In this document: piece after piece, positions 1 to 64,000 of the stretch
Layout of the letters: each line of letters starts with the position of its first letter
Position numbering within the stretch: the first letter of the stretch is position 1
Program-made: the position numbers and the translations under genes
Origin: a virus
Taxonomy: Duplodnaviria; Caudoviricetes
Reading direction: 5' to 3' (one strand)
Virus record (IMG/VR): IMGVR_UViG_3300033075_000428
Span: 64,001 to 128,000 of that record
DNA: 64,000 nucleotides
The notes under the pieces: generated by a model
What the model was told of the DNA's origin: nothing
What the model saw: the letters and a program-made list of their open reading frames with translations, nothing else
The model's database searches: none

Positions 1-155
1 TTGCTCATGATAAGAACCAGTTCAGTTAGTCTGTTGAAGTAATTCACAATGGGTTACGAAGCTCATTCCAATCAAGCTTCGAAGAGATTGGTAGCTTGCG
101 CTCTTCACGTCGTGAGTCCTTAGGAAGCTCATTGCCCTTGTAACGAGGCAATTGC

Positions 156-635
156 TTAGATTGTTTGACCTTCGACGTAGGGTACTGCATAGGAGAATCT
201 GGCATAGTCTCTTGGTTTCGTGCCTCTGAGTTGCATTACAATCGTACGGAAATCAATGTCATGCTTCTTCAAGAAGCTCACGAACCACAGATACTCTTGT
301 GAGTATCGTCTGCCCGACATCAATGAGAGGAAGTGACTCACATACATTATCATGGTGTTCTTAGCAGTGGCCTTCTTACCATAGTAGTAGAACAACGTGA
401 TGGTCTGAGTATCTTTGTCAATGGTTGCACCAATAGTGCATGAAGGTCCAATTTCCTTGTCATAGCCATCAAAGTCAGCGAGCAGTTCCCCTCTTGGGTC
501 TGGTTGTGAGCGGTCGATTCCTGGTTCACCCACAAGGACATGAAGTTGACCTACAGAGAATCCATCAACGATACTGCGATCAATTGCTGAGTTAATCATC
601 TTCTTGATTTCGTCCATAGTCTTTTTATTGTCCAC
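156..635 (-). CDS. hypothetical protein
   Basis: 159-aa ORF co-directional with neighbours; AGGAG upstream of GTG start. Confidence 0.6.
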   Translation of the reverse strand: MDNKKTMDEIKKMINSAIDRSIVDGFSVGQLHVLVGEPGIDRSQPDPRGELLADFDGYDKEIGPSCTIGATIDKDTQTITLFYYYGKKATAKNTMIMYVSHFLSLMSGRRYSQEYLWFVSFLKKHDIDFRTIVMQLRGTKPRDYARFSYAVPYVEGQTI

Positions 636-713
636 TGCTTGTCTCCTACTTGGGTTCAGGGTGATTGCCGACCTAGGAACGAGCTACACACACCTAAGGT
701 TCCAGAAACAAAA

Positions 714-743
714 TAGCCCATCATACACTACAATGATGGGCTA
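714..743 (-). terminator. intrinsic terminator-like hairpin
   Basis: TAGCCCATCAT-N8-ATGATGGGCTA inverted repeat followed by a T-run on the minus strand, just downstream of the 776 ORF. Confidence 0.65.
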
Positions 744-775
744 CTGGCGTGAAACGAGAGGAGGCGATTGACTAA

Positions 776-1177
776 TCAGGTGTGAAGCAACGGATTGATG
801 ATCTCACTTGGTGTATTGGTTGAACTGATGAGAGCATGGTATTGCTTTATGCGATTCTCATTGTAAAAGCTAGAGATGTTCTTCTGAATTGCTTTCAGCG
901 CATCGTGATCAGCTTGAACCTTTGACGCCGACATTCTGCGCAAGTATTTGCCATCAACGTAGATGCGTACGTCGTAGTCGAGACCACGACCAAACTCTGA
1001 AGTCTTTTCCATACTCAATACAAGTGTTGTAGTCCACTTGATTAACTTCTTGTAAAGGGAAGCTGGTATCTCTTTCGTCTTCAAGTACTCTTCATAGTCT
1101 GGGAGCTTCAGTTTGAGCACTGAAATTGGTGGACTCCCAGCTACTGAGACTCTGAACTCAATTGGTTTGGTAGACAC
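776..1177 (-). CDS. hypothetical protein
   Basis: 133-aa ORF abutting the upstream gene's TAA. Confidence 0.6.
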   Translation of the reverse strand: MSTKPIEFRVSVAGSPPISVLKLKLPDYEEYLKTKEIPASLYKKLIKWTTTLVLSMEKTSEFGRGLDYDVRIYVDGKYLRRMSASKVQADHDALKAIQKNISSFYNENRIKQYHALISSTNTPSEIINPLLHT

Positions 1178-1495
1178 TTAGTCTCCTCTTTCCACAAATG
1201 AGTCTTCAATCAGTTTGAGAAGTTCAGTGTAGGCACTGATTTTCTGCTTAACTTCTTTTTGTGCCTTTTGGAGACGTTCAGTATATTCGTCTACCCATTC
1301 TTCAGTAACGTCTTGTTTCAATAGGCGTTCAAAGCCCATTGGCACAATCATTGGTAGTGAACTCACTCCACTACTGTTAAGCTTATTAACTATCTCTCGA
1401 ACAGCAGCCTTCAACATCTTGGCATTTTCGCTCTCTTCACCAACGTGGTCTGTGGACTCACGTATTGACCTGACGATGTTCAGTTCATTTTGCAT
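1178..1495 (-). CDS. putative internal head protein, leader family B (MQNELNIVRSIRES)
   Basis: N-terminal leader shared with 5 neighbouring ORFs; acidic and helical. Confidence 0.55.
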   Translation of the reverse strand: MQNELNIVRSIRESTDHVGEESENAKMLKAAVREIVNKLNSSGVSSLPMIVPMGFERLLKQDVTEEWVDEYTERLQKAQKEVKQKISAYTELLKLIEDSFVERGD

Positions 1496-1510
1496 TGTTT
1501 GTTCAATCTG

Positions 1511-2005
1511 TTAGTACAAGTTATCTTTTGCCAATTCAGGATTAGCAATCACTTTCGTTATCTGCTTCTTGATTGCTGGTAGTTGTCTTTTCATCTCATC
1601 CAAAATGATGTCACGCAATGTATCTTTCAACTTATTGATGAAGTCATCAATGACTGAAAGAGAATCTAGTGTTGAACGACCGAGTGCTCTCAGTGCTTGC
1701 TCAGCAATGTAGTAGATTGAATCATCTACATAGCTAGCTAGTATCCGTTGATACTCGTTACTATTAGCCCTTGAAAAATCTTTTGCGGTGAATAGCTTGT
1801 TGAACTGCTCTAAGAATGCCCCTGTTTCAACTGGGTCTCCAAGTTCATTAGCAGTGTCAATCAAATTGCCAATTACTACGGGCTCAACAATTGGAGTATT
1901 CTTCTTGTTGATGCGAGTGAATTCCTTGACAAACCTTGATGTTAATGACCCGTCTGCCAAAGAAGACTCTCTGATAGCCTTGAGGATGTTCAGTTCATTT
2001 TGCAT
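1511..2005 (-). CDS. putative internal head protein, leader family B (MQNELNILKAIRES); alternative start 2056
   Basis: Leader DNA is identical over 22 nt to that of the 1178 ORF; C-terminus resembles the 2527 ORF (LDEMKRQLP vs LDELEKQLP). Confidence 0.55.
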   Translation of the reverse strand: MQNELNILKAIRESSLADGSLTSRFVKEFTRINKKNTPIVEPVVIGNLIDTANELGDPVETGAFLEQFNKLFTAKDFSRANSNEYQRILASYVDDSIYYIAEQALRALGRSTLDSLSVIDDFINKLKDTLRDIILDEMKRQLPAIKKQITKVIANPELAKDNLY

Positions 2006-2062
2006 TCTTCTATGCTTTCGAGATTTGTTTCCAAATTTAATTTCTTGGCTTACCATAGTTCA

Positions 2063-2527
2063 TTACTCAGCAAAGTTATCAATGTACTCAAGAGAACCCT
2101 TGAGTGCCTTGATGAAAATGCGTCTCACCTTGTTTACCCCGTCTTCATCACCTTGCTCTGGTTTGTATTTGACCAAACCACCAGCAACCATTGTGAACGC
2201 TGTACAGTAGTAGTTGTTGACAGCTTCAGTTGCCCATTGAAATGCTTCCGACTGGACGCTTGACTTAAAACTGTCATCACTGCATTTCAAGATGAAGTCC
2301 TTGAGTTGCTGTTTCCTGTACTCAAAGACTCTTGACATGTCTCCGTTCATCCCCGAAGTGTCCTGAGTCAAGTACATGTCGATGTTACTAAGCTTGACAT
2401 TCTGATTGATGTCGTAGTCAGCAGTCTTCAGTAACATCTCTTGGTCTCTGGGGTCTAATTGTGTGAAAACGAGTCTCTTACCCAGAGACTCGTTTATCCC
2501 ACGAATGATGTTTAGTTCAGAGTCCAT
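2063..2527 (-). CDS. putative internal head protein, leader family B (MDSELNIIRGINES)
   Basis: Shared N-terminal leader. Confidence 0.55.
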   Translation of the reverse strand: MDSELNIIRGINESLGKRLVFTQLDPRDQEMLLKTADYDINQNVKLSNIDMYLTQDTSGMNGDMSRVFEYRKQQLKDFILKCSDDSFKSSVQSEAFQWATEAVNNYYCTAFTMVAGGLVKYKPEQGDEDGVNKVRRIFIKALKGSLEYIDNFAE

Positions 2528-3021
2528 TAGTACTTGATCTGATACTTCCCAGCCAAGACCTTAGGAATTTCACGTTCAAACATTGGAAGTTGTTTTTCAA
2601 GTTCATCAAGGAACAATGATACCATTGCAGGATACAGATTTAAATCCCGTTCAGGTACACCGAAACCAGTCTCCTCACAAGTATATTCTACCCAATCAAA
2701 AATGATATTTTGGCATGCAGAATGCTTGCCGTAAATACTCATTATTGGGCTCGAGATATATGTTTTCAATTCTTTCATCAATCGCTCTACCGTGACTGAC
2801 TCCTCACCTTCTTCTATCGCTATTTCCTCTGCAAGATTGGTGATGATATCATCTGGAATGAGTACTAAATCTCTCTTAAGACGTTGCAGTCTTTCCTGTT
2901 CCGCTGGAGTCAGTTTGAGATTTTGAATTCTGCTTGAAAGTACTGACTCTTGAATAAGAGTCTTGACCACAGTGTCAACGGACATTGTGGACTCAACAAG
3001 ACTTTTGGTATCTTTCTTCAT
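2527..3021 (-). CDS. putative internal head protein, leader family A (KSLVESTMSVDTVVKTLIQES)
   Basis: Start placed at the ATG of MKKDTK; carries the shared leader motif. Confidence 0.55.
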   Translation of the reverse strand: MKKDTKSLVESTMSVDTVVKTLIQESVLSSRIQNLKLTPAEQERLQRLKRDLVLIPDDIITNLAEEIAIEEGEESVTVERLMKELKTYISSPIMSIYGKHSACQNIIFDWVEYTCEETGFGVPERDLNLYPAMVSLFLDELEKQLPMFEREIPKVLAGKYQIKY

Positions 3022-3133
3022 TCCGATTATCCTTATAAAGTGAGAGTTGACTAGTCTATGTCCTAATTTGATTAGGGCATCAAGTACTGTTAACGAATAC
3101 AATAATTCGCAGTACCTAGTTTTGAGAGACAGC

Positions 3134-3649
3134 TTAGTTTACACGAAGCAATGAGTCTGCCTTGCGAAGCAGAGAGTCGACCAATGGGTCTGATTCCATG
3201 TCAGCTGTCTTGAGAACCATACGAGCCTTAGTGACAGCAACGATGAACATTGAGTAGTACGACATTTCAATCATTGGGTCAGACTCCATCATCTCCCAAG
3301 CCTGCAAGATGTTGTACAGTGCTTGTACACCCTTGGTCTTGGAACGAAACAAGTTCGTATAGTCATCTTCTAGTTCAGGACACAAGCGGTTCAATACACT
3401 CAGGCTCATCTCTTGAACCTTCATGCCACGAATCTTCTTGCGTACGTATGTCTGCAGTGTAGTGTTCTCCGCAGCATGCGTTACTAACAGGTACACAACA
3501 GTTCTCAGTTGAGCCGCTGTCTTGATTCCTGTTGGGAATGGCATGTTGGAAGTGCCCTGCATGGACTTAATCTGCTTCAACACATCGGTCATCACTGTTG
3601 TCTTGAACAGCGGTGCAGAGATGATTCTCTTGTCGACTTCAAAGTTCAT
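3134..3649 (-). CDS. hypothetical protein
   Basis: 171-aa ORF with AGGA upstream; phage-typical codon usage. Confidence 0.7.
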   Translation of the reverse strand: MNFEVDKRIISAPLFKTTVMTDVLKQIKSMQGTSNMPFPTGIKTAAQLRTVVYLLVTHAAENTTLQTYVRKKIRGMKVQEMSLSVLNRLCPELEDDYTNLFRSKTKGVQALYNILQAWEMMESDPMIEMSYYSMFIVAVTKARMVLKTADMESDPLVDSLLRKADSLLRVN

Positions 3650-3672
3650 TGTCTCGTCCTGTATTGGGTTTC

Positions 3673-4071
3673 TTAGTATATTGGTTCGATTTCAACTGAA
3701 AGCTTTCGTGTCTTCAAGACTGAATTCAGTTCTTGGTATGAATCATAAAACCGCTGAATGTTGTTAGCAATCTTACCGATTCTCCTTGTGACTTCCTTGT
3801 CAAGCTTCAACTCAAGCTCTTTCACATTCTTTACACCCTTCACCATGCCCTCTTCAAAGAACTTTCGGAGAGCATCAGCGTCCTTAGTATAACCAAGGTC
3901 TTCGATGCAAGAGCAGAATTCTTCCATGTCAAAGTTGCGAGCAAACTTCTCAACCCATTCATCAACCCGAGGAAACTCACCACCAGTGGTGTCGATTGTC
4001 TCCTGAATCTTCTTAGGAGCAGATTTCGATTCTTGCTCTCGCATTGCTTGTAGGATGGATAGTTCCGACAT
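3673..4071 (-). CDS. putative internal head protein, leader family B (MSELSILQAMREQE)
   Basis: Start at ATG 4071 just after the upstream stop; shared leader. Confidence 0.55.
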   Translation of the reverse strand: MSELSILQAMREQESKSAPKKIQETIDTTGGEFPRVDEWVEKFARNFDMEEFCSCIEDLGYTKDADALRKFFEEGMVKGVKNVKELELKLDKEVTRRIGKIANNIQRFYDSYQELNSVLKTRKLSVEIEPIY

Positions 4072-4072
4072 G

Positions 4073-4579
4073 TTAAGCTCCAAACTCCGTTGTTATTTTA
4101 CCCGACTCTTTTGCGTAACGATTGACACAGTACTTCGCAATCACAAGTGCTATCTCTGAAGGCAAGCCAGCGAAGAACGTAGCATGCGCCACGCCTGGAA
4201 CAAACTCTTGAAATCTGTTGGTTCTGTCTAGGTCATGCGACAGTAACTTCTTGACTGGAGCAACTTGAATTCGTGGGTCTTGCTTCAAGTCAGATTGAAG
4301 TATGAAGTAGTAACGATGTCCACCGTCTCGCTTATTGGGGTCACCAGACGTAAGGGAAATCCAAGCTGTGTTCTCAGACTGAGTGTCAAACTCAAGCGCA
4401 ACACCTTGCAATCCAAAGTATTCTGCCTTCAATCCCATTTTCAAGAGCAAGTCATGTATAACACGAGCACTGCTCTTGAATGCCTTGTCTGTAGTGACTG
4501 CTTCTAGCAACGAGCTAACAAACTGCGTCTCAGTCAACGACTCATTCTCAACAAGGTTACGTACTGTTTCGTTACGCAT
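4073..4579 (-). CDS. putative internal head protein, leader family A (VRNLVENESLTETQFVSSLLE)
   Basis: ATG 4579 overlaps the upstream stop; shared leader. Confidence 0.55.
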   Translation of the reverse strand: MRNETVRNLVENESLTETQFVSSLLEAVTTDKAFKSSARVIHDLLLKMGLKAEYFGLQGVALEFDTQSENTAWISLTSGDPNKRDGGHRYYFILQSDLKQDPRIQVAPVKKLLSHDLDRTNRFQEFVPGVAHATFFAGLPSEIALVIAKYCVNRYAKESGKITTEFGA

Positions 4580-5036
4580 GTTGAAGTGCTTCCATTTGTT
4601 CATCGTAAATCTTCTTCACAACAGCATACAAGCTATTGAGTTGTCCGTCTTTCACAGGGAACGTCTGGGTTGGGATTTGAATGTCCTTTACTGTTCCGTT
4701 AAGCTTCACTGTGAACTTGTCCATTGACATCTCACCAGTTTGGCCGTCTGCTATGAACTTCATTGTTATTGTGGCTACAGCACCCGATGGTGTATCGATG
4801 TCCACCAGAATGCTAGAGTGGTAGTCAACAACGTCACCATCATCTATGTTACGGTGAATCAACACAGCAGAGACCTTGTAGTCGTTTTGAATCTTGACAC
4901 GAAGCATGTCAATGATGTCTTGAAACAACTCAGCCTCGTCTGCTGTTAGCTCAGCTTCCCCAAGGAACTGCTTTGTGATGGTCTCTATTGAGAGACCAGT
5001 TTCGAGGAGAGTTCTGATTTGGTTGTTTACTGACAT
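4572..5036 (-). CDS. putative internal head protein, leader family A (IRTLLETGLSIETITKQFLGE)
   Basis: Shared leader followed by an alpha/beta cargo domain. Confidence 0.55.
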   Translation of the reverse strand: MSVNNQIRTLLETGLSIETITKQFLGEAELTADEAELFQDIIDMLRVKIQNDYKVSAVLIHRNIDDGDVVDYHSSILVDIDTPSGAVATITMKFIADGQTGEMSMDKFTVKLNGTVKDIQIPTQTFPVKDGQLNSLYAVVKKIYDEQMEALQHA

Positions 5037-5070
5037 AGTCTTGAGTCAATCCGTTGAGTGATTATTGGTT

Positions 5071-5700
5071 TCAGTCGACTTGAATGTAACCAAACCGAGT
5101 ATTCAAGAGCAAGGTTACATCATAGTTTGGTGAGTTTGCCCAGATGGTGTTGCCTTGTTGCTTGAACCCAAGATGGTCTAGGACACCAGTCCAAGTTTTA
5201 TAGTCAGCGTCTGATACGTCGAGCTTGTTACCTTGGAGCAAAGTTACTTCATGTTCAGTAGCAAGCAAGAAGTCTTGAATGAACTTGTTAGCATCACCTG
5301 GAGTTTGCTCAGTCTCAGAGAGTTCATCGGTTGATTCTTTGAATGCTGTCTTCTCAAACTTCTGAAGAAGTTTTATCGCATCGTTAGCAGACTCACCGAG
5401 TTGTACCATTCCCTTTAGATAGGAGTATGCTACACTGAAGGTATTAGGTTGTATAAACCCAGAGCAGATTTGGGAGAGTACCCTACCCAATTCATAGAAA
5501 TCGTGGTAGTTTTGGGATTCATACGAATCCATCGCGAGGAAAAACGTCCGTAAATTCGTCTGAAGCTCCTTTAGTTTTTCACTATCGATTTCTTCTGATA
5601 ACTCTGGTTTCTGATTAGACTCTTTCAATCTACTGTTCTTTGACAATAGCTCTTCATCTTGAAGTCTACGCATCTCAGCTAGGATTGCTCTCTCGGACAT
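5071..5700 (-). CDS. putative internal head protein, leader family B (MSERAILAEMRR); paralog of 5727
   Basis: VQLGESAN...FKES matches VELGEEAN...FAES in the 5727 ORF. Confidence 0.55.
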   Translation of the reverse strand: MSERAILAEMRRLQDEELLSKNSRLKESNQKPELSEEIDSEKLKELQTNLRTFFLAMDSYESQNYHDFYELGRVLSQICSGFIQPNTFSVAYSYLKGMVQLGESANDAIKLLQKFEKTAFKESTDELSETEQTPGDANKFIQDFLLATEHEVTLLQGNKLDVSDADYKTWTGVLDHLGFKQQGNTIWANSPNYDVTLLLNTRFGYIQVD

Positions 5701-5726
5701 GGTGTATTTCCTTGGGTTAGATTACT

Positions 5727-6158
5727 TTAGTCGCAGTCTTCATCAATACCCGAGCCAGCAAAGAGGTTGTCTTCGTTCAAATCATCTTCGTCAGAGTTAC
5801 TCGACTCAGCGAAAGTGTCTGGCAACTGCTCAGTTGCAGTGAGCACTTTATTAGCTTCCTCTCCAAGCTCAACAAGTGACTCTAGTAACTCAGTCAACTG
5901 GTCTTTCGATTCTTGTGTATAAGCACGTTTGGTAACGTCTGAGTAGACCAATGCGAGATACTCTTGAAGGTTCTCAAATAGATGAGGCTCCCTACCGATT
6001 GCTACGGTGAGCTTCTGTGAAGCAGTCTTAAACCACTCAATAGCATGCTTATCAGCATCGCTCTCTGTGATTTGAATTGACTCTTTCAGCGAGTTAGTCT
6101 TCTGAGCTTCTTCAGCTTCGTTGCGACGCATTGCTGCAAGGATTGCTAGTTCTGACAT
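5727..6158 (-). CDS. putative internal head protein, leader family B (MSELAILAAMRR)
   Basis: Shared leader, acidic tail. Confidence 0.55.
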   Translation of the reverse strand: MSELAILAAMRRNEAEEAQKTNSLKESIQITESDADKHAIEWFKTASQKLTVAIGREPHLFENLQEYLALVYSDVTKRAYTQESKDQLTELLESLVELGEEANKVLTATEQLPDTFAESSNSDEDDLNEDNLFAGSGIDEDCD

Positions 6159-6175
6159 GTTGTTTCTCTTGTTAG

Positions 6176-6523
6176 TTATTCGTCGTAAAATCCAACTGCA
6201 TTTCTGAGCTCTTTAACGAATGGTGAAGTCTTCTTTAAGAACTCTTTTAGACGCTCTAATGCAGTTAGAACCGCAATACCGTCTTTACGGTCAACCAGAT
6301 TTGGATCATCTATATCGTCATCAATTAGCTTTGTAAGTGAGTCAGAAAGCTTGGTCAACATGTCCTGTGGCATCTTTTCTCTCAGCTGAGCTCCTAAATG
6401 GAGAAGCTTATCCTTTCGATTCGCCCCGACAAGCATTGCTGTTCGACCGTTATAGTCAATCTCATTGAGGTTATTCTCATCCAACTCTAACGAAACCGTG
6501 GTATTTCCTGCAGTGATTGGCAT
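6176..6523 (-). CDS. hypothetical protein (head-protein cluster)
   Basis: AAGGAG upstream; 115 aa. Confidence 0.65.
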   Translation of the reverse strand: MPITAGNTTVSLELDENNLNEIDYNGRTAMLVGANRKDKLLHLGAQLREKMPQDMLTKLSDSLTKLIDDDIDDPNLVDRKDGIAVLTALERLKEFLKKTSPFVKELRNAVGFYDE

Positions 6524-6538
6524 TTACTTCTCCTTGGG

Positions 6539-7453
6539 TTAATGTGCGTCAGCAGTTTCTGCTTCAGCTGCATCGTGGTCAGCCTTCTTGTAATGGTGCC
6601 AAATCACTTCAACTGCCCACCAACCAGCACTCAGTGCTGTGGTGATGAGCGTGATGGCTCCACCGAACAAGACGAACTCAACGATACCAATTGCGATACA
6701 CACGGAGTTAATCACAACCTTGTGCTTCTCGTACCAGTCAACCATTCCCTTTAGCTTCGGATTGCTCTGAACTGTCTTGAGCTTCGAAATCAATCCAGCC
6801 AAGAATGGAATAGAAGGTGCAATCTTTAGTACCATTTCAAGGATGTCAACAGCAAAGTGCGTCCAGTGAATGGCACCCAACACAGCACCAATTGCTCCAC
6901 CTTCTTCAAGTGTGATTGGGAACTCAACTGGTTCATTGGTTTCATTGATTCGCTCTTGCTCGTCAACAACCCAAGAACGGTAGTCTTCCAAGAAGGAAGT
7001 GCGCTCGTCAGCTGTTACACGAATTGAGCGTTCCAACATGACGTCGGAGAGAATATGTCGTACTGGTTCGTGTGCCTCGAGCACCTTCTTCTCGCTCATG
7101 ATGGTCATGGCGGATTCAATCAGCCCATCTGCGTCTGACTTCGTTGCTCCCCACTTGAACCCAGGAACGAACTTCTGAGTGAGGTGTTTTTCCAATGGGG
7201 CGAAGACTTTGTCCTTGACCCAGTCAGCAATCTTGTCGACCTTGTCGGAAATGAAGGACTTGACCTTATCACCGATGTCTTTTACTTTGGCTAATCCCTT
7301 TTGAACAAGGTCTTTCAAACCTTCGTCAACAGCAGTTTCGTGTGTTTCATTCACACGTGCATTTGCGATTTTCAGTGCTTGTCTCACAACTGCTGCTTCG
7401 TTGAGCGTATTGTCGCGAAGCAACTCGTGAATTGTAGCAGTGTCTAGAGTCAT
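6539..7453 (-). CDS. putative internal/ejection protein with C-terminal hydrophobic helices
   Basis: Family-A-like leader (IHELLRDNTLNEAAVVRQAL), many [LIV]xE sites, 2-3 hydrophobic segments. Confidence 0.5.
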   Translation of the reverse strand: MTLDTATIHELLRDNTLNEAAVVRQALKIANARVNETHETAVDEGLKDLVQKGLAKVKDIGDKVKSFISDKVDKIADWVKDKVFAPLEKHLTQKFVPGFKWGATKSDADGLIESAMTIMSEKKVLEAHEPVRHILSDVMLERSIRVTADERTSFLEDYRSWVVDEQERINETNEPVEFPITLEEGGAIGAVLGAIHWTHFAVDILEMVLKIAPSIPFLAGLISKLKTVQSNPKLKGMVDWYEKHKVVINSVCIAIGIVEFVLFGGAITLITTALSAGWWAVEVIWHHYKKADHDAAEAETADAH

Positions 7454-7536
7454 GGCAGCTTGGGTATAATATGGAAATTGCTTACAGCCTTACTGGTATT
7501 AAGACTGTAAGCAATAGAGCTTTGACGTGTTGTTGG

Positions 7537-8133
7537 TTACAGTACTCCACTAGCAAACATGGCAACTGACCAACGGTCTTCAAGGTTAGTCGTTGGGTAG
7601 TCTGCTTGGAATTGATCACACTGTTGTCGTGTGAGCTCGAACTTACCTTCTGTGCGATTGACCAAACCAACAATCTCAATGAACTCCTCAAGTGACATAT
7701 TCCCCTTCTTGGTTGTAACTGTACCCAAGTGTTCACATGTGAACAGTAGGTCAGCACCTTCGTTGTTGGTAACGTCGAAGACCTGAATCATTCCCAAGAT
7801 TGGGTGTCCTGTTTGAATGAAGGGACATTGGAAGTCTATCGACCAGCAAACTTCAGGTGCTTCAGGAAACAGGGAGATGGTTGGAGCGATGGTGGTGCAA
7901 CCAACAGTTTCCAATGCTCTACCAACTTGTACTAGCTTGTACGTCTCAATTGCATTGATGTCTTCTTGAGACAAGCTGATGCTGAACTTCCGTGCTGGCT
8001 TGTAAAACTCTTGAGTGTCTGCTGGCTTCTGAGTGAAGTCAAAAGACTTGGTGCTATACGTTTCACTCGTAAGCATCTCAACTATCTGATTGGCAGAAGC
8101 GTTGGACACTAGGTATTGGTGGATGTTGTTCAT
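7537..8133 (-). CDS. putative internal head protein, leader family A (IHQYLVSNASANQIVEMLTSE)
   Basis: Shared leader. Confidence 0.55.
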   Translation of the reverse strand: MNNIHQYLVSNASANQIVEMLTSETYSTKSFDFTQKPADTQEFYKPARKFSISLSQEDINAIETYKLVQVGRALETVGCTTIAPTISLFPEAPEVCWSIDFQCPFIQTGHPILGMIQVFDVTNNEGADLLFTCEHLGTVTTKKGNMSLEEFIEIVGLVNRTEGKFELTRQQCDQFQADYPTTNLEDRWSVAMFASGVL

Positions 8134-8175
8134 TGTTGTTCTGAAAACTTATCTGCCATGTGTAGAAAAAGTAAC

Positions 8176-8204
8176 GAAGCCGTTTCACTTGCTGAGACGG
8201 CTTC
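8176..8204 (-). terminator. terminator-like hairpin
   Basis: GAAGCCGTTTCA-N5-TGAGACGGCTTC, with a T-run shortly downstream on the minus strand. Confidence 0.55.
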
Positions 8205-8211
8205 AGCTTTA

Positions 8212-8646
8212 TTACAGCAACTTCTCTACGATGCTCTGCTCAGTCAGTGCTTCTGACTTAATCATGCTGTGGATGTCAGACGCTGACTCTTTGTAGAGAC
8301 TACCAAGTTTATGTCTTACTCTGCTCGCAATGTCAGATGGGTCACCAGCTGGATTGCGATTGATGTAGGTAAGAACTTCAAAGTACATATCATGAGTGTC
8401 GAATTCACCAGTACTGATCAGCTTCTTCAATTTTGCTGTGAATCGAGTCACTGCTTCTTCAGCAACTTCCTCTTCGTCATGCTCGTTACCAGTTCTGACC
8501 TTCTTTGGGGCAGTGCTGTCAAGAACTTCTTCCCACTCATATGGGTCTTCATCCCCAAGACGAGATTTGGGTAGTGACTTCAGCTCATGACGAATCGTGT
8601 CATGCTCATCAGCGTAGCGATATTCGCCTTCTTGAATGCTAGACAT
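8212..8646 (-). CDS. acidic protein with the family-A motif at its C-terminus (IHSMIKSEALTEQSIVEKLL)
   Basis: Same motif as the neighbouring leaders, placed at the extreme C-terminus. Confidence 0.55.
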   Translation of the reverse strand: MSSIQEGEYRYADEHDTIRHELKSLPKSRLGDEDPYEWEEVLDSTAPKKVRTGNEHDEEEVAEEAVTRFTAKLKKLISTGEFDTHDMYFEVLTYINRNPAGDPSDIASRVRHKLGSLYKESASDIHSMIKSEALTEQSIVEKLL

Positions 8647-8830
8647 GTTGAAGTTTCTCCGATTGATTCTTGGCTTGTTGTCTCATTCTTGTTAACTCAC
8701 GAAGCACACCAACCTTAGTCAACTCTGTGTACTCATTGGTGACGGCTTGACCAGAAGCTATTGCTGAGGATACTCTGATACTCTCTTGTTCAGAGAGTGG
8801 TTTGGATTCAGTGTTGATTGGGTGGTTCAT
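8639..8830 (-). CDS. small hypothetical protein
   Basis: ATG 8830 (MNHPINTE...) fills the gap between genes; ends in TAG overlapping the next start. Confidence 0.5.
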   Translation of the reverse strand: MNHPINTESKPLSEQESIRVSSAIASGQAVTNEYTELTKVGVLRELTRMRQQAKNQSEKLQHV

Positions 8831-8855
8831 TTGCAGTAAGCTAGGTGCAATGTTA

Positions 8856-9857
8856 TCACCAGCGTTCAAGACTCTCGATATCAGAATACTCTTTCTTAAG
8901 CTCAGAAAGAAATTTAGACATCGTGAACTCTTTTGTAGAATCAATGTAAAGAGTGCCTGGTTCATCGTCCTCATTGCTGAAAACGTTTTTCTTCCCGTTG
9001 TCGTCTGTTCCTGTTATCTTAGTCACAACTTCAACGCTCGACTCATCACCTACCGCAAAGTAGAAACTGAGTTTGATACTATTAGCTTTCCCTGTAGTAG
9101 CATTTGGAGAATCCATTACTACGACTAATGCAGGTGATAGTGCGCCAGCAGAGCGTGCTTTCTTGACAGAAGTCACAGTGAACTCATTCCCCTTGATACT
9201 TTTACAGAGTTGTGTGAACACATTTTTGAAGTCTGCTTCTGAATTCTCTAGCCAGAGTTTTTCGAATCCAACTGTGTCTTGAGGAGTAACTTTGGTCTTC
9301 ACTAGATACTTGCGGAGTTGCTTACCTTTGCTCTTTAGAGCAGATAAGAATGCTTGGTCTTTCTTTGCCAAACTGAAGAAGTATTCAAGGCTCTCAGGTG
9401 AGTTAGCGCGTTCTTCACTGAAGAACTTATAGACTTCTGGGTCTTTGAATTTTTTGAATTCAAGCCAAGTAGACGCTCCATCAAGACCGCTTTTTTCAAC
9501 ACGATTTTTATCTAAAATTCCAGGAAATGCGATTATCTGAACTATATAGATGGGATTTTTGGATCTTGAACTATAATATAGTTCGATTGTGGCATGGATT
9601 GATATTTTTACCAACTTACCAGTAGGTACAACGGGAGTTAAAAGGTATTGATTAGCACCATTGTAATCGGGAGTGTATTTTTCAATAGTAACACTCCCAG
9701 CGGGTAATACTGAGATTAATTCGTCTATTATCCAAGCATCGACATTTTCAGTTTTAGTAAGCTTAAACTCCTTATTGCGATACTCTTCAATCAGAATCTG
9801 CTCTATGATAGATTTCTCATCAAGAGATGAGTTGATAAGTTTGTGTATTGACTTCAT
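8856..9857 (-). CDS. putative internal head protein, leader family A (IHKLINSSLDEKSIIEQILIEE)
   Basis: AGGAG SD; shared leader; mosaic base composition. Confidence 0.55.
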   Translation of the reverse strand: MKSIHKLINSSLDEKSIIEQILIEEYRNKEFKLTKTENVDAWIIDELISVLPAGSVTIEKYTPDYNGANQYLLTPVVPTGKLVKISIHATIELYYSSRSKNPIYIVQIIAFPGILDKNRVEKSGLDGASTWLEFKKFKDPEVYKFFSEERANSPESLEYFFSLAKKDQAFLSALKSKGKQLRKYLVKTKVTPQDTVGFEKLWLENSEADFKNVFTQLCKSIKGNEFTVTSVKKARSAGALSPALVVVMDSPNATTGKANSIKLSFYFAVGDESSVEVVTKITGTDDNGKKNVFSNEDDEPGTLYIDSTKEFTMSKFLSELKKEYSDIESLERW

Positions 9858-9882
9858 GGGAATTCTCCTGGTTACTGATTGT

Positions 9883-10722
9883 CTATATAACTGCTAGGAA
9901 TGATGCGTCTGGAACCACTGCGCTGGTTGAACCAGCGTCTTCAGCAATGTTAATGTAGTAGTATCCACTCTTCGCTTTCCCAGACTTCAAGAAGCGTAAG
10001 ATTGTACCATTGGCTCTTGCGTCGTCCATTGGGCTACTGAGTGTGTTCGACATCTGTCCAATGATTCTCACTTGGAATACAATAGGCTTGCAGTTGAACG
10101 GAACAATGCTATTGTCAGAATATGTAGCACGTTCGTCTCTGTCTGTTGGGTAGTAGTCTTCCTCTGGACAACGACAGTTGAATCCTGTCTGACGGTATCG
10201 AAGTCTCGGGTCGGTGTCAAAACTCTTCTGTCCTGCGAGTAGTGTCTTACCATACTCACGAGTGCCATCCCAAGAACCCTCTGCGGGAATACCAATTCGT
10301 GCTTCAAGTGCTTCAGTAGCTGCTTTGAATGTACCTACGTGGATTCCACGGGTACCCTTTAGGTTCTTGTCTGTGCTCCCGTGCCAGAAGATGGGTGCTG
10401 AGGACTCTAGTAGTTTCAAGCACACGTCATTGACTGACAACTCAGTAGACTCAATGAGCTCACGAACATGTTCACTGTGTTCAACATGCTCATGAGTCTT
10501 CTTTATCACATTACCAGACTTGAAGAGTTTGCTGGGGTCTTGACCAAGAGTGATGCTACCTTCTCGGAACTTGTCAAACCCATCCTTCTTCGCTACTTGT
10601 TTCACAGCTTTGACACGGGCTTGCCACTGTACTGAGGTTTCCTCTTCACGTTGTGACGCTAACAGTTCTTCCTGCCATTCTTCATTACCCTTACGAGTCC
10701 CCCACAAGACACCCTGTTTCAT
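9883..10722 (-). CDS. head-cluster protein with an internal family-A motif and a possible ADP-ribosyltransferase-like domain
   Basis: VRELIESTELSVNDVCLKLLES followed by FWHGS...GIHVGT. Confidence 0.4.
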   Translation of the reverse strand: MKQGVLWGTRKGNEEWQEELLASQREEETSVQWQARVKAVKQVAKKDGFDKFREGSITLGQDPSKLFKSGNVIKKTHEHVEHSEHVRELIESTELSVNDVCLKLLESSAPIFWHGSTDKNLKGTRGIHVGTFKAATEALEARIGIPAEGSWDGTREYGKTLLAGQKSFDTDPRLRYRQTGFNCRCPEEDYYPTDRDERATYSDNSIVPFNCKPIVFQVRIIGQMSNTLSSPMDDARANGTILRFLKSGKAKSGYYYINIAEDAGSTSAVVPDASFLAVI

Positions 10723-10724
10723 GC

Positions 10725-11441
10725 TTAGTCCTTGAACGTAACATCAACAGGCAAATCAGTAAAAATCTCTTGGGCGAAATCAATGCAGTCTGAATACACT
10801 TCGCTACGCTGGTCGTCTGGCATTGAAAGGGCAGACGTCAGGTCTTCCAAGATTGCATTCGACAAGTCACGCATTTCTTCAAGAAGCGTGATGTCCTCTT
10901 CAAGCAGGGCATGTGTGTCGCGCTCTTGGACGTGAAGTTCGATGATGAAGTGCGTTAGGCCTGAGCTCACCGCTTTCATGAGCTCTAACACGTCTTCTCG
11001 GGTCACGAACGCTGTTGACTCGTTTGTTTCCGCTGGAGTGGAAAGAGTCTTCTGAAAATGCTTGGACTTCCCAGAACGCCAGAACTTCTTGAGTGCTCGC
11101 TTGTACTTTTCCTTGTAGCGAGTCCAACGACGCTTCGCAATTCTGCTGAGTGCTGAGTTTGGCCTACGGTGATTCTTATGACGCACAACGGAAGCTTCTT
11201 CCAATTCCTCAACGAGTGAGAGTACCAAGGCTGACTCTTCTTGAGTCAAAGATTCTTCAATCAGTGCAGAGTTTACACGTGACAGTACTTTCGGTAAGAA
11301 ATCTTCTTTGCACGAGGACTCTAGGACAACGAGTTTCTCATACAATGAGAGTGTTTCATCAAAGCTCAACGGCTCAATACCTTTGAACTTTGGAAGTGTC
11401 TTGACGAAAGAAAGTGTCTCAGTCAGTGACAGTTGTTGCAT
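10725..11441 (-). CDS. putative prohead core/scaffold protein
   Basis: Directly downstream of the portal (the position of T4 gp67/gp68); Arg/Lys-rich central segment flanked by LxE-rich acidic helices. Confidence 0.45.
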   Translation of the reverse strand: MQQLSLTETLSFVKTLPKFKGIEPLSFDETLSLYEKLVVLESSCKEDFLPKVLSRVNSALIEESLTQEESALVLSLVEELEEASVVRHKNHRRPNSALSRIAKRRWTRYKEKYKRALKKFWRSGKSKHFQKTLSTPAETNESTAFVTREDVLELMKAVSSGLTHFIIELHVQERDTHALLEEDITLLEEMRDLSNAILEDLTSALSMPDDQRSEVYSDCIDFAQEIFTDLPVDVTFKD

Positions 11442-11450
11442 TTCGTTACC

Positions 11451-13241
11451 TTAGTTTCCTGAAGTGATTGGAGTTTGGTCTGCTTCGGGGTCTTCACGAA
11501 GTGTAATCAACTCTTCAAGAGTGAATTGACCTTCGGTCAGAATGTTCTTCTGTGTGAGTCTACGTTGAATGTCGTTGTTGAAGTTCTGCAATGAACCTTC
11601 ACCAAGACGGAACCTGAGCCTATCAATCTGACTCTTCAGCTCATTGTTCTCTGACAATACCTTGTCAACAGTGCGTTCAATTTCCAAGACGTTGAGTGGA
11701 TTGACTGGCTGATTGGAAGCGAACAATGAATCCACTGAACCTTCTTTTGCCTTCTCTCCGTCGCCTTCACCACCTTCGTCACCTGTCTCACCTTCTGCTG
11801 AGGCTTCGTCTTCCTTCTTAGGATACAACTCATCCAGCTGAAGATTTGGTAGACGCATGTACGTCTTGATGAGGTAGCGATACAGGTACTCTTTGTCCAC
11901 TGTCTCAACACCATCGGTAACAGCAGTAACTATTGACTGGCAAACAGCTACTACTGCACTCAATGCGTCTGCTCTGTCCAACTCACCGTTAGTTGAAACA
12001 GGGGTGAGGGACACCTTGAACTTCGAAGGGTCAACGTCGAGACCATGCAAATAGAGCTCAATCTGGCACATGATTGTTAGGCCAACAATCAAGTCCTTTT
12101 GAATGGAAGCTACCTTGCGTGCATACCGTGGGTCAAGTGCAATCAGTGAATTGTACGAGAGAGCACTGTCTCCGTCGAATGACAGATATTGCTTTGGAAT
12201 ACCCAATGTTCCAAAGCGTTGTGAATTCAAGAACTCGATGTCAACGATCGACGAAACGTCAACGTCTCCACCAAAGGTGCTGATTTCACTACGTCCCTTG
12301 TTCGACGAACCATACACTGGAATGATGATTTCGTCTGCATATGACATTGGGTTCCGTTCACTGGACAAATACTCTTGTGTGTAGTTCACACCAGACTGCT
12401 TCGTGAACAGCTTCTTGTAGTTCTTGATGATGTTCTTCTGCTCACGAGTGTCACTTCCTTGGCCAACATCCACATAGTGAACACGGTAGAAAATAGACTT
12501 CGCTAAACGTGCTAACACCAATGAGTCTTCAGCAAGTGAGATTTTCTTCTCAATTTGACGAGACTTGATGAATGCTGGAGAGCCATACTTTGGGTTGATG
12601 TCGATGTCATACTTCTGCCAGAAAGCGTCTGGCATTCTGTCTTCCACAATTGGGTAACGTACGCTTCGGAAGTGTACGTAGTCAAATGGCTTGAGGGAAA
12701 CGAATTCACGTCCAGTGGTCATGGAGTTGTGAGTGATTGGACTCACTTCCAAGAATCCAACCAGCTTCCCGTTCTTCTCCAGACGACACACTTGTTCTGG
12801 TCGAATGGAATCATTGACATGGGAGATGCCACTACCTGAAGTCACAATACGGGTGAACTTGTCACCATACTTAGCGAGTTCACGTGCCCAAGACCAGATA
12901 CTTTCTTCAAGTCCAAGACGGTCAATCATGTTGCGTAAGACACGCTCTTTCTTTGGGTCTTCCGACGTCACGCTAATGATTTGATTCGCCGTGATGTCCA
13001 TTTGCGTAGCGTCGTCAGCCAACATGTCCAATGCACGTGACATCATCGACTCGTCCATCAAGTCCATGTCTCGGTACACTTCACTTCGCTTGTAGGTAGT
13101 ACCAGTGAATTGATTGTAGAACTCAATCAACTGGGACTTGTTTACTTCTGGTGAGTAGACTTCTCCACCTGACACTGGCTTCCTTGGTGCAAGGTTACCA
13201 GTACCACCAAACAGAGACTTCAGACCATCGAACATTGCCAT
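11451..13241 (-). CDS. portal protein (T4 gp20-like)
   Basis: Y..MD...ALD.LADDAT, W.WARELAKYGD, VHFR, YG, EDSLVLARLA..RV.YVDVG motifs; 596 aa. Confidence 0.9.
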   Translation of the reverse strand: MAMFDGLKSLFGGTGNLAPRKPVSGGEVYSPEVNKSQLIEFYNQFTGTTYKRSEVYRDMDLMDESMMSRALDMLADDATQMDITANQIISVTSEDPKKERVLRNMIDRLGLEESIWSWARELAKYGDKFTRIVTSGSGISHVNDSIRPEQVCRLEKNGKLVGFLEVSPITHNSMTTGREFVSLKPFDYVHFRSVRYPIVEDRMPDAFWQKYDIDINPKYGSPAFIKSRQIEKKISLAEDSLVLARLAKSIFYRVHYVDVGQGSDTREQKNIIKNYKKLFTKQSGVNYTQEYLSSERNPMSYADEIIIPVYGSSNKGRSEISTFGGDVDVSSIVDIEFLNSQRFGTLGIPKQYLSFDGDSALSYNSLIALDPRYARKVASIQKDLIVGLTIMCQIELYLHGLDVDPSKFKVSLTPVSTNGELDRADALSAVVAVCQSIVTAVTDGVETVDKEYLYRYLIKTYMRLPNLQLDELYPKKEDEASAEGETGDEGGEGDGEKAKEGSVDSLFASNQPVNPLNVLEIERTVDKVLSENNELKSQIDRLRFRLGEGSLQNFNNDIQRRLTQKNILTEGQFTLEELITLREDPEADQTPITSGN

Positions 13242-13246
13242 AAGAG

Positions 13247-13753
13247 TTAGGCTTCCGTCAAGGTTACGTCTTCAATACACACACCAATAAGCGGTGCAAT
13301 GATTTCAGCTGGGATGTCTGCGTCGATGATTTTCGACTCAGGAATCATCTTGAACTCAATCTTGTGCTTCTCATTGTAAGCGGTATCACGGAAGAGATTG
13401 TAAGCATCAAGGTCTTCCTGTGCGCTGATGCGCATTACGATTTCCTTGTGCCACTTGGTCTCATCCTTGTACTCTTCAGTGATGTCTTCAGCAGAGTTGA
13501 CTTCAAAGTAGTTGTTTGGGTCATCCACGTTAGCTTCATACCCTACACGTCGCAAGTACTTTGCTGGTTCACCTGCTTCATTCTTATCGCACAAGCGCAT
13601 GAATTCTTGACGAATCGCTTCATGCTCCTCTTTGAGAATCTTCTCAATCAAGCGAAGGTTCACACTGATGTGATAGGCACATGGGAGTGATGTCTTCGAC
13701 ATTGCAAGAAGCAACTGTTGAGTTATTTCTAGTTCAGAAAGTGTTAGTTCCAT
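13247..13753 (-). CDS. hypothetical protein, possible tail-fibre assembly chaperone
   Basis: LP..AY.I..NL pattern; located downstream of the fibre genes. Confidence 0.4.
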   Translation of the reverse strand: MELTLSELEITQQLLLAMSKTSLPCAYHISVNLRLIEKILKEEHEAIRQEFMRLCDKNEAGEPAKYLRRVGYEANVDDPNNYFEVNSAEDITEEYKDETKWHKEIVMRISAQEDLDAYNLFRDTAYNEKHKIEFKMIPESKIIDADIPAEIIAPLIGVCIEDVTLTEA

Positions 13754-13840
13754 CGACTATCGTCCTTAAAATTTTGTTGTATGTTCGTATTCAAAGTACT
13801 AAGGCATTAGAACGAAAATCTGCTCTAATGCCCTTGCTCG

Positions 13841-14110
13841 TTAGGGTGTCAATTCAGTGAGTCCAAGCTTGACAGTAGCAAGCGAGAACAAGTATGCATC
13901 GTCTTCACCCCATCCGTCGAGTTCTGCTTTGGTGAAGTTCACGTTTCTTGATTCAACGAAGTTATTGTCCTCGTCAAAGAAGCCAAACGAAATTTGACCG
14001 TAGCTTTCAGCTTCGGGATACTGAAGTGTAATACGACACTCCAATGGACGCAATGTAGTAGCAGGCTTCTTGATTGCTACTGGCTGGATGTCAAGTTTGA
14101 GTTCTGGCAT
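13841..14110 (-). CDS. small protein associated with the tail-fibre locus
   Basis: 89 aa with WGEDDAY motif; synteny. Confidence 0.5.
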   Translation of the reverse strand: MPELKLDIQPVAIKKPATTLRPLECRITLQYPEAESYGQISFGFFDEDNNFVESRNVNFTKAELDGWGEDDAYLFSLATVKLGLTELTP

Positions 14111-14112
14111 GT

Positions 14113-14406
14113 TTATACCTCAGGTGTGTAGGTTTCACCACAGTAGACTGCTTGTCCACTTGACTGTGGAATTCCACCAATTCTAGTTACTTGAATAGTG
14201 CAAACACGATAGATACATGGTGTTTGGACAATGACTGGGTTACCTGTCTGTGGGTCAATTGCAGTAGTCTCATATGAGAGTGTAAGAACTGTGCCACCGA
14301 TGCCAGCACCAGTTTCTGGATTGACTGAGTCTGGTGTGGCATTTTCAACTGGCAAGATGGCTCCTGCAAGAGGACCACCAGAAAGAATGACGTTGGTTAC
14401 CGACAT
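14113..14406 (-). CDS. small hypothetical protein
   Basis: L.GGPL.G motif; 97 aa. Confidence 0.55.
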   Translation of the reverse strand: MSVTNVILSGGPLAGAILPVENATPDSVNPETGAGIGGTVLTLSYETTAIDPQTGNPVIVQTPCIYRVCTIQVTRIGGIPQSSGQAVYCGETYTPEV

Positions 14407-14440
14407 GATGTAGAATCCTTGTGTTGATTGTTAAATTCGA

Positions 14441-15895
14441 TTACAGAGCCCAATATCCACGTGGTGTCCATGCAACGTTGATGAACTGAGAAGCAGTTGC
14501 CGCCCCAGAAGCAATACGCATGATGAACTGGGCAAACGTTCCAGGAGGTGCCGCTAGTGGTGACTCGAATGTTACTTCGATATTACGGTCACCTGCTTGA
14601 CCAACAACAGCATTAATTGGTACTTGAATACCACCAATTGTTGCACGTGCTGGTTCACGACCTGTGACTGTTGAAGAGGTCGCCAGTGAGATACCGCTGG
14701 AACCAGCTGAAGCCGCGAAGAAGAGTGTTGTTGGGACAGTGGCTGAGTTAACAGCACCGTCTGACCACACAAACACTGAGGCACCTGTCCAGATGTAGGT
14801 TGCTCCGTGTACTGGTAGTGCGGCGTCTTGTGTCAAACCTTGAAGCACATAGTCAGTAGCGCCAGAGGCAGTCGCGGCAAATTTGAAAATACCACCCCAT
14901 CCAGTTGTGCTTACTGCGGTATTCGAAAGTGATGCTGTTGGTACCGCTAATGAGTTCGTCCAGTTACCACCAGTTGCCTGTTGAAGTGGTAACCTAGGCC
15001 ACGAGTACGCACCACATCGAGCAACAATATGACTTGCTGGCATCTGAGCGTGTACGCTTACACCAGCAGAAGAAACTGACCAGTCACTAACTGAAACTTG
15101 TTGAACACCAACACCAGTGGTAGTGTGTGCGTTCTGAAGGAACATGGTCAGTGAACTATACTGGCTAATACCCATGTTCGAACCAGCTGGAGGGATATCA
15201 ACACCACCGAAATAGTTGTTGTTAATCCAGAGGTTCACTCTACTACGAGAGATGCCGAGTACATAGTTATTTGTTTCATTAATGACTAGACCATTTGGTA
15301 CACTCGCTGTAGCTAATGCAGCAGACGTAGCAATGTCCACGGAGTTGGCGACCACATAGAGTTTCAACTCTCCTGCGGTAAAGCGAAGGAATACACCGTT
15401 TGTTGGAGCAAGGGTACCAATTGCAGTATTGCGAAGTCCAAACTCTACGTTGTTGTTCGTGGCACCCCAAGACGTGAACTTAAACCTAGCCTTAGCATAG
15501 ATTGTTCCCTCAATTGGGACGGTGAACATCTCAAACGTTTGAATGATTGAGTTACCAGACAACGAGGAGTTAGCATTCAACAACAAGTTGTTGGCTACTG
15601 TCCACGTCATCGTGTGCGTATTAACTGTTGACTGGTAGTCTGGAGTTTGTACTGTGATGGCAAATGAACGGTTGTAGAGCTCAACGTCTTGACCAACACG
15701 AAGCTTCCAATCAGAGTCTACTTCGTGTGACCGAATAAGTGAACCACCGTAGTCTGCTGCACTTCCTGAGTTCCCTGCACCTTGAACTACACCAGTGTCA
15801 GCCAGTGTAGTCGTGGGAGCTACTTTCAGTGCATAATCAGCGGTAACATTAACGTGCCCTGCTGAGTTGTTTGAGGGATTCCCAACAATTACCAT
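14441..15895 (-). CDS. virion structural/receptor-binding protein, beta-rich (lectin-like)
   Basis: T/S/G/A-rich beta-strand pattern; follows the fibre genes. Confidence 0.6.
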   Translation of the reverse strand: MVIVGNPSNNSAGHVNVTADYALKVAPTTTLADTGVVQGAGNSGSAADYGGSLIRSHEVDSDWKLRVGQDVELYNRSFAITVQTPDYQSTVNTHTMTWTVANNLLLNANSSLSGNSIIQTFEMFTVPIEGTIYAKARFKFTSWGATNNNVEFGLRNTAIGTLAPTNGVFLRFTAGELKLYVVANSVDIATSAALATASVPNGLVINETNNYVLGISRSRVNLWINNNYFGGVDIPPAGSNMGISQYSSLTMFLQNAHTTTGVGVQQVSVSDWSVSSAGVSVHAQMPASHIVARCGAYSWPRLPLQQATGGNWTNSLAVPTASLSNTAVSTTGWGGIFKFAATASGATDYVLQGLTQDAALPVHGATYIWTGASVFVWSDGAVNSATVPTTLFFAASAGSSGISLATSSTVTGREPARATIGGIQVPINAVVGQAGDRNIEVTFESPLAAPPGTFAQFIMRIASGAATASQFINVAWTPRGYWAL

Positions 15896-15907
15896 CTCTT
15901 CATCTCC

Positions 15908-18832
15908 TTACACTGCAATGCAGTTTACTGTAAAAGTTCCATTAGCGCCGAGTGGTGCATGTGCTCGAATGGTACAACCAGTTCCGTTCACAATGCTCTC
16001 TGCAGCAGCCTGAATGCACTGAATCAAAGCGTCTTCACCTTGAACAGTACACACTATTTTCATTGACGTTGTGATCCACGTTAGACCCGTGACAACCACT
16101 GTGGTGTCAGTATCATCGTTAGTTCCGAAATCAATCGTAGCAGTAAACGAATTACTGGTAGAACCCCATATATAACTACTACCATTGAACATCAGTGCTG
16201 TATTGCTAGCAGGCGCTGACGCTGGTAGTGTAATAGTGTATGACGTTGGAGACGAAACACCCAGACCAATGTAGTTAGAGGTAGTCCCAATTCTGAATTC
16301 GTTCGGTAGGAACCTAAAGTACTCAACGTCGGTACCAACGTTAGACAATGCAATTGCCATCGCCCCAATACGTGAACCGTGTGTGGCGTTTGCCCACAGA
16401 CCTGCGATTGAAGACGCAAATATGTCGCTTGTAGTAGTAGTTGCGAGACGAAACACAATAGAACCACCAAACCCATTCGCAGAGGTTCCAGAGTTATTCA
16501 TCTCGATGCTCAATGCTTCCTGCACACTATTGGTCACACTTGTGTAATGACGCAGTGCTTGTAACGACGAGGTGTTCGCTGTCGACTTGGCTACGGTTAG
16601 CTTTTTGGTAGTATCATCCCAGAAGAACTGGGCACTGCTACCGAATGCTCCAGAGTTGTTGAACTGTATCTCAGTATTACTACCAGCTGGCGAGACCGAA
16701 ACTGAAGCCCATACGTAGCTTGAACCATTGTACTTCAGATAGGTATTCGACCCAGGAGCACTGTCTGGCAACGTGATAGTGTATGACGTTGGTGCATTTA
16801 CCGCAAGACCAATATAGCTACCAGTGTTACCAATTCGATGCTCTTTTGGTAGGAATCTATGTTGTTCCGTTGAGGAAGAGGATGAGTTGTTAAGCTCTAA
16901 TGTAAATGCACTGACTTCCGAGCCTGATGTAGTTGTTATCATTAACCAACCAAGCCTATGGCTATCTATTAGCCCACCAGAGCTATTCGTAGAAGAAAAT
17001 AGAAAGTGACCACCGAATCCTGAAGCAGTACCACTAGCACAGTTAGCAACAAAATTAACTATTTTCTGAGAAGAGTTATTAAAGCTAAGAGTCTTAGAAA
17101 CTTTCAGTGCATATGTACTAGCGTCACCTGAAATATGGTTAACTTGAAGTACATCATATCCAGATTGATTTGACTGGAATATTGACAAGCAATTCTGAAT
17201 TGACATGTAAGAATAAGCAGCACCTGTGGCGATGGTTGCTAGTCTGAATTGACTATCATTGACAATTTTTCCAGAACCGTTATCGAACAGTATGCCTCTC
17301 GCGCCACCACCTGACCAGTCTGTGGTTCCACTTGTCAATGCGTCTAGGGTGATATTCCTATTAGGCATCGTTACTGTGCGAACAGTCGCTGTAGTAATAC
17401 CAGAAGCTTCAAATGCTATCTTCTTAGTCGCATCTGTGTTGTCTGAAATGCGGAATACGTTGTCAGCGAAGTCTGGAGTCAAGCTAACAGTAGCCCAAAC
17501 ATAGCTAGAACCATTGTACTTGAGGTACGTGTCAGAAGCTGGGGCAGAACCTGGAAGCGTGATGGTATAAGAAGTAGGTGCAGAGACAGTGAGCCCTACA
17601 TAGTTACCACTGGTACCAATTCGAATAGTACTGTCAACAGCAAAGACGAATCCTGAGTTATCCCAAGTAAGCTTTGAAGAATTCGCAACCTTGCTGGAAC
17701 CATCAGCAAACAACACTCCTGTGCTTGCACCACCTGACCAGTCTGTTGTTCCTGAGGTGATTTGGTCAAGAGAGAAATCACGATTTGGAACAGTAGCAGT
17801 ACGAGTCGTAGCAGTAGTGATTGCACTGACTTCAAATGCGAACTTCTTTGTAGCGTCTGCGTTGTCTACTACACGAAATACGTTGTCTGCGTATTCGTTC
17901 ACTGAGGTGACGGTACCAGTTGCCCAAGTGTAGTTAGCACCATCATACTTTAGGTATGTATTGGTTCCTGGAGCGGCACTTGGAAGAGTAATAGTGTAAG
18001 AAGTAGGAGAAGAGACAGTCAGGCCAACATAAGATGTGTTACTTCCAATTTGGAGCACACCTTGTCCTGTCATTCTGAACTTCTCAGCAAATACTGCGTT
18101 GTTTGCAATACGGAATGCGAGAGCACCAGTTCTTGTGGCGTCAGTTACGTCTGACCAGAATCCGTCAAGATACACAAGGTCACGTTCAGAACCACCATTG
18201 GTCTTTCCGAACCAACCCAGTGACATGCCATAGCCATTTGTTGGAGTTCCCGAAGACGGATTGAGGTTCAAGAACAACCCATATTTCAACCCAGATGGGG
18301 AAGCATCACGAGAGTTCACCCATAATATAGCGGCTCCATTACCAGTAGAAGTGAAGTTCCCAACCCCAGCGCCACCACCACCTGAAACATAGAGACCTTC
18401 TTGAGATCCAAAACTATAGTAAAGTATGTTTGAAGATGTTTTTAGCTTACCAGTTGCAGCATCGGAATAAAGGATACCGTTATTAGAGCCAGACGAAACA
18501 CTTCCAGTTATTGAAGTTGTGGAATCAACCAGTGTGTCCAATGTGACATTTCTGTCAGGCATTGTGATGGTACGTACTGTCGCAGTAGTAATACCACTAG
18601 CTTGGAATGCTATCTTCTTGGTCGAGTCACCGTCGTCTGAGATGCGAAACACGTTGTCTGCGAAGTCTGTTCCACCACCCAAGGAAACCCACGAGCCACC
18701 TTGACGAAAGCGGAAACCATTCGATGCGTAATAAACGATGTCACCATCACTTGGGCTGACTGGCAGTGAGCCCAAGTTGGTGAATCGTAGAGTGTTAGCA
18801 ACTTCAGCGAGTTGACTGAGTATCTTAGGCAT
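15908..18832 (-). CDS. long tail fibre/adhesin with internal repeats
   Basis: 3x (F/Y)ADNVFR...TKK.AF..S.ITTAT.RT repeats; 4x YxGLxV..PTSYTITLP..AP repeats. Confidence 0.75.
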   Translation of the reverse strand: MPKILSQLAEVANTLRFTNLGSLPVSPSDGDIVYYASNGFRFRQGGSWVSLGGGTDFADNVFRISDDGDSTKKIAFQASGITTATVRTITMPDRNVTLDTLVDSTTSITGSVSSGSNNGILYSDAATGKLKTSSNILYYSFGSQEGLYVSGGGGAGVGNFTSTGNGAAILWVNSRDASPSGLKYGLFLNLNPSSGTPTNGYGMSLGWFGKTNGGSERDLVYLDGFWSDVTDATRTGALAFRIANNAVFAEKFRMTGQGVLQIGSNTSYVGLTVSSPTSYTITLPSAAPGTNTYLKYDGANYTWATGTVTSVNEYADNVFRVVDNADATKKFAFEVSAITTATTRTATVPNRDFSLDQITSGTTDWSGGASTGVLFADGSSKVANSSKLTWDNSGFVFAVDSTIRIGTSGNYVGLTVSAPTSYTITLPGSAPASDTYLKYNGSSYVWATVSLTPDFADNVFRISDNTDATKKIAFEASGITTATVRTVTMPNRNITLDALTSGTTDWSGGGARGILFDNGSGKIVNDSQFRLATIATGAAYSYMSIQNCLSIFQSNQSGYDVLQVNHISGDASTYALKVSKTLSFNNSSQKIVNFVANCASGTASGFGGHFLFSSTNSSGGLIDSHRLGWLMITTTSGSEVSAFTLELNNSSSSSTEQHRFLPKEHRIGNTGSYIGLAVNAPTSYTITLPDSAPGSNTYLKYNGSSYVWASVSVSPAGSNTEIQFNNSGAFGSSAQFFWDDTTKKLTVAKSTANTSSLQALRHYTSVTNSVQEALSIEMNNSGTSANGFGGSIVFRLATTTTSDIFASSIAGLWANATHGSRIGAMAIALSNVGTDVEYFRFLPNEFRIGTTSNYIGLGVSSPTSYTITLPASAPASNTALMFNGSSYIWGSTSNSFTATIDFGTNDDTDTTVVVTGLTWITTSMKIVCTVQGEDALIQCIQAAAESIVNGTGCTIRAHAPLGANGTFTVNCIAV

Positions 18833-18834
18833 TA

Positions 18835-20175
18835 TTATCCAATGACAACAACACGGTATTGATTCGTTGTCGGAGCAACATCAAACTTCAGTGTGATGGT
18901 GTTGGTTGTAGTATGCTCAACGTCACACCAGACTTCCGCATATGTTCCTGACGCTGTGTAAAGCGCAACTGTTACGTCTCGTGTGGCAAGGTTATGCGTT
19001 ATGGTGATTGACGTCGAGGAGTTATCACCCACGTCAGTCGCATAACGAGTCATGAAGCCAAGAGACGTCTTAGCAGTAGCGGTAGAGTTACCACCAGTAC
19101 CACCATTACCAACCGCTAGTGTACCTGTGACAGCGTTTGTGTTAGCTAGGTCGAGTGCACCCCACGTTGCTTCAGCACCCGCTGAACCTGTGGAGCGGAG
19201 CACTTGGCCAGCTGTGGCAGTAGAACGAACAATCACATTTGACGAACCGTCAATGCCTGTGGACGAACCAGTGGTCTTGACAGAGATGACCGTGCCTGTG
19301 ATGTCGATACCATTCGAGCCAGTGTACGTTACACCAGACGGGAACGGTGACCAGTTGATGGCAGTGGTGTTGAGTGTACCACCTTGGTCAGAAGTACACA
19401 AGAAGACTTTGTCTCCATTGGCTGAACCAGTCTCAACTGCGACGAATGCTCCTGGAACCTTTGTCCAAGCATCCATGTCCGTAGCTCGTGTCCACGAACC
19501 AGCCGCCACAACGTAGATACCATTCTCAGCAGGGGCTGTTTGATTCTTAACGAGAACACGGTCACCAGCAATGACAGAGATTGTGTCAATTGTCTGTGGG
19601 GCAGACAGCGTGATGTTTGCTGTGGTAGCGGCAATCACCGAAGGTTTGGGGTCGAGACCTTGAGAGATACTGTCAACGTATCCCTTGGTTGCAGCATCCG
19701 TGGAAGCTGTTGGTGTACCAAGGTTCGTAATCTTGAATGAGTTGAGTGAGACGTCAGCATTCGGTGCAGTGATTGCATTCAGCTTCGTGTCTCCTGGCAT
19801 TGCCTTTGAGACCGAAACACCTAGGTCTACAAACAAACCAGAAGCACCTTCACCGATGGAACCTTCAGTCGAGGCAAGTGACGTAGTCTTGCGACGCACA
19901 GCCGCTGTGATAGCTGGCGTTGGGTCATCGTAGGTGAAGTCAATTGAGTTGGTGTCAGTGAGAATGGAACCAACGTCATCTTGCGCATTCTCCGTTGTGT
20001 ATCCACCTGAAGCAGAAGCCCACACGGTACCATTGTAGTAGTACAACACATTGCCTACAGTGTCGTAGTACAATTGACCAGCCACAGGAGAACCTGGAGC
20101 GGCTGCAAGGTTGTGTACGACAATGTTAAGTGCTTGGCGTTTTTGGAAGTCTAGGTTTGAGACTAGTTTAGGCAT
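18835..20175 (-). CDS. tail fibre/virion structural protein
   Basis: DAATKGYVD, GDRVLVKNQT...ENGIY and THNL motifs typical of phage fibres. Confidence 0.75.
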   Translation of the reverse strand: MPKLVSNLDFQKRQALNIVVHNLAAAPGSPVAGQLYYDTVGNVLYYYNGTVWASASGGYTTENAQDDVGSILTDTNSIDFTYDDPTPAITAAVRRKTTSLASTEGSIGEGASGLFVDLGVSVSKAMPGDTKLNAITAPNADVSLNSFKITNLGTPTASTDAATKGYVDSISQGLDPKPSVIAATTANITLSAPQTIDTISVIAGDRVLVKNQTAPAENGIYVVAAGSWTRATDMDAWTKVPGAFVAVETGSANGDKVFLCTSDQGGTLNTTAINWSPFPSGVTYTGSNGIDITGTVISVKTTGSSTGIDGSSNVIVRSTATAGQVLRSTGSAGAEATWGALDLANTNAVTGTLAVGNGGTGGNSTATAKTSLGFMTRYATDVGDNSSTSITITHNLATRDVTVALYTASGTYAEVWCDVEHTTTNTITLKFDVAPTTNQYRVVVIG

Positions 20176-20273
20176 TTACGTCTCCGAAGAAGCAAAATGG
20201 TAGTACTGCTCTAGTAAAACGGTACTGTGGGCAACTTCTGAGAACGTCTTAACGAATTGCTAAGAATACAAGC

Positions 20274-21380
20274 TTAACGATTGTTAAGCACCACATCGAT
20301 GATGTAGGGAATCATGTCCTTGACAGCTACTGACTTCTTGCGTAGTGTTCTCGTGAGGAGGGAAACGAGTTCTGTTCCAATTCCTGGGACTGAGGCTGTG
20401 CTGAGCTTCTCTTTCGTGAGTGGGTCAATCATATCACGAATATTGGACGTTGCTGTCTCTATGCCCTGTCTGTCAACTTCACCTGTGCGTGGGTCTTTCA
20501 GTGTTTTGAGCAATACTCTTTTGAAGTACTCAAGATCAGGATTGAATGTCTCTATGATGTTCTCTTCATAGTCTGAGATTGTATCTTTCTTGTAAACTCC
20601 AAAGTATCTACTCTTGTTCTCTTCTGAGTTCAAGAACACGTCTAGTATATCTTGTTTTGGTACACCAATCAATAGGAGAACAAGAATAGCCTTATCATAT
20701 GGGTATGAACCTGTGTGGACTGGGAATTGAACAGTTCTCTGTGGCTGAGGCAATTCAGAAGTTTGATCCTTGCTCAAGAAGTCTTCAAGAGTTTCCTCAG
20801 TGACTTGTGTTCCTTTGGTGCCTGACTTGAAATCATTGCGTGAAGCAAATGAGTATACTGGGATGTTATTGTCAAGACAAGTTTGAACTACATTCCTTAG
20901 CATATCATTATTCTCTAGTGAGCTTTTGCCACGAGACGAAAGGATGTCTAACCGAATGATGTACTTCAGTGCATTCTTGATGATTGGTTTCGAGGAGAAG
21001 AAGCGTTCTTCGGTTTCATCATATTTGTTTCTAAACCAAGAGCTAGAATCAACGTGATAATCGAACGGCTCTCTACGGACTTCTTGATTGAGCCTGTCTG
21101 CATCAAGAGTGAATACAACTGGGAAGTTCGTGCCGAAGCTTATCCCCCTCGTTCGTGCAGTCGACAAGTAGTAGTACTTGTTCTTTGGAATGTCCTTCCG
21201 AATCTCCGTGCCTGTCATCAACGCTAAGCGGAACTGATTCTTGGTGACAATCTGCTCAGCTACGTCAAGGTGTGTGAAGTGATAGACTGTTCCCAGATTA
21301 CTACCTTCAATCAGGTCAGTGACAATGAGTGACACATCATCCTGCTTCGTTAGTTTCTGATGAAGGTTCTCTGGGTTCAT
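20274..21380 (-). CDS. family-A-leader protein with a possible ART-like domain
   Basis: LHQKLTKQDDVSLIVTDLIEG followed by VYHFT...YLSTAR...E.EER; start placed at MNPENL. Confidence 0.45.
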   Translation of the reverse strand: MNPENLHQKLTKQDDVSLIVTDLIEGSNLGTVYHFTHLDVAEQIVTKNQFRLALMTGTEIRKDIPKNKYYYLSTARTRGISFGTNFPVVFTLDADRLNQEVRREPFDYHVDSSSWFRNKYDETEERFFSSKPIIKNALKYIIRLDILSSRGKSSLENNDMLRNVVQTCLDNNIPVYSFASRNDFKSGTKGTQVTEETLEDFLSKDQTSELPQPQRTVQFPVHTGSYPYDKAILVLLLIGVPKQDILDVFLNSEENKSRYFGVYKKDTISDYEENIIETFNPDLEYFKRVLLKTLKDPRTGEVDRQGIETATSNIRDMIDPLTKEKLSTASVPGIGTELVSLLTRTLRKKSVAVKDMIPYIIDVVLNNR

Positions 21381-21459
21381 TTGCTTGAGCTTCTGATGAG
21401 AATGGTAGGTTCTCATAAAACGCATAGAGTGTTACTATCATCACACGCACTATCTAGAA

Positions 21460-22005
21460 TCAGAAAATGTTAGCACGTTCCCATCTGCATTGCAGATAGC
21501 TTGAGTCTACTCCAATGTCAACGACATACCCCTTCTGTTCAAGGAAGTGTGCTGCATCATGATAAATCTCTGAACGTGTGTGGTCGTTTAGTTCAATGAA
21601 CACACCGTTGTCATCCGACAACACTGTGGCGTTCTTGTAAATACATACATAGTAATCACCACGCAATGCAGCTTGGCGAATAGCAGGGTATACGATACTG
21701 TGCATGAACTTTTCAACATATTGTTCTGATTTTGCTGTAGCGTCTTCCCACAGTTCAATCTCCCGTTCATTTGAGATGCGGTAAGCAGCACTCGCCACTA
21801 TCTCACCTTCCCCTGTGTCAATGGGAAGTTCTTCAGATGGTCGAGCATAAGGTTCTTCCGTTTGCTCTTTCCTATTGATAAGAGTGCAAGTCACTGGGTC
21901 TTTCTTTAACTGCTTTAGCAAAATGTATGCCATTGTGACTGTGTAGAGAATAATCATTGTCCAGACGCAAGTCTGTACAATGAGTGCTAAATCTTCAGAG
22001 TTCAT
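21460..22005 (-). CDS. membrane-anchored protein, paralog of 22032
   Basis: N-terminal TM segment; ELPID...ASAAYRIS and RWE..NIF shared with the neighbour. Confidence 0.7.
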   Translation of the reverse strand: MNSEDLALIVQTCVWTMIILYTVTMAYILLKQLKKDPVTCTLINRKEQTEEPYARPSEELPIDTGEGEIVASAAYRISNEREIELWEDATAKSEQYVEKFMHSIVYPAIRQAALRGDYYVCIYKNATVLSDDNGVFIELNDHTRSEIYHDAAHFLEQKGYVVDIGVDSSYLQCRWERANIF

Positions 22006-22031
22006 TTCTTTGTCCTGTCAGTGTGGGGTGG

Positions 22032-22601
22032 TTAGAAAATGTTGCCTTTCTCCCAGCGAACTACGAGTTCATTTGTATCAGTGCTCACAGTGGTTTGATA
22101 CCCTTGATTCTTGAGCACGATTGCTACATAGTTGAAAAGTGCAAGACGTATGTCGCTGTTGAGTTCGTACGGAATATCGTTGTTGCTTGCTAGCATGCGG
22201 AAATCATGGTCAGTAAGTACAGCCCAATAATCACCCATCTCTGCTCTAAGGCGGATGAGCGGATAGACTGATTGTTCTAAGAACATTCCGTGAATGCCAT
22301 GAGCCTTCATCTCAGCGTCAAAGTCTCTCTGTGTTGCTGTTGTAAATGAGATGCGATATGCAGCGGATGCGTTGATTGTACCGTTGCCGTTATCTATGGG
22401 GAGTTCCGAGATTAGTCGAGGACGCTTCACGTGCTTTGTTTCCTGTTCAACATCCTTACCCTTACCCCAATAGTAAGTAATGCCCCGAATCCAGTCCTTC
22501 ATCTTGAATACAGTCACAACAAGAAGAGACAAGAGGAACACTGATATCATCAACCAAGCACAGATTTTGACAATGTAATCAAAGTCGAGATAGTTCATCA
22601 T
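22032..22601 (-). CDS. membrane-anchored protein, paralog of 21460
   Basis: Start placed at MMNYLD after ACAGGA; same shared motifs. Confidence 0.7.
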   Translation of the reverse strand: MMNYLDFDYIVKICAWLMISVFLLSLLVVTVFKMKDWIRGITYYWGKGKDVEQETKHVKRPRLISELPIDNGNGTINASAAYRISFTTATQRDFDAEMKAHGIHGMFLEQSVYPLIRLRAEMGDYWAVLTDHDFRMLASNNDIPYELNSDIRLALFNYVAIVLKNQGYQTTVSTDTNELVVRWEKGNIF

Positions 22602-22714
22602 GTTCCTGTCAATCGGTTGAGGGTTAGCGATTGAGGGAACGAACCGTGAAAGTTCTAATCTAAGGGGGGTTAAACCAGAGTAGGCTGAAGTAGTTTCAGC
22701 TATAGCCAATATTC

Positions 22715-22993
22715 TTAGCTAATGTAGACCTTGCCTGTGAACGAGCCATCACTGATAATACGTAGCTGATTGATGGTATCATACACTACGTCAGTCCAAA
22801 CAAGGTCACCAGCAGAGGTGATTACAGTAACGGAAGATGGGAATCTTCCTAGATTGTGGACAACTGTCCACGTTGAAGCAGGAACCTGCTGGTCATGAAC
22901 GTAAGAGTAGTCGACACCATTCAGTTGGTCGGTGTCTGGCAACTGTTGGAAGTCACCAGTGGTGGGGTCGAGTGTAAGAGGCTTACGCTTCAT
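22715..22993 (-). CDS. small virion structural protein
   Basis: WTVVHNLG.FP motif, as in fibre-associated proteins. Confidence 0.65.
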   Translation of the reverse strand: MKRKPLTLDPTTGDFQQLPDTDQLNGVDYSYVHDQQVPASTWTVVHNLGRFPSSVTVITSAGDLVWTDVVYDTINQLRIISDGSFTGKVYIS

Positions 22994-23039
22994 TCGTGTT
23001 GGTTTCCAAGGTTGAATTCATTAGTCAATGTAAAACTCA

Positions 23040-23528
23040 TTACAGTAGCACTCTGGCAGAGATACGAATCTCTAAAGTAGTAGCACTCTGTGCACGTCCA
23101 ATGCTAATCAAGTACTTGTTGATGGTGGAGGAGATATTGGGTAGAGTACCTGTCAACTTCCCTGCCACAGTAGTGTGGAACCACAGCTTCGCATTCGGTG
23201 TCAACCCACCAGTGGTTCCAGCCACAGCATCCCACTCTGCAGTAGTCAGTGTTAACAACCCACTGAACTGTATGCGTCCAGAAGCATTGCCAGCTACAGT
23301 AGCTGTGACCAATCCTTGTACCCAACTTGTACTGTCTCCACCACCTTGGTCAGACAAGTGAACGGTGGTGCCCACCACATACACTGGTGTCCCTGCAGGG
23401 ATGGAGCTTCCTGAGGTATTGGTGAAGTCAATGCCAAGAGGACTGTACCCAATGTCAAGAGTGTCTCCAGCTTGGAGTAACTCCTTGCGTCCAGTGGTGC
23501 CAAGAACAATTGGTCTGCGTAGTGCCAT
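23040..23528 (-). CDS. virion structural protein (cement/decoration-like), paralog of 23816
   Basis: W....G...LTPN...AGKLT...IG.A pattern shared with the 23816 ORF. Confidence 0.6.
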   Translation of the reverse strand: MALRRPIVLGTTGRKELLQAGDTLDIGYSPLGIDFTNTSGSSIPAGTPVYVVGTTVHLSDQGGGDSTSWVQGLVTATVAGNASGRIQFSGLLTLTTAEWDAVAGTTGGLTPNAKLWFHTTVAGKLTGTLPNISSTINKYLISIGRAQSATTLEIRISARVLL

Positions 23529-23573
23529 GTTTCAAGCCAAGTTACTATAGAAGAAAAGTTTGTTGTTAGAATT

Positions 23574-23798
23574 TAAAAATTGTTCTTGTTCACACACTGT
23601 AGTAAAAATTATGTTCTTAGATTTCAATAGGTTCATACAAGTGAGTAGATTCATGTAGCAAATCAAAAGTCCCTGTAGCTTTTGCACTAGGCTAAAAACT
23701 ATGTTCTTAGATTTCAATAGCTGAGAGTATGTGAGTAGCATTGTGTAGAGTTAAAAAATTGTTCTTGTGCGTGTGCTGTAGTAAAAACTATGTTCTTG
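23574..23798. repeat. AT-rich degenerate repeat with about 30-bp periodicity
   Basis: TAAAAA-N1-3-TGTTCTT at 23574, 23603, 23693, 23752 and 23782. Confidence 0.7.
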
Positions 23799-23815
23799 AA
23801 ATTGTGTAGCTGACA

Positions 23816-24316
23816 TCACAACCAAATAGGTTCTTGGATGTCATACTTGAAGATGGTAGTAGTGAGTGCTGTGCCTATTGGCTGAACAAACAAAGCAGTT
23901 GATTGATCTGGAGTGACAGTGAGTTTCCCAGCAGTCTGAGAGAGGTAGTATTGTGTGTTGGGTGTAAGAAGCGTTGAGCCTGTGAGTGTCGTCCAGTTCG
24001 ATTGAACTAGATATGCTCCATTGAGTGTTACTATTGTGGCTTGAGACGATGCTGTGACAATGTTTAGATTGAATCCTATTGCTGGAGAGATAAGTGAAGA
24101 AGCTTTTAGACATCCTGTACTTAGAGTATTACCGAATACTAGTTCTCCTGTATTGATAGAAATGGATTCAAGATTTGTGAGTATGAGATTCGAAGTCTGT
24201 GTACTACCAGTACTGTAAACAATCGCTCCCTGTATGTCTACATATATCTTCTGCTCCACGATGTTGACGTTAATCTCCTGAACGTCTGCGAGCATTACGT
24301 TAATGTCTTGTGCCAT
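23816..24316 (-). CDS. virion structural protein, paralog of 23040
   Basis: LTPNTQYYLSQTAGKLT...IGTAL. Confidence 0.6.
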   Translation of the reverse strand: MAQDINVMLADVQEINVNIVEQKIYVDIQGAIVYSTGSTQTSNLILTNLESISINTGELVFGNTLSTGCLKASSLISPAIGFNLNIVTASSQATIVTLNGAYLVQSNWTTLTGSTLLTPNTQYYLSQTAGKLTVTPDQSTALFVQPIGTALTTTIFKYDIQEPIWL

Positions 24317-24383
24317 TGGGGACTTACGAGTTTACTGAAGAATTACAAATTCATGAACTACAAATTAGGGATTTTACCCTAGG

Positions 24384-24752
24384 TTACGACGTTCTGAGAG
24401 TCACTTGTTCTTGAATCTCACAAATTCCTGAAACCACTGTACGAACAGTTAGGTCTGGTGCTTTCCATTGTATGTCGAAGTAATACTGGCCTGCTGGGAT
24501 TGACGTGGTTGCTGAGCTAGGGATGACGAGTACAGTCTTCCCAGTGGTCGGGGACGAGTGATTTACCCAGTCAATAGCAATGAGTGCTTGGTTGTCAAGG
24601 TCTGTGCGATGCTTCTTGACCGTGAAGAAGAATTTGTAACCTGTGATGTTTACAGCTGTGTCAAGGTTGAGCGTAATGGTGAGTTCAATGGGAGTGTCGT
24701 CACCCTTGCGGACATAGAGACGAGACGTGGAGCTTGACGTTTGTGTTGACAT
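24384..24752 (-). CDS. BppU-N-like/Ig-like structural protein
   Basis: GDD...NITGY...FTVK...G.YYFDIQ pattern. Confidence 0.55.
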   Translation of the reverse strand: MSTQTSSSTSRLYVRKGDDTPIELTITLNLDTAVNITGYKFFFTVKKHRTDLDNQALIAIDWVNHSSPTTGKTVLVIPSSATTSIPAGQYYFDIQWKAPDLTVRTVVSGICEIQEQVTLRTS

Positions 24753-24911
24753 TGTTGAGTGCTTGAGTTCTGAGTGTTGAGGGGATTGACGGTCTCTCTG
24801 GAGAGTAAAACGGGAGGGGTCTACCTATTTGGGTTGGGTGGTCGTTCTTGGGTTCGCCTTGGAGTGAGTTGATGGTTGTTGGAGAGTTTCTTTTACGAGG
24901 ATTGAACTGAG

Positions 24912-25457
24912 ATGGCACCAAGTGAGAAGGCAAAACCTGAATGGTTGATTGTTGGAACGAAATGGGTTGTTTCGTTTAAACACAGGTTTAATAACATAGA
25001 CCTAGAAGTACTTGCAACATTGCGAGTCATGGAACTGTCTGACAATGGTGACTTTGTTCGAATTGAGCTCGATAACTGTTCTCCTGAACGAATGCGTCAC
25101 AGTGGCTGGTATCTCGTTAAGAACGTTGAGTCGAAATTTCGATTCAAGGACACTGTTGGTGAATCGAATAAACCTGCTAATATATTGAGGAAGAGTTACC
25201 CTTGGCTAAAGGAAGGTAATGTGTTGTCTGTGATGTTTAATCGATATGGACAGCAATGGATACGGAGGTTGAAGATTCATGGCGTCTATCAGTTGAACAA
25301 GGTTAACATTGGAGAAACGAATGTGATTGTTGAGCTGATGAATAACCAAGCTGACGGTGTTACTGGGTACCTATTGCCTTCCTATGTTGGGGTGACAATT
25401 GATGAACTACTGTCTCAGTTCTACATTGCAGAGCATGAGGAGAGTAAAGTAGATTGA
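24912..25457 (+). CDS. hypothetical protein with two copies of a WLxxG domain; paralog of 26340
   Basis: WLIVGTKWV vs WLIAGTKWV. Confidence 0.65.
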   Translation: MAPSEKAKPEWLIVGTKWVVSFKHRFNNIDLEVLATLRVMELSDNGDFVRIELDNCSPERMRHSGWYLVKNVESKFRFKDTVGESNKPANILRKSYPWLKEGNVLSVMFNRYGQQWIRRLKIHGVYQLNKVNIGETNVIVELMNNQADGVTGYLLPSYVGVTIDELLSQFYIAEHEESKVD

Positions 25458-25499
25458 TTATTGGTTTAGGTGAATAACGTTTGAATTGGAGTTTGTTTG

Positions 25500-26336
25500 A
25501 TGAGCACAACAAAGACTGAGTACGTTTTCTTGCATGCGAAGAGGAAATACAATCCTATTACGCTGACAAGAGTAAGAACCGTTGGTAAGGACGGAAGTGT
25601 GAGCGTGACATGGTTCAACTCGCTCAACGGCGTAAAGACAGCTGCTGTGAACAAGCTATTCTATATTGGCTCACCAGAGTTAGTCGAGTATCTGATTGAG
25701 TTCAACAAGAGGAAGGTTTGGAGGGAAGACGACTTCTATCACTTCAGCATTCGACTTGGGGTGTATGACTTCTTCTGTGACGAGAAATCTTGGTCACTAG
25801 CTTGGGCTGGGCAATTCGTGAGCTTCAAGGAACCAATGACTGCGCAAGACGCAATGGAGTATACTAGCAGGTACTTGTGTAATGACATAGATGGGAATGA
25901 CCTACTCAAAGTGTACTATCATAAGAACTTTTGGGAGCGTGACTACTCGAAGGACAGGGGTGTTGACGAGTACTGTGTTCGCTTGAGGTTCAAGACAGAG
26001 TTGTACCCGAATAGCCAGTTGAAGAGGTCTCGTGGTTCGTTGTCAATGAAGAATGAGATTTTCGTTACTCGATGGAATCGATTCCACTTGACTCTTAAGT
26101 TGGAACTTGACTACGACCGTCTGTTCAAGATTTACGATTCGCTTCCTGCTGAGGTGAAGGACTTTACAATGTACGTCCCTGTTCGTGACAAGGATGACCA
26201 CGTTGTTGAGGTCAAGGGTACGAAGGTTGTCGTTGACAACGACGGGACTGAAGCGTTCAAGGTGTTGAGAGCCAGATATGTTCCTCTCGGCGAGGTGAGC
26301 AAAGAAGTGAAGAAACCAACACGAAAGAGGAGTTGA
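25500..26336 (+). CDS. hypothetical protein
   Basis: 278-aa ORF in the plus-strand block. Confidence 0.7.
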   Translation: MSTTKTEYVFLHAKRKYNPITLTRVRTVGKDGSVSVTWFNSLNGVKTAAVNKLFYIGSPELVEYLIEFNKRKVWREDDFYHFSIRLGVYDFFCDEKSWSLAWAGQFVSFKEPMTAQDAMEYTSRYLCNDIDGNDLLKVYYHKNFWERDYSKDRGVDEYCVRLRFKTELYPNSQLKRSRGSLSMKNEIFVTRWNRFHLTLKLELDYDRLFKIYDSLPAEVKDFTMYVPVRDKDDHVVEVKGTKVVVDNDGTEAFKVLRARYVPLGEVSKEVKKPTRKRS

Positions 26337-26339
26337 CGT

Positions 26340-27260
26340 ATGCCACCAAAAGGATGTTACCCTTGGCTGATTGCTGGGACAAAGTGGGTTGCTACGTACA
26401 AGGAGAGTGCTGGAGCCAAGAAGTATAGTAAGAGGTACTTTTCCATTGGAGTTGAAGAAGTATCTTCCGACAGGACATTTGTGAAGTTATCGTTTAAGGA
26501 CGTGACGAACGCAATGCCCGATTGGCTCATTGAGTTTCATTCTTCAGGCAACTGCTGGTTTGTGACTGAAGGTGTAGACGCTTCGTTCGAGTTTCATGAG
26601 CAGATTGTGAAGAACCCTGAGCCACAAGTGGTGGTTATTGACGGAGTGAAGGTTAAAGAGGGAGAGAAAGTTCTCATAAAGAACGTACCTAGATTTGCGC
26701 TTCATGGTGAGGATGATTGGATTCAAGAAGGGCAAATCATTGTACAGTTTAACTTTGAGAACTATCATTCATATGGTTACTACTTTCGAAAGATGACAAT
26801 TGAAGAAGTCTCTGACGACAAGCGGTACATCAGGCTAAACCCAGAATTCTCGCAATCGATGTCTGACAAAAACGAGAAGCATTGTGCAAAGGTTCTTGGA
26901 TTTTCAAAAACGAAGTTGATTCCTGTGGACTTCCTGAAGTCTGTGTCTGGAAGAATCCGGAGATACGAAGATGAAGTACATATCACGCCACCTGTGCCAC
27001 CGAGTATTATAGTAGAGTCTGTGCAAATGAACTCTGGTAAGAGGACACTTCTCATCTCAGTCAACGAGAAGTGTCCCTGTTGTGGGAAACACAATACTCT
27101 TCGAGTGGCTCCACATATGTCTCAACTTGAGAAAACAAGTGGTGAGCAGACAATCGAATGCGATGGTTGTCGTAAAAAGTTGATTTTCCGATACTGGAAT
27201 GTCCCTGGAAATACTGTTAAAGATAGATTCCGCTGGAATCTTTTCCACAGGGTCATATGA
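26340..27260 (+). CDS. hypothetical protein with a C-terminal zinc ribbon
   Basis: CPCC...CDGC; N-terminus paralogous to 24912. Confidence 0.65.
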   Translation: MPPKGCYPWLIAGTKWVATYKESAGAKKYSKRYFSIGVEEVSSDRTFVKLSFKDVTNAMPDWLIEFHSSGNCWFVTEGVDASFEFHEQIVKNPEPQVVVIDGVKVKEGEKVLIKNVPRFALHGEDDWIQEGQIIVQFNFENYHSYGYYFRKMTIEEVSDDKRYIRLNPEFSQSMSDKNEKHCAKVLGFSKTKLIPVDFLKSVSGRIRRYEDEVHITPPVPPSIIVESVQMNSGKRTLLISVNEKCPCCGKHNTLRVAPHMSQLEKTSGEQTIECDGCRKKLIFRYWNVPGNTVKDRFRWNLFHRVI

Positions 27261-27487
27261 GCGACAAGAGCAACACGTGGGTTCCCGACGACATGATAAT
27301 CAGCGTTATCAGTTGGCTACCAATCACTGACGAGGCAATTCAAGAAGTGGAAGCGAACTTCTTGGGAGACAATTTCGAGATTCTCCTGACGGATGGGAAG
27401 CGTGTTGATAGCGCTTACTACATCACACACGGGAGAACCTTGGGATTCACTCACTTCGCAATCATCCCTACACCAGAAATCAAGTAA
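27257..27487 (+). CDS. small hypothetical protein
   Basis: ATGA overlap with the upstream gene. Confidence 0.6.
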   Translation: MSDKSNTWVPDDMIISVISWLPITDEAIQEVEANFLGDNFEILLTDGKRVDSAYYITHGRTLGFTHFAIIPTPEIK

Positions 27488-27542
27488 CAAGCAATGGACT
27501 CACTGAAAACTCTTCAAGCAATTGGTATCAAGAAGTACATCG

Positions 27543-27710
27543 ATGAGTGACATAACCAAATTCATCATTGGGCTTGACATTCCTGAAGAGGAGAAGCAAC
27601 TTGCTATTAAGCTTGACGAACAACAGCAAGACCTGCTGAAATTGCTTCAGCTTTACAATGAGCTTGAAATCATCAGGAAACTGAACACAATGGGATTCCA
27701 ATTGAACTGA
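27543..27710 (+). CDS. small hypothetical protein
   Basis: MSDITKF..., coiled-coil-like. Confidence 0.5.
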   Translation: MSDITKFIIGLDIPEEEKQLAIKLDEQQQDLLKLLQLYNELEIIRKLNTMGFQLN

Positions 27711-27716
27711 GGTGAC

Positions 27717-28127
27717 ATGATTAACATCCACATGCGTCCTGTCCCTGGATACGAAGGATTGTACTTAGTGACGAACACTGGAATGGTGGTTTCTGTTGAA
27801 CGCAAGGTGAAGAAAGCAAACGGAAGAGAACAGAAAGTAGCTGGGCGGGTGTTGAAACCTTCGTACTATCGAGGCTACCAGAAAGTGGTTCTGTACTCGG
27901 GGAACACTGGCAAAACGTTCTTCGTTCATCGCCTTGTGTACTCTGCCTACTATGGTTTGTCTCCACATGAGACTATCGACCACATCGACGGTGTCAAACA
28001 CAATAATCACATCGACAATCTAGCCCCAATGTCTCGTGAAGAGAATACACGTCGCATGTGGGACAGAATTCGTGGTGTGGAAGTAACTTCATTACCAAAG
28101 CAACAACCTGTGTCCATTTCGTTCTAA
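27717..28127 (+). CDS. NUMOD4-HNH homing endonuclease
   Basis: VPGYEGLY.V.N.G.V.S (NUMOD4); VHRLV...IDHIDG.K.NN...NL (HNH). Confidence 0.85.
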   Translation: MINIHMRPVPGYEGLYLVTNTGMVVSVERKVKKANGREQKVAGRVLKPSYYRGYQKVVLYSGNTGKTFFVHRLVYSAYYGLSPHETIDHIDGVKHNNHIDNLAPMSREENTRRMWDRIRGVEVTSLPKQQPVSISF

Positions 28128-28132
28128 GCCCT

Positions 28133-28450
28133 ATGAGCCAACAGATAAACTGGATTGAAGACAAGCGAACTGGACGACTTGAGAGTGATTCAAACTCTCG
28201 ACTCTTCTATATCATCAATCGTACAACTGAACTAGACGGTGTGACACCGCTGAGATTCAAGTGGTTTCGATTCCCGTACATCGTGCTCATGAGCTTGCCT
28301 GCAGAACAGTGGTTCTTCATCTGTGGCTATGCGTTGACAAGAGAACAAGCAAAGACAAAGGCTGAACGCTTCAATCTCAAGTTGATGAAACAGCAAATTC
28401 ACAAGATTACTGTATTTCCAAGAGGACAGTATAGTGGCTTCAATTATTGA
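28133..28450 (+). CDS. hypothetical protein
   Basis: Start placed at MSQQINW. Confidence 0.55.
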   Translation: MSQQINWIEDKRTGRLESDSNSRLFYIINRTTELDGVTPLRFKWFRFPYIVLMSLPAEQWFFICGYALTREQAKTKAERFNLKLMKQQIHKITVFPRGQYSGFNY

Positions 28451-28658
28451 ATGGGACTTAGTAAACTGGTGGGATGAACTTGTCGATGACACGTTTACCA
28501 TTGTTTACTGCTACCAAGCCAAGAACAAGGAAACGGGAGAAGTGATTGCTGAACACTTCTCGTCGGACTCTGAAGAGACGAATCCCTTCAACACCCCAGG
28601 GTATACGGCTACGTTCAACAAGCTGTTTCCAGAGTGGGTTCTTGAGAGAGCACAGTGA
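28434..28658 (+). CDS. small hypothetical protein
   Basis: Part of an overlapping gene chain; AGGA upstream. Confidence 0.55.
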   Translation: MASIIEWDLVNWWDELVDDTFTIVYCYQAKNKETGEVIAEHFSSDSEETNPFNTPGYTATFNKLFPEWVLERAQ

Positions 28659-28867
28659 CCAAGCGAGGAGTGATTAAACGCTTTGACACTTACCACACAG
28701 ATGAGGTCACTTGTCCCTATTGCGGGTATGAACACGATTGTAGCCACGAATACTTTGACGTTGGGCAGGAATCAATAGACATTGGGTGTGAAGGATGTGG
28801 CAAAGAGTTCTTTGCGAAAGCTGAGAGCAATGCGAGATACACAACACGAAAGATAGGTGAGGCATGA
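28655..28867 (+). CDS. small zinc-ribbon protein
   Basis: CPYC...CEGC. Confidence 0.7.
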   Translation: MTKRGVIKRFDTYHTDEVTCPYCGYEHDCSHEYFDVGQESIDIGCEGCGKEFFAKAESNARYTTRKIGEA

Positions 28868-29514
28868 CAAAGAGCGAAGTGTTGGACGGTTTGCAAAAAG
28901 CGCGAACTACCATTGAAGTCAAGGGAGCGCTGACCAATGAGATTGAATCCATCAACGCCGCCATCTCCATGCTCCAAAACACAACCATCTGGACACCATG
29001 CACGGAGCGGATGCCGACGGTAGAGGATGCTGATAAAGATGGATATGTAAACGTTCTACACGCAAATGGTCGGGCAGAGTATATGAAGTGGTTTTCCGTA
29101 CCAGACTGGATAAACGCTTATTCTGCTGAGCACAATGTCACTCACTGGTCACGCATCGAGCCGATGGAAGGAACAAAAATGAGTACTCACTACCAAACAG
29201 CATCAAGCGAGGAAGGTTGGAAAGCAGTACCGTCTAGTCAAAACCAAGACGCATGGTGTGTTGTACACCCAATGTGGAAGATTGCAACAGGTGGTGTAAG
29301 AGGACGTGTCGTTGAGTTCAATAAAGAACAAGCCCATGCATACGCTGCAGCCCTGAGATTGGTGGATTCTGGTGTGGTTCTAGGGGAAGCGATGAAGTTA
29401 GTGGAAGCATGGGACGAGGCTGATGACAAGAAAGAATTCTTGTCTGAGCGGATGGCCGCTGATAACATGGCGAACTATATCGAACGTATTGCTAGCATTG
29501 TAAAAGAGGATTGA
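28864..29514 (+). CDS. DUF551-like mosaic phage protein
   Basis: WTPCTERMP...VTHW. Confidence 0.6.
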   Translation: MTKSEVLDGLQKARTTIEVKGALTNEIESINAAISMLQNTTIWTPCTERMPTVEDADKDGYVNVLHANGRAEYMKWFSVPDWINAYSAEHNVTHWSRIEPMEGTKMSTHYQTASSEEGWKAVPSSQNQDAWCVVHPMWKIATGGVRGRVVEFNKEQAHAYAAALRLVDSGVVLGEAMKLVEAWDEADDKKEFLSERMAADNMANYIERIASIVKED

Positions 29515-29517
29515 CCT

Positions 29518-29733
29518 ATGCAATTGATTGACCCACAACCGATGGACACGTTACCTCAAACTGGTCGAGTATTCGTTACATTGCACCAGTATTCAGGTGG
29601 AACGAAACCTGCGCAGTTTACTGTTGAGAAAGACGTACGCTATATCCGCTCCGATATGGAACACTACGACGCAAACGATAAGTGGCGTACTGAATATATC
29701 TCATGGTCACAAGCGGGAAACCCAGGAGAATGA
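29518..29733 (+). CDS. small hypothetical protein
   Basis: GAGGA SD; fits the gene chain. Confidence 0.55.
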   Translation: MQLIDPQPMDTLPQTGRVFVTLHQYSGGTKPAQFTVEKDVRYIRSDMEHYDANDKWRTEYISWSQAGNPGE

Positions 29734-29736
29734 ATC

Positions 29737-29967
29737 ATGGCTGATGTTGTATTCACTCATGAAGTACATATTCGTAATGGCAGACTCATCAACGATGACC
29801 CACAACGAAGATGCTATGATGGATGCTATTTCAAGAGCCACATGGAATGGGGTAAATGGGAGCATTTTCAAGACTGTGTGAGTGAAGATGTAGCAAAACT
29901 AGTTGTGAAGTCATTTGAACGTGAAGACCAACAACTGAAGGTTGTACCAAAATTCTGTCTCAATTAA
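29737..29967 (+). CDS. small hypothetical protein
   Basis: DPQRRCYDG motif; AGGAG SD. Confidence 0.6.
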   Translation: MADVVFTHEVHIRNGRLINDDPQRRCYDGCYFKSHMEWGKWEHFQDCVSEDVAKLVVKSFEREDQQLKVVPKFCLN

Positions 29968-30183
29968 CTGAGTGACAATATGGCACTGAGTAACCAAAGC
30001 AAGATGGACTGGATATCAAGGGTGACAATACTGCTGTTCCTCAGCCTGTTGCTCCTTTGGATATGGTCTATGGCGTCCCACAACTAACGTATCGCAACTG
30101 AGTTTTCTAACCGTTAGGTAAATCAACCTAGCGGTTTTGTCGTTCTTAGAATCAATGACCACGACACAATACACTGGTGAAGC

Positions 30184-30840
30184 ATGCTGACAGTCCCTGA
30201 ACAGATTGCATTGGCTCAAAAGGTTGCTGAACTCTCGACTGTACGAGAACTTGCGTATGCGATGTATCGGAGAGTCGTTAAGATGGTTCCGTATAATACG
30301 AAGAAAGCACTCGATGAATATGGTGAACAGCTGAGAGACATTGATTCTTCAACCTATGCGAATATCCTGAACGTCCTATTGGACTTGATGAACACAGCGA
30401 AGGATGAGGATACACTCAAGAAATCTCTATTGATGCACGATATCCTGATGGGTAAGCAACACACGAAGAGCATTTTTCGTGGTCTCCCTAAAGACTCGTT
30501 GTTGTTCCTTGAGTATACTAAACTCCTTATGGCTGAGCGTGATCGCCAGCAAGAAGAGCAGTACTTGAGCATCATGGTCAATGGAGAGAATAAAACCTCA
30601 GCAAGGGGCTATGAATCGTATCTGCAGTCGATGGTCAGAGACGTTACTGTGTTGTTCAAGTCAGTACTTCACGGTGCTGATGACGCTGAGAATGCTGTAG
30701 CGTTGACTGATGAGGACAGACTAAAAATGTTGAAGAACTGTCTCAGTGCTTCGTTGAAACTCGCACGTGTGTGTATGACCCTGAATGCAGAGTTACGACC
30801 AGACCAAGTGGAAGAGATTGAAGCAGAACCACCATTCTAA
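30184..30840 (+). CDS. hypothetical helical protein
   Basis: 218 aa, preceded by the CGTTCTT motif. Confidence 0.7.
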   Translation: MLTVPEQIALAQKVAELSTVRELAYAMYRRVVKMVPYNTKKALDEYGEQLRDIDSSTYANILNVLLDLMNTAKDEDTLKKSLLMHDILMGKQHTKSIFRGLPKDSLLFLEYTKLLMAERDRQQEEQYLSIMVNGENKTSARGYESYLQSMVRDVTVLFKSVLHGADDAENAVALTDEDRLKMLKNCLSASLKLARVCMTLNAELRPDQVEEIEAEPPF

Positions 30841-30851
30841 CAGGATAAACA

Positions 30852-31640
30852 GTGCCTGAAGATAACAAGTGTCATAATCTCGACACTATCTTGAACGCCA
30901 AGATAGGTGAGTTGACAATTATCCAAACAAAGACTCCAGGGTTCACGTTCGATTACGAGAATGGTGTTATCACACTACAGCAAAATGGACATAATCATCC
31001 GAGAATCCCAAGGACAGTACGAACATGGCATGTTCCGTTCAAAAGCAAACCAATCGATGACGAAATTATAAGATTCATGCTTAAGAGGGAATATGAGAGA
31101 CTTGGAAAACCACGGTGGCTAGTTGTATACGACGCATGGACAACGTATAATTCTGATTTAGATATTCACACTCAGTTCATACGTTGTTCATGGATAACAG
31201 ACTATTCTATACAAAGAGCAGACGCTAGAGATTTAACTTGGTACGCATTCATTGATGATGAACGAGAAGTTCCTGAGGAACTCCAATATCTATATTGTAG
31301 GAGAGACTGGACTATTGTAAAGAACAATCAAGAATTCGCGCAAAGACTGAGTGAATTAGGCATACCAGAAGTTGTGAGCTTTGACTTCTACCTGTATAAT
31401 GGTAAATCAACACTTGAATCGATGACGTTGTTAGTCGACGCCATAATGAAGAAGGTTCTCTCCCTACAAGAAGGAGAAACATTCGTTCTTCCAATTGTGC
31501 TGGTTCACACTGATTCTCCGCAGGGACAAAAGCTCTTGTCACAGATTTGGGAGATGCAGTCAAAACAATTGTTGGCGACAGGCAAGGTGATTGCTGAGCC
31601 TGACAGATATAAACCACTTTTTGGAGACGATGGACGATGA
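30852..31640 (+). CDS. protein with a C-terminal cyclic-phosphate-processing receiver-like domain (divergent)
   Basis: FIDDER.VP...W.IVKN..EF...VSFD..L...VHT...G. Confidence 0.5.
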   Translation: MPEDNKCHNLDTILNAKIGELTIIQTKTPGFTFDYENGVITLQQNGHNHPRIPRTVRTWHVPFKSKPIDDEIIRFMLKREYERLGKPRWLVVYDAWTTYNSDLDIHTQFIRCSWITDYSIQRADARDLTWYAFIDDEREVPEELQYLYCRRDWTIVKNNQEFAQRLSELGIPEVVSFDFYLYNGKSTLESMTLLVDAIMKKVLSLQEGETFVLPIVLVHTDSPQGQKLLSQIWEMQSKQLLATGKVIAEPDRYKPLFGDDGR

Positions 31641-32281
31641 ATACAAACCTGACAGAGATTGCGGTCATTCTTGACCGCTCTGGTTCAATGGGGACTATCA
31701 AAGACTCAACCATTGAAGGGTTCAATGGTTTTGTTGACGAGCAGAAGAAGGGTACTGGTGAGATGAATCTCACATTGGTACAATTCGACACTGAGTATGA
31801 AGTGTTGTACACACGAAAGAACATTCAAGACGTTAAGTGTCTTGAGTTTCACCCACGGGGAAGCACAGCGTTGTATGATGCTATCGGCAGAACGATCAAT
31901 ACTCTTGGCAGAGAGATTGCGTGCACAGCACCAGCACAACGACCTGGAAAGGTACTCGTACTCATCATCACTGATGGTGAGGAAAACGCTTCGAAGGAGT
32001 TCACTCTTGAGAAGGTCAAGGAAATGATTACACATCAAACAGATGTGTACAAGTGGGAGTTCTTGTTCATTGGAGCTAATCAAGACGCTGTTTTGTCTGG
32101 GGCTAGTCTGGGTATTCGCGCAAACAATACTATGGCGTTCACCGTTGACAACGATAGTAACAGCAGAATGTACTCGAGAGCCAGTGCGATTACTAGTAAC
32201 TATGCAGCAACTGGTGTCATCGACGTTCCAGCTGACCAAGATGCTGACACTGTGGTTAGTTCAACAACGAGCAACACGTAA
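31637..32281 (+). CDS. von Willebrand factor A domain protein
   Basis: MIDAS DRSGS, TALYDAIG, ITDGEENAS. Confidence 0.9.
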   Translation: MNTNLTEIAVILDRSGSMGTIKDSTIEGFNGFVDEQKKGTGEMNLTLVQFDTEYEVLYTRKNIQDVKCLEFHPRGSTALYDAIGRTINTLGREIACTAPAQRPGKVLVLIITDGEENASKEFTLEKVKEMITHQTDVYKWEFLFIGANQDAVLSGASLGIRANNTMAFTVDNDSNSRMYSRASAITSNYAATGVIDVPADQDADTVVSSTTSNT

Positions 32282-32286
32282 CCGCT

Positions 32287-32586
32287 ATGAACCCGAAACA
32301 AGTTCAACGTGTCATCAATAACACTCGTAACTTGATTGTTCCACTAGCTTCTCAACCTGAGGAGCTAGTGGCAATTCAAGAGACAATTGATACTCTCAAG
32401 AGTTCTCTTGAACTGATACATCTACAGAATAGATTGATTCAAAAACAACGTGAATTAATCTTCTATTTGAATGTATTGTATCGGAGTGATGAAAAGGAAA
32501 CGCAACTTGCAATAGAGATTGAAGCTCTCGAGAACAAGATTTCAGAGTTGACAAAACTGGAAGAGCAACATGAGAAAGTTAACTAG
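32287..32586 (+). CDS. coiled-coil hypothetical protein
   Basis: Heptad pattern; TAG stop. Confidence 0.65.
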   Translation: MNPKQVQRVINNTRNLIVPLASQPEELVAIQETIDTLKSSLELIHLQNRLIQKQRELIFYLNVLYRSDEKETQLAIEIEALENKISELTKLEEQHEKVN

Positions 32587-32773
32587 AGCAGACAGGAGAA
32601 GGATTCGTATGCTCAAGTTCAAGAAGCGATGCAAGAATCTTGGTCTTGAACCTGATACCAAAATCTATCATGCGTATCTTTCCCATGGGAAGCCATGTTC
32701 TTGTTGGGCTTGTAGACACGAGAAGTACAAGCGCACTGCGGACGAACCACCATTTCTAAACGAGGAAGACTAG
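32570..32773 (+). CDS. small basic protein with a CSCxxC motif
   Basis: Arg/Lys-rich; HGKPCSCWAC; TAG stop. Confidence 0.6.
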   Translation: MRKLTRADRRRIRMLKFKKRCKNLGLEPDTKIYHAYLSHGKPCSCWACRHEKYKRTADEPPFLNEED

Positions 32774-32775
32774 TC

Positions 32776-33294
32776 ATGAAGAAACTTCTGAGTTTCTGTC
32801 TGATGATTGTTGTCGCTACAACGATGGCACTCTCACAAACCCAATCTGATTTCGCAGACTTCTTGCGAGGGGATTGTTCAGCGTTTTTGGTAACAGACTT
32901 CGGCCTTACGTTCGAGCGTACTGACCGAATCATCCAAGCAAAGGGACTGTTACTCAAGAACACGTTTATGAAGAAGATTGAAGACTCTGAACGTGGCACC
33001 CTAGAACATAAGGTCGGAGTTTGGGAGAACCTTGATGGTTCCCTAACGATGATTGTGATGTTCGACCAAACAAACGCAAGTTGGTTTGTGACTTTCTCAA
33101 TGAAAGCTCGTTCGGTGAAAGAAGCGAAGAAAATGACGAAGGACGCTCTGGCTATCTTGGAGAAGTCATACCCTGAACCGAAGATTAAGGACATGTTCAC
33201 GAAAGTGTGTGAAACACACATTCTATGCGCTGACCTGAAGGTTGCAGATGACAACGTGATCATGGTTCTCCTCAAGAAGAAATTGGCTGACTAG
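32776..33294 (+). CDS. exported protein with a Sec signal peptide
   Basis: MKKLLSFCLMIVVATTMALS|Q; TAG stop. Confidence 0.7.
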   Translation: MKKLLSFCLMIVVATTMALSQTQSDFADFLRGDCSAFLVTDFGLTFERTDRIIQAKGLLLKNTFMKKIEDSERGTLEHKVGVWENLDGSLTMIVMFDQTNASWFVTFSMKARSVKEAKKMTKDALAILEKSYPEPKIKDMFTKVCETHILCADLKVADDNVIMVLLKKKLAD

Positions 33295-33756
33295 ATGAAA
33301 GCACCAATCATTATTGACCCGTCAATTCTAGAGAAGATTAAATATGGCCTAGTAACAATGATTACTAGGCCATTATTGGACTCTAACTGTCTTGACATCT
33401 ATTCAGTATTGTGGATCAGACCAGCGTTCAACCACGACAACTATGCTCTGCTCCAGACACGAACAATGGAGAAAGCAAAGCTGAATAATCCATTCGGAGA
33501 AGTGGGTGACGTTATCTTCGTATCATCGAAGACCAAACAAGGGTTTGAGACTATTACTGCAAAAGTAACTGATACATGTTTGGTGAATACATCAACGATA
33601 TCACAACAACAGATACTTGCTTGTGGATTCATCTCAGAGAATGACTTCCAAAAGTACTGGGACAAGACCTACCCCAAGTGTTCTTGGCAGGATAAACCGT
33701 ATGTCTGGTTGGCACAAATCAAGTTTAAAGAAGACCTAATACAGTTTCGTCAGTAA
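33295..33756 (+). CDS. ASCH-like domain protein
   Basis: G...M.TR...PFG.VGD...GF...F.KYWD...W...PYVW. Confidence 0.55.
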   Translation: MKAPIIIDPSILEKIKYGLVTMITRPLLDSNCLDIYSVLWIRPAFNHDNYALLQTRTMEKAKLNNPFGEVGDVIFVSSKTKQGFETITAKVTDTCLVNTSTISQQQILACGFISENDFQKYWDKTYPKCSWQDKPYVWLAQIKFKEDLIQFRQ

Positions 33757-33764
33757 GGAAGACC

Positions 33765-34130
33765 ATGAAATCGTCGCTAAACAAAGAAGAGATTGACAAG
33801 ATATCAACGGACATTGCGAACAACCTGAGAGTATCAATTGATACGACCGTGATATCCGATATCATTCGATTTAGAACCACTGTCCAACCCCTGAAGTGGT
33901 CAGTGGATGAGCAAGGTGTATATCATGCTAGTGACTTCAACGGAGCGATTCGTTACAGCCTAGACCAACGACCAACGTTGACGTGGTTTGCACAGATTAC
34001 TCAAGCGATGAGAACGTTCGATACCCCCGAGTTTCAGATATCTGAACATGAGACACTAAGACAAGCACAAGAAAACTGTGAAGAGTACAGGAGAGGTTTG
34101 ATTCTCCCGCTAATCATCTTCAACGGTTAA
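33765..34130 (+). CDS. hypothetical protein
   Basis: AAGGA SD; last gene of the plus-strand block. Confidence 0.65.
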   Translation: MKSSLNKEEIDKISTDIANNLRVSIDTTVISDIIRFRTTVQPLKWSVDEQGVYHASDFNGAIRYSLDQRPTLTWFAQITQAMRTFDTPEFQISEHETLRQAQENCEEYRRGLILPLIIFNG

Positions 34131-34411
34131 GCACCCTGTTCGGTAGGTGCGTGTGTCGTGCATTCGGTGAACACCATCTCCAGTCCGTTAAGCCCTTCCC
34201 TCAACGACGCTATGGCCTTTAGTGCGGCTTCAGCCGCTTCCTTGGGGGAAACTGCGTCTGGTGCCCTGTTACTTATAGTCAGGCTGACCTTATTCACGTA
34301 AGAGGCCAACGTGGTCATGTCTGCTAATAGCTCATTGAACTGACCAGGGAGTTGTCCTATTTTGCTGAACGGCAACACGAATGAGACTTGAAAGTCTTGG
34401 GTAGGCTGCAT
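34127..34411 (-). CDS. hypothetical protein
   Basis: Convergent with the plus block; overlapping stop codons (TTAA). Confidence 0.55.
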   Translation of the reverse strand: MQPTQDFQVSFVLPFSKIGQLPGQFNELLADMTTLASYVNKVSLTISNRAPDAVSPKEAAEAALKAIASLREGLNGLEMVFTECTTHAPTEQGA

Positions 34412-34435
34412 TGTTTAACTCTTCAGTAACTGTTC

Positions 34436-34774
34436 TCAGCTACTTGTATCTATGTTGTTGAAAGAAACAGAAGGAGACATGTTGTCATTGGATTCAGTCC
34501 CGTCTTCTTTTGATTTTTTACTGAGCTCTGAAGTCACCAAGCTAAGTCGAGCAACGTCCCCCACTGTGATAGGTATTGCACAGGAAAAGAAGCTCCGTAC
34601 CTTCCCCTTGGGTACTTCTAACAATCGGGCTATCTCCTCTTGTGAGAGTGAGAATTCATCCATTACCTTGTGAACGTTTTCAATGAACTGAAGCTGGTAG
34701 AACAGGCTCAACCTATCTTCACGAGACATTTGTTTCAAAACCGTCGTGAGGAGTTTCTGCTGTTCTGGCTTCAT
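34436..34774 (-). CDS. XRE-type helix-turn-helix protein
   Basis: LSQEEIARLLEVPKGKVRS. Confidence 0.6.
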   Translation of the reverse strand: MKPEQQKLLTTVLKQMSREDRLSLFYQLQFIENVHKVMDEFSLSQEEIARLLEVPKGKVRSFFSCAIPITVGDVARLSLVTSELSKKSKEDGTESNDNMSPSVSFNNIDTSS

Positions 34775-34879
34775 CTACATGTGACAGACGTTGGTCAACG
34801 GAGAATACAGATAAAACCGTCGTGTGTACAGAATTCACTGAAGACCAGAAAATAGTGTGGACTGGGGAGAATACAAAAA

Positions 34880-34907
34880 TCCCCTCAGTGAGTTAACACT
34901 GAGGGGA
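34880..34907 (-). terminator. intrinsic terminator
   Basis: TCCCCTCAGTG-N6-CACTGAGGGGA followed by a T-run on the minus strand. Confidence 0.75.
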
Positions 34908-34924
34908 CTTAAGGTGACTCCATT

Positions 34925-35353
34925 TTATTGGAGCGAGAAGACGAATGCGTTCTGGTCACGAGTACGTCCAGCAACAAGCGGGACGAAATCTTCCTTGGAA
35001 GTCTCTGGGAGAACTTCCTTAGGAACGTTGTTCAGGACGACACGAAGCCAGTTACCAAACTGACGAACCGATGTGCCCGAAGCTGCTTCTGCAACTTCTT
35101 GTCCTTCCACGGGTTCAGCTGGCTGAATCACTTTCAGCTTCACAGCCTTCTTCTCCGTGTCGTACAGTACTTCGACCTTTGAGTGGTCGACGATCCCAGC
35201 CTTCTCTGCAAGGTCTGGTGTGAGGAGCAAGACGCACATTTCACGTCCTTCTCCGCCGTCCTTCTTTGCCGTCTTCGCACGCTTGTACTTGACGATGTTG
35301 GAAGGTGCTGTACGCGTTCCACGCGTTGTTGTGGCTTTTGTCCAAGTAGACAT
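34925..35353 (-). CDS. hypothetical protein, probably highly expressed
   Basis: AGGAG SD, strongly biased codons, own terminator and upstream promoter. Confidence 0.7.
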   Translation of the reverse strand: MSTWTKATTTRGTRTAPSNIVKYKRAKTAKKDGGEGREMCVLLLTPDLAEKAGIVDHSKVEVLYDTEKKAVKLKVIQPAEPVEGQEVAEAASGTSVRQFGNWLRVVLNNVPKEVLPETSKEDFVPLVAGRTRDQNAFVFSLQ

Positions 35354-35662
35354 GACGAACTCCTAGAGAAATGAGAGAGAAAATTACCCTGAAGTGGGTT
35401 GTTTCGAGTCGAGAGGAAAACTTCTAGGTTGCGCCCGATGGACGCGTCTTTTGGGGTCAGCCGTTGTCAAAGAACTACAGTACAAATATCGGGGTTTTCA
35501 ACTCTTTGGGCAACAAAAATTTTGAAGCGATTCAATTTTCTTTGCAACCCAAGTAGGGGAGGGGAGTTAGCTCTGGTTCCCCGAGGGGAAGGGGGGGTTT
35601 AGCTCCAAGGCCAGCCGTCTGACCTTCCTGCCCCCGAAGGGCAGCCGTTAACCTACAGAAGC

Positions 35663-35691
35663 AATATAGCGGTCTCTAGTTCCCTAGGCAA
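35663..35691 (-). promoter_or_regulatory. sigma70-like early promoter
   Basis: TTGCCT-17 nt-TATATT with an upstream A/T tract; a related element (TTGCCC...GATATT) lies at about 35484-35513. Confidence 0.5.
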
Positions 35692-35712
35692 GAACTTTTT
35701 TGAAAAAGAACA

Positions 35713-35998
35713 CAAGCCCTTTAAGTAAAGGAGTTACGTAGGCTCTAGTAGCTAACCGCCTTTAACTAAAGGGCTTAGAGAAAGCTGGCATAAGACCTTT
35801 AGATAAAGGGCTTAGTACGAAAAGACGTTAACCCTCTTTAGATACAGGGCTTAGTATAGCCCTCTATTAGAGCTAGAGTAGTTGAGGTTAAGAACTTTAC
35901 GTAAAGGGACTTACAAGGATTCTCTGTAAGACCTTTAATAGAAGGAACTTAGGAGAAGAAGAGGATACTAGTTAACTCCCTTTAGATAAAGGGACTTA
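35713..35998. repeat. array of seven ~24-26 bp imperfect palindromes (TAA..CCTTTA-NN-TAAAGG..CTTA)
   Basis: Copies start at 35713, 35753, 35791, 35829, 35889, 35927 and 35973. Confidence 0.85.
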
Positions 35999-36201
35999 GC
36001 TCAGCGTTCTATAGGCTCTCTAGGTCTGTCCTAAGGAACGGGTTCAAGGGTTAATACAGCTAGAATTAGGACTCGTCCTAGGGGTCGCTAGGCTCCTTGT
36101 AGGCGTTCTAGCGCCCCTAGCTGGTCGCCTAGCTCCTCTGGCTCCCCTATAGCCGTCGACTACTAAATCCTCTATAGAGCGTAGTAGTACCCTCTATAGG
36201 T

Positions 36202-36294
36202 CGTACTATTAGAGTAGTATCCTATTAGGCTAGTAGTAATAGCGGCGATAGAACGTACTACTAGGGTAGTATCCTATTAGGCTAGTAGTAATAG
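36202..36294. repeat. direct repeat, 52-bp period
   Basis: GTAGTATCCTATTAGGCTAGTAGTAATAG is identical at 36214-36242 and 36266-36294. Confidence 0.9.
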
Positions 36295-36343
36295 GTCTCT
36301 AATAGCGCTATATAGCGTCCCGTTCTAAGGGTCTCAATACAAA

Positions 36344-36371
36344 ATACCCCGCTCCTGTGAAAGCGGGGTAT
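36344..36371 (-). terminator. intrinsic terminator
   Basis: ATACCCCGCT...AGCGGGGTAT followed by a T-run on the minus strand. Confidence 0.7.
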
Positions 36372-36418
36372 CGTGGTTCGCCAAAACCACGGGAGTCTAG
36401 CTGATATGCACGACCAGC

Positions 36419-36682
36419 TTACGACGGAACTTCTTCAGTGCTGTCCTTCTTGATTCCTCGGTTAGCTAGTCTCGTGATTTCAGACTTCACCGATTGAATC
36501 GCTTCTTGAATACGCTCTTCTTGTGCTGTTGTCAGAACAGCGTTCAGGTCTTCTGGCGCACCGAGTAACTCGTGCATCGAAGCGTTCTCGAGGATACTCA
36601 GAAGGTTCTTGAAGATACGAGACTTGGTCTTCAGCTTCGTACGCAATTCAGGTACCACGTCAAGTGGATTATATTTCGACAT
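36419..36682 (-). CDS. hypothetical protein
   Basis: GGAG SD; 87 aa. Confidence 0.65.
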   Translation of the reverse strand: MSKYNPLDVVPELRTKLKTKSRIFKNLLSILENASMHELLGAPEDLNAVLTTAQEERIQEAIQSVKSEITRLANRGIKKDSTEEVPS

Positions 36683-36896
36683 GACAAAATCTCCAAACAG
36701 TAGTGAAAATCGTTACGCTGTCAGCTAATGTCGTTGCTGACCGCTTATGAATGTATATAACGTATAGGTCTATAACTTTGTAACCAACTTTACGCTTACT
36801 GCTAGCATAAATTTTTGTGCCTCAGTTTCTAATACTGTCGGTTTTGTAACCTATACAAGAATCCCCCATGTGTTCATGAGGGATTCTTTGTGTGAG

Positions 36897-37271
36897 TCAA
36901 TCGAGACACCAGATGTCAGACACTTCTTTCAAGCTGAGTGGTAGTGGCGTTCCACGATATAATGCCTGTCGAGTCTTTGCTCTAAACCGTTTGTTAGCGT
37001 AATGCTTCCAATGCTGTCTATAGCTTGATGAACCGCCAGTTTTCCACCACCACTCTTTCTTCTTGTAGTGTTCATACCAAACGTTGGTCTTTCCTTCGAT
37101 AAGGTAACGACCACGACAAGTTACCTTCGCTCTTCTTGGAGATATTGTACCCCAACGAGTGAAGTAATTATGCTCAAAGAAGATGGAGTAATCAAGGATC
37201 ATGTTGTCCTCAATCTCTACTCCAGATTCAAGATGCTTGTGCGGTAGTCTGCGACGATAGGTGCGAGACAT
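36897..37271 (-). CDS. small basic protein (MSRTYRR...); possibly RNA/ribosome binding
   Basis: Highly Arg/Lys/Trp-rich; AGGAG SD; followed by a hairpin at about 36857-36888. Confidence 0.65.
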   Translation of the reverse strand: MSRTYRRRLPHKHLESGVEIEDNMILDYSIFFEHNYFTRWGTISPRRAKVTCRGRYLIEGKTNVWYEHYKKKEWWWKTGGSSSYRQHWKHYANKRFRAKTRQALYRGTPLPLSLKEVSDIWCLD

Positions 37272-37294
37272 GGATACAACTCCTGTTAGTGTAG

Positions 37295-37306
37295 TTAGTA
37301 TCTCAT
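37295..37306 (-). promoter_or_regulatory. minigene/uORF Met-Arg-Tyr-stop
   Basis: AAAGGAG-N6-ATG AGA TAC TAA, 23 nt upstream of the 37271 start. Confidence 0.55.
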
Positions 37307-37340
37307 AGCTGGCTCCTTTCGTGCTGACAAAGGTTGGTGG

Positions 37341-37817
37341 TTAGGGGTCAAGAAGTTTTCCCATCAAATCAGTTACTGACGGTGTATGTACTGGTGCGAA
37401 CACTTGGGTATAGAACAAAACGTTCCGAAGTGTCTCACTCTGTGGGTGATGGTTGATGAGCTCTTTAGCCTGAAGCTCTGACATCACAAAGTATGCTAAG
37501 AGTGTTTCTTCAGGGACAAGGTCGAACTCAATGTTCTGCGTCTGTGTTCGGTCATTGAAAATCTTTACGATTCGTTCAGCGAACTCCCTGATGCTCACGA
37601 GTCTCTTGTGCAAGAATGCGAAGTCCTCGGACGTCAGGTCGTCGAATGTTGTATCAGTGTTAAAGTAAAGAGGGAGAAGTATGTTTTCTAGATAGGTTAC
37701 ATTGATGAATGGTAAATCTTCCTGTTCAAACTTCTCATTGGTTGTATCGCTCATTATGTGCCTCAGTGATGAATCCTCTCCTGTTATTGAAACCCTATCG
37801 GAGAGAATCTTTATCAT
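37341..37817 (-). CDS. hypothetical protein (family with 37839 and 45632)
   Basis: T.ED..F...RL pattern shared with 45632. Confidence 0.6.
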   Translation of the reverse strand: MIKILSDRVSITGEDSSLRHIMSDTTNEKFEQEDLPFINVTYLENILLPLYFNTDTTFDDLTSEDFAFLHKRLVSIREFAERIVKIFNDRTQTQNIEFDLVPEETLLAYFVMSELQAKELINHHPQSETLRNVLFYTQVFAPVHTPSVTDLMGKLLDP

Positions 37818-37838
37818 GACAAGTTCTTGTCTGCGGCA

Positions 37839-38261
37839 TTAATGAACAGTTATGTTTGAGTCACTATTGTGAATCAACTCCTCACGAACTACTTTCTTGT
37901 GGTGTCCCAAGAAAAGAAGCATGTTATCCTCAAAGAACGATTTGACTTCTGGAAATGGAAAATCTTCAGCCAGCGTTACTGACTGCATTGTCTTGTGTAG
38001 CTCATCAAATACCAGTGAGATGATATAACACAATTCATATAAGTCCATTCGAGAAGCAGACAATAGACTTCTGACTTGTTCCTTCACTGTGTCAACACGT
38101 TCCATACGCTCACTGATGTCTCGAGCTTTCACCTTATCAGCGATTTCGCTTGTGGATTCAATGTTGAACACGTTACAAATGTATTTCTCAAGCAGCATTG
38201 TGTACGCAACAGCTGGTGTGGTCAGCTGAGTTACATCTGGTTCATCAACTTGGTCTTGCAT
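37839..38261 (-). CDS. hypothetical protein (family with 37341 and 45632)
   Basis: YELCYIISLVFDELH vs WEIWYALAFMFGRVH. Confidence 0.6.
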   Translation of the reverse strand: MQDQVDEPDVTQLTTPAVAYTMLLEKYICNVFNIESTSEIADKVKARDISERMERVDTVKEQVRSLLSASRMDLYELCYIISLVFDELHKTMQSVTLAEDFPFPEVKSFFEDNMLLFLGHHKKVVREELIHNSDSNITVH

Positions 38262-38347
38262 TTTACAACTTCATTAAATATGTTAAGCCCAACAACTAGG
38301 GGGGAATTGTCGGGCTTAACACGAGGCAACGGAAAACAAAAATTGAG

Positions 38348-38765
38348 TGGACGTGGGGGGAGTCGAACCCCCGTCCGAACATCGGTCTATCTCATGGAAT
38401 TACAATCATCGGTCTCAGTTAGTAAGTACTATCATCATTACGTCGAGACCTTCATGATGACGCCCGTCAGTTTGATCATGTCCTACACACGAGCAGTACG
38501 GATTCAACTCCTGTGTAGTAAGTTCATAATGGAGCCTTGACTCCTGCGACACGATGTTCAACTACCTATGAACTAATGCTGACATCGTGGTATCAAACAG
38601 CCTGAGCGTATTGATACTGGGGAACATTAGCCTCTGGGTAGAGGTTAATGACCTTAGCTTGCTTGTTGCCAGTTATGGCTTGTCCAGTTGTATTTACATG
38701 CTCCACCAGACTAGCATGGATTGCCACTTCGACTTCTCTTTGCCCGTCGAAACCTTTACACGCCC
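38348..38765 (-). ncRNA. ssrA: tmRNA (418 nt); tag peptide (A)GNKQAKVINLYPEANVPQYQYAQAV encoded at 38670-38593
   Basis: 5' GGGCGTG...TTCGAC; 3' GGGGGTTCGACTCCCC-CACGTCCA with a G3.U70 pair; ATAACT-GGC resume context. Confidence 0.92.
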
Positions 38766-38804
38766 AATTTTCAAAGTACTGACATACACTAGAACGAGGG
38801 TGTT

Positions 38805-39038
38805 CTAGGAAGAAGTTTTCTCAGGTTGCTCTAAATAGTCGGTGCATAATTTCAACTGCTCGAATGGTAGCCGTGTAGCTACTATTCTGTTGTCAAAGAA
38901 ATGAAACTCTGTACCAATAAGTTCTGGTTGAGAAGTCTCAAAGTATATTGGTATAGCAAACATAACCTGCGCTAGATTTACCATAACAGACTTCCCATCC
39001 TGAACTGCTGTAGTCAATATGAAATTGAAGTTCTTCAT
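38805..39038 (-). CDS. small hypothetical protein
   Basis: 77 aa; ATGA overlap; TAG stop. Confidence 0.6.
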   Translation of the reverse strand: MKNFNFILTTAVQDGKSVMVNLAQVMFAIPIYFETSQPELIGTEFHFFDNRIVATRLPFEQLKLCTDYLEQPEKTSS

Positions 39039-39238
39039 AGTGTCTCGTTCAGTAACTGCTTACCATTCTTTGATTCATTCTTGGACTTCTCAAGGATGAA
39101 AGTCTGAAGTCCATCTGGAGCACCTGAGTGACTCTTGATTGTCCAACCCTGACTGAGCATTGGAGTCACTTTTGAATCAACTTCATTTGACTGGCAAGAA
39201 ACGATTGTTTGTTGCATGTTATTTTCCTCGTGTGTCAT
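39035..39238 (-). CDS. small hypothetical protein
   Basis: L.QGW.I...FILEK pattern. Confidence 0.6.
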   Translation of the reverse strand: MTHEENNMQQTIVSCQSNEVDSKVTPMLSQGWTIKSHSGAPDGLQTFILEKSKNESKNGKQLLNETL

Positions 39239-39768
39239 GAGTACATAAGGTAAAGAGCGTATGCTATACTTGACAGTACTGAGAACGTAATCAAGTGCGC
39301 ACCACTCGGTGTTTTGTGGAAAAGCCTGCTAATGAACCCATAGGGAGTCCACCACAGCCAGTAAAAGTTCCCTGCGTTCCAAAGTGCTTTGGGGGACATT
39401 GCGTCGCCTATGAAGTAGTAGAGCATGTCACAGACACCCCACCACCATAGCCAAAGGAACCCAAGCACCCAAGACCATTCGTGTGTTTCAGAGAAGAGGT
39501 AGTGACACAACATGAGTTGGTACCCTACTTGGAGAACACGATAGACCGTTACGAACTTGTCTACCTTTCTTGCCATTGAAAAGCCCAAGATGTCAAACGT
39601 TGCAAAGTTTACAACGCACAGCCAAACTAACAAAGGGTATGGGAAACTATTGATGGAGCTTACAAGCATAGCAAGTAAGCTAAGCATGTAGAAAGAACTA
39701 GCGGTCTCAGAAATAATGAGACTATAGAATCTCTTTAGACCATCAAAGATGTTTGTGAAGATGTTCAC
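39235..39768 (-). CDS. polytopic membrane protein
   Basis: Several hydrophobic segments; WLWWTPYG. Confidence 0.7.
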   Translation of the reverse strand: MNIFTNIFDGLKRFYSLIISETASSFYMLSLLAMLVSSINSFPYPLLVWLCVVNFATFDILGFSMARKVDKFVTVYRVLQVGYQLMLCHYLFSETHEWSWVLGFLWLWWWGVCDMLYYFIGDAMSPKALWNAGNFYWLWWTPYGFISRLFHKTPSGAHLITFSVLSSIAYALYLMYS

Positions 39769-39791
39769 AATGCCTTCTTGAAACGTAACGG

Positions 39792-40928
39792 TTAATCAAT
39801 GTTATTGTTGACAACCCATAGGACGGTTACTATTGAAACTACTAAGGATAAGAAAAATGCGAGCACTACGAAGCCAGTAGTTGGTTCTACTTCCAAGTAA
39901 GAGAACTCAACAAACTCTCTCCGCTTGAACTGTCGATTGATTTGTTTGTCACTATAGCTGATGAAATCATAAAGGTTCAAACAGTCCTTCCCATTGTCAA
40001 GAAGGTAGTTGCGCAAATCTATCTTCAACCGTTCTGACTTTGACCACGAGAACACGTCTGCCCACTTCACCTTGTTGTAGTTGTTACTATCAACACCGAT
40101 ACAAACGACTAGCTCATTCTTGTTCCCACCCTGCCAATACGACTGTTGATACAACGCGGCTTCTGGAGGAACATTTGCGAAGTAGAGTATGAACATCCTG
40201 CATTGCTTCGAAGGTCCAATTCTACCATTCAAACGACGAAGTTGCCAGTCTGAGTAGTTGAAATAGGGATTGTTCTTCGGTGCACCAAGAATCGTTGGTT
40301 GTTGCCAGTTCTTCTGAATCTCAGGATAGTCGAACAGGTGATAACGCTTTATCTCATTGTCACCAACACGCTCAAAGTGAAGTATCGACTGGTCAGCTGG
40401 CTTGATGTAGTTGGTGTAACTCTCGCTAAACGCTAACGGGTAAGAGCGTTCATTGACACCGTCCCAACGTGTGAGATACATGTTACCATCTTGTAGATAG
40501 TAATCTCTGTCCATGTCAACAAAGTGTTGATTATTGAACAGAGAGACAAGAGTACTGTAGAGTTGTTTCGAGCAAGAAAGGGTGGTTCCCTGAGTAGTTT
40601 CAATCTCCCAATGCTCTGGGTGATTCTGACGGTAAGAACAGTCATAGTAAACAGTGTGTGCTGTCTTACCAGAACCAACTGTCTTTGAGCACATCTTACT
40701 TATCCATTCATCCCACTCTTCATAGTACCTTGCTTCTTTCACGAGAGAACCTTTGTACTCAACGTCATTCCTCATGCTGTTGGAAGCACAGGATTTGAAC
40801 CCAAAGATTACAACCAAGCAGACAGCAAACGGGAAGAAGTATTCCCACAATGCTGTCTGCTTTGGAAACCATCGCCACAGTATGAATACTGCAATGAGTG
40901 GGAGTATTAGGCTGAAGTAGATAGACAT
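39792..40928 (-). CDS. membrane protein with a large extracytoplasmic domain
   Basis: Two N-terminal and one C-terminal TM segments; YWQGGNKNELVV; paired with the LemA-like gene. Confidence 0.7.
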   Translation of the reverse strand: MSIYFSLILPLIAVFILWRWFPKQTALWEYFFPFAVCLVVIFGFKSCASNSMRNDVEYKGSLVKEARYYEEWDEWISKMCSKTVGSGKTAHTVYYDCSYRQNHPEHWEIETTQGTTLSCSKQLYSTLVSLFNNQHFVDMDRDYYLQDGNMYLTRWDGVNERSYPLAFSESYTNYIKPADQSILHFERVGDNEIKRYHLFDYPEIQKNWQQPTILGAPKNNPYFNYSDWQLRRLNGRIGPSKQCRMFILYFANVPPEAALYQQSYWQGGNKNELVVCIGVDSNNYNKVKWADVFSWSKSERLKIDLRNYLLDNGKDCLNLYDFISYSDKQINRQFKRREFVEFSYLEVEPTTGFVVLAFFLSLVVSIVTVLWVVNNNID

Positions 40929-41461
40929 CAGAATACTTTGGTGTCGTTCTCTTGACGAGTACGATAAGTGTCCTCTGTCTTGGCTGATGTGATGACCTTG
41001 ATGTCAATCGGTGGTCTACCACCAACGAACAGCGAAGAGGGAAACTTCATCAACAAGTTCTTGTGCTCACGATTCAAATCAATCAGTGCCTGTTGCTCAA
41101 TGAAGAAGCCCTGACGCTCAGCTTCTATGGATGCTGAAAGGTCACGATACAGAGATACGTCGAAGTTGGGATTGCTTTCTTGAATCCACTTCATTAGCTG
41201 TCCACCACCGTCGTTGTATCTGGCTGACATGATGTCTTTGTAAATCTGCCCAAATGAGCTCTTGTACTGCTCACTCACTTGAGCCTTCTGAGAGATGATT
41301 TTCCACATCTTGTCATAGTACGCTTCACATGACTTCTGCTTCGCTTCGATTGTATTGCGAAGTGAAATCTCAGTGTTCGACGCTGAGAAGTAATTCGCAA
41401 CGATTATCAGCATAAAGAACACTGATACTGCTGCAATGGTGATGGCTGTTGTTTTCTTCAT
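40928..41461 (-). CDS. LemA-like membrane-anchored helical protein
   Basis: N-terminal TM; WIQESNP...Y..L...IEA.R..F...FPSSLF. Confidence 0.55.
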   Translation of the reverse strand: MKKTTAITIAAVSVFFMLIIVANYFSASNTEISLRNTIEAKQKSCEAYYDKMWKIISQKAQVSEQYKSSFGQIYKDIMSARYNDGGGQLMKWIQESNPNFDVSLYRDLSASIEAERQGFFIEQQALIDLNREHKNLLMKFPSSLFVGGRPPIDIKVITSAKTEDTYRTRQENDTKVF

Positions 41462-41541
41462 CAAGTCCCTCTGTTAAAATATTCTGGGTCGAACCAGTGA
41501 TTACGAAGACCACATAGAACGACCCAGATTTTGTTCGTGAC

Positions 41542-41883
41542 TTACTCAGCCCAACGAGTTGGTTCAATCCGTTGGACTAAACTTACTGCAAGGCGAAAAG
41601 AGCTCATCTGTGTTTCCTCACAGAAGCATGCGGTAGCAGTGAGCTGATTGTCTAAGTCAGGCTCATTGAAGAACGCAACGCTATTGCCACTATCATGCAA
41701 TTGTGTCGTAGCCAGCATGAGCTTGTTTTCCGTCTTCACATCCAGAAAGACAATCGTCTCATTGTTCCACTCACGAAACTCTTCTGGAAATTTCAGAGCG
41801 TAACTTGCCAATGCGTGTGCTCCTTGAACATATCGATAATGATGCGGAAGGTCTCGACGAATCAAGACATACATCTTTTTCAT
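41542..41883 (-). CDS. peptidyl-tRNA hydrolase type 2-like protein
   Basis: MYVLIRRDL...VQGAHA...W...IV.L...F.EPDLDNQLTA; start at ATG 41883 overlapping the upstream TGA. Confidence 0.75.
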   Translation of the reverse strand: MKKMYVLIRRDLPHHYRYVQGAHALASYALKFPEEFREWNNETIVFLDVKTENKLMLATTQLHDSGNSVAFFNEPDLDNQLTATACFCEETQMSSFRLAVSLVQRIEPTRWAE

Positions 41884-42488
41884 TTCGATTCGTCTGCTGT
41901 GTTTTCCACCACAAGGTCTTCCCGACGAATGTTCGTATTGTGAGGAAATACGTAATTCGGGTGAGACAGGAGCCAATGCGCGAATGCTTCACCACGAGCT
42001 TCTTTCCACAACGCATCCTGTTCTTCTCGTGTTGGAACAACAATTGGAGTTGGGTCACCAAACTCAAGTGAGTCATGAATAGTTATGACAACTTTCCACT
42101 GTTGCGGGGTCAACCGATTTGTGAAGTTCGGTACTTCAACTTTGTGGTATGGTGTTCCACTACGAAGTGAATACGCCAAGTTGAAAATACGGAAAGCAGT
42201 ACAGCAGCTGTAATGCGCATTCTCGATAGCGAAGTACTCTCTGTTCATCTCACTATATGTACTGAGAGGAATAGGATTAGCAAGTGTACCGTCTTCCTTA
42301 GTGATTCCAGCAACTTGACGAAGTGCTTCGTACACTGAGTTGATTTCAAGAAGCTTGTCAAGCCTCTCTCCTGGAAGCTCAACAGATTCAAAATACATCT
42401 TCAATGCATTTTTCGTGTTGTTCTCTCTGTTCAATCGAATGAATCTCGTAAGGAACTTGATTACATTCTTTGCTTGTTCTCTCGTCAT
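41880..42488 (-). CDS. hypothetical protein co-transcribed with the Pth2-like gene
   Basis: 202 aa; R..NLAYSLRSG.PY.KVE motif. Confidence 0.7.
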   Translation of the reverse strand: MTREQAKNVIKFLTRFIRLNRENNTKNALKMYFESVELPGERLDKLLEINSVYEALRQVAGITKEDGTLANPIPLSTYSEMNREYFAIENAHYSCCTAFRIFNLAYSLRSGTPYHKVEVPNFTNRLTPQQWKVVITIHDSLEFGDPTPIVVPTREEQDALWKEARGEAFAHWLLSHPNYVFPHNTNIRREDLVVENTADESK

Positions 42489-42515
42489 GATTGTACCCTT
42501 TGGGTGTGTTGAAAA

Positions 42516-42590
42516 TTAAACAGTTTCAAAGACATTACCAACATGCCCCAATGGAGGGTCACGAGTTGAGTTCTATGTGAAGAAGTTCAT
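42516..42590 (-). promoter_or_regulatory. amber-interrupted leader peptide MNFFT(UAG)NSTRDPPLGHVGNVFETV
   Basis: GAGGA SD, ATG 42590, TAG 42575-42573, TAA 42518-42516. Confidence 0.6.
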
Positions 42591-42618
42591 GTGTTCCTCA
42601 TTGTGAAAATTGAACGTG

Positions 42619-42691
42619 TTCCCTGTGCTGGAATTGAACCAGCGCGGTCATGAATTTAGAGTTCACCGCTCTACCACTGAGCTAACAGGGA
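42619..42691 (-). tRNA. tRNA-Sup(CUA), amber suppressor
   Basis: Cloverleaf: TCCCTGT/ACAGGGA acceptor, GCTC/GAGC D-stem, GTGAA-CTCTAAA-TTCAT anticodon arm, GCTGG-TTCAATT-CCAGC T-arm. Confidence 0.9.
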
Positions 42692-42695
42692 ATAT

Positions 42696-42733
42696 AAAAA
42701 GCCCAACGTGCTTCGTGGAAGAGAACGTTGGGC
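42696..42733 (-). terminator. intrinsic terminator immediately upstream of the suppressor tRNA
   Basis: GCCCAACGT-N15-ACGTTGGGC-TTTTT. Confidence 0.75.
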
Positions 42734-42761
42734 TCGCGATAAACAGAATTCTAATGTCTAT

Positions 42762-42833
42762 CTAGGCATTCAAGGGGTCTGTCTGGGTCATGTTGATTGA
42801 TGGATTTGCGTGCATGAACATCGGGGTCAGCAT
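42762..42833 (-). promoter_or_regulatory. UAG-terminated leader ORF MLTPMFMHANPSINMTQTDPLNA*
   Basis: ATG overlaps the upstream gene's stop (ATGCTGA); ends at TAG 28 nt before the terminator stem. Confidence 0.45.
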
Positions 42834-43108
42834 TTTCGTTTAGCAGTCGAGGTGCTGACCTTGCTCTTTATAACGATCGTGTGCGTGAAATATGAGTACC
42901 GTGGGTCATCAGCACCAACAATCCACACAACGTCTGACAAGGAGTAGAGTTCTGAGATTTCTTCTTCTTCTGAAGGAATATCCCAAGGAGTATCCTTAAG
43001 ATAGGTCTTGACCCCTTCGACGATGTTAGCGACAATTTGTCGGTCGATAGAACCAGTGATGCGATTCTTCCGATATCGGACAACGCTGAGAGAGATAATT
43101 TCATCCAT
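42827..43108 (-). CDS. hypothetical protein
   Basis: Start placed at MDEIISL. Confidence 0.55.
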   Translation of the reverse strand: MDEIISLSVVRYRKNRITGSIDRQIVANIVEGVKTYLKDTPWDIPSEEEEISELYSLSDVVWIVGADDPRYSYFTHTIVIKSKVSTSTAKRKC

Positions 43109-43232
43109 GGAGAAGAATCCTGAGCATATAGAAGAGCGCACCAAAAGCAATGGCGAGTGTGATAACCTTTGCTACGGCAGAACCAACGTTTGGTTTAGTT
43201 GACATAGGTACAATGTTTGAGTTGAAAGAAAA

Positions 43233-43264
43233 TCGTCAGCGTTAGAGTTACCCAACGCTGACGA
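43233..43264 (-). terminator. terminator-like hairpin
   Basis: TCGTCAGCGTT-N10-AACGCTGACGA followed by TTTTCTTT on the minus strand. Confidence 0.65.
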
Positions 43265-43314
43265 AGGCATCTCCACCACTTGCATTTATGGGGATGCAAG
43301 AAACCTAAGAAACA

Positions 43315-43464
43315 GTCACAAGGTTGTCAGAGTAATCAAACGGGAATCCTACCGCAGACGTTATCGCTAACAGTCTTTTCCACTAACTTCCTCTGAGTAG
43401 CTGGGAACGAGTTACCGTAGTGGTTAGCTACTTGACCAAGAGGCAGGCCAACAGTCTTTGTGAC
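43315..43464 (-). ncRNA. candidate structured RNA of unknown class
   Basis: Closing stem GTCACAA/TTGTGAC; internal AGTAGCT/AGCTACT and GTTA-GCGA-TAAC hairpins; begins 3 nt after tRNA-Lys. Confidence 0.4.
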
Positions 43465-43467
43465 AAG

Positions 43468-43540
43468 TACTCCCTACTGGGGTTGAACCAGTGACCCACG
43501 GCTTAAAAGACCGTTGCTCTACCAGCTGAGCTAAAGGAGT
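43468..43540 (-). tRNA. tRNA-Lys(UUU)
   Basis: Cloverleaf; ACGGT-CTTTTAA-GCCGT anticodon arm. Confidence 0.92.
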
Positions 43541-43549
43541 ATATGTGAT

Positions 43550-43675
43550 TCATGAAAAGAACAACATCCAGACGAGAACAAACAACAAGGCAAACAGAGG
43601 TATTGAGAATAGAAGCACACCGTGAAGTGTAGCAGTACCAGTCACCTTATCCCCTGTAAATCCCTCATTCTGCAT
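43550..43675 (-). CDS. 41-aa single-pass membrane peptide between two tRNAs
   Basis: AGAGGA SD; MQNEGFTGDKVTGTATLHGVLLFSIPLFALLFVLVWMLFFS. Confidence 0.55.
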   Translation of the reverse strand: MQNEGFTGDKVTGTATLHGVLLFSIPLFALLFVLVWMLFFS

Positions 43676-43701
43676 GTTTTCAATCCTCTATCTTAACTTA
43701 G

Positions 43702-43775
43702 TGGAGCCTGATGGGTTTGAACCATCGACCTGCCGATTATGAGTCGGATGCTCTAACCAGCTGAGCTAAGACTCC
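43702..43775 (-). tRNA. tRNA-CAU (Ile2-like or elongator Met)
   Basis: Cloverleaf; CGA-CTCATAA-TCG arm resembles lysidine tRNA-Ile2; lacks the initiator GGG/CCC stem. Confidence 0.88.
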
Positions 43776-44206
43776 TTGTTCCAGTTTCCACCATAGTCTA
43801 CAATACGTAGCTTATTCGTGGAAGTAACACCGAATGAATCAATCTTCCCTTCAACAAGGGAGCTATTTGCAGAACAAACATACATTACAGTCTTGTCAAA
43901 TTCCACATGCCCTTGTGGTTCATTGAACGAGTGCTGACCTGCTAAAGATTTTACCTCAGGCTGAACGGAGAACAACCCTAGAGGAAATGTGAAGTACGTT
44001 GGATTAAGACGTGTTTCCAACGAGAATGGTGCGTCGAAAAACACGTCAGCTGTCTTGTCTCGATATTGCTTCCAAACCTTACGCTCTTGCAAGTTGCTTA
44101 GCAATCCAAGTAAGAAAAGCTTGGTGTTACTAAGTCTTGGGAATTTGAATGCTAAGCCAAAAGCAAATATGACAAAGCGATAGCTTCCTATAAGCATCTT
44201 GGGCAT
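43766..44206 (-). CDS. minimal protein-kinase-like protein
   Basis: AFKFP...N.QE..VW...E.K..SFG...IVDYG; last codons overlap the tRNA. Confidence 0.45.
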   Translation of the reverse strand: MPKMLIGSYRFVIFAFGLAFKFPRLSNTKLFLLGLLSNLQERKVWKQYRDKTADVFFDAPFSLETRLNPTYFTFPLGLFSVQPEVKSLAGQHSFNEPQGHVEFDKTVMYVCSANSSLVEGKIDSFGVTSTNKLRIVDYGGNWNKES

Positions 44207-44211
44207 TCAAG

Positions 44212-44652
44212 TTAAGAAGAGCGAAGCTGAAGATAAAGCTCTGGGTTGGTGACATGAATCGAATGTGCCTCAGCGAATCCACGCTGGAATCTTTGGTCTA
44301 CTGGAGAGAAGTAGATTGCCTTGTCGTCTGCTGTGTATTCAGCAGGGAAGTAGAACACGCAACGCTCAATCGGCACAACAGAGTTGGTGTCTGTCGTGAT
44401 GTACCCGATACCGTGTTGTTTCGTCTGGTTGTTGTTAACAACGAGCAACCCAACAACAACGTGCTTTTCATTCTTCACATACGTCCCACCACTGCCACCT
44501 GGTTTAACAAACTCAGACTGGAATTCGATTGTGTCACCAAGGTCAAATTCAAGTGTTGGAAGTGGCTGTCCTTCACAAGTCAGACAATCTTGCTCGTTGG
44601 TATATTCTGCATGGCAGATTTCGCATTCCCAGACATGACGTTCAATTGGCAT
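44212..44652 (-). CDS. hypothetical protein with an N-terminal zinc finger
   Basis: CEIC...C..CE. Confidence 0.65.
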   Translation of the reverse strand: MPIERHVWECEICHAEYTNEQDCLTCEGQPLPTLEFDLGDTIEFQSEFVKPGGSGGTYVKNEKHVVVGLLVVNNNQTKQHGIGYITTDTNSVVPIERCVFYFPAEYTADDKAIYFSPVDQRFQRGFAEAHSIHVTNPELYLQLRSS

Positions 44653-44654
44653 TG

Positions 44655-44966
44655 TTACACGTTGTAGAACTGTTGTACAAACGATTTATGGTATTCAAGG
44701 AATTCACGTTGTAAGAAGTGAATGGTCTCACTTCGGTCAACTCCTTCATCGAACAAGAACGATTTTGTTCCGTTATGAAATTCCTCGTAAGCAGAAGCTA
44801 GGAAGTACTCACGACGGCAGAGTCTTGGTTCAGCATGGTCAAGACAGATAAACCCAATCTTAACTCGTGTTCTCCCACCAAGAGTCTTGACGTTAACGAA
44901 AGCAAAGTAGTATTCAAACTCATCTACTTCATGTCGCTCCCACAATATCGCAAGTAATCCTCTCAT
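44655..44966 (-). CDS. hypothetical protein
   Basis: Tightly packed in the gene chain. Confidence 0.6.
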   Translation of the reverse strand: MRGLLAILWERHEVDEFEYYFAFVNVKTLGGRTRVKIGFICLDHAEPRLCRREYFLASAYEEFHNGTKSFLFDEGVDRSETIHFLQREFLEYHKSFVQQFYNV

Positions 44967-44968
44967 GA

Positions 44969-45541
44969 TTACGAGGTGATTGTTGGGTTGAGAAGTTTGA
45001 TTTCATCACAGACGTTAAGCTCCAGTGCCTCTTGGGCAGTCAGCCAAACGTCAACCTTGGTTAAGAGCTTCTTCGAAATGACGTCTAGCGGAAGCTTCGT
45101 GGTCTTCTGATAGTGTTCTAACATCCGTCTGTGAGAATTGTCTACTTCAACACGGGAAGATATCAGGTCATGAAAGTTACCCGAAGGTGCCCAAGAGAAT
45201 GTATGCGACATAATGCTTGTGTTCGGTGTCAATACACGATGCTTTCCTTGGAGGAAAATCATGAATGCAGCTGAACAAATTTGACCCATGCCTATCGTAT
45301 GAACAGGGATTGCGCTACCTTCCATTGCGTCAATGATAGCGAATCCACAAGAAAGGTCACCACCAGGGGAATTGACCACGATGTGCAAAGTCTTATGCAT
45401 GTGCTTCTTGCCTTGTGTGAGATTCATCTCAAACAACCAAGAGACGCATTCCCTACAACTATCATCGTTGATTTCTCCCATAAGCATGAATACACCGCTA
45501 TCTTTCAATGAAGAATAGGAGGTTTCATCTGGTGTTGTCAT
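44969..45541 (-). CDS. clpP: ClpP-family protease
   Basis: VNSPGG; ICSAA (Ser); IMSH (His); DVWLTAQEAL (Asp). Confidence 0.9.
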   Translation of the reverse strand: MTTPDETSYSSLKDSGVFMLMGEINDDSCRECVSWLFEMNLTQGKKHMHKTLHIVVNSPGGDLSCGFAIIDAMEGSAIPVHTIGMGQICSAAFMIFLQGKHRVLTPNTSIMSHTFSWAPSGNFHDLISSRVEVDNSHRRMLEHYQKTTKLPLDVISKKLLTKVDVWLTAQEALELNVCDEIKLLNPTITS

Positions 45542-45631
45542 GTAGAATGCTCCTGATTGTAAGCTTAGTCGTATGGTCTTGAAACCATTTACAAAGCGAC
45601 AATCAACACAGTAAACTTTTGCGTTGTACTG

Positions 45632-46171
45632 TTAGACGTTCGACGTTATCAAGTCTTTGAATTCGTCGAGTTCCCAAGGTTTTGGGACATCCTCTTGCAG
45701 GAAGTACTCGTGTGGCGAGAACTTGATATGTGCTACAGAGGTCTTTATGAACGCTACATATTCCTTACTAAAGGACTCTTCTTTCTCTTTTGTAGCGACT
45801 TCTTGTACCACTGTAGTGTGCACTCTACCGAACATGAACGCAAGCGCATACCAGATTTCCCATATGCTGATATTTGAGTTCTCAGGTAATGAGGACTGCT
45901 CGCTAATGAGACGTTGAAAAGCTTCGATTAAGCGTCGCGAGATGTTCAAACGTTCGTTGTAAAAGTCCAAGTCTTCTTGTGTCCAAGACTCTGGGTCTTT
46001 GTTCTGTGTAATGCTAGTTTGAACAAGCAATGCTGCATCCATTGCCTCTACGGAAGGTTTAAACTTACCAGCGAGCAACATCATGTTCTTCTGTAAGTCT
46101 TCAATCTGGCGCTGTAACTCACGCTTCCCTGGAGTGGCTTTCGTGTTCACCTTACTTGTTCTGCTGGACAT
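45632..46171 (-). CDS. hypothetical protein (family with 37341 and 37839)
   Basis: WTQEDLDFYNERL. Confidence 0.65.
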   Translation of the reverse strand: MSSRTSKVNTKATPGKRELQRQIEDLQKNMMLLAGKFKPSVEAMDAALLVQTSITQNKDPESWTQEDLDFYNERLNISRRLIEAFQRLISEQSSLPENSNISIWEIWYALAFMFGRVHTTVVQEVATKEKEESFSKEYVAFIKTSVAHIKFSPHEYFLQEDVPKPWELDEFKDLITSNV

Positions 46172-46205
46172 TGTTGGTCTTTCCTTGTGTGATGTTTAGT
46201 CGTGA

Positions 46206-46691
46206 TTAGTCGTCATTCGTATCAAACTCATCGATAGACTTCCTCTGCTTTGCTATTTCAAGTAGCATTTCAGCAGAACGTTTCTCTCGAGAGAGTACTT
46301 GAATCTTGTCTTCAATGTCTCGAATTAGCTTTCGTAGTGTTTTCTCCGCTGTCATGGCCTCAACGTTGAGACCTTCAAGATGCGTCTGTATTTCAGATTC
46401 ATTATCCAACGGGAGCAATAGGTCATCTGTTATCACTGTACGCGGGTGACGTGGAGGGGAGTCACTATTATCAATCAACCCATCGGTAAACTGTTTTACT
46501 TCAGCGAAACGTTCTTCATTACGCGTTCTTTTGCGACTTGCTGCAATTGACTGTCTAGTCTTTACATCCAAAGTATTTATGCGATAACGCACAGCGTTAT
46601 ACGTTAGTCCTAGTTCTTCTGCTATTTCATATGCAGTCTTGCCTTGAGCCGCAAGTTTAACTATCTTTCCCAAGATTTGGTCAACAGCCAT
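46206..46691 (-). CDS. HTH DNA-binding protein with a coiled coil
   Basis: GKTAYEIAEELGLTYNAVRY. Confidence 0.7.
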   Translation of the reverse strand: MAVDQILGKIVKLAAQGKTAYEIAEELGLTYNAVRYRINTLDVKTRQSIAASRKRTRNEERFAEVKQFTDGLIDNSDSPPRHPRTVITDDLLLPLDNESEIQTHLEGLNVEAMTAEKTLRKLIRDIEDKIQVLSREKRSAEMLLEIAKQRKSIDEFDTNDD

Positions 46692-46692
46692 G

Positions 46693-47196
46693 TTACTCTC
46701 TCATTCCACGAATATAGGAAAACAACTGCTCTTTTGTAATTGGAAGCGAACGTATGACGTCTCGAACAGTGGCGTGATGGTGTATCATCGCTTTCAACGG
46801 TATGGTGATTTCTTCACCGAGTTCCACCGAGGGTGATTCGACCAGCAATTTACAGTACTCAGTGACACGAACATATGACCTGTCAACTTGTTTTGAAATG
46901 TCACGAAGAGAGATGTTCGACTTGTACATGGAATAGATGTACAGTATCTCCAAACAAGTAATGTGTCTCTTACGAAGATACGTGAAAATCTTCTTCCAAG
47001 TCTCCTCTGGAAAGGCACGTTGTACCTGTTCTGGTAGGTCTTTGTAGTACTCAAAGTTGAAGTGTTCTAATACCTTCTTGACTTCAGAGAACGAGCCGTT
47101 GTTTACCAGTGCTCGACAACAGGAAACGAGGACTTCAATTTGTGGCGGTGTCCAAGACTTTTTTATGAACGTGACGTGTTTAACTGGTTGACTCAT
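46693..47196 (-). CDS. putative HTH protein
   Basis: SLRDISKQVDRSYVRV. Confidence 0.55.
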   Translation of the reverse strand: MSQPVKHVTFIKKSWTPPQIEVLVSCCRALVNNGSFSEVKKVLEHFNFEYYKDLPEQVQRAFPEETWKKIFTYLRKRHITCLEILYIYSMYKSNISLRDISKQVDRSYVRVTEYCKLLVESPSVELGEEITIPLKAMIHHHATVRDVIRSLPITKEQLFSYIRGMRE

Positions 47197-48757
47197 CTAG
47201 CTCTCTTGTTTTTGCTTTGTTAATCTTAGTATCGTCCCAATTCGACTTTGGAACGATTGTCAGCGTCTTCTTAGCACGAGTCACTGCAACATACAGTAGA
47301 TTTTTCTCCTGCTGTATTTGCCATGGTAGTGATGCATGTTTGCTCGGGAATAGGTCTGGACGTATAATGAATACGTTATCAGCTTCTAGTCCTTTTGACT
47401 TATGCGCTGTTGAAAGAACGATTCCTTCTACGTTATCAGAGAACATGCGTTCTATTTCTTCCGTCATCTTGCTAACGTATGCTCGGTCATATCTGGTCTT
47501 CTCTGTGGTGGAACCACCTGAGGAGATACCGTTGAGAACAGACCGATAAATCTTACACTTCTCTTCTGCACCGTCAATCTGGTTGAGAATCTTCACCCTA
47601 AGTACTTCGTCATTACCAACTCTGGACATTGTAGAATGCAAGTTGGATATCAACTTGTCAAAGTAGTCGAATATGTCCTGAGGGAATGATGGTGAAATCT
47701 TCTCAATCTCTGTGATAAGTTCCCGTCCAATGTCACTTCCACGTATTATTGCAATACGTCCATTGCCTATCAGTTGAAAGTATAGTGTGACCAACGGTGA
47801 GTTATTGCGACAAATAACCCAATCTCTCGTCTGTGGGTTGAGCGTTCCAGCAATTACAACTTCACCATCAATCTGTGTCTCTGACTCTTGGATGTGAGGG
47901 ACAATTGTTTGTGCGTGTTTAACAATGCTCTTTGCACAACGATAGCAGATTGACAATGGAAGTTCAACTGTGTCAGGTAAGTTCTTGAGGATGTTGTAGC
48001 TCTCAGGGTCGGCGCCAGCGAAACCGTAAATCGACTGATATGGGTCTCCAACTGCTATCAGTCTGCCTGAACGTGGCTTCAAGATATTGCGAGCAATTTC
48101 AATCTGAATGCGATTCAAGTCCTGAGCTTCGTCCACGAAGACGAAGTCGTACACACGGGGAAATAGCTCTTCTTTGAGTGGTACATACAGCATGTCACTG
48201 AAATCAAACGTCTGCTTATTTGACACGCTATTGTTGAACAACGCTTTAGCATGAATCAACTCCATTCCCGTTACGGGAAGGATTAGATGCTTCGCCATTA
48301 TGTCCATCATTCCCTTCTCAGAAGGGTCGTTGGTCATCTTCATCAGATTGACCATCTTCATCAACGTCTGTCCATAGTTGTATGAAGTGGTCTTCGCATC
48401 TTTGAACTGACGAGTGAATTGAGCTAACTCCCATTTCGGAGACATTACATCCCAAAACAGACGTTGAAGCTTCTTGTCTTCAAGTTTCGCACTATGGTAA
48501 CGTGATTTCAGGTATCTCCACCCAAGTGAGTGAAGAGTTGAAACTTCAACGAATGGCGGTACCTTAGGTCGTAGCTCTTCAACAATGTGTTTGTTGAATG
48601 CAAGGAACAGAATCTTCTTGTCAGTGGGTAGTAAGGTCAACGCATTTACAATGGTTGTTGTCTTCCCAGAACCAGCTACAGCGGAGATTACAGCATTGCC
48701 CCGCTCTTGTTGTATGAAGTCAAAAACCCTTTGCTGGTACTTTGAAGGTTTGAACAC
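47180..48757 (-). CDS. UvrD/Rep-like SF1 helicase
   Basis: AVAGSGKTT, VDEAQD, GDPYQSIYGF, STAHKSKGLE, YVAVTRAK. Confidence 0.93.
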   Translation of the reverse strand: MFKPSKYQQRVFDFIQQERGNAVISAVAGSGKTTTIVNALTLLPTDKKILFLAFNKHIVEELRPKVPPFVEVSTLHSLGWRYLKSRYHSAKLEDKKLQRLFWDVMSPKWELAQFTRQFKDAKTTSYNYGQTLMKMVNLMKMTNDPSEKGMMDIMAKHLILPVTGMELIHAKALFNNSVSNKQTFDFSDMLYVPLKEELFPRVYDFVFVDEAQDLNRIQIEIARNILKPRSGRLIAVGDPYQSIYGFAGADPESYNILKNLPDTVELPLSICYRCAKSIVKHAQTIVPHIQESETQIDGEVVIAGTLNPQTRDWVICRNNSPLVTLYFQLIGNGRIAIIRGSDIGRELITEIEKISPSFPQDIFDYFDKLISNLHSTMSRVGNDEVLRVKILNQIDGAEEKCKIYRSVLNGISSGGSTTEKTRYDRAYVSKMTEEIERMFSDNVEGIVLSTAHKSKGLEADNVFIIRPDLFPSKHASLPWQIQQEKNLLYVAVTRAKKTLTIVPKSNWDDTKINKAKTRELDESTS

Positions 48758-48766
48758 GTAGGAACC

Positions 48767-49258
48767 TTAGTTTAGACAGAGGATTTGTTCACCTATCGGT
48801 GATTTGAAAACTTCATAGCTGTCAGGAAGTCTGCGTACCGAGAGTACGAAATCAAGTATTGAGAACTGAATTGGATGCACGGTTATACAACGTTTGCTAG
48901 TGTTGCTCCTGATTGTGAATGTCCTCTGCTTTGCAATCCTCATGAAGTTGTCTACCAGCGTCATGATTATCAACTGGTCTCTTTGAGAAATCATGTTTAT
49001 GTCAAGGGCACTAAGCCCACGATAGTACTCGTTTGGTTGACAGTTCCTCTCATAATACTCCCTATCAACAGAGAATATTTCTAGCATCTCGTCTTCAGTG
49101 AGAACTAAGGTGTGTTGAACATTCTTCTTCGTGAGGGTATTTGGTGTCACGTTCGATGCGAAACGCAATACACCGAATGGGTCTAGAATGACACTAGCGA
49201 AGAGATAGTCCTGAAGACTCTGAACAAACTGTTCCGAACGATAGATAACAACTCTCAT
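48767..49258 (-). CDS. hypothetical protein
   Basis: ATGA overlap. Confidence 0.6.
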   Translation of the reverse strand: MRVVIYRSEQFVQSLQDYLFASVILDPFGVLRFASNVTPNTLTKKNVQHTLVLTEDEMLEIFSVDREYYERNCQPNEYYRGLSALDINMISQRDQLIIMTLVDNFMRIAKQRTFTIRSNTSKRCITVHPIQFSILDFVLSVRRLPDSYEVFKSPIGEQILCLN

Positions 49259-49485
49259 AAGCTGTTAGTAATTGGCAGTTCGAATAGTGGGCTAATCAAT
49301 AAGCACTTGATGCCTTGTGTTTGTCGATTCTCTGTCCGAACATAGTAACACGTGGTTGGGTCGCCACTTACCTGATAGTGTCGAATGCGTGACACTATCC
49401 CAATGTGTCCATTGTGGCGTGCTTCTTTCGGGTCGAGAGTCTTCTTGATGAGTACTCTGTCCCCTACTTCAAAGATGATTTTCAT
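49255..49485 (-). CDS. small SH3/KOW-like protein
   Basis: FEVGDRVLI...GHIGIV. Confidence 0.55.
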   Translation of the reverse strand: MKIIFEVGDRVLIKKTLDPKEARHNGHIGIVSRIRHYQVSGDPTTCYYVRTENRQTQGIKCLLISPLFELPITNSL

Positions 49486-49541
49486 AAGACCTCACTATAT
49501 TGTGAGTCTTAGAACGAGGAACACAGAGCTAGGAGTGCTTA

Positions 49542-49973
49542 CTACTTGACAGTTCCTATTGTCACCCCGACAACAATGCCTAAACCAGCACCAACGAGAC
49601 CGCCAACAATACCCCACAGAACAGGAGACTGCCAGAACGTTGGCTTATTTAGCTCTGCTAACTTTTGGTAATTCAGTTCATTGACCTTGTAAAGTTCAAT
49701 CTGTTGAGACTGCTTTACAATGATTGAATCGTTAAGACGCACAAGTGATTGAAGGTCGTTAACTTGTGAACGGTAGAGAGCTAGCAATGTATCACGTACG
49801 AGCACTTTTGCTTCTAGAAGCTTGATGCCATTTGTGAGCCCAAGCACTTCCTGTTTCGTGAAATAGTAATATTTCGTTGTGTCAGCAGAAGCAGGAACGG
49901 TGGCGAACCCTGCGACTTGTGCAGAGCAAGTTACTGACAACGCTGAGAAGAGAACTAAGAGGATTGTTTTCAC
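49542..49973 (-). CDS. spanin-like protein (signal peptide, coiled coil, C-terminal TM)
   Basis: MKTILLVLFSALSVTCSA|Q; coiled coil; WGIVGGLVGAGLGIVVG. Confidence 0.45.
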   Translation of the reverse strand: MKTILLVLFSALSVTCSAQVAGFATVPASADTTKYYYFTKQEVLGLTNGIKLLEAKVLVRDTLLALYRSQVNDLQSLVRLNDSIIVKQSQQIELYKVNELNYQKLAELNKPTFWQSPVLWGIVGGLVGAGLGIVVGVTIGTVK

Positions 49974-50338
49974 TTGTTCTTCTCCGCGAAAGTTTTCAAG
50001 AACATGAACCCATTGTCTGGGTTTGTTTCTTTTGGCACCACAACATTTAGTACATTCTTCTCGTACTTTGATATTGTCTGTCCACGCTCTTCTATCTTTG
50101 ATTTCAAAGAGTCACTCTGATTCTTTAGGACAGCAATTTCTCGTGACAGAGCACGGATACTATCCTGTGTCATCCTAATCTCTCGTAGCACATCTTCCTT
50201 TGTATCCGCGAATAGCGAGCGAACAGCGTTTGTCAGGAACATGAGGATGAAGAGCGTCAACAGCCCAAGAGCTATCCACTTGACAATCTGCAGTGCGTTC
50301 TTCTTAACGAAGTCTCTGCTGTCTTCAACAACTGGCAT
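49970..50338 (-). CDS. inner-spanin-like protein (N-terminal TM plus coiled coil)
   Basis: Topology and overlap with the 49542 gene. Confidence 0.45.
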   Translation of the reverse strand: MPVVEDSRDFVKKNALQIVKWIALGLLTLFILMFLTNAVRSLFADTKEDVLREIRMTQDSIRALSREIAVLKNQSDSLKSKIEERGQTISKYEKNVLNVVVPKETNPDNGFMFLKTFAEKNK

Positions 50339-50344
50339 ACATTC

Positions 50345-51028
50345 TCAACTGTGTTTGTTTATACGAACTGGTTTCGTCTGGTTTAAAAGCTCGTAGACGA
50401 ATTGGGTAATGGTCGGAGGGGAAACGTTGCTTGAATGGGTAAAAGCCTCTACAACTTCCCTGAGCGTCAGCGGAGAGTCAAGTGTAACAATCTTCGGTGC
50501 TCGGACGCTATCCTTGATTGTAGAATTCAAGATGTCCATGAACTGACTAGACGGAGAACTCTTCAAGTGATTAGGAAGCGCAAGGTAGAAGTTCAATACA
50601 TTTCTTCGTGACACAGTTCCATCTTCTGTTCTCAAAGAAGATGTGTCTACCTCACTACGCAAATACGACAAACCAACGTGTGCGGTTGAACGGATTAATG
50701 AGTGAAACGCTGTGAATGTTACAGGCAATGGATACTGTATGACAGTATTGAATACACGTTCTGCCTGCTCGTAAAACGGAGTAAAGTACTGACGATAGCG
50801 TTCAATAACTTCTGATTTACACTCAGGGTCGTCCAGAAGGTCTTTGATAATCTCGAGTGTTTTCCTGAACTCAATCACGTCTGAATTCAATGAGTACATC
50901 AAACGAAAGTATGTGTCCTCAGGTAGTGCCTCGAGACCTTGTTTGCTAAGGTTGAAGATAAGCTGGGAACACATCATTACGTGAATTGACCTGTTGTACT
51001 CTTCATAGATTGGTAAGATGTCGTCCAT
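50345..51028 (-). CDS. hypothetical protein
   Basis: 227-aa ORF. Confidence 0.65.
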   Translation of the reverse strand: MDDILPIYEEYNRSIHVMMCSQLIFNLSKQGLEALPEDTYFRLMYSLNSDVIEFRKTLEIIKDLLDDPECKSEVIERYRQYFTPFYEQAERVFNTVIQYPLPVTFTAFHSLIRSTAHVGLSYLRSEVDTSSLRTEDGTVSRRNVLNFYLALPNHLKSSPSSQFMDILNSTIKDSVRAPKIVTLDSPLTLREVVEAFTHSSNVSPPTITQFVYELLNQTKPVRINKHS

Positions 51029-51207
51029 TAGTCTTTGTCCTCAGACTTTGTCAGTACTCTTGTTAATATGTGTATCGCAAGACACAACAGAAACCATAGA
51101 CCAAGGGTGTCAGAATGAAGTAGCATGTAAGCTACACCACCATAGATAAGTATGCTGATACTAAGCATCAACATGATGTAGCTAATGACGAAGAATATTT
51201 TACGCAT
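51028..51207 (-). CDS. 59-aa two-TM membrane protein (absent from the ORF track)
   Basis: MRKIFFVISYIMLMLSISILIYGGVAYMLLHSDTLGLWFLLCLAIHILTRVLTKSEDKD; overlaps both neighbours. Confidence 0.6.
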   Translation of the reverse strand: MRKIFFVISYIMLMLSISILIYGGVAYMLLHSDTLGLWFLLCLAIHILTRVLTKSEDKD

Positions 51208-54200
51208 TTCTCTCCCGTTCTTGTCTACGTTTCTTGAATCTCTCGATTATGTCAGCGTCTTCATCCGAAATAACACTTGGAACAAAACTCTCTTGTTTTT
51301 CCGCTCTCAATTCGTCATCATCGTCTCCAGAGAGAAGTTCGTCCATTAACTCCTGCTGACTTAGGGCAGAAGGACGATGCTGCATGAAAAACTCTTCTTC
51401 CATTATCAACGTGTTGAGAGCACCACAAACACCGTCAGCGCAGTCCTTTCGACCTTTCAATCCATCAGACGCTTTCAACGGGTGGTCAACTTTTCGCTTT
51501 GCTGGGTCATGAATCAAATCTGTTAGCTCAGTAAGCAGATTAGCATCTTCGTAAAACTCGATTCTTCGGTCAAGAATCGCCTCTTTCAAATTGATGTACG
51601 GAAGGTCTGTTTTGTCCACTGAAAGAAGTTCTGAAGCAAACCCCATCCCCTTGAATAGCTGTCGCATGTACGTTGATTGGTAACCGTCTGTTGTCACCTT
51701 CACGATATTGATACCAACTCGGTCACGAAGGTCTTTAATGAACTCAACCATCTTCGTCAATGGTAGCTCTTTCCCTGGAAGTCCAATCGCACGCAAGTTG
51801 AAGTCAACACGGAATGCTTGTTTAAGCTTCGTGATGGTTACCCCATCGATGTTTGTTTCTTCAACCAATTTGTTCTCAGAATTGTATACCATAGCGAGTC
51901 CAAATGCGTCATTAGTAACACCAATATCGATATGAACTGCTCTTGGCTGAGAGTATCCGACTAGAGCAAAGTATGCTTCTAATTTTTCCATGTCGATGAA
52001 GTCGAATACCGATTGCTGTGGATTGTCGAAGTCAAGCTGAACAGGGTACGAAGTGAACGGTGATGACCAAGGTTTCCCGTTGATATTCGTTACAAAGCAT
52101 TCACGAAGGTATGTTCTGTTCTTGATAAGGTTGATGTCGCTGAACGTTGATTTACCAGCAACGTCACGAATGGAGATGTCAAGATCTTTTACAAAAGTAT
52201 CATAGTAAGCATCAGGTACCTCAACGATTTCGAATCCTTCTGGTGCTTCTTCATCTGGCTCAAGTATCTTTGAATCACGATACTGATTACCTATCATGAC
52301 TCTAAAATACTTACCACTATAGATGCCTTGGTGCTCTTTGAACTTCCAAATTGGTTCATCAATGATATATGTCTTGGGATTTGACTTATTCTTCTCAATG
52401 TGTAATTCAAGAAATGATGCTTTCTCATTCTTTGAAGATACAATGAATAGCTGTCCAGGGATGCGACCACCCTTCGTCATGTAGCGTGATTCCATACGAC
52501 GATAGATAGAATTGTAAGTCTTCATAATCTGTGATGAAGATATATCATCTCCTTGGAAGAAGAAGTTAGCCTCATCAACAAGTGCGGAGAATGTATCATG
52601 ACCCAATGAGTGAGAAGCACGAGAACCAACGACAATACCAATATTCTTTGGAAACTGTATAGTGTTATCTGAACGTGTTGGTTTACGACGTTCAGAAAAG
52701 AACGGACTTGTCTCTAACATTGTCTTCAGCTTAGCAAATCCAACGTCACCACTCAACTTCAAAGTCACGTTGAATATTGCAAACATCATAAAACTTCCTG
52801 GTGTCAGGTTGTAATATTGCTGTGGGTTGCGAAGACAAAGTAGCTTGTGCATATGGTAGAGTAGTGCTCCTACAGCGATTGTACTCTTGCCCAACCCAAT
52901 CCCACCAGTCATGCAATTTTTTACCACAATAAAGCTCTCATTTAAAACATAGTTGTGCTCCTCATCAGCAGTAAAGTTGTATACATCTTCAAACCCATCA
53001 AACTCTATAGACACTACTTTGTGGTTAAAATTCTTTACATAGTCATATGGCTTCTCTATCTCCATCTTTCTCATTTTGGAGAATAAACCAGAAGCTGAAC
53101 ACTTCAGCTTTTCAGCTAATTGATGAAGTGTCATCTTACCATTTTCAGTAAGAGTCTTGTCAATTAGTTCTCTCGTAATATCATCACGTCTATTTGGATG
53201 ATTCTTGTTGAACTCTTTTGTTCTCTCACTTTGTTTCTTTCGGTCTTCTAGCGAACGGTCTGACTTCCAGTACTCTGACATCCGCTTGGCTTGTCCTGAA
53301 GAGGACATGTAGTTACCAATCTTCTCTGCTCGAATCTTTCTGGAGTTGACATACTTCTCGTCTTGAGACCTATGAAGTAGGTCAGTTCCTTTCTTGCTGT
53401 TTTCTTTGACTATCTGTAGCGCCTTCTCATCTCTGTTCTTGACCATGTCATTGAACTTATTGAGATTGCTTATAGAAACTGATTTACCATGTTCAGAAGC
53501 TAGCCACTTCTTATGTGCTTCCCTGAGAGTCTTAGTAAAATGTTCTGTTCTCTTAAGAAAGCTCATTCTTCCATTATTACGAAGAATAGGAATCATCTTT
53601 TCTTTATAGTCTTTGCTCTGCCATCTCTCTTTCGACATTTTACTATGCAATACTAGATGTTCAACAGCATCCATTCTAACTATGTTAGTAGGATTGTTGT
53701 CATATCTATTGATATTAATATGATGTCTAACCGTTCCTGAAGAACGCTCATACACGTTATGTCGTAAATTATGTTCATCAGCAAGATGATGAGCCCAAGT
53801 CCAAGTTCCATCGTAAGGATTGAAGATTTGAGTATAGTACTTTTTAGTCCACTTTGGATTTGTACTCTTGTTTATTATTTCTTCTCTGAAATTCACAGAA
53901 AGTAACGAGTCTCCTGGCTTCAGGTCTCTGAGTTTGATTTCAGTTCCGTCCCTCAAGATGAACTTATGGTCTGGAGTTGCTCGAATAACGGAACCATTAT
54001 CTAGCGTAAGCTTCCAAACTTCTGCATTCTCCCGTGTCTTCATTGGTGCCCAAGCACGACAAATCTTGGGCTTCTTGTTTTTCAAGTCCATTGAGTACAC
54101 ATAGAAGTCTTCTCCTGCTTCAGCGAGGGACTTCATAGTCTTCACAGTACCATCAGCGAGTACCACTTCTGTGTCACCAGTAAAGCAAACTTCTATCACA

Positions 54201-54562
54201 CCAGCATTGGGATCCAAAAATCTCTTCAAGTGATGAAGCCAACGAGGGTACAGAGCACCGTTTCCGAGGGTGTTTCCAAGGTAATAGGGGTCTTGGAAGA
54301 AGTCTTCAATTGATGCTGGCTGAGTGTCGTAGTCGACGCTGGTCAACTCATACAGAGTCTGGCTTGTGCCAGAGCTAAAGTGTTCTTCAAGAATTAGTTC
54401 AACGGCTAATCTCTCTTCTTCAGAGAGACTATTCAATGCGGCTAGAATTCTATTGAGGTCTCTCTCACCGAGTATGTCACCAAGCTTGTTATTGAAGTCT
54501 TCAGTCGTAACGTCCCTGACGTGTGCATCAATAATCAAGGGTTTTGATTTTCTCTTTGGCAC
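51200..54562 (-). CDS. terL: terminase large subunit containing an intein (likely GTG start at 54562; ORF open to 54640)
   Basis: Walker A GGIGLGKST; Walker B ALVDEAN; nuclease HIDIG, TTDGYQS and KVDHP...KDCADG. Confidence 0.88.
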   Translation of the reverse strand: MPKRKSKPLIIDAHVRDVTTEDFNNKLGDILGERDLNRILAALNSLSEEERLAVELILEEHFSSGTSQTLYELTSVDYDTQPASIEDFFQDPYYLGNTLGNGALYPRWLHHLKRFLDPNAGVIEVCFTGDTEVVLADGTVKTMKSLAEAGEDFYVYSMDLKNKKPKICRAWAPMKTRENAEVWKLTLDNGSVIRATPDHKFILRDGTEIKLRDLKPGDSLLSVNFREEIINKSTNPKWTKKYYTQIFNPYDGTWTWAHHLADEHNLRHNVYERSSGTVRHHININRYDNNPTNIVRMDAVEHLVLHSKMSKERWQSKDYKEKMIPILRNNGRMSFLKRTEHFTKTLREAHKKWLASEHGKSVSISNLNKFNDMVKNRDEKALQIVKENSKKGTDLLHRSQDEKYVNSRKIRAEKIGNYMSSSGQAKRMSEYWKSDRSLEDRKKQSERTKEFNKNHPNRRDDITRELIDKTLTENGKMTLHQLAEKLKCSASGLFSKMRKMEIEKPYDYVKNFNHKVVSIEFDGFEDVYNFTADEEHNYVLNESFIVVKNCMTGGIGLGKSTIAVGALLYHMHKLLCLRNPQQYYNLTPGSFMMFAIFNVTLKLSGDVGFAKLKTMLETSPFFSERRKPTRSDNTIQFPKNIGIVVGSRASHSLGHDTFSALVDEANFFFQGDDISSSQIMKTYNSIYRRMESRYMTKGGRIPGQLFIVSSKNEKASFLELHIEKNKSNPKTYIIDEPIWKFKEHQGIYSGKYFRVMIGNQYRDSKILEPDEEAPEGFEIVEVPDAYYDTFVKDLDISIRDVAGKSTFSDINLIKNRTYLRECFVTNINGKPWSSPFTSYPVQLDFDNPQQSVFDFIDMEKLEAYFALVGYSQPRAVHIDIGVTNDAFGLAMVYNSENKLVEETNIDGVTITKLKQAFRVDFNLRAIGLPGKELPLTKMVEFIKDLRDRVGINIVKVTTDGYQSTYMRQLFKGMGFASELLSVDKTDLPYINLKEAILDRRIEFYEDANLLTELTDLIHDPAKRKVDHPLKASDGLKGRKDCADGVCGALNTLIMEEEFFMQHRPSALSQQELMDELLSGDDDDELRAEKQESFVPSVISDEDADIIERFKKRRQERERNA
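52916..54187 (-). mobile_element. 424-aa intein with an HNH endonuclease
   Basis: CFTGDTEV start; ATPDHKF (block B); HH.N.N..DN.P.N (HNH); VYNF...HNY...VVKN|C end. Confidence 0.92.
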
Positions 54563-54673
54563 TGTTACCAATCTAGGAAAATTGTGTTCTCTACAATAGA
54601 AACTGGGCACAACAGTACCAATGACTGCTATGCCCAGCATAGAACGAATCTATTTCCTACGAGTTGTGCTACA

Positions 54674-56086
54674 TCAGAACGACACGTAACACCGAGTTGC
54701 TGCTGATTCAACGACGAATTCCAATCCACGCTTCTTGGCAACAAGCTCCATGATGTCCTTGATTTCGGCAGCGGAATAGTCCTTGAATCGTGATTGTGCT
54801 TTCTTCACAGTCACTGAGCTCTCACCTGCATCCTTACGTCGAATGAGGTACTCATAGAGTTGAGTCTCAATTTCAGTAGTGAACGCTTGATTGTTGCCAG
54901 ACTTCTTTTTCTTCGTATCTTCAACCGTTGGAATGACATCTTCTTGATACGAGTTAGGAACCACTACGTCGGTGTCACGCTCTGAATCGTCAGGTGACTT
55001 GAGCTTGCCAATCAATGGTTTCTTAATCTTGACGACAACGTTTGTAGGTGAAGCAGACTTGTCTTCAATTTGAATATACTTTGAGTTGCCACTGTTTCCA
55101 CAAAGGTCAATCAGCATCTCAACAATCGACTTTGAAGACACTCCCTTGAACCTTGACTGCATATTCTTCACAGTAACGGTGGTTAGACCACGTTTCACTG
55201 CACCCTCAAGATAGTTGATGAGGTCAGAGTAGAACAGAGTTCCGACAACTGAGCTATTCGTACCTTCTACCACTGGTGGTTGAGAACGCTTCTTGGCTGT
55301 TGGTCTACCAGTGTTGATGAAGTTCTTCTCAAGGTCAGCAATCGAGATGTAGGTGGTTGGCAAGGTGTATTGGCGGTCAACTTCCCCCAGAACACGATAC
55401 TTACACACCCGCATCTTCGTAGCATCGTGCAGTGGAACCGCAACTACGTCTGCTGGGTCAACTTCGATAATCATGATTCTGTCTCCAGAACCTGAGAAGC
55501 TGTTCACATAGGATTGTGTACCAACGTGAAGTCCTCGTGAGCACTCCTGCCTATTGTTTGCGTCAACGTGCGCACGAAGCATCTCAACAATCGAACCGAC
55601 ACGGTTGTCAATCTTGTTTGTGTGCTTGTCACGATAGTTACTGGTGACTGCTTTGTATGCCAAAAATGTGCCACGGTCTGTTAGTGGCAACTTGTGGTCG
55701 AGGAAGTCGAAGAGATTCGTGCGTGATTCGTCACTTGGGTTCTCTCCAAGACGCTTTGAGAAGAGTCGATAAATCTTCTTTGGGTCATCCTTCAACGAGG
55801 AATCCAAAATCCGACTACACAGAGACATAGGGATTTCAACGTTGTTCTTCCAGAACAACTTCCCATCACGCAAGTTGAACTCATCTTCCGTCTGCTCTCG
55901 GACGATGATTGCTCTGTTCACCAAGACAGCTGTGTCCTTCCACTGCTTCTTGAGCAGAGACGCACAAATGTCATTGAACAAGTTATGTGACGACGGCAGA
56001 GTCATTGTCTGCCCGTCAGGGAAAGCGAACGTCACAGACGCACGAGTAATCACGAAAGCGGGTTCAACGCTTAGGTCTAATGCCAT
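54674..56086 (-). CDS. rIIB: RIIB protein
   Basis: LP.T..G.FLAYK.V...D.HT...CS.GLHV...V.PADVV.VP...KMRVCKY; downstream of rIIA. Confidence 0.88.
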   Translation of the reverse strand: MALDLSVEPAFVITRASVTFAFPDGQTMTLPSSHNLFNDICASLLKKQWKDTAVLVNRAIIVREQTEDEFNLRDGKLFWKNNVEIPMSLCSRILDSSLKDDPKKIYRLFSKRLGENPSDESRTNLFDFLDHKLPLTDRGTFLAYKAVTSNYRDKHTNKIDNRVGSIVEMLRAHVDANNRQECSRGLHVGTQSYVNSFSGSGDRIMIIEVDPADVVAVPLHDATKMRVCKYRVLGEVDRQYTLPTTYISIADLEKNFINTGRPTAKKRSQPPVVEGTNSSVVGTLFYSDLINYLEGAVKRGLTTVTVKNMQSRFKGVSSKSIVEMLIDLCGNSGNSKYIQIEDKSASPTNVVVKIKKPLIGKLKSPDDSERDTDVVVPNSYQEDVIPTVEDTKKKKSGNNQAFTTEIETQLYEYLIRRKDAGESSVTVKKAQSRFKDYSAAEIKDIMELVAKKRGLEFVVESAATRCYVSF

Positions 56087-56152
56087 TGTCTCACCTAGGT
56101 TTAGTTTCAAACACGAGTGAATTAGAGAACGAAAAACTCTGTGTACAGTTTG

Positions 56153-56377
56153 TTAGGACTGCTTGTTTCTTCTGCGCTGTTCTTCTTCCATGACAAGTGC
56201 TGAGCCAAGAAACAAGAACCCTGCGATGCATAATAGGAAGTATCCAGACAATGTCTCTGTGAACTTCTGACCATGCATAATCAGTGGCAAAGATTCTATT
56301 CCAAAGAATACAGAACCAAGAATCATTGAAGAAACTTCAACGAGAAACAACACTCGTCTCAGTGATTCTTTAGTCAT
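56153..56377 (-). CDS. small two-TM membrane protein between rIIA and rIIB
   Basis: Two hydrophobic segments and a basic C-terminus. Confidence 0.6.
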   Translation of the reverse strand: MTKESLRRVLFLVEVSSMILGSVFFGIESLPLIMHGQKFTETLSGYFLLCIAGFLFLGSALVMEEEQRRRNKQS

Positions 56378-59015
56378 CTTCTTCCTCAGATTCAGAGTTG
56401 AAGTCCTCAGGTGTGAACATCTCTATCTGCGAGTAATCCAAGCACAGAGAGTCGCGAGTGTTCTTGGTGTTTAAGAATGCTTCCCAAAATACAAGGAACT
56501 CAGACGGTGAGATAATCGCTGGGAAAACGTTTCGTATTCCACCGAATATGATGTTCAACCGCCAAGAGACGAAATGAAACTCATCAACAATCTGCTTCCC
56601 AAATTGGGACAGTTTCTGGGAACACTCTGCAATTAACAGTCGTGACCCTTCGTTTCTATTTGACATCTTGTTTGTGAAGTCGAACTGATGAAGGAAGTAA
56701 AGGGAAAAGATTAGCCGCTTGCCCTCGACACTGATTTTCTTTCCACCTTTCTTCAGTTTCAGTGCTTGTTTGACAATAGTTGGAGTTGAGTTCCCAAGAC
56801 GTAACTCAATTGACTCCAAATCCTTTACTAAACTATTAATCAGGTGGAGAGATTTGTCCAGAGTCGGTTTTACCGCACCACCTGTTATCCTGTTGAAGAC
56901 ACCAAGGAATGAGTTACTTCTTCCCCAGTTCAGCAGGAGGAACTCAGCGCACTCTCTGATTAATTCATCAGGAGCATTTGCGAGTTGCTTCAACGCGTAT
57001 TCATGGAGTGACATCGCATTCTTCTGCTTCCGAAGGAACGGGAGCATATGTTTGCGAACACCAACCATCTTGTATCCAGTTATGAATGGAACAAGCTCAT
57101 TGAACGAGTAGAACCGAAGATTCGAAGCATAGCTGTTACCGCAATTTCCAGTGTTACTAGACAAGACTTCACTACAGGTATTGAATATACCACCATCTTT
57201 GTCAAAGTAGTCTCTTGAGTCAAAGTCAATGAAGTCCTTGAATAACTCATCCATTGGGAACGTTACATTGTTGTATGAGAGACAACAATACAGAAATGAG
57301 TTATTGGCAGAGAATGCTTGGATTGTCTCGCTCTGCTTAATCCAGTTACCTGTACTAGAGAGTGAAGAGTAATTGTGATAATCCTTCTGCTCAATAGTTT
57401 TGATACCATTGTGACCTTGTTCTGGTTTCAGTGGACGCATTTCTTCCAACTCAGACAAGTAGAAAAATCTACTCCCATGAAGTTGGTCTAGTGAATAGGT
57501 CTCAATGATTCGGGACAATAGCTCAAAGTTCTGCAATGTCTTGCGACGAACCCATGGATTATTAGGCAGTGTCTCGTCTGGCAGTTCAACAGGGGTGATG
57601 ACGTTCACCATCGTTTGGTTTAACGCCTGATATCCTGGGAGAGTTTTACCATCTTGACGCACTGTCGTGTTTGTTTCCAGAACATGGTTGAACAAGCTTC
57701 GAATACGAGAGATGATGTATCGATTTGAAGTCTTGTCACCGCTTGTTCTACAAAGGTCGTCAACAACATAGAAATTGAACTTCTTCTCTGTAAAGCTAAC
57801 TCGATTTTCATTGACGCTATTCGTCAGAGTCTTCAGGTATTCATCTCTGCACCAGAATTTGGAGAGTGATAATCCACCGTTTCTTTGAAGATAAATTTGA
57901 CTCCATACCTTGTGGTCATTCCATGTTACTTCAGAATTATAGTCGGAGTAAAGGTCAAATAGACCGAAGCTATTGCGATTGTATTCCACAATTGCTTCTT
58001 CAAACGTCGCGCTGTTTGCTACCTTCGATGCTCCAAATTCAACTGCGTCTTGCAGGAAAGTGGTGAGCCTCTCAGTAAGAAACTGAACGACACGGTCTCG
58101 ATATTGAATTGACTCACGAGACGCTGAAATCTGAAAATCACCAATTTGACATTTCAGGACAATTACATAATTGTTGATTAGGTAATTGGTCTGAAGTCTT
58201 TTTCCACTCTTCGTCGTGACGTACTTTGGAATTTCAATCTTACTGTCATCAACGATGTAAGGGATATTCCCCATCACAGCGACAATCAAGTCTCTGTCTG
58301 ACGACAAGAAGTCAGTTAGACCGTCACCATCAAGAATAACCCCCAGTTCATTGCTGAAGATTGGTTCTGAATATTCATCGTACTTTGTGAGAGTTACTGA
58401 GTTAACAATAGGTGGTACATCGAAGAACGCACCAAGCTGTTCTACTGTTTGCTGTAATGTTTTGAAATCAGAAACCTGAACAGGAACACGAATCTCTAGT
58501 CCTGTTTCCTCATCAGTTGGTACTTCAGAAATCTTCGTGATTTTGCCATTCTGTGTCTCATCGATATACGACAAGTACGTTGTTTTCGTACCATCTTTGT
58601 ATGAGACAATGGTAAATGTGTCTGTGTACGCAAACGCCGACTTACTCCCAATGCCAAGGAATCCAGTCTGTGTGTTAGTCTCTCGTTTGGTTGAAGAACC
58701 ATAGTAGGCGAACACTTCCCAAATCTGCTGTTGGTCAAGTGACTTGCCATAGTCACGAATCTTCAACTCAGGGTCAAGTTGGTTCGGTAGTGTGACTTTG
58801 ATTGGTTTATCAGGAGTACCAGCGTCAACGTGTGCGTCGACTGCATTGGTCATGTACTCACGAACAACTGCAAGAATCTTGTTCGAGTACAGCTGGTCTC
58901 TCAGAATGGAGAGGATGTGTGACTGATTATCCTGCTTGATGCCGTATTGAATCTCATCGCCAATCTTTGGCTTCAGATTCGTTGCCACTACGTCATGCTC
59001 AATCACTGCTTTCAT
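56370..59015 (-). CDS. rIIA: RIIA protein (GHKL ATPase N-terminal domain)
   Basis: LYSNKILAVVREY..NA.DAH, IRDYG, YGSSTK, GFLGIGSKS. Confidence 0.9.
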   Translation of the reverse strand: MKAVIEHDVVATNLKPKIGDEIQYGIKQDNQSHILSILRDQLYSNKILAVVREYMTNAVDAHVDAGTPDKPIKVTLPNQLDPELKIRDYGKSLDQQQIWEVFAYYGSSTKRETNTQTGFLGIGSKSAFAYTDTFTIVSYKDGTKTTYLSYIDETQNGKITKISEVPTDEETGLEIRVPVQVSDFKTLQQTVEQLGAFFDVPPIVNSVTLTKYDEYSEPIFSNELGVILDGDGLTDFLSSDRDLIVAVMGNIPYIVDDSKIEIPKYVTTKSGKRLQTNYLINNYVIVLKCQIGDFQISASRESIQYRDRVVQFLTERLTTFLQDAVEFGASKVANSATFEEAIVEYNRNSFGLFDLYSDYNSEVTWNDHKVWSQIYLQRNGGLSLSKFWCRDEYLKTLTNSVNENRVSFTEKKFNFYVVDDLCRTSGDKTSNRYIISRIRSLFNHVLETNTTVRQDGKTLPGYQALNQTMVNVITPVELPDETLPNNPWVRRKTLQNFELLSRIIETYSLDQLHGSRFFYLSELEEMRPLKPEQGHNGIKTIEQKDYHNYSSLSSTGNWIKQSETIQAFSANNSFLYCCLSYNNVTFPMDELFKDFIDFDSRDYFDKDGGIFNTCSEVLSSNTGNCGNSYASNLRFYSFNELVPFITGYKMVGVRKHMLPFLRKQKNAMSLHEYALKQLANAPDELIRECAEFLLLNWGRSNSFLGVFNRITGGAVKPTLDKSLHLINSLVKDLESIELRLGNSTPTIVKQALKLKKGGKKISVEGKRLIFSLYFLHQFDFTNKMSNRNEGSRLLIAECSQKLSQFGKQIVDEFHFVSWRLNIIFGGIRNVFPAIISPSEFLVFWEAFLNTKNTRDSLCLDYSQIEMFTPEDFNSESEEEDD

Positions 59016-59125
59016 CGTTGCTCCCGTGTGTGGTAATTCCTACACAGGATGGAACGTGGGCTCTAGGTTAAGGCTGGTCTATACGGTGATAGAAAGGTAG
59101 ACAGCGGGTCTGAGCTTGATTCTTA

Positions 59126-59611
59126 TCAAGTCGACAAGATTGACCAAAATTCGATTTTGGTACGAGAAAGACCGAAAACCCAGTTCTTATCTTCAAAGTA
59201 AAAGAGTGTTTGAAGATTCTTTGTATCAGCGGCTCTACCCCAAACAGAGATGAGGTATCTTGACTGTTCTCTTGAGAGTTCTTTCAAGAGTTCTTCAAAC
59301 GAAGATACCTTGAAGAATGTGAAAAGCTCAGTCTCAGAGATGAAGAACTTTGGATAGGAGCTATCACCTAAACGTTCGACGGCAAATCCCCAAAAGAAGA
59401 ACGGTATAAACTGACTCTTATGCACCGCACAGTACTTTGAAGACTGGCGCATTGAAGTAACAGGTATCTTCTTAAGGAACTTTATCTTCGTTGCACCTGA
59501 ACTTACTACCTTACCACTCTCAATTACTCCGTTGTCTTCTTGCTTACTCTTCTCTGCCAAACGTTTGTCGGTATTGTAGGTCATTTGTTGTGTCACTATT
59601 GAAGATGTCAT
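59126..59611 (-). CDS. hypothetical protein
   Basis: ATGA overlap. Confidence 0.6.
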   Translation of the reverse strand: MTSSIVTQQMTYNTDKRLAEKSKQEDNGVIESGKVVSSGATKIKFLKKIPVTSMRQSSKYCAVHKSQFIPFFFWGFAVERLGDSSYPKFFISETELFTFFKVSSFEELLKELSREQSRYLISVWGRAADTKNLQTLFYFEDKNWVFGLSRTKIEFWSILST

Positions 59612-60345
59612 TTGGGGAATACCGTGAAAGCTTTATTGGAAAGTACTAAACCAGTAAGACCAGCGCAAGAGTTGATTCGGTCGAATATCAACGGGTCTTC
59701 TGATAGTGACTTATTATAATCATCTTCCTGACAGTAATCAGCGCACAAACAACCGATGATATTTTTCTTCTCGTCAAACAGTGGTGCCAGTATTAGCACT
59801 TCAGTATGAGAGTTCTCAAGAAAATTACGAGCAAATCCAAGCTGGAGTTCACCAGTCAAAATTGTGTAAACCGAATTCACAAAAACGTTCTTCGTTGTTG
59901 TGATTGAATGCTCAACAGCTATTCGACTATTGTTCATTGGTTCAATAGGGAACAAGCATAACATGATGTCCCAGAGTCTGGTAATTGGCACACCTTGAAC
60001 ATTCTGTCCTTGATAGGCGATACCACGTCCACAGACTTCAAACGTATTCGTTATTCTCCAAGCAGAAGAATTTGGTAGGAACGTTCCACCATTGTGGAAT
60101 TGGTAGATGTAAACACGGTCTGCATCAATGACCGCGCGAAGTTCTATCAAGAGGTTGTTAATCTGCTCGTGCTGTGACGTGAATGTCTTCCAAGGAAGTG
60201 CTGGTGCTGAACCCTTTTCCATAGTGCTCTTGGCAAAGAGCTTATAGAGACGTTCACGGAAAAGGCTGACGAGACCGATAAAGATGAATGCAAGTGCAAT
60301 ACCTAAAACATCTTTCGTCTCTTTTACTAGTTCTAATAGTTCCAC
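59608..60345 (-). CDS. TM plus GAF-like domain protein; T4 holin T-like candidate
   Basis: N-terminal TM; ADRVYIYQFHNG...FEV; LAPL...IG.L..DY. Confidence 0.5.
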   Translation of the reverse strand: MELLELVKETKDVLGIALAFIFIGLVSLFRERLYKLFAKSTMEKGSAPALPWKTFTSQHEQINNLLIELRAVIDADRVYIYQFHNGGTFLPNSSAWRITNTFEVCGRGIAYQGQNVQGVPITRLWDIMLCLFPIEPMNNSRIAVEHSITTTKNVFVNSVYTILTGELQLGFARNFLENSHTEVLILAPLFDEKKNIIGCLCADYCQEDDYNKSLSEDPLIFDRINSCAGLTGLVLSNKAFTVFPK

Positions 60346-60371
60346 TGAGACATTTGAATACTAGACAATGC

Positions 60372-60923
60372 TTATTTGTGTTCTTTTATAACGCTAAGAA
60401 TTAGCTTCGAAACGTCAACTACTTTTTGTCGCTGTTCTTTTGTCATCACTGTTACCTTATCCGTTTCTGATAGCTTGTGTAGCTGGTCAGGATTGAATAG
60501 GGAATCCAGCTTGTTCATCAAGTTCTTGACGTTCACATTGTTTGATGTGTTCTCCAAAAATCTGAGGGACTCATTCATAGACGTTTGAATTGACAAGAAT
60601 AGCGGCATGAGCTCTTCATCAGACTTGGAATCGATATTCGCATGGGAATACAATCGAGACTCAATCTTGTCCATTGCGTCAAGCAATCTTGATACCCGTT
60701 GCATCTGCTTGTACACTACAAGTGCCATGAAGCCATTCAGATTACTCTTGAATGAACTCAATAGCTTTTCCATATGCTGCACTTCGCTGACTGTCGCTGG
60801 TTTGCCATTGATATACCCAATGACTTTTCTTAACGAAACAATGTCAACTTCTTCTGGGTCAGCTTGGTGAGTATGTACTGGTAATTGTGGAAGTTGCTCT
60901 TCATTATCATCAATAGTCGTCAT
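60372..60923 (-). CDS. helical protein resembling the N-terminal domain of the dUTPase
   Basis: LLDAMDKIESRL...IDSKSDEELMPLF vs MEELLSAIEGKI...IDKISTESLVEFY. Confidence 0.55.
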   Translation of the reverse strand: MTTIDDNEEQLPQLPVHTHQADPEEVDIVSLRKVIGYINGKPATVSEVQHMEKLLSSFKSNLNGFMALVVYKQMQRVSRLLDAMDKIESRLYSHANIDSKSDEELMPLFLSIQTSMNESLRFLENTSNNVNVKNLMNKLDSLFNPDQLHKLSETDKVTVMTKEQRQKVVDVSKLILSVIKEHK

Positions 60924-61266
60924 CTGTGCTTCCGTTTGTCGAAATTGAAGACTTGTTTACCAGACCAAGCAAAATCTCACTGTTAAGCTCTTTTGTCTTC
61001 CTCATAATGTGTTCAAACGATTCTGAATCAATGCTATTGATTAGCTCTCGTAGAATCAAAAATGAAGAGTAAGAAAGATAAATCTTGCCAAGATTGAATG
61101 CATGTCGCTCACTCTTGGTTGAATCATGCTTCCTTATTACAGCAACACGGCCTGAATCTGGAAACTCTAAAATCTCAAAAATCAAACTCTTGTTGTCATT
61201 GAGAGGTATTGTCTCTTTGAATAAGAGGGTAATGACCTTCTCACGTTGTGCAAAATCTTTGTTCAT
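60910..61266 (-). CDS. hypothetical protein, possibly PC4-like
   Basis: Three beta-strands followed by a helix. Confidence 0.45.
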   Translation of the reverse strand: MNKDFAQREKVITLLFKETIPLNDNKSLIFEILEFPDSGRVAVIRKHDSTKSERHAFNLGKIYLSYSSFLILRELINSIDSESFEHIMRKTKELNSEILLGLVNKSSISTNGSTDDDY

Positions 61267-61337
61267 TGTACAATCCTAGGGTATTATCTGTTACGGTACA
61301 CACTAGGATAAAACGCAATGAAGCCAGATTTTACAGA

Positions 61338-62192
61338 TTACTTGTACCCAGTTGAACCTAGACCACCACGGGACTCTTTTCTGCCAAATGACGGTGACGT
61401 CTGCTCGAGGAATACGACTTCAGGAGAGTTCTTTACGATTGTCATCTGAGCAATTCTACTGCCTTCTTCAATCACAAATACATCCTTGTGCGAGACGTTC
61501 GTGATGATAAGCCACAAGTGGTCATCCTTACCGCAATAGTCCTCATCAATGATACTGACACCAGTTGGGAACGCTAGTCCCTTTGAAGCTAACCCAGAAC
61601 GGATTCGTACTTCATAGTGATAGCCAGGTGGAGTCTGGATGATAAGTCCTGTGTTAATCTTCGCTGTTGACAAATGTGGAATCTCCAATCTCGTTGGAGT
61701 ACAAATGTCATATGCTTCTGACTGTGGTGTTGCCTTCCGAGGCATTGGAATCTGGAACGTGTTGTATATCTTGACGGGTAACGTACCGTCGGGAATCAAC
61801 CCTGTGTCTACTGACTTCGGCAGGAATGATGACTGGGTGATGCTGGCGATTGAACGCTGGTTGATTCGGGAGACAATATCACGAATCATCGCCAGTTCTT
61901 CCATGAACCTATCACTTGATTTACTGTAGAACTCAACAAGACTCTCGGTGGAAATCTTGTCAATGTCCTTTTCAATCTTACCTTCGATTGCAGACAAAAG
62001 TTCTTCCATGGCGGTCAGCTTATCAACCTTGTGATTGATGAGTGCCAGAAAGATGAGATGAATCTTGTCTACTTGATTGTCTAGAACTGAAGCAAATAGT
62101 TCATCTGCATGCTTGAACTCCTTGTCACTCATCGCTCTGAGTTTATCCAAGAAGGAGCTATCCACTACTAGTTGTTTGTCTAATACACCCAT
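61338..62192 (-). CDS. dut: trimeric dUTPase with a ~135-aa N-terminal extension
   Basis: AYDI, RSGLA, IIDEDY.G, RIAQM, RGGLGSTG; AGGAG before MGVLDK. Confidence 0.9.
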   Translation of the reverse strand: MGVLDKQLVVDSSFLDKLRAMSDKEFKHADELFASVLDNQVDKIHLIFLALINHKVDKLTAMEELLSAIEGKIEKDIDKISTESLVEFYSKSSDRFMEELAMIRDIVSRINQRSIASITQSSFLPKSVDTGLIPDGTLPVKIYNTFQIPMPRKATPQSEAYDICTPTRLEIPHLSTAKINTGLIIQTPPGYHYEVRIRSGLASKGLAFPTGVSIIDEDYCGKDDHLWLIITNVSHKDVFVIEEGSRIAQMTIVKNSPEVVFLEQTSPSFGRKESRGGLGSTGYK

Positions 62193-62203
62193 ACTTCTCC
62201 TAG

Positions 62204-63409
62204 TTAACAATTGTCTAAATCAAGCTCTTCATCTTCAATGGGACTTTCATCCTGCCCATTGTTCTCAAGGAAGTTAGCCAGACCTTTTGTAATCAAGTCT
62301 TTGAACATTGGAATGTTCATGTACTTTTGAGCCTGATTGTTCAATGCCTTTCTGACAGTAACTTCTGTGGTGTGGAAGTGACTTGAAAGCTTGTTGATAT
62401 TGAACTCTTTGTTCGTCATTGCATAGAGGAATATCTCGACTTCCTTGTTCATCTTCAGGAAGTCTTTGTGACGGGGTATCGACACAGTCCTTCCACCGAG
62501 TATTGATACCAAGTCAAGTATCTTCTCAGGACCAAACACATAGTACAAATCAGTGAACCCAGGGTACTTGTCTTCGAGTTGGACAAGTTGTAGGAAGAAC
62601 TTGTCTAGTATCACAAGTTGTTCTCCTTCTTTTGTAGACCTTACCGAAATCGGAGAATGCTCTTTCAAGTCTTCTCGTGAAGCCAGCGCAATGGAACAAC
62701 GGAAACAAACAAGAGCCTTTGTATAAAGGCTCAGACACTTCTGCCGAGTGTAGACCCAGTCATTCTCTTTGAAGATTTGAATCACTTCACGAGGCTTCAA
62801 CCGTCCATCATCACAGTTCTGATATAGGGTGATTATCAGATGTGAGATGATTGGCTTTTCTTCTTCAGTGAAGTGCGATGAAAGAGTGCGAATACTATTG
62901 AGAAGCATGGTCTCATTGATTGCGCTCTGCGGGGTGTTGTAATGAAACTCTGAGCTAATCTCGTCTAGGTTTAGCTTCTCACCCTCGATTGAAACCATTG
63001 AGTTTTTGTAGTCATAGAAGTTCTTTCGATAATGAGTATACATGCCAAGAACAATGCGCTTATCAAAGTACGCATACATTCTTTTCTCATTCTCGAAAAT
63101 CAATCTCTTGCTTGATAGGTCATCGATGAGTGTCTCATATGCCCATGAGAATAGCTCTTCAAAGACTTCATTCCCACCTGTATATGAAAACCGCTTGTCA
63201 CTCTTTGAAAGGAAAGAATTGGCAAGCGGTATACAACCTATCTTGATACGTTCGAATGCTTCAGCATCGTTCTGCTTCTGGAATAGCTCATAGTCATCAA
63301 AGAACGTCTTCAAGAACTTGTAGTTCACTTCAATCGAACGGAAGTGCTTCATCACTGTTCTTAGTGACGCGGTCTTTTTCCAGAAAACGATATTGTGTTT
63401 CGTGCTCAA
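62204..63409 (-). CDS. putative transcription factor: sigma-like N-terminal region plus Mor-like C-terminal domain
   Basis: FGPEKILDLVSILGGRTVSIP (Mor-like) and a terminal HTH. Confidence 0.45.
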   Translation of the reverse strand: MSTKHNIVFWKKTASLRTVMKHFRSIEVNYKFLKTFFDDYELFQKQNDAEAFERIKIGCIPLANSFLSKSDKRFSYTGGNEVFEELFSWAYETLIDDLSSKRLIFENEKRMYAYFDKRIVLGMYTHYRKNFYDYKNSMVSIEGEKLNLDEISSEFHYNTPQSAINETMLLNSIRTLSSHFTEEEKPIISHLIITLYQNCDDGRLKPREVIQIFKENDWVYTRQKCLSLYTKALVCFRCSIALASREDLKEHSPISVRSTKEGEQLVILDKFFLQLVQLEDKYPGFTDLYYVFGPEKILDLVSILGGRTVSIPRHKDFLKMNKEVEIFLYAMTNKEFNINKLSSHFHTTEVTVRKALNNQAQKYMNIPMFKDLITKGLANFLENNGQDESPIEDEELDLDNC

Positions 63410-63498
63410 AATGTATTTGGTCTAGTAATAAGAACGAATCAATCTTCTTAAACTACCCAAACACCAAAGTGAGTGTGATGGTAGGCTCACTACATTGA

Positions 63499-64000
63499 TT
63501 ACTTGTCTGTTCTGAGTCTCAAGAATACTCCGAATCGCAAAGCTCCATCCTTCGTAATCTCTTGGAATTCTGCTTCGACAATCTGCCCAATCAACTTGTT
63601 GCCCTTGTGTAGGTACATGTAGTATACACGCTGGGTCTCACTAAATCCTGAACCAACGAAAGAAGTTTCTCCACTTGGACTCTGCAACTCAACGGAACCT
63701 AGAGAGCAAGTGAGCTTCTGTAACTCGCTGACAGGAACTCCAAACTCTTCACTACACTTCTGAATCAACTTGGCGGACGGTGGTTTGCTGAACTTCTTGT
63801 CACCGTCTTTAACTGCAATGATTGGTAGGTCTTCAGTTTGAACTGGTTTGTCCTTAACCCAAAACTCAGAACGAATGTTCTCATATTGGGATGACAAATC
63901 CTTGAACACTGAGCCTTCAAATCCCTGCTTCACAAACTCTCGTGTTGCTGAGATTGCTTCTTCCTTCGTCCTGATTATCTTTTGTTCAACACGAATGACA
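63499..64000 (-). CDS. lig: ATP-dependent DNA ligase, C-terminal part (runs off the window)
   Basis: GFEGSVFK, WVKDK, VGSGFS, LRFGVFLRLR.DK. Confidence 0.9.
   Translation of the reverse strand, partial: VIRVEQKIIRTKEEAISATREFVKQGFEGSVFKDLSSQYENIRSEFWVKDKPVQTEDLPIIAVKDGDKKFSKPPSAKLIQKCSEEFGVPVSELQKLTCSLGSVELQSPSGETSFVGSGFSETQRVYYMYLHKGNKLIGQIVEAEFQEITKDGALRFGVFLRLRTDK

What the first reader, a model, noticed from the sequence alone, without database searches (positions are those of the whole stretch)
1178..11441. Portal-adjacent array of ~15 genes built from two shared leader peptides on unrelated cargo domains (candidate capsid-targeting and protein-injection system)
Family A, roughly [IV][HR]xL...[IV][VIT]xxL[LI]xE, is N-terminal in 2527, 4073, 4572, 6539, 7537 and 8856, internal in 9883, C-terminal in 8212, and also present in the distant 20274 gene. 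Family B, M(x)[SN]E[LR]xI[LVI]xx[IM][RN], starts 1178, 1511, 2063, 3673, 5071 and 5727. The leaders mostly end in hydrophobic-x-Glu (IRE|S, LLE, LIE|G). The downstream domains are mostly dissimilar. Established: T4 internal proteins share a short capsid-targeting sequence that gp21 removes after [IL]xE, and they are injected with the DNA (IPI* is an anti-restriction protein). Inference: a much larger, two-address modular version that delivers a variable payload of anti-defence or takeover proteins.
Basis: partly seen in the sequence, partly recalled or inferred. Interest (0 to 1): 0.82.

Follow-up and report, generated by a model that had tools for sequence, protein, structure and literature searches.

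The report
Shared capsid-loading leaders on phage proteins
An uncultured 190-kb T4-type phage puts one of two short shared leader peptides, each ending in the cutting motif of its head protease, on about 19 otherwise unrelated proteins, most likely to load them into the capsid as T4 does with its internal proteins; the principle is known, but these leaders and their replacement between related phages have not been described.

Summary
Family A (about 22 residues, two short helices) is on 12 proteins of the genome and family B (about 13 residues) on 7. Fourteen of them lie in the 17-gene array downstream of the portal gene. Both motifs stand far above background, are conserved as peptide rather than as DNA, and mostly end in hydrophobic-x-Glu.

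The phage has a T4-type portal, a gp23-type capsid protein and an S77 (gp21-type) prohead protease.

The strongest evidence is comparative. Three family A cargoes have homologues elsewhere that carry a different, mostly short T4-CTS-like leader. Similarity always starts at the same hydrophobic-x-Glu junction. A related 179-kb phage has neither A nor B but has its own leader on at least 26 genes. A third relative has family A on other small proteins.

Two cargo families have ADP-ribosyltransferase-like folds, which recalls T4 Alt.

Best reading (about 0.7): these are capsid-targeting propeptides removed by the head protease, a variant of the T4 internal-protein system. Packaging, cleavage and injection are all inferred. 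Separate roles for A and B, an anti-defence payload, and the 10725 ORF as scaffold are not supported.

This scan noted similar shared leaders in other uncultured T4-like phages, and this same stretch in another window.

The parts
11451..13241 (-). Portal gene (596 aa), T4 gp20 type. The array begins directly downstream of it.
   Evidence: PF07230 E 7.5e-27; phrog_213
10725..11441 (-). 238-aa gene next to the portal with no A or B leader. It is conserved beside the portal in relatives. Function unknown; not shown to be a scaffold.
   Evidence: No family. Orthologue in G001 is 45% identical over 76 aa. Similar genes follow the portal in L102 and L103.
9883..10722 (-). 279-aa protein made of an 85-aa N-terminal part, an internal family A leader (residues 86-106, DNA 10405-10467) and an ADP-ribosyltransferase-like cargo (residues 109-279).
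   Evidence: 296 homologues at 50-68% identity, mostly 185-200 aa with short T4-like leaders. AF2 cargo pLDDT above 90. VIA-align Z 5.0-5.8 to RES, ParT, MbcT, PARP and diphtheria toxin.
8856..9857 (-). 333-aa protein with an N-terminal family A leader (residues 1-24, DNA 9786-9857). Cargo unknown.
   Evidence: No family. ESM Atlas gave nothing usable.
8212..8646 (-). 144-aa protein with a family A motif at its C-terminus (residues 125-144, DNA 8215-8274).
   Evidence: Leave-one-out score 13.1 bits. A C-terminal copy also occurs in relative L102.
7537..8133 (-). 198-aa protein with a weak N-terminal family A leader (residues 1-24, DNA 8062-8133).
   Evidence: In the seed profile; not recovered by leave-one-out.
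6539..7453 (-). 304-aa protein with a weak family A leader (residues 1-30, DNA 7364-7453) and hydrophobic C-terminal helices. It is conserved near the portal in relatives.
   Evidence: Fails leave-one-out. The G001 orthologue is 42% identical, aligns from residue 31 against its residue 10, and has a 9-residue T4-like leader instead.
6176..6523 (-). 115-aa array gene without an A or B leader.
5727..6158 (-). 143-aa acidic protein with a family B leader (residues 1-12, DNA 6123-6158). Paralogue of 5071.
5071..5700 (-). 209-aa protein with a family B leader (residues 1-12, DNA 5665-5700). It has no relative in the protein database.
   Evidence: Only itself among 5.8 billion proteins.
4572..5036 (-). 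154-aa protein with a family A leader (residues 1-27, DNA 4956-5036).
4073..4603 (-). Protein with a family A leader counted from Met9 (residues 9-34, DNA 4502-4579).
3673..4083 (-). Protein with a family B leader counted from Met5 (DNA 4036-4071).
3134..3649 (-). 171-aa array gene without an A or B leader.
2527..3102 (-). Protein with a family A leader counted from Met28 (DNA 2947-3021), 164 aa from that Met. It shares a 23-residue C-terminal stretch with the B protein 1511.
2063..2527 (-). 154-aa protein with a family B leader (residues 1-13, DNA 2489-2527).
1511..2056 (-). Protein with a family B leader counted from Met18 (DNA 1967-2005), 164 aa from that Met.
1178..1495 (-). 105-aa protein with a family B leader (residues 1-13, DNA 1457-1495).
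776..1177 (-). Last gene of the array (133 aa, no leader). A terminator-like hairpin follows at 745-712.
20274..21425 (-). Distant family A gene (leader counted from Met16, DNA 21306-21380). Paralogue of genome 28746-29810. The cargo belongs to a family with a Tpt1/DarT-like ADP-ribosyltransferase fold.

Best explanation
Families A and B are capsid-targeting propeptides.

1. Each leader forms a short amphipathic helix (B) or a helix-turn-helix (A).
2. During head assembly the leader binds the scaffolding core of the prohead, so the attached protein is built into the head.
3. The phage's S77 (T4 gp21-type) prohead protease then cuts after the hydrophobic-x-Glu at the end of the leader and frees the mature protein inside the capsid.
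4. The mature protein probably leaves the capsid with the DNA at infection.

The portal-adjacent array is therefore a cassette of internal head proteins. It is the counterpart of T4 IPI, IPII, IPIII and Alt, but larger and with leaders of different sequence.

Shown here: the motifs, their position, their terminal motif, the protease gene, and the exchange of leaders at a fixed junction on conserved cargoes. Inferred: binding to the core, cleavage, presence in the virion, and ejection.
For: 1. The head genes are T4-type: portal PF07230, capsid protein PF07068 E 7.6e-50, and protease PF03420 E 2.6e-25. His85 and Ser140 of T4 gp21 are conserved. The aligned N-terminal site reads M-L-E|S in T4, I-R-E|S here and I-L-E|S in G001.

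2. T4 gp21 cuts after L/I-x-E. T4 internal proteins carry 10-19-residue targeting propeptides, and a C-terminal propeptide is known for Alt (PMC9026906).

3. The cargo of genome 28746 has 242 relatives. Of 57 aligned homologues that have an N-terminal leader, 51 have hydrophobic-x-Glu plus one residue directly before the conserved K-Q-V-G. That Glu is at least 90% conserved. The leaders differ and are mostly 6-24 residues; several are close to T4's own, which I read from the T4 record.

4. The cargo of window gene 9883 gives the same picture. In 50 of 56 homologues a hydrophobic-x-Glu ends 4-10 residues before the conserved F-Y-H-G-S, against 69 of 1120 control positions.

5. Relative G001 (capsid protein 66% identical, portal 45%) has no A or B. 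It has its own leader on at least 26 genes, 18 of them with unrelated cargo, again ending in hydrophobic-x-Glu then Ser. Its copy of the 28746 cargo is fused to that leader at exactly the same Glu.

6. Family A heads other small proteins in relative L102, and the G001-type leader sits right after the portal in L103.

7. In both AF2 models the leader is a low-confidence helical hairpin, joined by a low-confidence linker to a confidently folded cargo.

8. Two cargo families are ADP-ribosyltransferase-like, as is the packaged T4 Alt.
Against: - There is no virion proteome, no mapped N-terminus and no cultured host, so every functional step is inferred.
- Four of 12 A copies and 2 of 7 B copies lack a clean hydrophobic-x-Glu at the expected place.
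- Family A is longer (24-31 residues) than the T4 sequence and shows no similarity to any T4 head protein; the best score is 5.5 bits, to gp68.
- One A copy is internal and one is C-terminal, which a plain N-terminal propeptide model does not predict.
- Most cargoes are acidic, whereas I recall T4's internal proteins as basic (the T4 part is from my own knowledge).
- Only 9 of 20 large viral records that carry the 9883-type cargo show an S77 protease. The same domain also ends roughly 1000-residue proteins that have no such leader. So the link between this junction and this protease family is not universal.
Confidence: 0.7

Rival explanations
1. The leaders are docking tags that stay on the mature protein. 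They bind a common partner, such as a chaperone, another virion part or a hub protein. They are not removed, and they may not direct the protein into the capsid.
For: - Family A is a conserved two-helix unit, much more than a protease site needs.
- It works in internal and C-terminal positions in two phages.
- Several copies lack a clean cleavage motif.
Against: - On three conserved cargoes the same place is occupied in other phages by short leaders that resemble the proven T4 targeting sequence.
- The Glu at the junction is at least 90% conserved while the rest of the leader is free to vary.
- The genes sit with the head genes.
Confidence: 0.15
2. The array is one family of tandem paralogues whose C-terminal parts diverged beyond recognition. 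The conserved N-terminus is what is left of common descent, not a portable address.
For: - The genes are in tandem.
- Three or four pairs keep residual similarity beyond the leader.
- The one small cargo searched widely (5071) has no relative at all, and none of them matches a family.
Against:
- Genes 2527 and 1511 look like paralogues but carry different leaders.
- G001 shows the same pattern with another leader.
Confidence: 0.08
3. The leaders are recognition sequences for a modifying enzyme, as in RiPP-like systems.
For: A shared short leader on unrelated proteins is also the signature of such systems (note e1-127136).
Against: - The genome has no radical SAM gene, while the same search matched all 14 control genomes.
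- No enzyme gene lies in the array.
- The junction matches the rule of the head protease.
Confidence: 0.03

Closest known systems
[quoted passage not shown]
   Same: A short shared N-terminal leader on dissimilar proteins that ends in hydrophobic-x-Glu, in a phage with a gp21-type protease, gp20-type portal and gp23-type capsid protein. A published review already suggests that the targeting sequence lets T4-like phages pack varied proteins (PMC9026906). Family B has about the same length as the T4 sequence.
   Different: No sequence similarity to the T4 leader. Family A is 24-31 residues with two helices. There are two leader families in one genome and 19 genes rather than 3-4. Fourteen of them form one array beside the portal. 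The cargoes are mostly acidic. One copy is internal and one is C-terminal.
Phage T4 Alt, a packaged ADP-ribosyltransferase cut by gp21 at both ends
   Same: At least two leader-bearing cargo families have ADP-ribosyltransferase-like folds. Alt's C-terminal propeptide is a precedent for the C-terminal family A copies.
   Different: No sequence relation to Alt was found or tested. One fold resembles Tpt1/DarT and the other RES/ParT/PARP. Activity and target are unknown.
Head proteins of giant phages SPN3US, PhiKZ and 201phi2-1, processed by a gp21-like protease
   Same: Many head and ejection proteins lose N-terminal propeptides by cleavage after Glu (PMC10052503).
   Different: In the passages I read, those propeptides are 20-254 residues long and no shared leader sequence is reported. 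Here the leader itself is the conserved element.
Leader family of the related 179-kb phage G001 (IMG/VR), and the shared leaders noted earlier in this scan in other uncultured T4-like phages
   Same: One leader on at least 26 genes with mostly unrelated cargo, ending in hydrophobic-x-Glu then Ser. One cargo is shared with this phage and joined at the same Glu.
   Different: The leader sequence is entirely different. The genes are scattered over 27-153 kb instead of forming one array. G001 has one leader family rather than two.
Polyvalent proteins of phages and conjugative elements (Iyer, Aravind and colleagues 2017; from my own knowledge, not read here)
   Same: The cargo domain of window gene 9883 also ends roughly 1000-residue multi-domain proteins in other viral contigs. 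One homologue carries the Pfam ART-PolyVal domain.
   Different: Here the domain stands alone behind a leader instead of being one module of a giant protein.

Membership tests
T4-type capsid-targeted internal proteins (CTS plus gp21 processing) | The phage encodes a gp21-type (S77) prohead protease with catalytic His and Ser | tested here: met
   PF03420 at 91 bits and E 2.6e-25. His85 and Ser140 in T4 numbering are conserved.
T4-type capsid-targeted internal proteins (CTS plus gp21 processing) | A short N-terminal leader shared by proteins that are otherwise unrelated | tested here: met
   Family B is 12-13 residues on 7 genes. Family A is 24-31 residues, N-terminal in 10 of 12 genes.
T4-type capsid-targeted internal proteins (CTS plus gp21 processing) | The leader ends in the L/I-x-E cleavage motif | tested here: met
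   Present in 8 of 12 A copies and 5 of 7 B copies. The Glu is at least 90% conserved among 61 homologues of one cargo.
T4-type capsid-targeted internal proteins (CTS plus gp21 processing) | Sequence similarity of the leader to the T4 CTS | tested here: not met
   The family A profile finds nothing in the T4 genome and scores at most 5.5 bits on T4 head proteins. B was compared with the T4 leader by eye only.
T4-type capsid-targeted internal proteins (CTS plus gp21 processing) | The leader is positionally equivalent to T4-like leaders on homologous cargo | tested here: met
   Three cargoes show it.
T4-type capsid-targeted internal proteins (CTS plus gp21 processing) | The protein is present in the capsid, the leader is removed, and the protein is ejected with the DNA | not testable with these tools
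   The phage is uncultured and no proteome is available.
ADP-ribosyltransferase superfamily (cargo of genome 28746 and window 20274) | ART fold and conserved catalytic-type residues | tested here: inconclusive
   Foldseek probability 0.99-1.0 to Tpt1 and DarT, but E only 2.6e-3 to 7.5e-3. Tox-ART-HYD1 scores 31.6 bits (cut-off 25) on homologue P0147, though no single stretch passes on its own. H40 and E110 are invariant. The query itself has no Pfam hit.
ADP-ribosyltransferase superfamily (cargo of window 9883) | ART fold | tested here: inconclusive
   Most of the top matches covering residues 109-279 are ART-fold proteins, but Z is only 5.0-5.8. Foldseek gave E above 0.4. H114 is invariant, E261 nearly so.

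The most novel reading that the evidence does not exclude
In this phage clade the capsid address is a fast-evolving, replaceable module that co-evolves with its receptor in the prohead core. At least four leader types occur on the same or similar cargo positions: A, B, the G001 type and a T4-like type. In this genome A and B would be two separate addresses that sort cargo to different places, amounts or release times in the capsid. The address would also work from internal and C-terminal positions.
Probability: 0.2. Interest if true: 0.75.

Novelty: new variant of a known kind. Interest (0 to 1): 0.55.

Why it matters
The T4 capsid-targeting sequence is the only proven way a tailed phage loads arbitrary proteins into its head, and how the core recognises it is still unclear.

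This clade offers natural swap experiments. The same cargo sits behind unrelated leaders in related phages, joined at one conserved Glu, and two leader families coexist in one genome. That makes the recognition question testable by pairing each leader with its own and with a foreign core or protease. It could also supply independent tags for packing proteins into engineered phage heads.

It also suggests that large sets of injected proteins, some of them NAD-using enzymes, are common in uncultured T4-type phages.

Tried and rejected
I could therefore not fetch the contigs of the closest portal relatives (80% and 74% identity).
- The portal as a single query found nothing in viral contigs.
- Neither conserved cargo has a relative among 50,697 GenBank phage records, so no cultured phage with a virion proteome could be linked.
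- PDB sequence searches gave nothing for either cargo.
- ESM Atlas was busy once and then gave nothing usable for the 8856 protein.
- Family B member 5071 has no relative among 5.8 billion proteins, so B has no comparative support of its own.
- The family A alignment was too variable for a collection scan.
- A DNA pattern for M-K-E-L-I-E-S gave 103 stretches. Only one carries the full motif, and it comes from the same phage as L102.
- I suspected that T4 gp22, gp67 and gp68 carry a family-A-like N-terminus. The profile does not support it.
- I suspected that B resembles the protease's own N-terminus. Only the last four residues agree, and the profile hit on the protease lies elsewhere.
- In G001 the protease N-terminus is the third best non-member hit of the G001 leader profile, but at 7.1 bits this is marginal.
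- Promoter and terminator scans show no enrichment over shuffled sequence.
- Rejected: a DNA-level repeat and a radical SAM tag.

Full report
WHAT IS THERE

The window is bases 64001-128000 of a complete 190,353-bp phage record with terminal repeats. On the minus strand, a T4 gp20-type portal gene at 11451-13241 (PF07230) is followed by 17 small genes that run down to 776. A terminator-like hairpin closes the run at 745-712. None of these 17 proteins matches a Pfam or PHROGs family.

Elsewhere the genome has a gp23-type major capsid gene (genome 3962-5380, PF07068, E 7.6e-50). Next to it lies an S77 prohead protease fused to a long C-terminal extension (genome 5423-7045, 540 aa). The His and Ser that align with His85 and Ser140 of T4 gp21 are conserved. 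That these two are the catalytic residues is from my own knowledge.

THE OBSERVATION

Family A:
- A profile of 12 copies separates them from every other gene, at 19-25 bits against 4.
- Nine of the 12 are recovered when left out of the profile. The copies in genes 6539, 7537 and 20274 are not.
- A six-frame search of the genome finds these 12 and nothing else.
- Three copies lie outside the window, near the capsid and protease genes or further on.
- With the nearest in-frame Met as start, ten copies begin at residue 4-8. The copy in gene 9883 is internal and the copy in gene 8212 is C-terminal.

Family B:
- It has 7 copies, six of them in the window. It is the largest cluster in an unbiased comparison of all N-termini.
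- Five of the seven pass leave-one-out clearly.

Both families:
- Both are conserved as peptide. Codons differ and the upstream DNA is not alike.
- A hydrophobic-x-Glu ends the motif in 8 of 12 A copies and 5 of 7 B copies.
- The cargo parts are mostly unrelated. One exception is informative: genes 2527 (A) and 1511 (B) are both 164 residues from their Met and share a 23-residue C-terminal stretch (E 4e-5). They look like paralogues that carry different leaders.

WHAT IT IS: THE COMPARATIVE EVIDENCE

1. The cargo of genome 28746 (paralogue of window 20274)
- It has 242 relatives among 1.84 billion representative proteins.
- Almost all of them align from query residue 25-31, the end of leader A, to their own residue 3-10.
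- These relatives begin with other leaders, mostly 6-24 residues long.
- In 51 of 57 the leader ends in hydrophobic-x-Glu plus one small residue, directly before a conserved K-Q-V-G.
- The Glu is at least 90% conserved in a 61-sequence alignment.

2. The cargo of window gene 9883
- It has 296 relatives at 50-68% identity. Most are 185-200 residues and have leaders of 13-33 residues.
- In 50 of 56 a hydrophobic-x-Glu ends 4-10 residues before the conserved F-Y-H-G-S. The figure for control positions is 69 of 1120.
- In this phage the distance is 5.
- Many of these foreign leaders look like T4's own. I read from the T4 record that IPII and IPIII begin M-K-T-Y-Q-E-F-I-A-E.

3. The 6539 protein
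- Its G001 orthologue is 42% identical.
- Similarity runs from residue 31 here to residue 10 there, behind a 9-residue T4-like leader.

4. The relatives
- G001 is a complete 179.5-kb phage with a capsid protein 66% identical, portal 45% and protease 38%.
- G001 has neither A nor B. At least 26 of its genes start with another leader, a basic helix followed by G-[IV]-K-E-S. Eighteen of those cargoes are unrelated to one another.
- G001's copy of the 28746 cargo is joined to that leader at the very same Glu.
- Contig L102 (portal 48%) carries family A on five other small ORFs, one of them at the C-terminus. These are the top five hits of a profile built from G000 alone.
- Contig L103 (portal 44%) has two genes with the G001-type leader directly after the portal-adjacent gene, which is where the array sits here.

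HOW IT MOST LIKELY WORKS

T4 gp21 cuts after L/I-x-E. T4's internal proteins carry 10-19-residue propeptides that target them to the prohead core and are then removed. Alt also has a C-terminal propeptide (PMC9026906).

By position, terminal motif and genomic company, A and B are the counterparts of that targeting sequence. The leader binds the core, the protein is enclosed, the S77 protease cuts after the Glu, and the mature protein stays in the head and probably enters the cell with the DNA.

The AF2 models fit this. In both, leader A forms two short helices of low confidence, joined by a low-confidence linker at the predicted cut to a well-folded cargo.

All functional steps are inferred.

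THE CARGOES

- The 28746/20274 family folds like Tpt1/KptA and DarT (Foldseek probability 0.99-1.0, but E only about 1e-3 to 1e-2). Its homologues touch the Pfam model Tox-ART-HYD1.
- The 9883 cargo gives mostly ADP-ribosyltransferase-fold proteins among its best matches over residues 109-279: RES, ParT, MbcT, PARP and diphtheria toxin. Z is only 5.0-5.8.
- Both are therefore probably NAD-using enzymes, in the manner of T4 Alt, but this is not settled.
- The other cargoes are small and mostly acidic, and none matches a known family. The one searched more widely, 5071, has no relative at all.

WHAT SPEAKS AGAINST, AND LIMITS

- Several copies lack a clean cut site.
- Family A is longer than any T4 targeting sequence and unrelated to it.
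- The internal and C-terminal copies need an extra assumption. The C-terminal placement does recur in L102 and, for the other leader type, in L103.
- Only 9 of 20 large viral records with the 9883-type cargo show an S77 protease.
- That cargo domain also ends roughly 1000-residue proteins without such a leader.
- Family B has no comparative support of its own.
- Nothing shows that A and B do different jobs.
- The 10725 protein is conserved beside the portal, but nothing marks it as a scaffold.

RIVALS

- Retained docking tags: 0.15.
- Remnants of a diverged paralogue family: 0.08.
- Recognition tags for a modifying enzyme: 0.03. The genome has no radical SAM gene.

NOVELTY

The principle is known from T4, and a published review already suggests that it lets T4-like phages pack varied proteins. 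Earlier notes of this scan describe similar shared leaders in other uncultured T4-like phages, and this same stretch was noted in another window.

I did not find the following described in the papers I searched and read:
- the two-helix family A leader;
- two leader families in one genome;
- the portal-adjacent array;
- above all, the documented replacement of leaders at a fixed Glu on conserved cargo between related phages.

I class it as a new variant of a known kind, with moderate interest.

Noticed in passing
G001 (loci L011-L019), genes between about 27 and 153 kb, all on the minus strand: The related 179.5-kb phage has at least 26 genes, and two more with the motif further in, that start with one shared leader: a basic helix followed by G-[IV]-K-E-S. 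Eighteen of the cargoes are unrelated. Six form one paralogue group of 347-471 aa.
   Followed up: partly
window 9883-10398 and L003:8746-9810 (genome 28746-29810): Two leader-bearing cargo families look like ADP-ribosyltransferase folds. One resembles RES/ParT/PARP and the other Tpt1/DarT. Neither has a relative in 50,697 GenBank phage records, but both have hundreds in metagenomes.
   Followed up: partly
window 6539-7453: This leader-bearing protein has two or three hydrophobic helices near its C-terminus and is conserved close to the portal in G001 and L103. It could be a membrane-active ejection protein.
   Followed up: no
window 8134-8211, hairpin at 8176-8204: A 12-bp-stem inverted repeat fills the 78-base gap between the gene with the C-terminal A motif (8212) and the next A-leader gene (7537).
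   Followed up: no
window 712-745, minus strand: A terminator-like hairpin (13 pairs, then a T-rich tail) lies right after the last array gene and probably marks the end of the transcription unit.
   Followed up: no
L002:5423-7045 (genome): The S77 protease is the N-terminal third of a 540-aa protein. The long C-terminal part is helical and may be the scaffold. It gives a very weak match to T4 gp22 (E 0.49). The called start may be too far upstream.
   Followed up: no
L002:3962-5380, residues about 147-238, and genome genes 151731, 152698 and 170956: A roughly 90-residue stretch of the major capsid protein is 34-47% identical to parts of three other proteins of the genome. G001 has the same pattern. 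It may be a shared insertion or decoration domain.
   Followed up: no
window 15908-18832: The 974-aa tail-fibre-like protein repeats a unit ending in S-Y-T-I-T-L-P about five times.
   Followed up: no
window 13247-13753: The gene just upstream of the portal begins M-E-L-T-L-S-E-L-E-I-T-Q. This resembles the extended start of B gene 3673 (M-E-L-N-M-S-E-L-S-I-L-Q). It may be a degenerate eighth B copy, or chance.
   Followed up: no
proteins P0098, P0087, P0124, P0043 and P0034 (homologues of the 9883 cargo): In some phages this cargo is the last module of a 290-450-aa protein. The linker before it again contains hydrophobic-x-Glu, as if the protein were cut into modules by the head protease.
   Followed up: no
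L103:3727-5082, C-terminal end: The L103 homologue of the 6539 protein ends in a copy of the G001-type leader. This is a second case of a leader at a C-terminus.
   Followed up: no

Follow-up and report, generated by a model that had tools for sequence, protein, structure and literature searches.

Short leader peptides that control a downstream gene through the ribosome are known in several forms. The RAPP-type arrest peptides ApdA, ApdP and ApcA, together with the monitoring substrates SecM and MifM, are short upstream ORFs that end in or contain R-A/G-P-P (RAGP in SecM), and a ribosome stalled there is thought to melt a stem that hides the Shine-Dalgarno (SD) sequence of the downstream gene (PMC7897499, PMC10951233, PMC10987492, PMC12992588). 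These peptides are 50-170 aa in length with a signal or transmembrane segment, sense Sec/YidC activity through a pulling force, and sit upstream of secretion genes in bacteria. In the leaders ErmCL and TnaC, which respond to a drug or metabolite, the stalled ribosome remodels downstream RNA or blocks termination to induce the next gene. The release factor gene prfB (RF2) uses an in-frame UGA early in its reading frame as a sensor of termination efficiency, with a +1 frameshift that regulates the release factor itself. A synthetic switch in which TAG is inserted in the tna leader makes downstream expression depend on readthrough by a tRNA(CUA) (Liu et al. 2011, as reviewed in PMC6412442, section 6); it is engineered, acts on transcription through Rho and depends on an unnatural amino acid. 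Phages that recode stop codons, such as Lak and crAss-like phages, encode tRNA(CUA) or tRNA(UCA), and suppressor tRNAs are also seen in their standard-code relatives; that work describes genome-wide recoding of late genes and mentions no leader and no hydrolase (bioRxiv 10.1101/2021.08.26.457843).

Here we describe a phage locus that combines a suppressor-type tRNA with a tiny reading frame, which is probably built so that two downstream genes are translated only when that tRNA reads through a UAG stop. It lies in a 64,000-nucleotide stretch (hereafter the window) of the IMG/VR virus record IMGVR_UViG_3300033075_000428, and all coordinates given are on the minus strand. About 50 other uncultured phages share the same design, of which we found no published description. 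Compared to the RAPP-type peptides, the nascent chain is about 8-20 aa, the input would be decoding of a stop codon by a phage tRNA, and the output is a gene pair including a Pth2-like gene. Compared to prfB, the competitor is a suppressor tRNA, and the stop, whose identity tracks the tRNA anticodon, lies in a separate leader and in relatives also inside the Pth2-like gene. In contrast to ErmCL and TnaC, no small-molecule input is implied and access to the stall site would be gated by a stop codon, although the R-x-P-stop endings of some leaders resemble the Arg-Pro-stop of TnaC. In contrast to the synthetic tna switch, the present element is natural, appears translational and is paired with its own tRNA gene.

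The first-pass annotation had described five parts in transcription order, all of which are present at the stated coordinates, and its observation is confirmed. A 23-codon ORF ending in TAG (42833-42762) overlaps by its ATG the TGA of the upstream 92-aa gene (ATGCTGA). It is followed by an intrinsic-terminator-like hairpin (42735-42696) with an 11-bp stem, whose arms are 42735-42725 and 42709-42699, an inner 4-bp stem, and the run TTTTTATAT. This hairpin forms in the minimum-free-energy fold, and was missed by a simple terminator scan only because its loop is longer than 8 nt. Directly after the T-run, ARAGORN placed a tRNA with anticodon CUA (42691-42618), which scores 63.8 bits against the Rfam tRNA model RF00005 (gathering score 29), thus being a canonical cloverleaf of the amber suppressor type, with a short variable loop and no encoded CCA. 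A sigma-70 promoter scan found no minus-strand promoter near the tRNA. A blastn search of the tRNA against phage records gave only weak generic tRNA matches, from which no amino-acid identity could be assigned, and an exact pattern search for the tRNA core in viral contigs gave no hit. Its anticodon arm is, however, homologous to that of the tRNA(CUA) in L004 (L numbers denote the loci collected for comparison), with one compensatory pair. Next comes the leader (42590-42516), preceded at a distance of 4 nt by the SD sequence GAGGA (42599-42595). It reads M-N-F-F-T, UAG (42575-42573) and N-S-T-R-D-P-P, with the RDPP codons at 42563-42552 and Pro codons CCU and CCA, and continues for 10 more codons to a TAA. 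From SD to stop, its sequence is GAGGA-N4-ATG AAC TTC TTC ACA TAG AAC TCA ACT CGT GAC CCT CCA ... TAA. The fifth part is gene X (42488-41880, 202 aa), which overlaps by ATGA the gene of a 113-aa Pth2-like protein (41883-41542). As the annotation had noted for the window, TAG is the rarest stop, ending 26 of 282 ORFs in the complete 190-kb genome. The genome is not recoded, with a coding density of 0.92 in the standard code; none of its same-frame ORF pairs separated by TAG looked like programmed readthrough, and a search for RF-1 domains in the phage genome found none.

The 113-aa protein matches the Pfam family PTH2 (PF01981) only weakly, at 18.9 bits against a cut-off of 23, whereas its homologue in L004 scores 24.4 bits. 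A profile of the family against the PDB Pth2 entry 2zv3 gave an E-value of 1.3e-4, and the protein matches phrog_3668 ('hydrolase'). The AlphaFold model (pLDDT 91.3) is predicted to adopt the Pth2 alpha/beta fold; the top 11 Foldseek hits are all Pth2/Bit1 structures, with TM-scores of 0.69-0.75 (about 0.72) and E-values down to 1e-6. Among the Pth2 catalytic positions, the Q-x-x-H-A motif and the Asp aligned to the D-A-G-x-T motif are invariant in the family (Q20, H23, A24 and D76), but the GxGK loop of solved Pth2 proteins, with its lysine, is absent, which leaves hydrolase activity uncertain. Gene X has no Pfam or PHROG match. The C-terminal roughly 100 aa of X belong to a family found directly upstream of Pth2-like genes, and in a typical relative (X of L011, 102 aa) the family core is predicted as a long basic helical hairpin (pLDDT 87). 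Fold searches for X against the PDB with Foldseek, with VIA-align and in the ESM Atlas returned only generic helical hairpins, and a complex prediction of X with the Pth2-like protein gave no verdict in either direction.

Relatives of X were hard to detect. Direct searches with X found nothing in IMG/VR or GenBank phages, nor did a word-indexed protein search, and a single-sequence search of IMG/VR with the Pth2-like protein found no relative. Only an exhaustive HMMER search found two relatives of X, which opened the comparison. We then collected 82 loci encoding the Pth2-like protein; this collection of Pth2-like loci with an upstream AY..R.G..Y..(V/I)E gene, which the first-pass annotation had proposed as a test, came out positive. 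A hidden Markov model built from 23 X sequences hits directly upstream of the Pth2-like gene in 73 of 83 loci (the 82 plus the window). A linked suppressor tRNA is present in 51 of the 82 loci, and on the same strand nearby in 47 of 69 distinct loci, usually 5-10 nt after the Pth2-like stop; it starts within -10 to +11 nt of that stop in 37 of 57 cases. By contrast, it lies upstream of the leader in the window, L004 and L045. Since the loci were collected through the Pth2-like gene and dereplicated only by exact sequence, these counts and those below are not independent evolutionary events. In the closest syntenic relative (L001-L003), X occurs with no leader, tRNA or Pth2-like gene.

Further analysis of the regions upstream of X revealed a conserved leader design. 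In 49 of 64 loci, the 160-nt window upstream of X contains an SD-led mini-ORF that reads M, 1-7 codons, one or two stop codons, and then R-[A/D/G/S]-P-P, K-P-P-stop or R-x-P-stop. Controls gave 7 hits in 512 kb, or 0.0022 per window, a roughly 350-fold enrichment, although the pattern, like the stem windows below, was defined after the data had been inspected. The leader of the window is the only SD-led TAG...R[ADGS]PP in the 190-kb genome. An SD-like sequence precedes 37 of 43 distinct leaders, which are 8-25 codons long and have no hydrophobic segment, and with X and the Pth2-like gene downstream they are not members of the Sec/YidC-monitoring class, although the element would work like that class. 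The internal stop matches the anticodon of the neighboring tRNA in 42 of 42 distinct loci, comprising 38 TAG/CUA, 3 TAA/UUA (L035, L078 and L090) and 1 TGA/UCA (L069, both in its leader and inside its Pth2 gene). In 20 distinct loci the Pth2-like gene also carries one in-frame stop, which matches the anticodon wherever a tRNA is seen. Some related phages may be recoded, for example L096 with two TAGs in Pth2, where a TAG in the leader would be less diagnostic; a local check of the related loci by ORF coverage was noisy and showed no clear TAG recoding of the flanks. Three further loci from genome bins (L097-L099) show the same design.

The Arg-containing motifs among the 43 distinct leaders are RDPP (8), RGPP (7), RAPP (3) and RSPP (2), with RDPP in the window. 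These are the published arrest-competent or arrest-permissive tetrapeptides and are among the most depleted in bacterial proteomes (PMC12992588, PMC10951233, PMC7897499), though RDPP is called 'partially permissive', weaker than RAPP or RGPP (PMC12992588). Arg is encoded by both codon families (AGR 16, CGN 10), which suggests that selection acts on the peptide; however, the Pro codons (CCUCC) double as an anti-SD sequence, and part of their conservation could be at the RNA level only. In the computed fold of the window, the 5' arm CUCGUGACCCU (42565-42555), spanning the Thr-Arg-Asp-Pro codons, pairs with a 3' arm (42499-42481) that contains the SD-like AGGGU and the UCAUGACGAG around the X start codon (ATG 42488-42486). 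The duplex has a computed energy of -16.1 kcal/mol against a control mean of -7.7, and 1% of control windows are as stable. In 33 of 43 distinct leaders, at most 2% of random windows pair as well with the SD/AUG window of X, with a median z of -3.6, while the stem sequences differ between loci; the stem of the window is among the weaker ones (z = -2.8). The structure ends at the start codon of X, and no hairpin plus U-run lies between the leader and X, unlike attenuators of the trp/his type with alternative terminator and antiterminator hairpins.

Altogether, we propose that the region 42691-41542 is one copy of a widespread phage module consisting of a suppressor tRNA, a sensing leader, gene X and a Pth2-like gene, and that the leader is a translational switch reporting whether the phage's own suppressor tRNA is decoding its stop codon. 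We give this reading a probability of about 0.68. By default, the Thr-Arg-Asp-Pro codons would pair with the SD and AUG of X, so that X cannot be initiated. A ribosome starting on the mini-ORF would leave at UAG (codon 6), 15 nt before the Pro codons, if RF1 wins, and the stem would stay closed. If tRNA(CUA) wins, the ribosome would continue into N-S-T-R-D-P-P and stall on RDPP as on RAPP-type arrest peptides, its footprint holding the stem open; X would then be initiated, and the Pth2-like gene would follow by translational coupling through the ATGA overlap. The two proteins would therefore be made in proportion to the balance between suppressor tRNA and RF1, and in many relatives the single cognate stop inside the Pth2-like gene would act as a second gate. 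The gene pair, the leader pattern and the stop-anticodon concordance were found by comparing sequences, and the closed state rests on computed folds; the departure at UAG, the coupling, the aminoacylation of the tRNA and its use at UAG are inferred, the last two with only the indirect support of the concordance. Elongation arrest is likewise inferred, from published arrest biology and the amino-acid-level conservation of R-x-P-P, and on a nascent chain of only 12-13 residues it is assumed. The likeliest role of X and the Pth2-like protein would be to handle by-products of suppression, such as by hydrolysing dropped-off or stalled peptidyl-tRNA, or to set the level of suppression.

The interpretation in the first-pass annotation, a two-stage circuit sensing UAG termination efficiency, is thus supported only in part. 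Its core idea, that a short SD-led leader with an in-frame TAG followed by RDPP gates X and Pth2 according to UAG readthrough, is supported by the conservation of the leader in dozens of distant phage contigs, by the covariation of its stop with the anticodon, and by the pairing of its Pro codons with the ribosome-binding site of X. The proposed first stage, in which readthrough of the 23-codon ORF carries ribosomes through the terminator and switches on the tRNA with positive feedback, is not supported, and the full circuit is considered very unlikely. In its favor, the ORF continues in frame past TAG through the whole hairpin to a TGA inside the tRNA, and there is no room for a promoter between the T-run and the tRNA, so the tRNA must be transcribed through the hairpin. 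However, the ORF has no SD, its ATG is buried in an 8-bp stem (GGUCAGCA/UGCUGACC), and the arrangement is not conserved in any related locus: the tRNA(CUA) sits 6 nt after a tRNA-Ser in L004, within a tRNA cluster in L045, and downstream of the Pth2-like gene in most loci. In random sequence of 44% GC about 30% of stops are TAG, giving no evidence beyond chance for this ORF, which is probably not a functional leader, and leaky terminators before tRNA genes need no special mechanism. The ORF and the terminator, the latter specific to the window, are not part of the conserved device.

Two other readings appear unlikely. The internal stop could gate a ribosome that merely transits the anti-SD region without a true arrest, the Pro-Pro codons being conserved as RNA (CCUCC pairing with GGAGG). 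The Pro codons are indeed strongly biased to CCU and CCA, which pair with SD sequences, the stem always involves them, and many leaders have KPP-stop or QPP-stop rather than R-x-P-P. Yet the Arg two positions before Pro-Pro is kept through switches between AGR and CGN codons and usually lies outside the stem, and the second position is restricted to A, D, G or S, the published arrest set. Pro-Pro-stop and Arg-x-Pro-stop endings are themselves reportedly slow-termination contexts (Hayes, Bose and Sauer 2002; TnaC), and a pause therefore fits all leader classes. Alternatively, the main output could be transcriptional, with translation or stalling in the leader-X-Pth2 region preventing premature termination (Rho-type polarity); where the tRNA lies 5-10 nt after the Pth2-like gene, suppression would then also control the suppressor tRNA itself as a positive feedback switch. 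The abutting tRNA implies co-transcription in most loci, and the synthetic tna switch shows that such a device works (PMC6412442), but in the window, L004, L045 and L097 the tRNA is upstream of the leader and cannot be controlled in this way, the conserved structure sequesters an SD rather than forming a terminator/antiterminator pair, and no rut-like or terminator element was identified. This reading could coexist with the translational model. That the short ORFs are chance features of an ordinary phage tRNA region, unrelated to X and Pth2, could be argued from the triviality of a 5-codon ORF ending in TAG and from the scarcity of relatives of X by direct search, but is contradicted by the leader enrichment, by the concordance across three stop codons and by the significant stems that vary in sequence.

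If the model holds, this is a natural sensor of nonsense suppression, an arrest-peptide switch whose input is the decoding of a stop codon by a phage tRNA. It would give a testable role to suppressor tRNAs in phages that have not recoded their genomes, link them to a conserved and previously unnoticed partner set of X and a Pth2-like protein, and offer an entry point to how phages monitor or tune stop-codon reassignment during infection. The leaders would also be very short natural arrest sequences of about 8-20 residues, including RDPP and KPP-stop forms, useful for studying minimal requirements for stalling and as compact parts for amber-suppression reporters in genetic-code-expansion work. 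A more far-reaching reading, speculative and unlikely on present evidence though not excluded, is that the module is the feedback controller of stop-codon reassignment in phages. In this view, the leader and the in-frame cognate stop in the Pth2-like gene measure suppression, while X and the Pth2-like protein act back on the suppressor tRNA, on its peptidyl or aminoacyl form, or on release-factor competition. With the tRNA co-transcribed behind them in the common gene order, they would set or switch the cell's effective genetic code during infection. It would supply the missing regulator in models of how phages move a standard-code host to an alternative code, and explain why suppressor tRNAs persist in non-recoded phages.

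Among GenBank phages, tblastn with two typical X proteins gave no match, and no cultured phage with the complete module was found. Myrna-type mycobacteriophages have a Pth-like gene and a tRNA(cta) 180 nt apart, but no X gene and no recognizable leader were seen there. In the window, the Pth2-like stop is followed by a hairpin (UCUGGGUCG/CGACCCAGA, 41528-41483) and AUAUUUU, which, judged from sequence alone, is likely the end of the transcription unit.

The region resides in a complete 190,353-bp phage genome with direct terminal repeats and 44% GC, which encodes six tRNAs and a tmRNA and uses the standard code, with a coding density of 0.92 and TAG ending 26 of 282 ORFs. Each of the elements listed by the first-pass annotation was confirmed on the minus strand. 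A 23-codon ORF (42833-42762) ends in TAG and overlaps the stop of a 92-aa gene, followed by a strong hairpin with a T-run at 42735-42696, which is evident in the computed fold but was missed by a simple terminator scan owing to its long loop. Directly after the hairpin lies a tRNA with anticodon CUA (42691-42618), identified by ARAGORN and by Rfam with a score of 63.8 bits. At 28 nt further on, GAGGA-N4-ATG opens the frame M N F F T UAG N S T R D P P L G H V G N V F E T V UAA (42590-42516), which precedes the 202-aa gene X (42488-41880). X in turn overlaps a gene encoding a 113-aa protein (41883-41542) by ATGA.

The 113-aa protein is Pth2-like by its predicted fold. The Pfam match is sub-threshold, at 18.9 bits against a cut-off of 23, whereas a profile of 43 homologues finds archaeal Pth2 in the PDB at an E value of 1.3e-4. 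The AlphaFold model, with a pLDDT of 91, matches only Pth2/Bit1 structures at the top of the list, with a TM of about 0.72. The Q-x-x-H-A motif and an aligned Asp are invariant; however, the GxGK loop of solved Pth2 proteins is missing, so any hydrolase activity remains putative. For X, the predicted structure of a typical relative (X of locus L011, pLDDT 87) is a basic helical hairpin, and fold searches returned no informative match.

X is nearly an orphan, and an exhaustive HMMER search gave two relatives. One of them (loci L001-L003) is a syntenic relative of this phage, in which X stands alone behind a terminator, with no tRNA(CUA), leader or Pth2-like gene. The other (L004-L009) is a distant phage, in which tRNA(CUA) is followed by M T Y UAG V N R A R S P P ... 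UAA, an X-like gene and a coupled Pth2-like gene. A search with the Pth2-like alignment then revealed a third lineage in IMG/VR (L010-L012), the leader of which is AGGAGG-N6-M I W T UAG A R A P P UGA, followed by X, the Pth2-like gene and a gene encoding a 198-aa protein, with tRNA(CUA) further downstream. This 198-aa protein (phrog_11575, unknown function; L011 3288-3884) is inserted between the Pth2-like gene and tRNA(CUA) in the L010-L012/L077 lineage, and its gene is coupled to the Pth2-like gene by an ATGA overlap. Further scans gave 80 metagenomic loci and three contigs from genome bins. The loci were gathered through the Pth2-like gene and dereplicated only by exact sequence, so the counts below are not independent evolutionary events. 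An HMM built from 23 X sequences hits directly upstream of the Pth2-like gene in 73 of 83 loci, most of the rest lacking upstream sequence. A same-strand suppressor tRNA is present in 51 of 82 loci, or 47 of 69 distinct loci, including three loci with tRNA(UUA) and one with tRNA(UCA). The tRNA starts within -10 to +11 nt of the Pth2-like stop in 37 of 57 cases, whereas it lies upstream of the leader in the window, L004, L045 and L097.

Nearly every locus with enough sequence upstream of X possesses an SD-led mini-ORF, which reads M, 1-7 codons and a stop. In 15 of 43 distinct leaders a second identical stop follows a few codons later. The frame then runs for 0-10 more codons and ends in one of three ways: R-[A/D/G/S]-P-P, x-K/Q-P-P followed by a stop, or R-[A/G/S]-P followed by a stop. 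A strict form of this pattern occurs in 49 of 64 160-nt windows upstream of X, compared to 7 occurrences in 512 kb elsewhere in the same loci on both strands. In the whole 190-kb genome, the only SD-led TAG...R[ADGS]PP is the one at 42590. The pattern was defined after examples had been seen, but a roughly 350-fold excess is far more than that can explain. In L055, L061, L063, L066, L080, L085, L092 and L098, the leader is the tail of a longer upstream protein-coding gene, the own TAG stop of which is followed in frame by x(2-5)-P-P, a second TAG, and then x(3-4)-[R/K]-[D/G]-P-P.

The internal stop matches the anticodon of the neighbouring tRNA in 42 of 42 distinct loci where both are visible, comprising 38 TAG/CUA, 3 TAA/UUA and 1 TGA/UCA, although some of the relatives may be recoded. 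For instance, L090, which carries tRNA(UUA), has M S G F T UAA I F D C R A P P, and L069, which carries tRNA(UCA), has M K S H I UGA L V F I R G P UAA. The base after the internal stop is a purine in 49 of 58 cases. In addition, the Pth2-like gene itself carries one in-frame stop in 20 distinct loci, usually at a fixed, variable-residue position just before the conserved W-x-N-x-T motif. Loci with a single stop of this kind are L013-L017, L032, L035, L042, L045, L049-L053, L056, L060, L062, L064, L068, L069, L074, L075, L078, L087 and L089, whereas L062, L074 and L097 have it at a second site (...W-E/G-x-[TAG]). This stop is again cognate in every locus where a tRNA is seen: TAG with CUA, TAA with UUA (L035, L078) and TGA with UCA (L069). 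Close homologues show ...PDT-[TAG / TAA / TGA]-W-x-N-G-T, so the stop identity has switched together with the anticodon. In Prevotella phage Lak-A2 (L094, MK250019.1), a tRNA with the ochre-type anticodon UUA lies about 700 nt upstream of the Lak Pth2-like gene, with a weak X-like frame between them, although Lak phages are known for TAG recoding.

RAPP and RGPP are the strongest known arrest tetrapeptides, RDPP and RSPP are arrest-permissive, and all four are among the most depleted tetrapeptides in bacterial proteomes (PMC12992588; also PMC10951233, PMC7897499 and PMC10987492). The R-x-P-P motifs of the leaders are exactly this set, with RDPP in 8, RGPP in 7, RAPP in 3 and RSPP in 2. The Arg is encoded by both AGR (16) and CGN (10) codons, which points to selection on the peptide. 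The other leader classes end in Pro-Pro-stop or Arg-x-Pro-stop, which are slow-termination contexts. In computed folds of 43 distinct leaders, the Pro codons and the next roughly 20 nt form the 5' arm of a stem, the 3' arm of which is the SD, and often the AUG, of X. In 33 of 43 leaders, at most 2% of random windows from the same locus pair as well with that SD/AUG window, with a median z of -3.6, and the stems differ in sequence from locus to locus. In the window, CUCGUGACCCU (42565-42555, the T-R-D-P codons) pairs with AGGGU and UCAUGACGAG (42499-42481), with a duplex energy of -16.1 kcal/mol against a control mean of -7.7 kcal/mol (z = -2.8). The distance from the Pro codons to the ATG of X is 38-85 nt across loci and 63 nt here.

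We propose that the SD of X is hidden by default, and that a ribosome on the mini-ORF would be released at UAG if RF1 wins. If tRNA(CUA) wins, the ribosome would run into RDPP and pause there, its footprint would keep the stem open, X would be initiated, and the Pth2-like gene would follow by coupling. Our evidence is computational throughout: the anatomy of the module and its conservation are shown, whereas the stall and the induction are inferred from known arrest-peptide systems. Plausible roles of X and the Pth2-like protein are clearing peptidyl-tRNA produced by readthrough and stalling, or limiting suppression. Full-text literature searches found no paper that combines phage, suppressor tRNA and PTH2, and none describing such leaders; the main survey of phage recoding mentions neither a hydrolase nor a leader. 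A synthetic counterpart exists, in which TAG was inserted in the tna leader (PMC6412442). Typical X proteins have no match in GenBank phage records; however, the pairing of a Pth2-like gene with tRNA(cta) does extend to cultured Myrna-type mycobacteriophages. In Mycobacterium phage ScoobyDoobyDoo (L095, MZ820085.1 29416-30026), an annotated "peptidyl tRNA hydrolase" (gp79) is followed 180 nt later by tRNA(cta) (gp80) within a tRNA cluster, but we recognised neither an X gene nor an R-x-P-P leader there.

The circuit envisaged by the first-pass annotation is only partly supported, as its first stage, in which the 23-codon ORF and the terminator would control the tRNA, is not conserved. A tRNA-Ser lies 6 nt before tRNA(CUA) in L004, a tRNA cluster occupies this position in L045, and the tRNA lies downstream of the Pth2-like gene in most loci. 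Moreover, the 23-codon ORF lacks an SD, and its ATG is buried in an 8-bp stem (GGUCAGCA...UGCUGACC, 42826-42861, minus strand) that spans the end of the 92-aa gene. It remains true that the tRNA has no room for its own promoter after the hairpin and must therefore be transcribed through it, but that needs no special mechanism.

The phage-encoded tmRNA (window 38345-38765, minus strand; Rfam 100 bits) has an unusual tag, GNKQAKVINLYPEANVPQYQYAQAV, whereas the similar tmRNA of the syntenic relative L001 has a tag ending in the canonical ...HAALAA. L004 also carries a tmRNA about 700 nt upstream of its tRNA(CUA). The suppressor tRNA, tmRNA and Pth2-like protein may form a translation quality-control set. 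Outside the window, about 30.5 kb before its start, a 76-aa gene (genome 33132-33551, minus strand) ends in ...VELT-TAG and is followed immediately, in frame, by the ATG of a membrane-protein gene (TAGATG); amber readthrough would fuse the two, though this may be chance. Two genes downstream of the module, the 378-aa membrane-associated protein (window 39792-40928, minus strand) has its best matches, at 31-37% identity, in Lak megaphages, Tenacibaculum jumbo phages and an uncultured 595-kb phage, which hints at a Bacteroidota-infecting lineage.

Follow-up and report, generated by a model that had tools for sequence, protein, structure and literature searches.

The window analyzed here is a stretch of 64,000 nucleotides that corresponds to bases 64001-128000 of a 190,353-bp virus record. 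On its minus strand, a tRNA gene with the anticodon CUA is followed, after a spacer of 129 nt, by two genes whose ends overlap (Table 1). The upstream one, which we call gene X, encodes a protein of 202 aa and the downstream one a Pth2-like protein of 113 aa. Within the spacer lies a mini-ORF, hereafter the leader, whose Shine-Dalgarno (SD) sequence GAGGA starts 18 nt and whose ATG starts 27 nt after the tRNA; its stop codon is 27 nt before the gene X ATG. A preliminary description of this DNA had read the leader as GAGGA, 4 nt, ATG, four codons, TAG and codons for N-S-T-R-D-P-P, and we confirmed this anatomy on the minus strand. Five codons precede the TAG, and AAC TCA ACT (N-S-T) separates it from the R-D-P-P codons. 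The frame holds no ATG, GTG or TTG from the TAG up to these codons, so RDPP can be reached in frame solely by reading the TAG, and the claim that the motif is made only upon UAG readthrough was upheld. By analogy with known arrest peptides, the Pro codon CCT would occupy the P site and the Pro codon CCA the A site at the proposed arrest, with a nascent chain of only 12 residues. The P-site Pro codon is 69 nt before the gene X AUG, in keeping with the "about 60 nt" given earlier for the distance from the stall to the next start.

Table 1. Features of the leader locus in the window, and leaders at related loci (positions on the respective contig)
Feature	Position	Strand	Basis or remark
Strong hairpin with U-run	42696..42733	-	sequence reading; forms in the fold; 4 nt upstream of the tRNA
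Amber-suppressor tRNA, anticodon CUA	42618..42691	-	ARAGORN; Rfam tRNA 63.8 bits; CCA not encoded
Leader mini-ORF including SD	42599-42516	minus	reverse complement read as in the preliminary description
Leader SD, GAGGA	42595..42599	-	sequence; 4 nt before ATG
Leader first part: ATG (42590-42588), AAC TTC TTC ACA, TAG	42573..42590	-	sequence
Proposed gating amber codon TAG	42575-42573	-	next base A
R-D-P-P codons CGT GAC CCT CCA, proposed arrest site	42552..42563	-	sequence and homologous leaders
Leader tail: 11 codons and TAA (42518-42516)	42516..42551	-	tail without conservation in relatives
Predicted helix, 5' arm	42549..42563	-	minimum-free-energy folds; overlaps the R-D-P-P codons; -6 to +8 counted from the P-site Pro codon
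Predicted helix, 3' arm: gene X SD (AAGGG) and AUG	42486..42502	-	minimum-free-energy fold
Gene X, 202 aa, all-alpha, first proposed controlled gene	41880..42488	-	homologues P0025, P0026, P0006-P0024
Pth2-fold hydrolase-like gene, 113 aa	41542..41883	-	start overlaps gene X stop (TGA) as ATGA
L025-L030 leader: ...Y-UAG-VNRA-RSPP and 8 codons	L025 3916-3978		SD-led; same layout as window
L035-L037 leader: ...T-UAG-A-RAPP-stop	L036 2126-2158		canonical motif
L016-family leaders	L016 301-339; L018 3908-3940; L019 3902-3940; L020 292-330; L031 289-327

The tRNA has the cloverleaf and CUA anticodon of an amber suppressor according to both ARAGORN and Rfam. It can be aligned with the tRNA(CUA) of L025, a metagenome contig that carries a related locus, and the alignment includes a compensatory change in the anticodon stem. 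The hairpin ahead of the tRNA was not listed by a terminator scan; it may be a leaky terminator or the boundary of an upstream unit. Coding density over the 190-kb genome is 92% under code 11 and 92.4% with TAG as Gln, TAG ends 25 of the 276 called genes, and no gene in the genome is split by TAG or needs TAG readthrough. The 25 TAG-ended genes, the absence of split genes and the nearly unchanged coding density rule out TAG recoding (code 15). Since the code is standard and no gene needs TAG readthrough, the leader is the only evident target of tRNA(CUA). The phage does use SD sites, as AGGA precedes 23% of its called starts compared with a background of 5.5%. The minus strand yielded no sigma-70 promoter in the interval from the tRNA to the leader, and the spacer is not repeated elsewhere in the genome. 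Rfam models matched only the tRNA in this region, both at the gathering threshold and with E values up to 10, and these scans gave no match to a theta or HDV-like ribozyme directly after the tRNA.

The surroundings of the tRNA gene hold several other small features. A 23-codon ORF (42762-42833, minus strand) overlaps the stop of the preceding gene (ATGCTGA) and ends in TAG just ahead of the hairpin. Two small SD-led ORFs with hydrophobic tails, of 41 and about 33 codons, lie between tRNA genes (43550-43675 and 43108-43204, both minus strand) and may encode small membrane proteins. A 146-aa ORF (43766-44206, minus strand) has its TAG stop inside the 5' part of a tRNA(CAU) gene (tRNA-Met, 43701-43775, minus strand). 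A tmRNA (38345-38765, minus strand; Rfam 100 bits) is located 4 kb from the leader, with a predicted tag that ends in ...YAQAV where ...ALAA is usual; contigs L022, L025 and L027 likewise carry a tmRNA near the module. Finally, GATC is strongly depleted throughout the genome (63 sites in 190 kb, where base composition predicts roughly 700), which suggests avoidance of a GATC-specific restriction or Dam-linked system.

The earlier identification of the gene downstream of the leader as a Pth2 gained support from structure prediction. Against Pfam PTH2 (PF01981) the 113-aa protein scored 18.9 bits (E 0.0019), under the gathering cutoff of 23, and it matched phrog_3668 with an E value of 6e-13. 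The AlphaFold2 model has a pLDDT of 88, and its top 11 Foldseek matches all belong to the Pth2 family, with probability 1.00 and TM scores of 0.67-0.74; the best (2zv3, 3erj, 1q7s and 1xty) reached 0.70-0.74. The modeled protein has a Pth2 fold, and its hydrolase activity is putative. Gene X gave no sequence match in the PDB, no Foldseek fold match and no recognizable family, with an AlphaFold2 core at pLDDT 75-90. An Atlas lead that assigned it to DUF6075 (score 0.88) was below the level that counts and was not confirmed by hmmscan; we rejected it.

As to chance, a six-frame reading of the 190-kb genome contains RDPP a single time and R-[AGSDP]-P-P five times, in no case within a called gene or protein. 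A composite pattern (SD, ATG, 1-6 codons, TAG, 2-9 codons and R-x-P followed by P or a stop) is present once in the genome compared with 0.05 expected per simulated genome, both being post hoc figures. GAGGA followed by ATG is found 50 times, mostly away from gene starts. Independent support comes from homologous leaders in other phages.

Gene X at first seemed an orphan, as single-sequence searches returned the query alone. Homologues of the Pth2-like protein were found on metagenome contigs, one of which, L016, carries a remote gene X homologue upstream. Searches from this homologue yielded 19 homologues, a full HMMER search added two further gene X relatives (P0025 and P0026), and the Pth2-like alignment, used as a profile against IMG/VR and genome contigs, led to L035-L037 and L039. 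DNA searches for close relatives returned generic tRNA matches or nothing. Single-sequence searches of IMG/VR with the Pth2-like gene or a neighboring virion gene gave no relatives, and alignment A4 and P0026 gave no matches as IMG/VR queries. Relatives of a 378-aa neighbor (31-44% identity), in Lak and Tenacibaculum phages and metagenome contigs L002-L015, lack the locus. Sequences of the L016 family (L016, L018-L020 and L031) are interrelated and were counted as one lineage; in all, eight distinct leaders were compared.

Four other lineages have an SD-led mini-ORF with an in-frame TAG at codon 3-5 and then an R-x-P motif, ahead of a gene X homologue and a Pth2-like gene. A motif of the [RTG]xPP type after an in-frame TAG in homologous leaders, which the preliminary description had proposed as a check, was therefore found in four further lineages, with the variants RSPP, RAPP, RAP-stop and RPP-stop. 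The L025-L030 leader lies 32-33 nt after a tRNA(CUA), with gene X and the Pth2-like gene downstream. In L036 the leader is followed by gene X, the Pth2-like gene, a 198-aa gene and tRNA(CUA); in L035-L037 about 600 nt separate the Pth2-like gene from this downstream tRNA. In the L016 family, the leaders read ML-UAG, 4-6 variable codons and RAP-stop, or RPP-stop in L018. Contig L039 (CAZOXV010000067.1) is a partial exception: its motif is H-K-P-P, which misfits R-x-P-P and is reached via two TAGs in the tail of the preceding 68-aa gene. This contig, from a Methanosarcinales MAG, has gene X, the Pth2-like gene and tRNA(CUA) after the two-TAG tail, which ends PP-TAA, and the CCUCCUUA of the tail is able to pair with the SD UAAGGAG. 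The contig probably belongs to a phage and was mis-binned. Compared with its relatives, the window version is distinctive in three respects: the Asp of its motif, a tail that is long and unconserved, and a tRNA that immediately precedes the leader.

A Pth2-like gene comes after gene X in every lineage that bears the leader. The window protein shares 53% identity with that of L025; with that of the L016 family it shares 47% when the full length is aligned and 54% in the best local alignment. One gene X lineage, L022-L024, is without a leader: in the stretches read, these nearest gene X relatives of the window (40% identity, ClpP synteny) have neither a leader nor a tRNA(CUA) or Pth2-like gene. 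L038 has no leader, and L017 has a Pth2-like gene in a different context without gene X. In the L016 family, the Pth2-like gene contains a conserved in-frame TAG at codon 34, where the window copy has Glu (L016 989-1291; L018 4395-4697; L020 772-1074; also L033/L034). This TAG causes gene callers to split the gene into 33-aa and 66-aa pieces, and it would act as a second amber "lock" in the leader operon. The same family has a promoter-like site (TTGACA-17-TATATT in L016) and then a hairpin and U-run about 20 nt before the leader SD (L016 187-272; L018 3825-3885; equivalent positions in L019, L020 and L031). By this reading of the sequence, the leader transcript would carry a terminator-like hairpin at its 5' end; in the window, a similar hairpin stands before the tRNA.

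What the leaders share is not their DNA, which is no longer alignable between lineages. The SD, a short opening, the in-frame TAG, R-x-P-(P/stop) and a stop are all kept, and the motif is in frame with ATG...TAG in all homologous leaders. Arg is encoded by CGT in the window, L019 and L020, by AGG in L025 and by AGA in L016, L018, L031 and L036. Ala codons alternate between GCA and GCC and Pro codons among CCT, CCG and CCA, and the remaining codons vary freely. The in-frame TAG is invariant while its adjoining codons vary, and the base after the UAG is a purine in all eight distinct leaders. Synonymous changes of Arg, Ala and Pro codons together with a constant frame argue for selection on the peptide and not on the RNA sequence. 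Covariation between the leader stop and the anticodon was not seen, because every tRNA read has the anticodon CUA; in the four lineages where the pair was compared, the TAG of the leader agrees with this anticodon. Taken together, a real and conserved leader at this locus is very likely on the comparative evidence.

In minimum-free-energy folds, the gene X SD and AUG are paired with a segment that overlaps the R-D-P-P codons. In the window, 12 of the 17 nt of the 3' arm are paired, with a mean pairing probability of 0.66. The burial of the gene X start site ranks 228 among 275 genes of the genome (83rd percentile) and is no outlier, and the fold z-score of the 151-nt leader (-0.7) is not significant; the structural case from this genome alone is weak. 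Across the lineages, however, each has a predicted helix that hides the gene X SD and AUG and is made of unrelated, lineage-specific sequence. Measured from the P-site Pro codon, the 5' arm falls between -6 and +26 nt, inside or edging the footprint of a stalled ribosome, and the distance from this codon to the gene X AUG is 55-71 nt in all lineages. The helix of the L016 family has 12 bp and begins 1-2 nt past the leader stop, and L031 shows a G-to-A substitution by which a G-U pair becomes A-U. By analogy, this layout of leader and predicted helix is the classic geometry of arrest-controlled translation. The loop between the helix arms in the L016 family contains a nearly invariant stretch of about 18 nt (...AGTTAA..AACAAATCA; L016 340-397 with its counterparts in L018-L020 and L031, alignment A5) that is more conserved than the leader codons.

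Several known systems offer parallels. The leaders of ErmCL/ErmBL and Cat86/CmlA are very short, and a ribosome stalled on them melts a hairpin that hides the SD and turns on the next gene; the trigger is an antibiotic in the exit tunnel, whereas here it would be stop-codon readthrough. In TnaC and at Pro-stop, termination stalls on peptidyl-Pro-tRNA. Leaders of the L016 family, which end in RAP-stop or RPP-stop, would stall in the same way, whereas in the window leader the A-site codon is a sense codon for Pro, and nothing points to a tryptophan-type ligand. Autoregulation of prfB, the gene for RF2, uses an early in-frame stop as a sensor of termination efficiency, with escape by a +1 frameshift within the same gene. 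The leader described here would share the early in-frame stop that senses termination and would differ in its escape route, a suppressor tRNA, and in its output, a downstream cistron.

The motif itself places the leader beside the RAPP/RGPP peptides, a likeness drawn in the preliminary description that the literature bears out. These peptides have a C-terminal core R-x-P-P in which x is Ala or Gly and Ser, Asp and Pro are partly permissive (for Asp, PMC12992588). The window leader has such a core in RDPP, and its relatives carry RSPP, RAPP, RAP-stop or RPP-stop; RDPP, RSPP and RAPP are all named as fully or partly arrest-competent (PMC12992588, PMC10951233). RAPP and RGPP arrest in varied N-terminal contexts and resist EF-P (PMC12992588; PMC10951233). 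The Ala-to-Asp change in ApdA/ApdP, which creates RDPP, partly keeps arrest, and RDPP is highly under-represented, ranking with the four-residue motifs that bacterial proteomes avoid most; RSPP is placed in the same category (PMC12992588). RDPP is a weaker variant than RAPP or RGPP. As in ApdA, ApdP, ApcA, SecM (with RAGP) and the Streptomyces RAPP/RGPP upstream ORFs, the core lies late in a small upstream ORF, and a stall with Pro-tRNA in the A site would open structure over the next ribosome-binding site (PMC12992588, PMC10951233). The motif is conserved among homologues at the amino-acid level, as in that group, with one variant (H-K-P-P in L039). Unlike the known peptides, the leaders here have 10-24 codons and about 12 residues at the stall, their motif stands behind an in-frame UAG, they are phage-encoded beside a suppressor tRNA, and the genes that would be controlled are gene X and a Pth2-fold protein. 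RAPP-like monitoring peptides bear an N-terminal export or membrane signal, and no such signal was found in the sequence of the window leader. With neither a signal peptide nor a membrane segment, it has no means of sensing protein export; its sequence is that of an arrest leader and not of a monitoring substrate.

We propose the following mechanism. Ribosomes would initiate at AUG 42590. When release factor 1 wins at UAG 42575, they would leave after five codons, and the helix 42563-42549/42502-42486 would then keep the gene X SD and AUG hidden. When the UAG is read by the phage tRNA(CUA), whose gene lies 27 nt upstream, translation would continue until the ribosome stalls in the manner of a RAPP-type arrest: R-D-P would occupy the exit tunnel and P site, and the A site would hold Pro-tRNA. 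The stalled ribosome would cover the 5' arm of the helix, free the SD and AUG, and allow translation of gene X and of the ATGA-coupled Pth2-like gene. Leader translation, suppression of the UAG by the phage tRNA, arrest and unmasking of the gene X start site are the steps that we infer. That an amber-gated arrest leader couples translation of gene X and the Pth2-like gene to suppressor activity seems to us the best-supported reading of these sequences, and a probable one. It is speculation that the stall also supplies peptidyl-tRNA to the Pth2-like enzyme.

Other explanations make different use of the same observations. The leader could be gated by UAG without a true arrest, such that a readthrough ribosome melts the helix in passing, or terminates near the gene X SD and re-initiates, with R-x-P-P acting as a mild pause. 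The leaders of the window and L025 run on for 8-11 codons and end 22-27 nt before the gene X AUG, which suits coupling or re-initiation, and the partial arrest competence of RDPP fits as well. However, leaders of the L016 and L036 families stop with the motif or immediately behind it; the AUG is then 58-65 nt away, too far to favor re-initiation, and the retention of Arg through three codons is unexplained without a role for the peptide; we consider a switch without arrest unlikely. Alternatively, the TAG could be no regulatory gate but a Gln codon of TAG-recoded relatives that persists here as a relic, in which case the leader would be a constitutive arrest peptide or a plain upstream ORF. 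The nearest Pth2-like homologues indeed translate only with TAG as Gln, no TAG-terminated gene was found in L016, L018 or L020, and distant relatives such as Lak phages are recoded. Yet the window and L025, two standard-code lineages in which other genes end in TAG, both retain the TAG of the leader, and it is invariant beside varying codons. Furthermore, a tRNA(CUA) is found within 0.7 kb in three lineages, the window included, and the consistent in-frame TAGs of the L016 family are confined to the leader operon, namely the leader and codon 34 of the Pth2-like gene. A relic Gln codon is, in our judgment, decidedly improbable.

The conserved element could also reside in the RNA alone, as an SD-hiding hairpin or a processing signal in the tRNA trailer, with an untranslated mini-ORF and a motif that is a by-product of the anti-SD sequence CCUCC. 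In the window, L025 and L039, the two Pro codons (CCU CC-; CCU CCA in the window and L025) do resemble an anti-SD, and conservation could in part act at the RNA level. Moreover, theta ribozymes are known at the 3' side of phage suppressor tRNAs (PMC10879173), although the window tRNA differs from those systems in having no ribozyme match beside it among the Rfam models. Against an RNA-only element, every leader has a properly spaced SD and ATG with the motif always in frame, its Arg, Ala and Pro codons change synonymously, and the motif codons are outside the helix in L036 and the L016 family; we hold this reading to be very improbable. A chance ORF in the 129-nt spacer, picked out post hoc, would be in keeping with the 50 GAGGA-ATG pairs of the genome and the non-significant fold z-score. 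The rarity expected of the composite pattern speaks against it, and its recurrence at the same place in four other lineages with unalignable leader DNA contradicts it, which leaves coincidence exceedingly improbable.

Returning to the amber-gated arrest leader, a designed precedent exists. In a synthetic switch (Liu, Qi, Yanofsky and Arkin 2011), a TAG in a leader peptide makes downstream expression dependent on amber suppression (summarized in PMC6412442). That switch was engineered, transcriptional via the tna leader and built for unnatural amino acids; the window leader would be natural and translational. Phage "code-change modules" that group suppressor tRNAs with translation factors have been described, and standard-code phages with acquired suppressor tRNAs were noted (bioRxiv 10.1101/2021.08.26.457843). 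Neither that study nor the one on theta ribozymes (PMC10879173) mentions a leader peptide, arrest motif, Pth2 or tmRNA, and our literature searches found no published description of a natural amber-gated arrest leader.

Collectively, these data argue that the leader is probably a real and unpublished switch for the next two genes. We lean slightly toward the broader view that it represents an ancient module in large phages, standard-code ones included, in which a mini-leader tests the suppressor tRNA against release factor 1 and RxPP arrest then switches on gene X and a Pth2-type hydrolase. Were this true, "orphan" phage suppressor tRNAs would gain a dedicated natural target, and the module would be a checkpoint for genetic-code change during infection. 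The leader element resembles switches that synthetic biologists have built by hand, and stop-codon readthrough would be a new input in the repertoire of arrest-peptide switches. Gene X and the Pth2-like enzyme would be pointed to as factors that act once suppression is under way. A natural leader that turns UAG readthrough into operon expression would be the first concrete sensor and target for tRNAs that read stop codons, and it would bear on why standard-code phages carry such tRNAs and on how recoded phages time their code switch.
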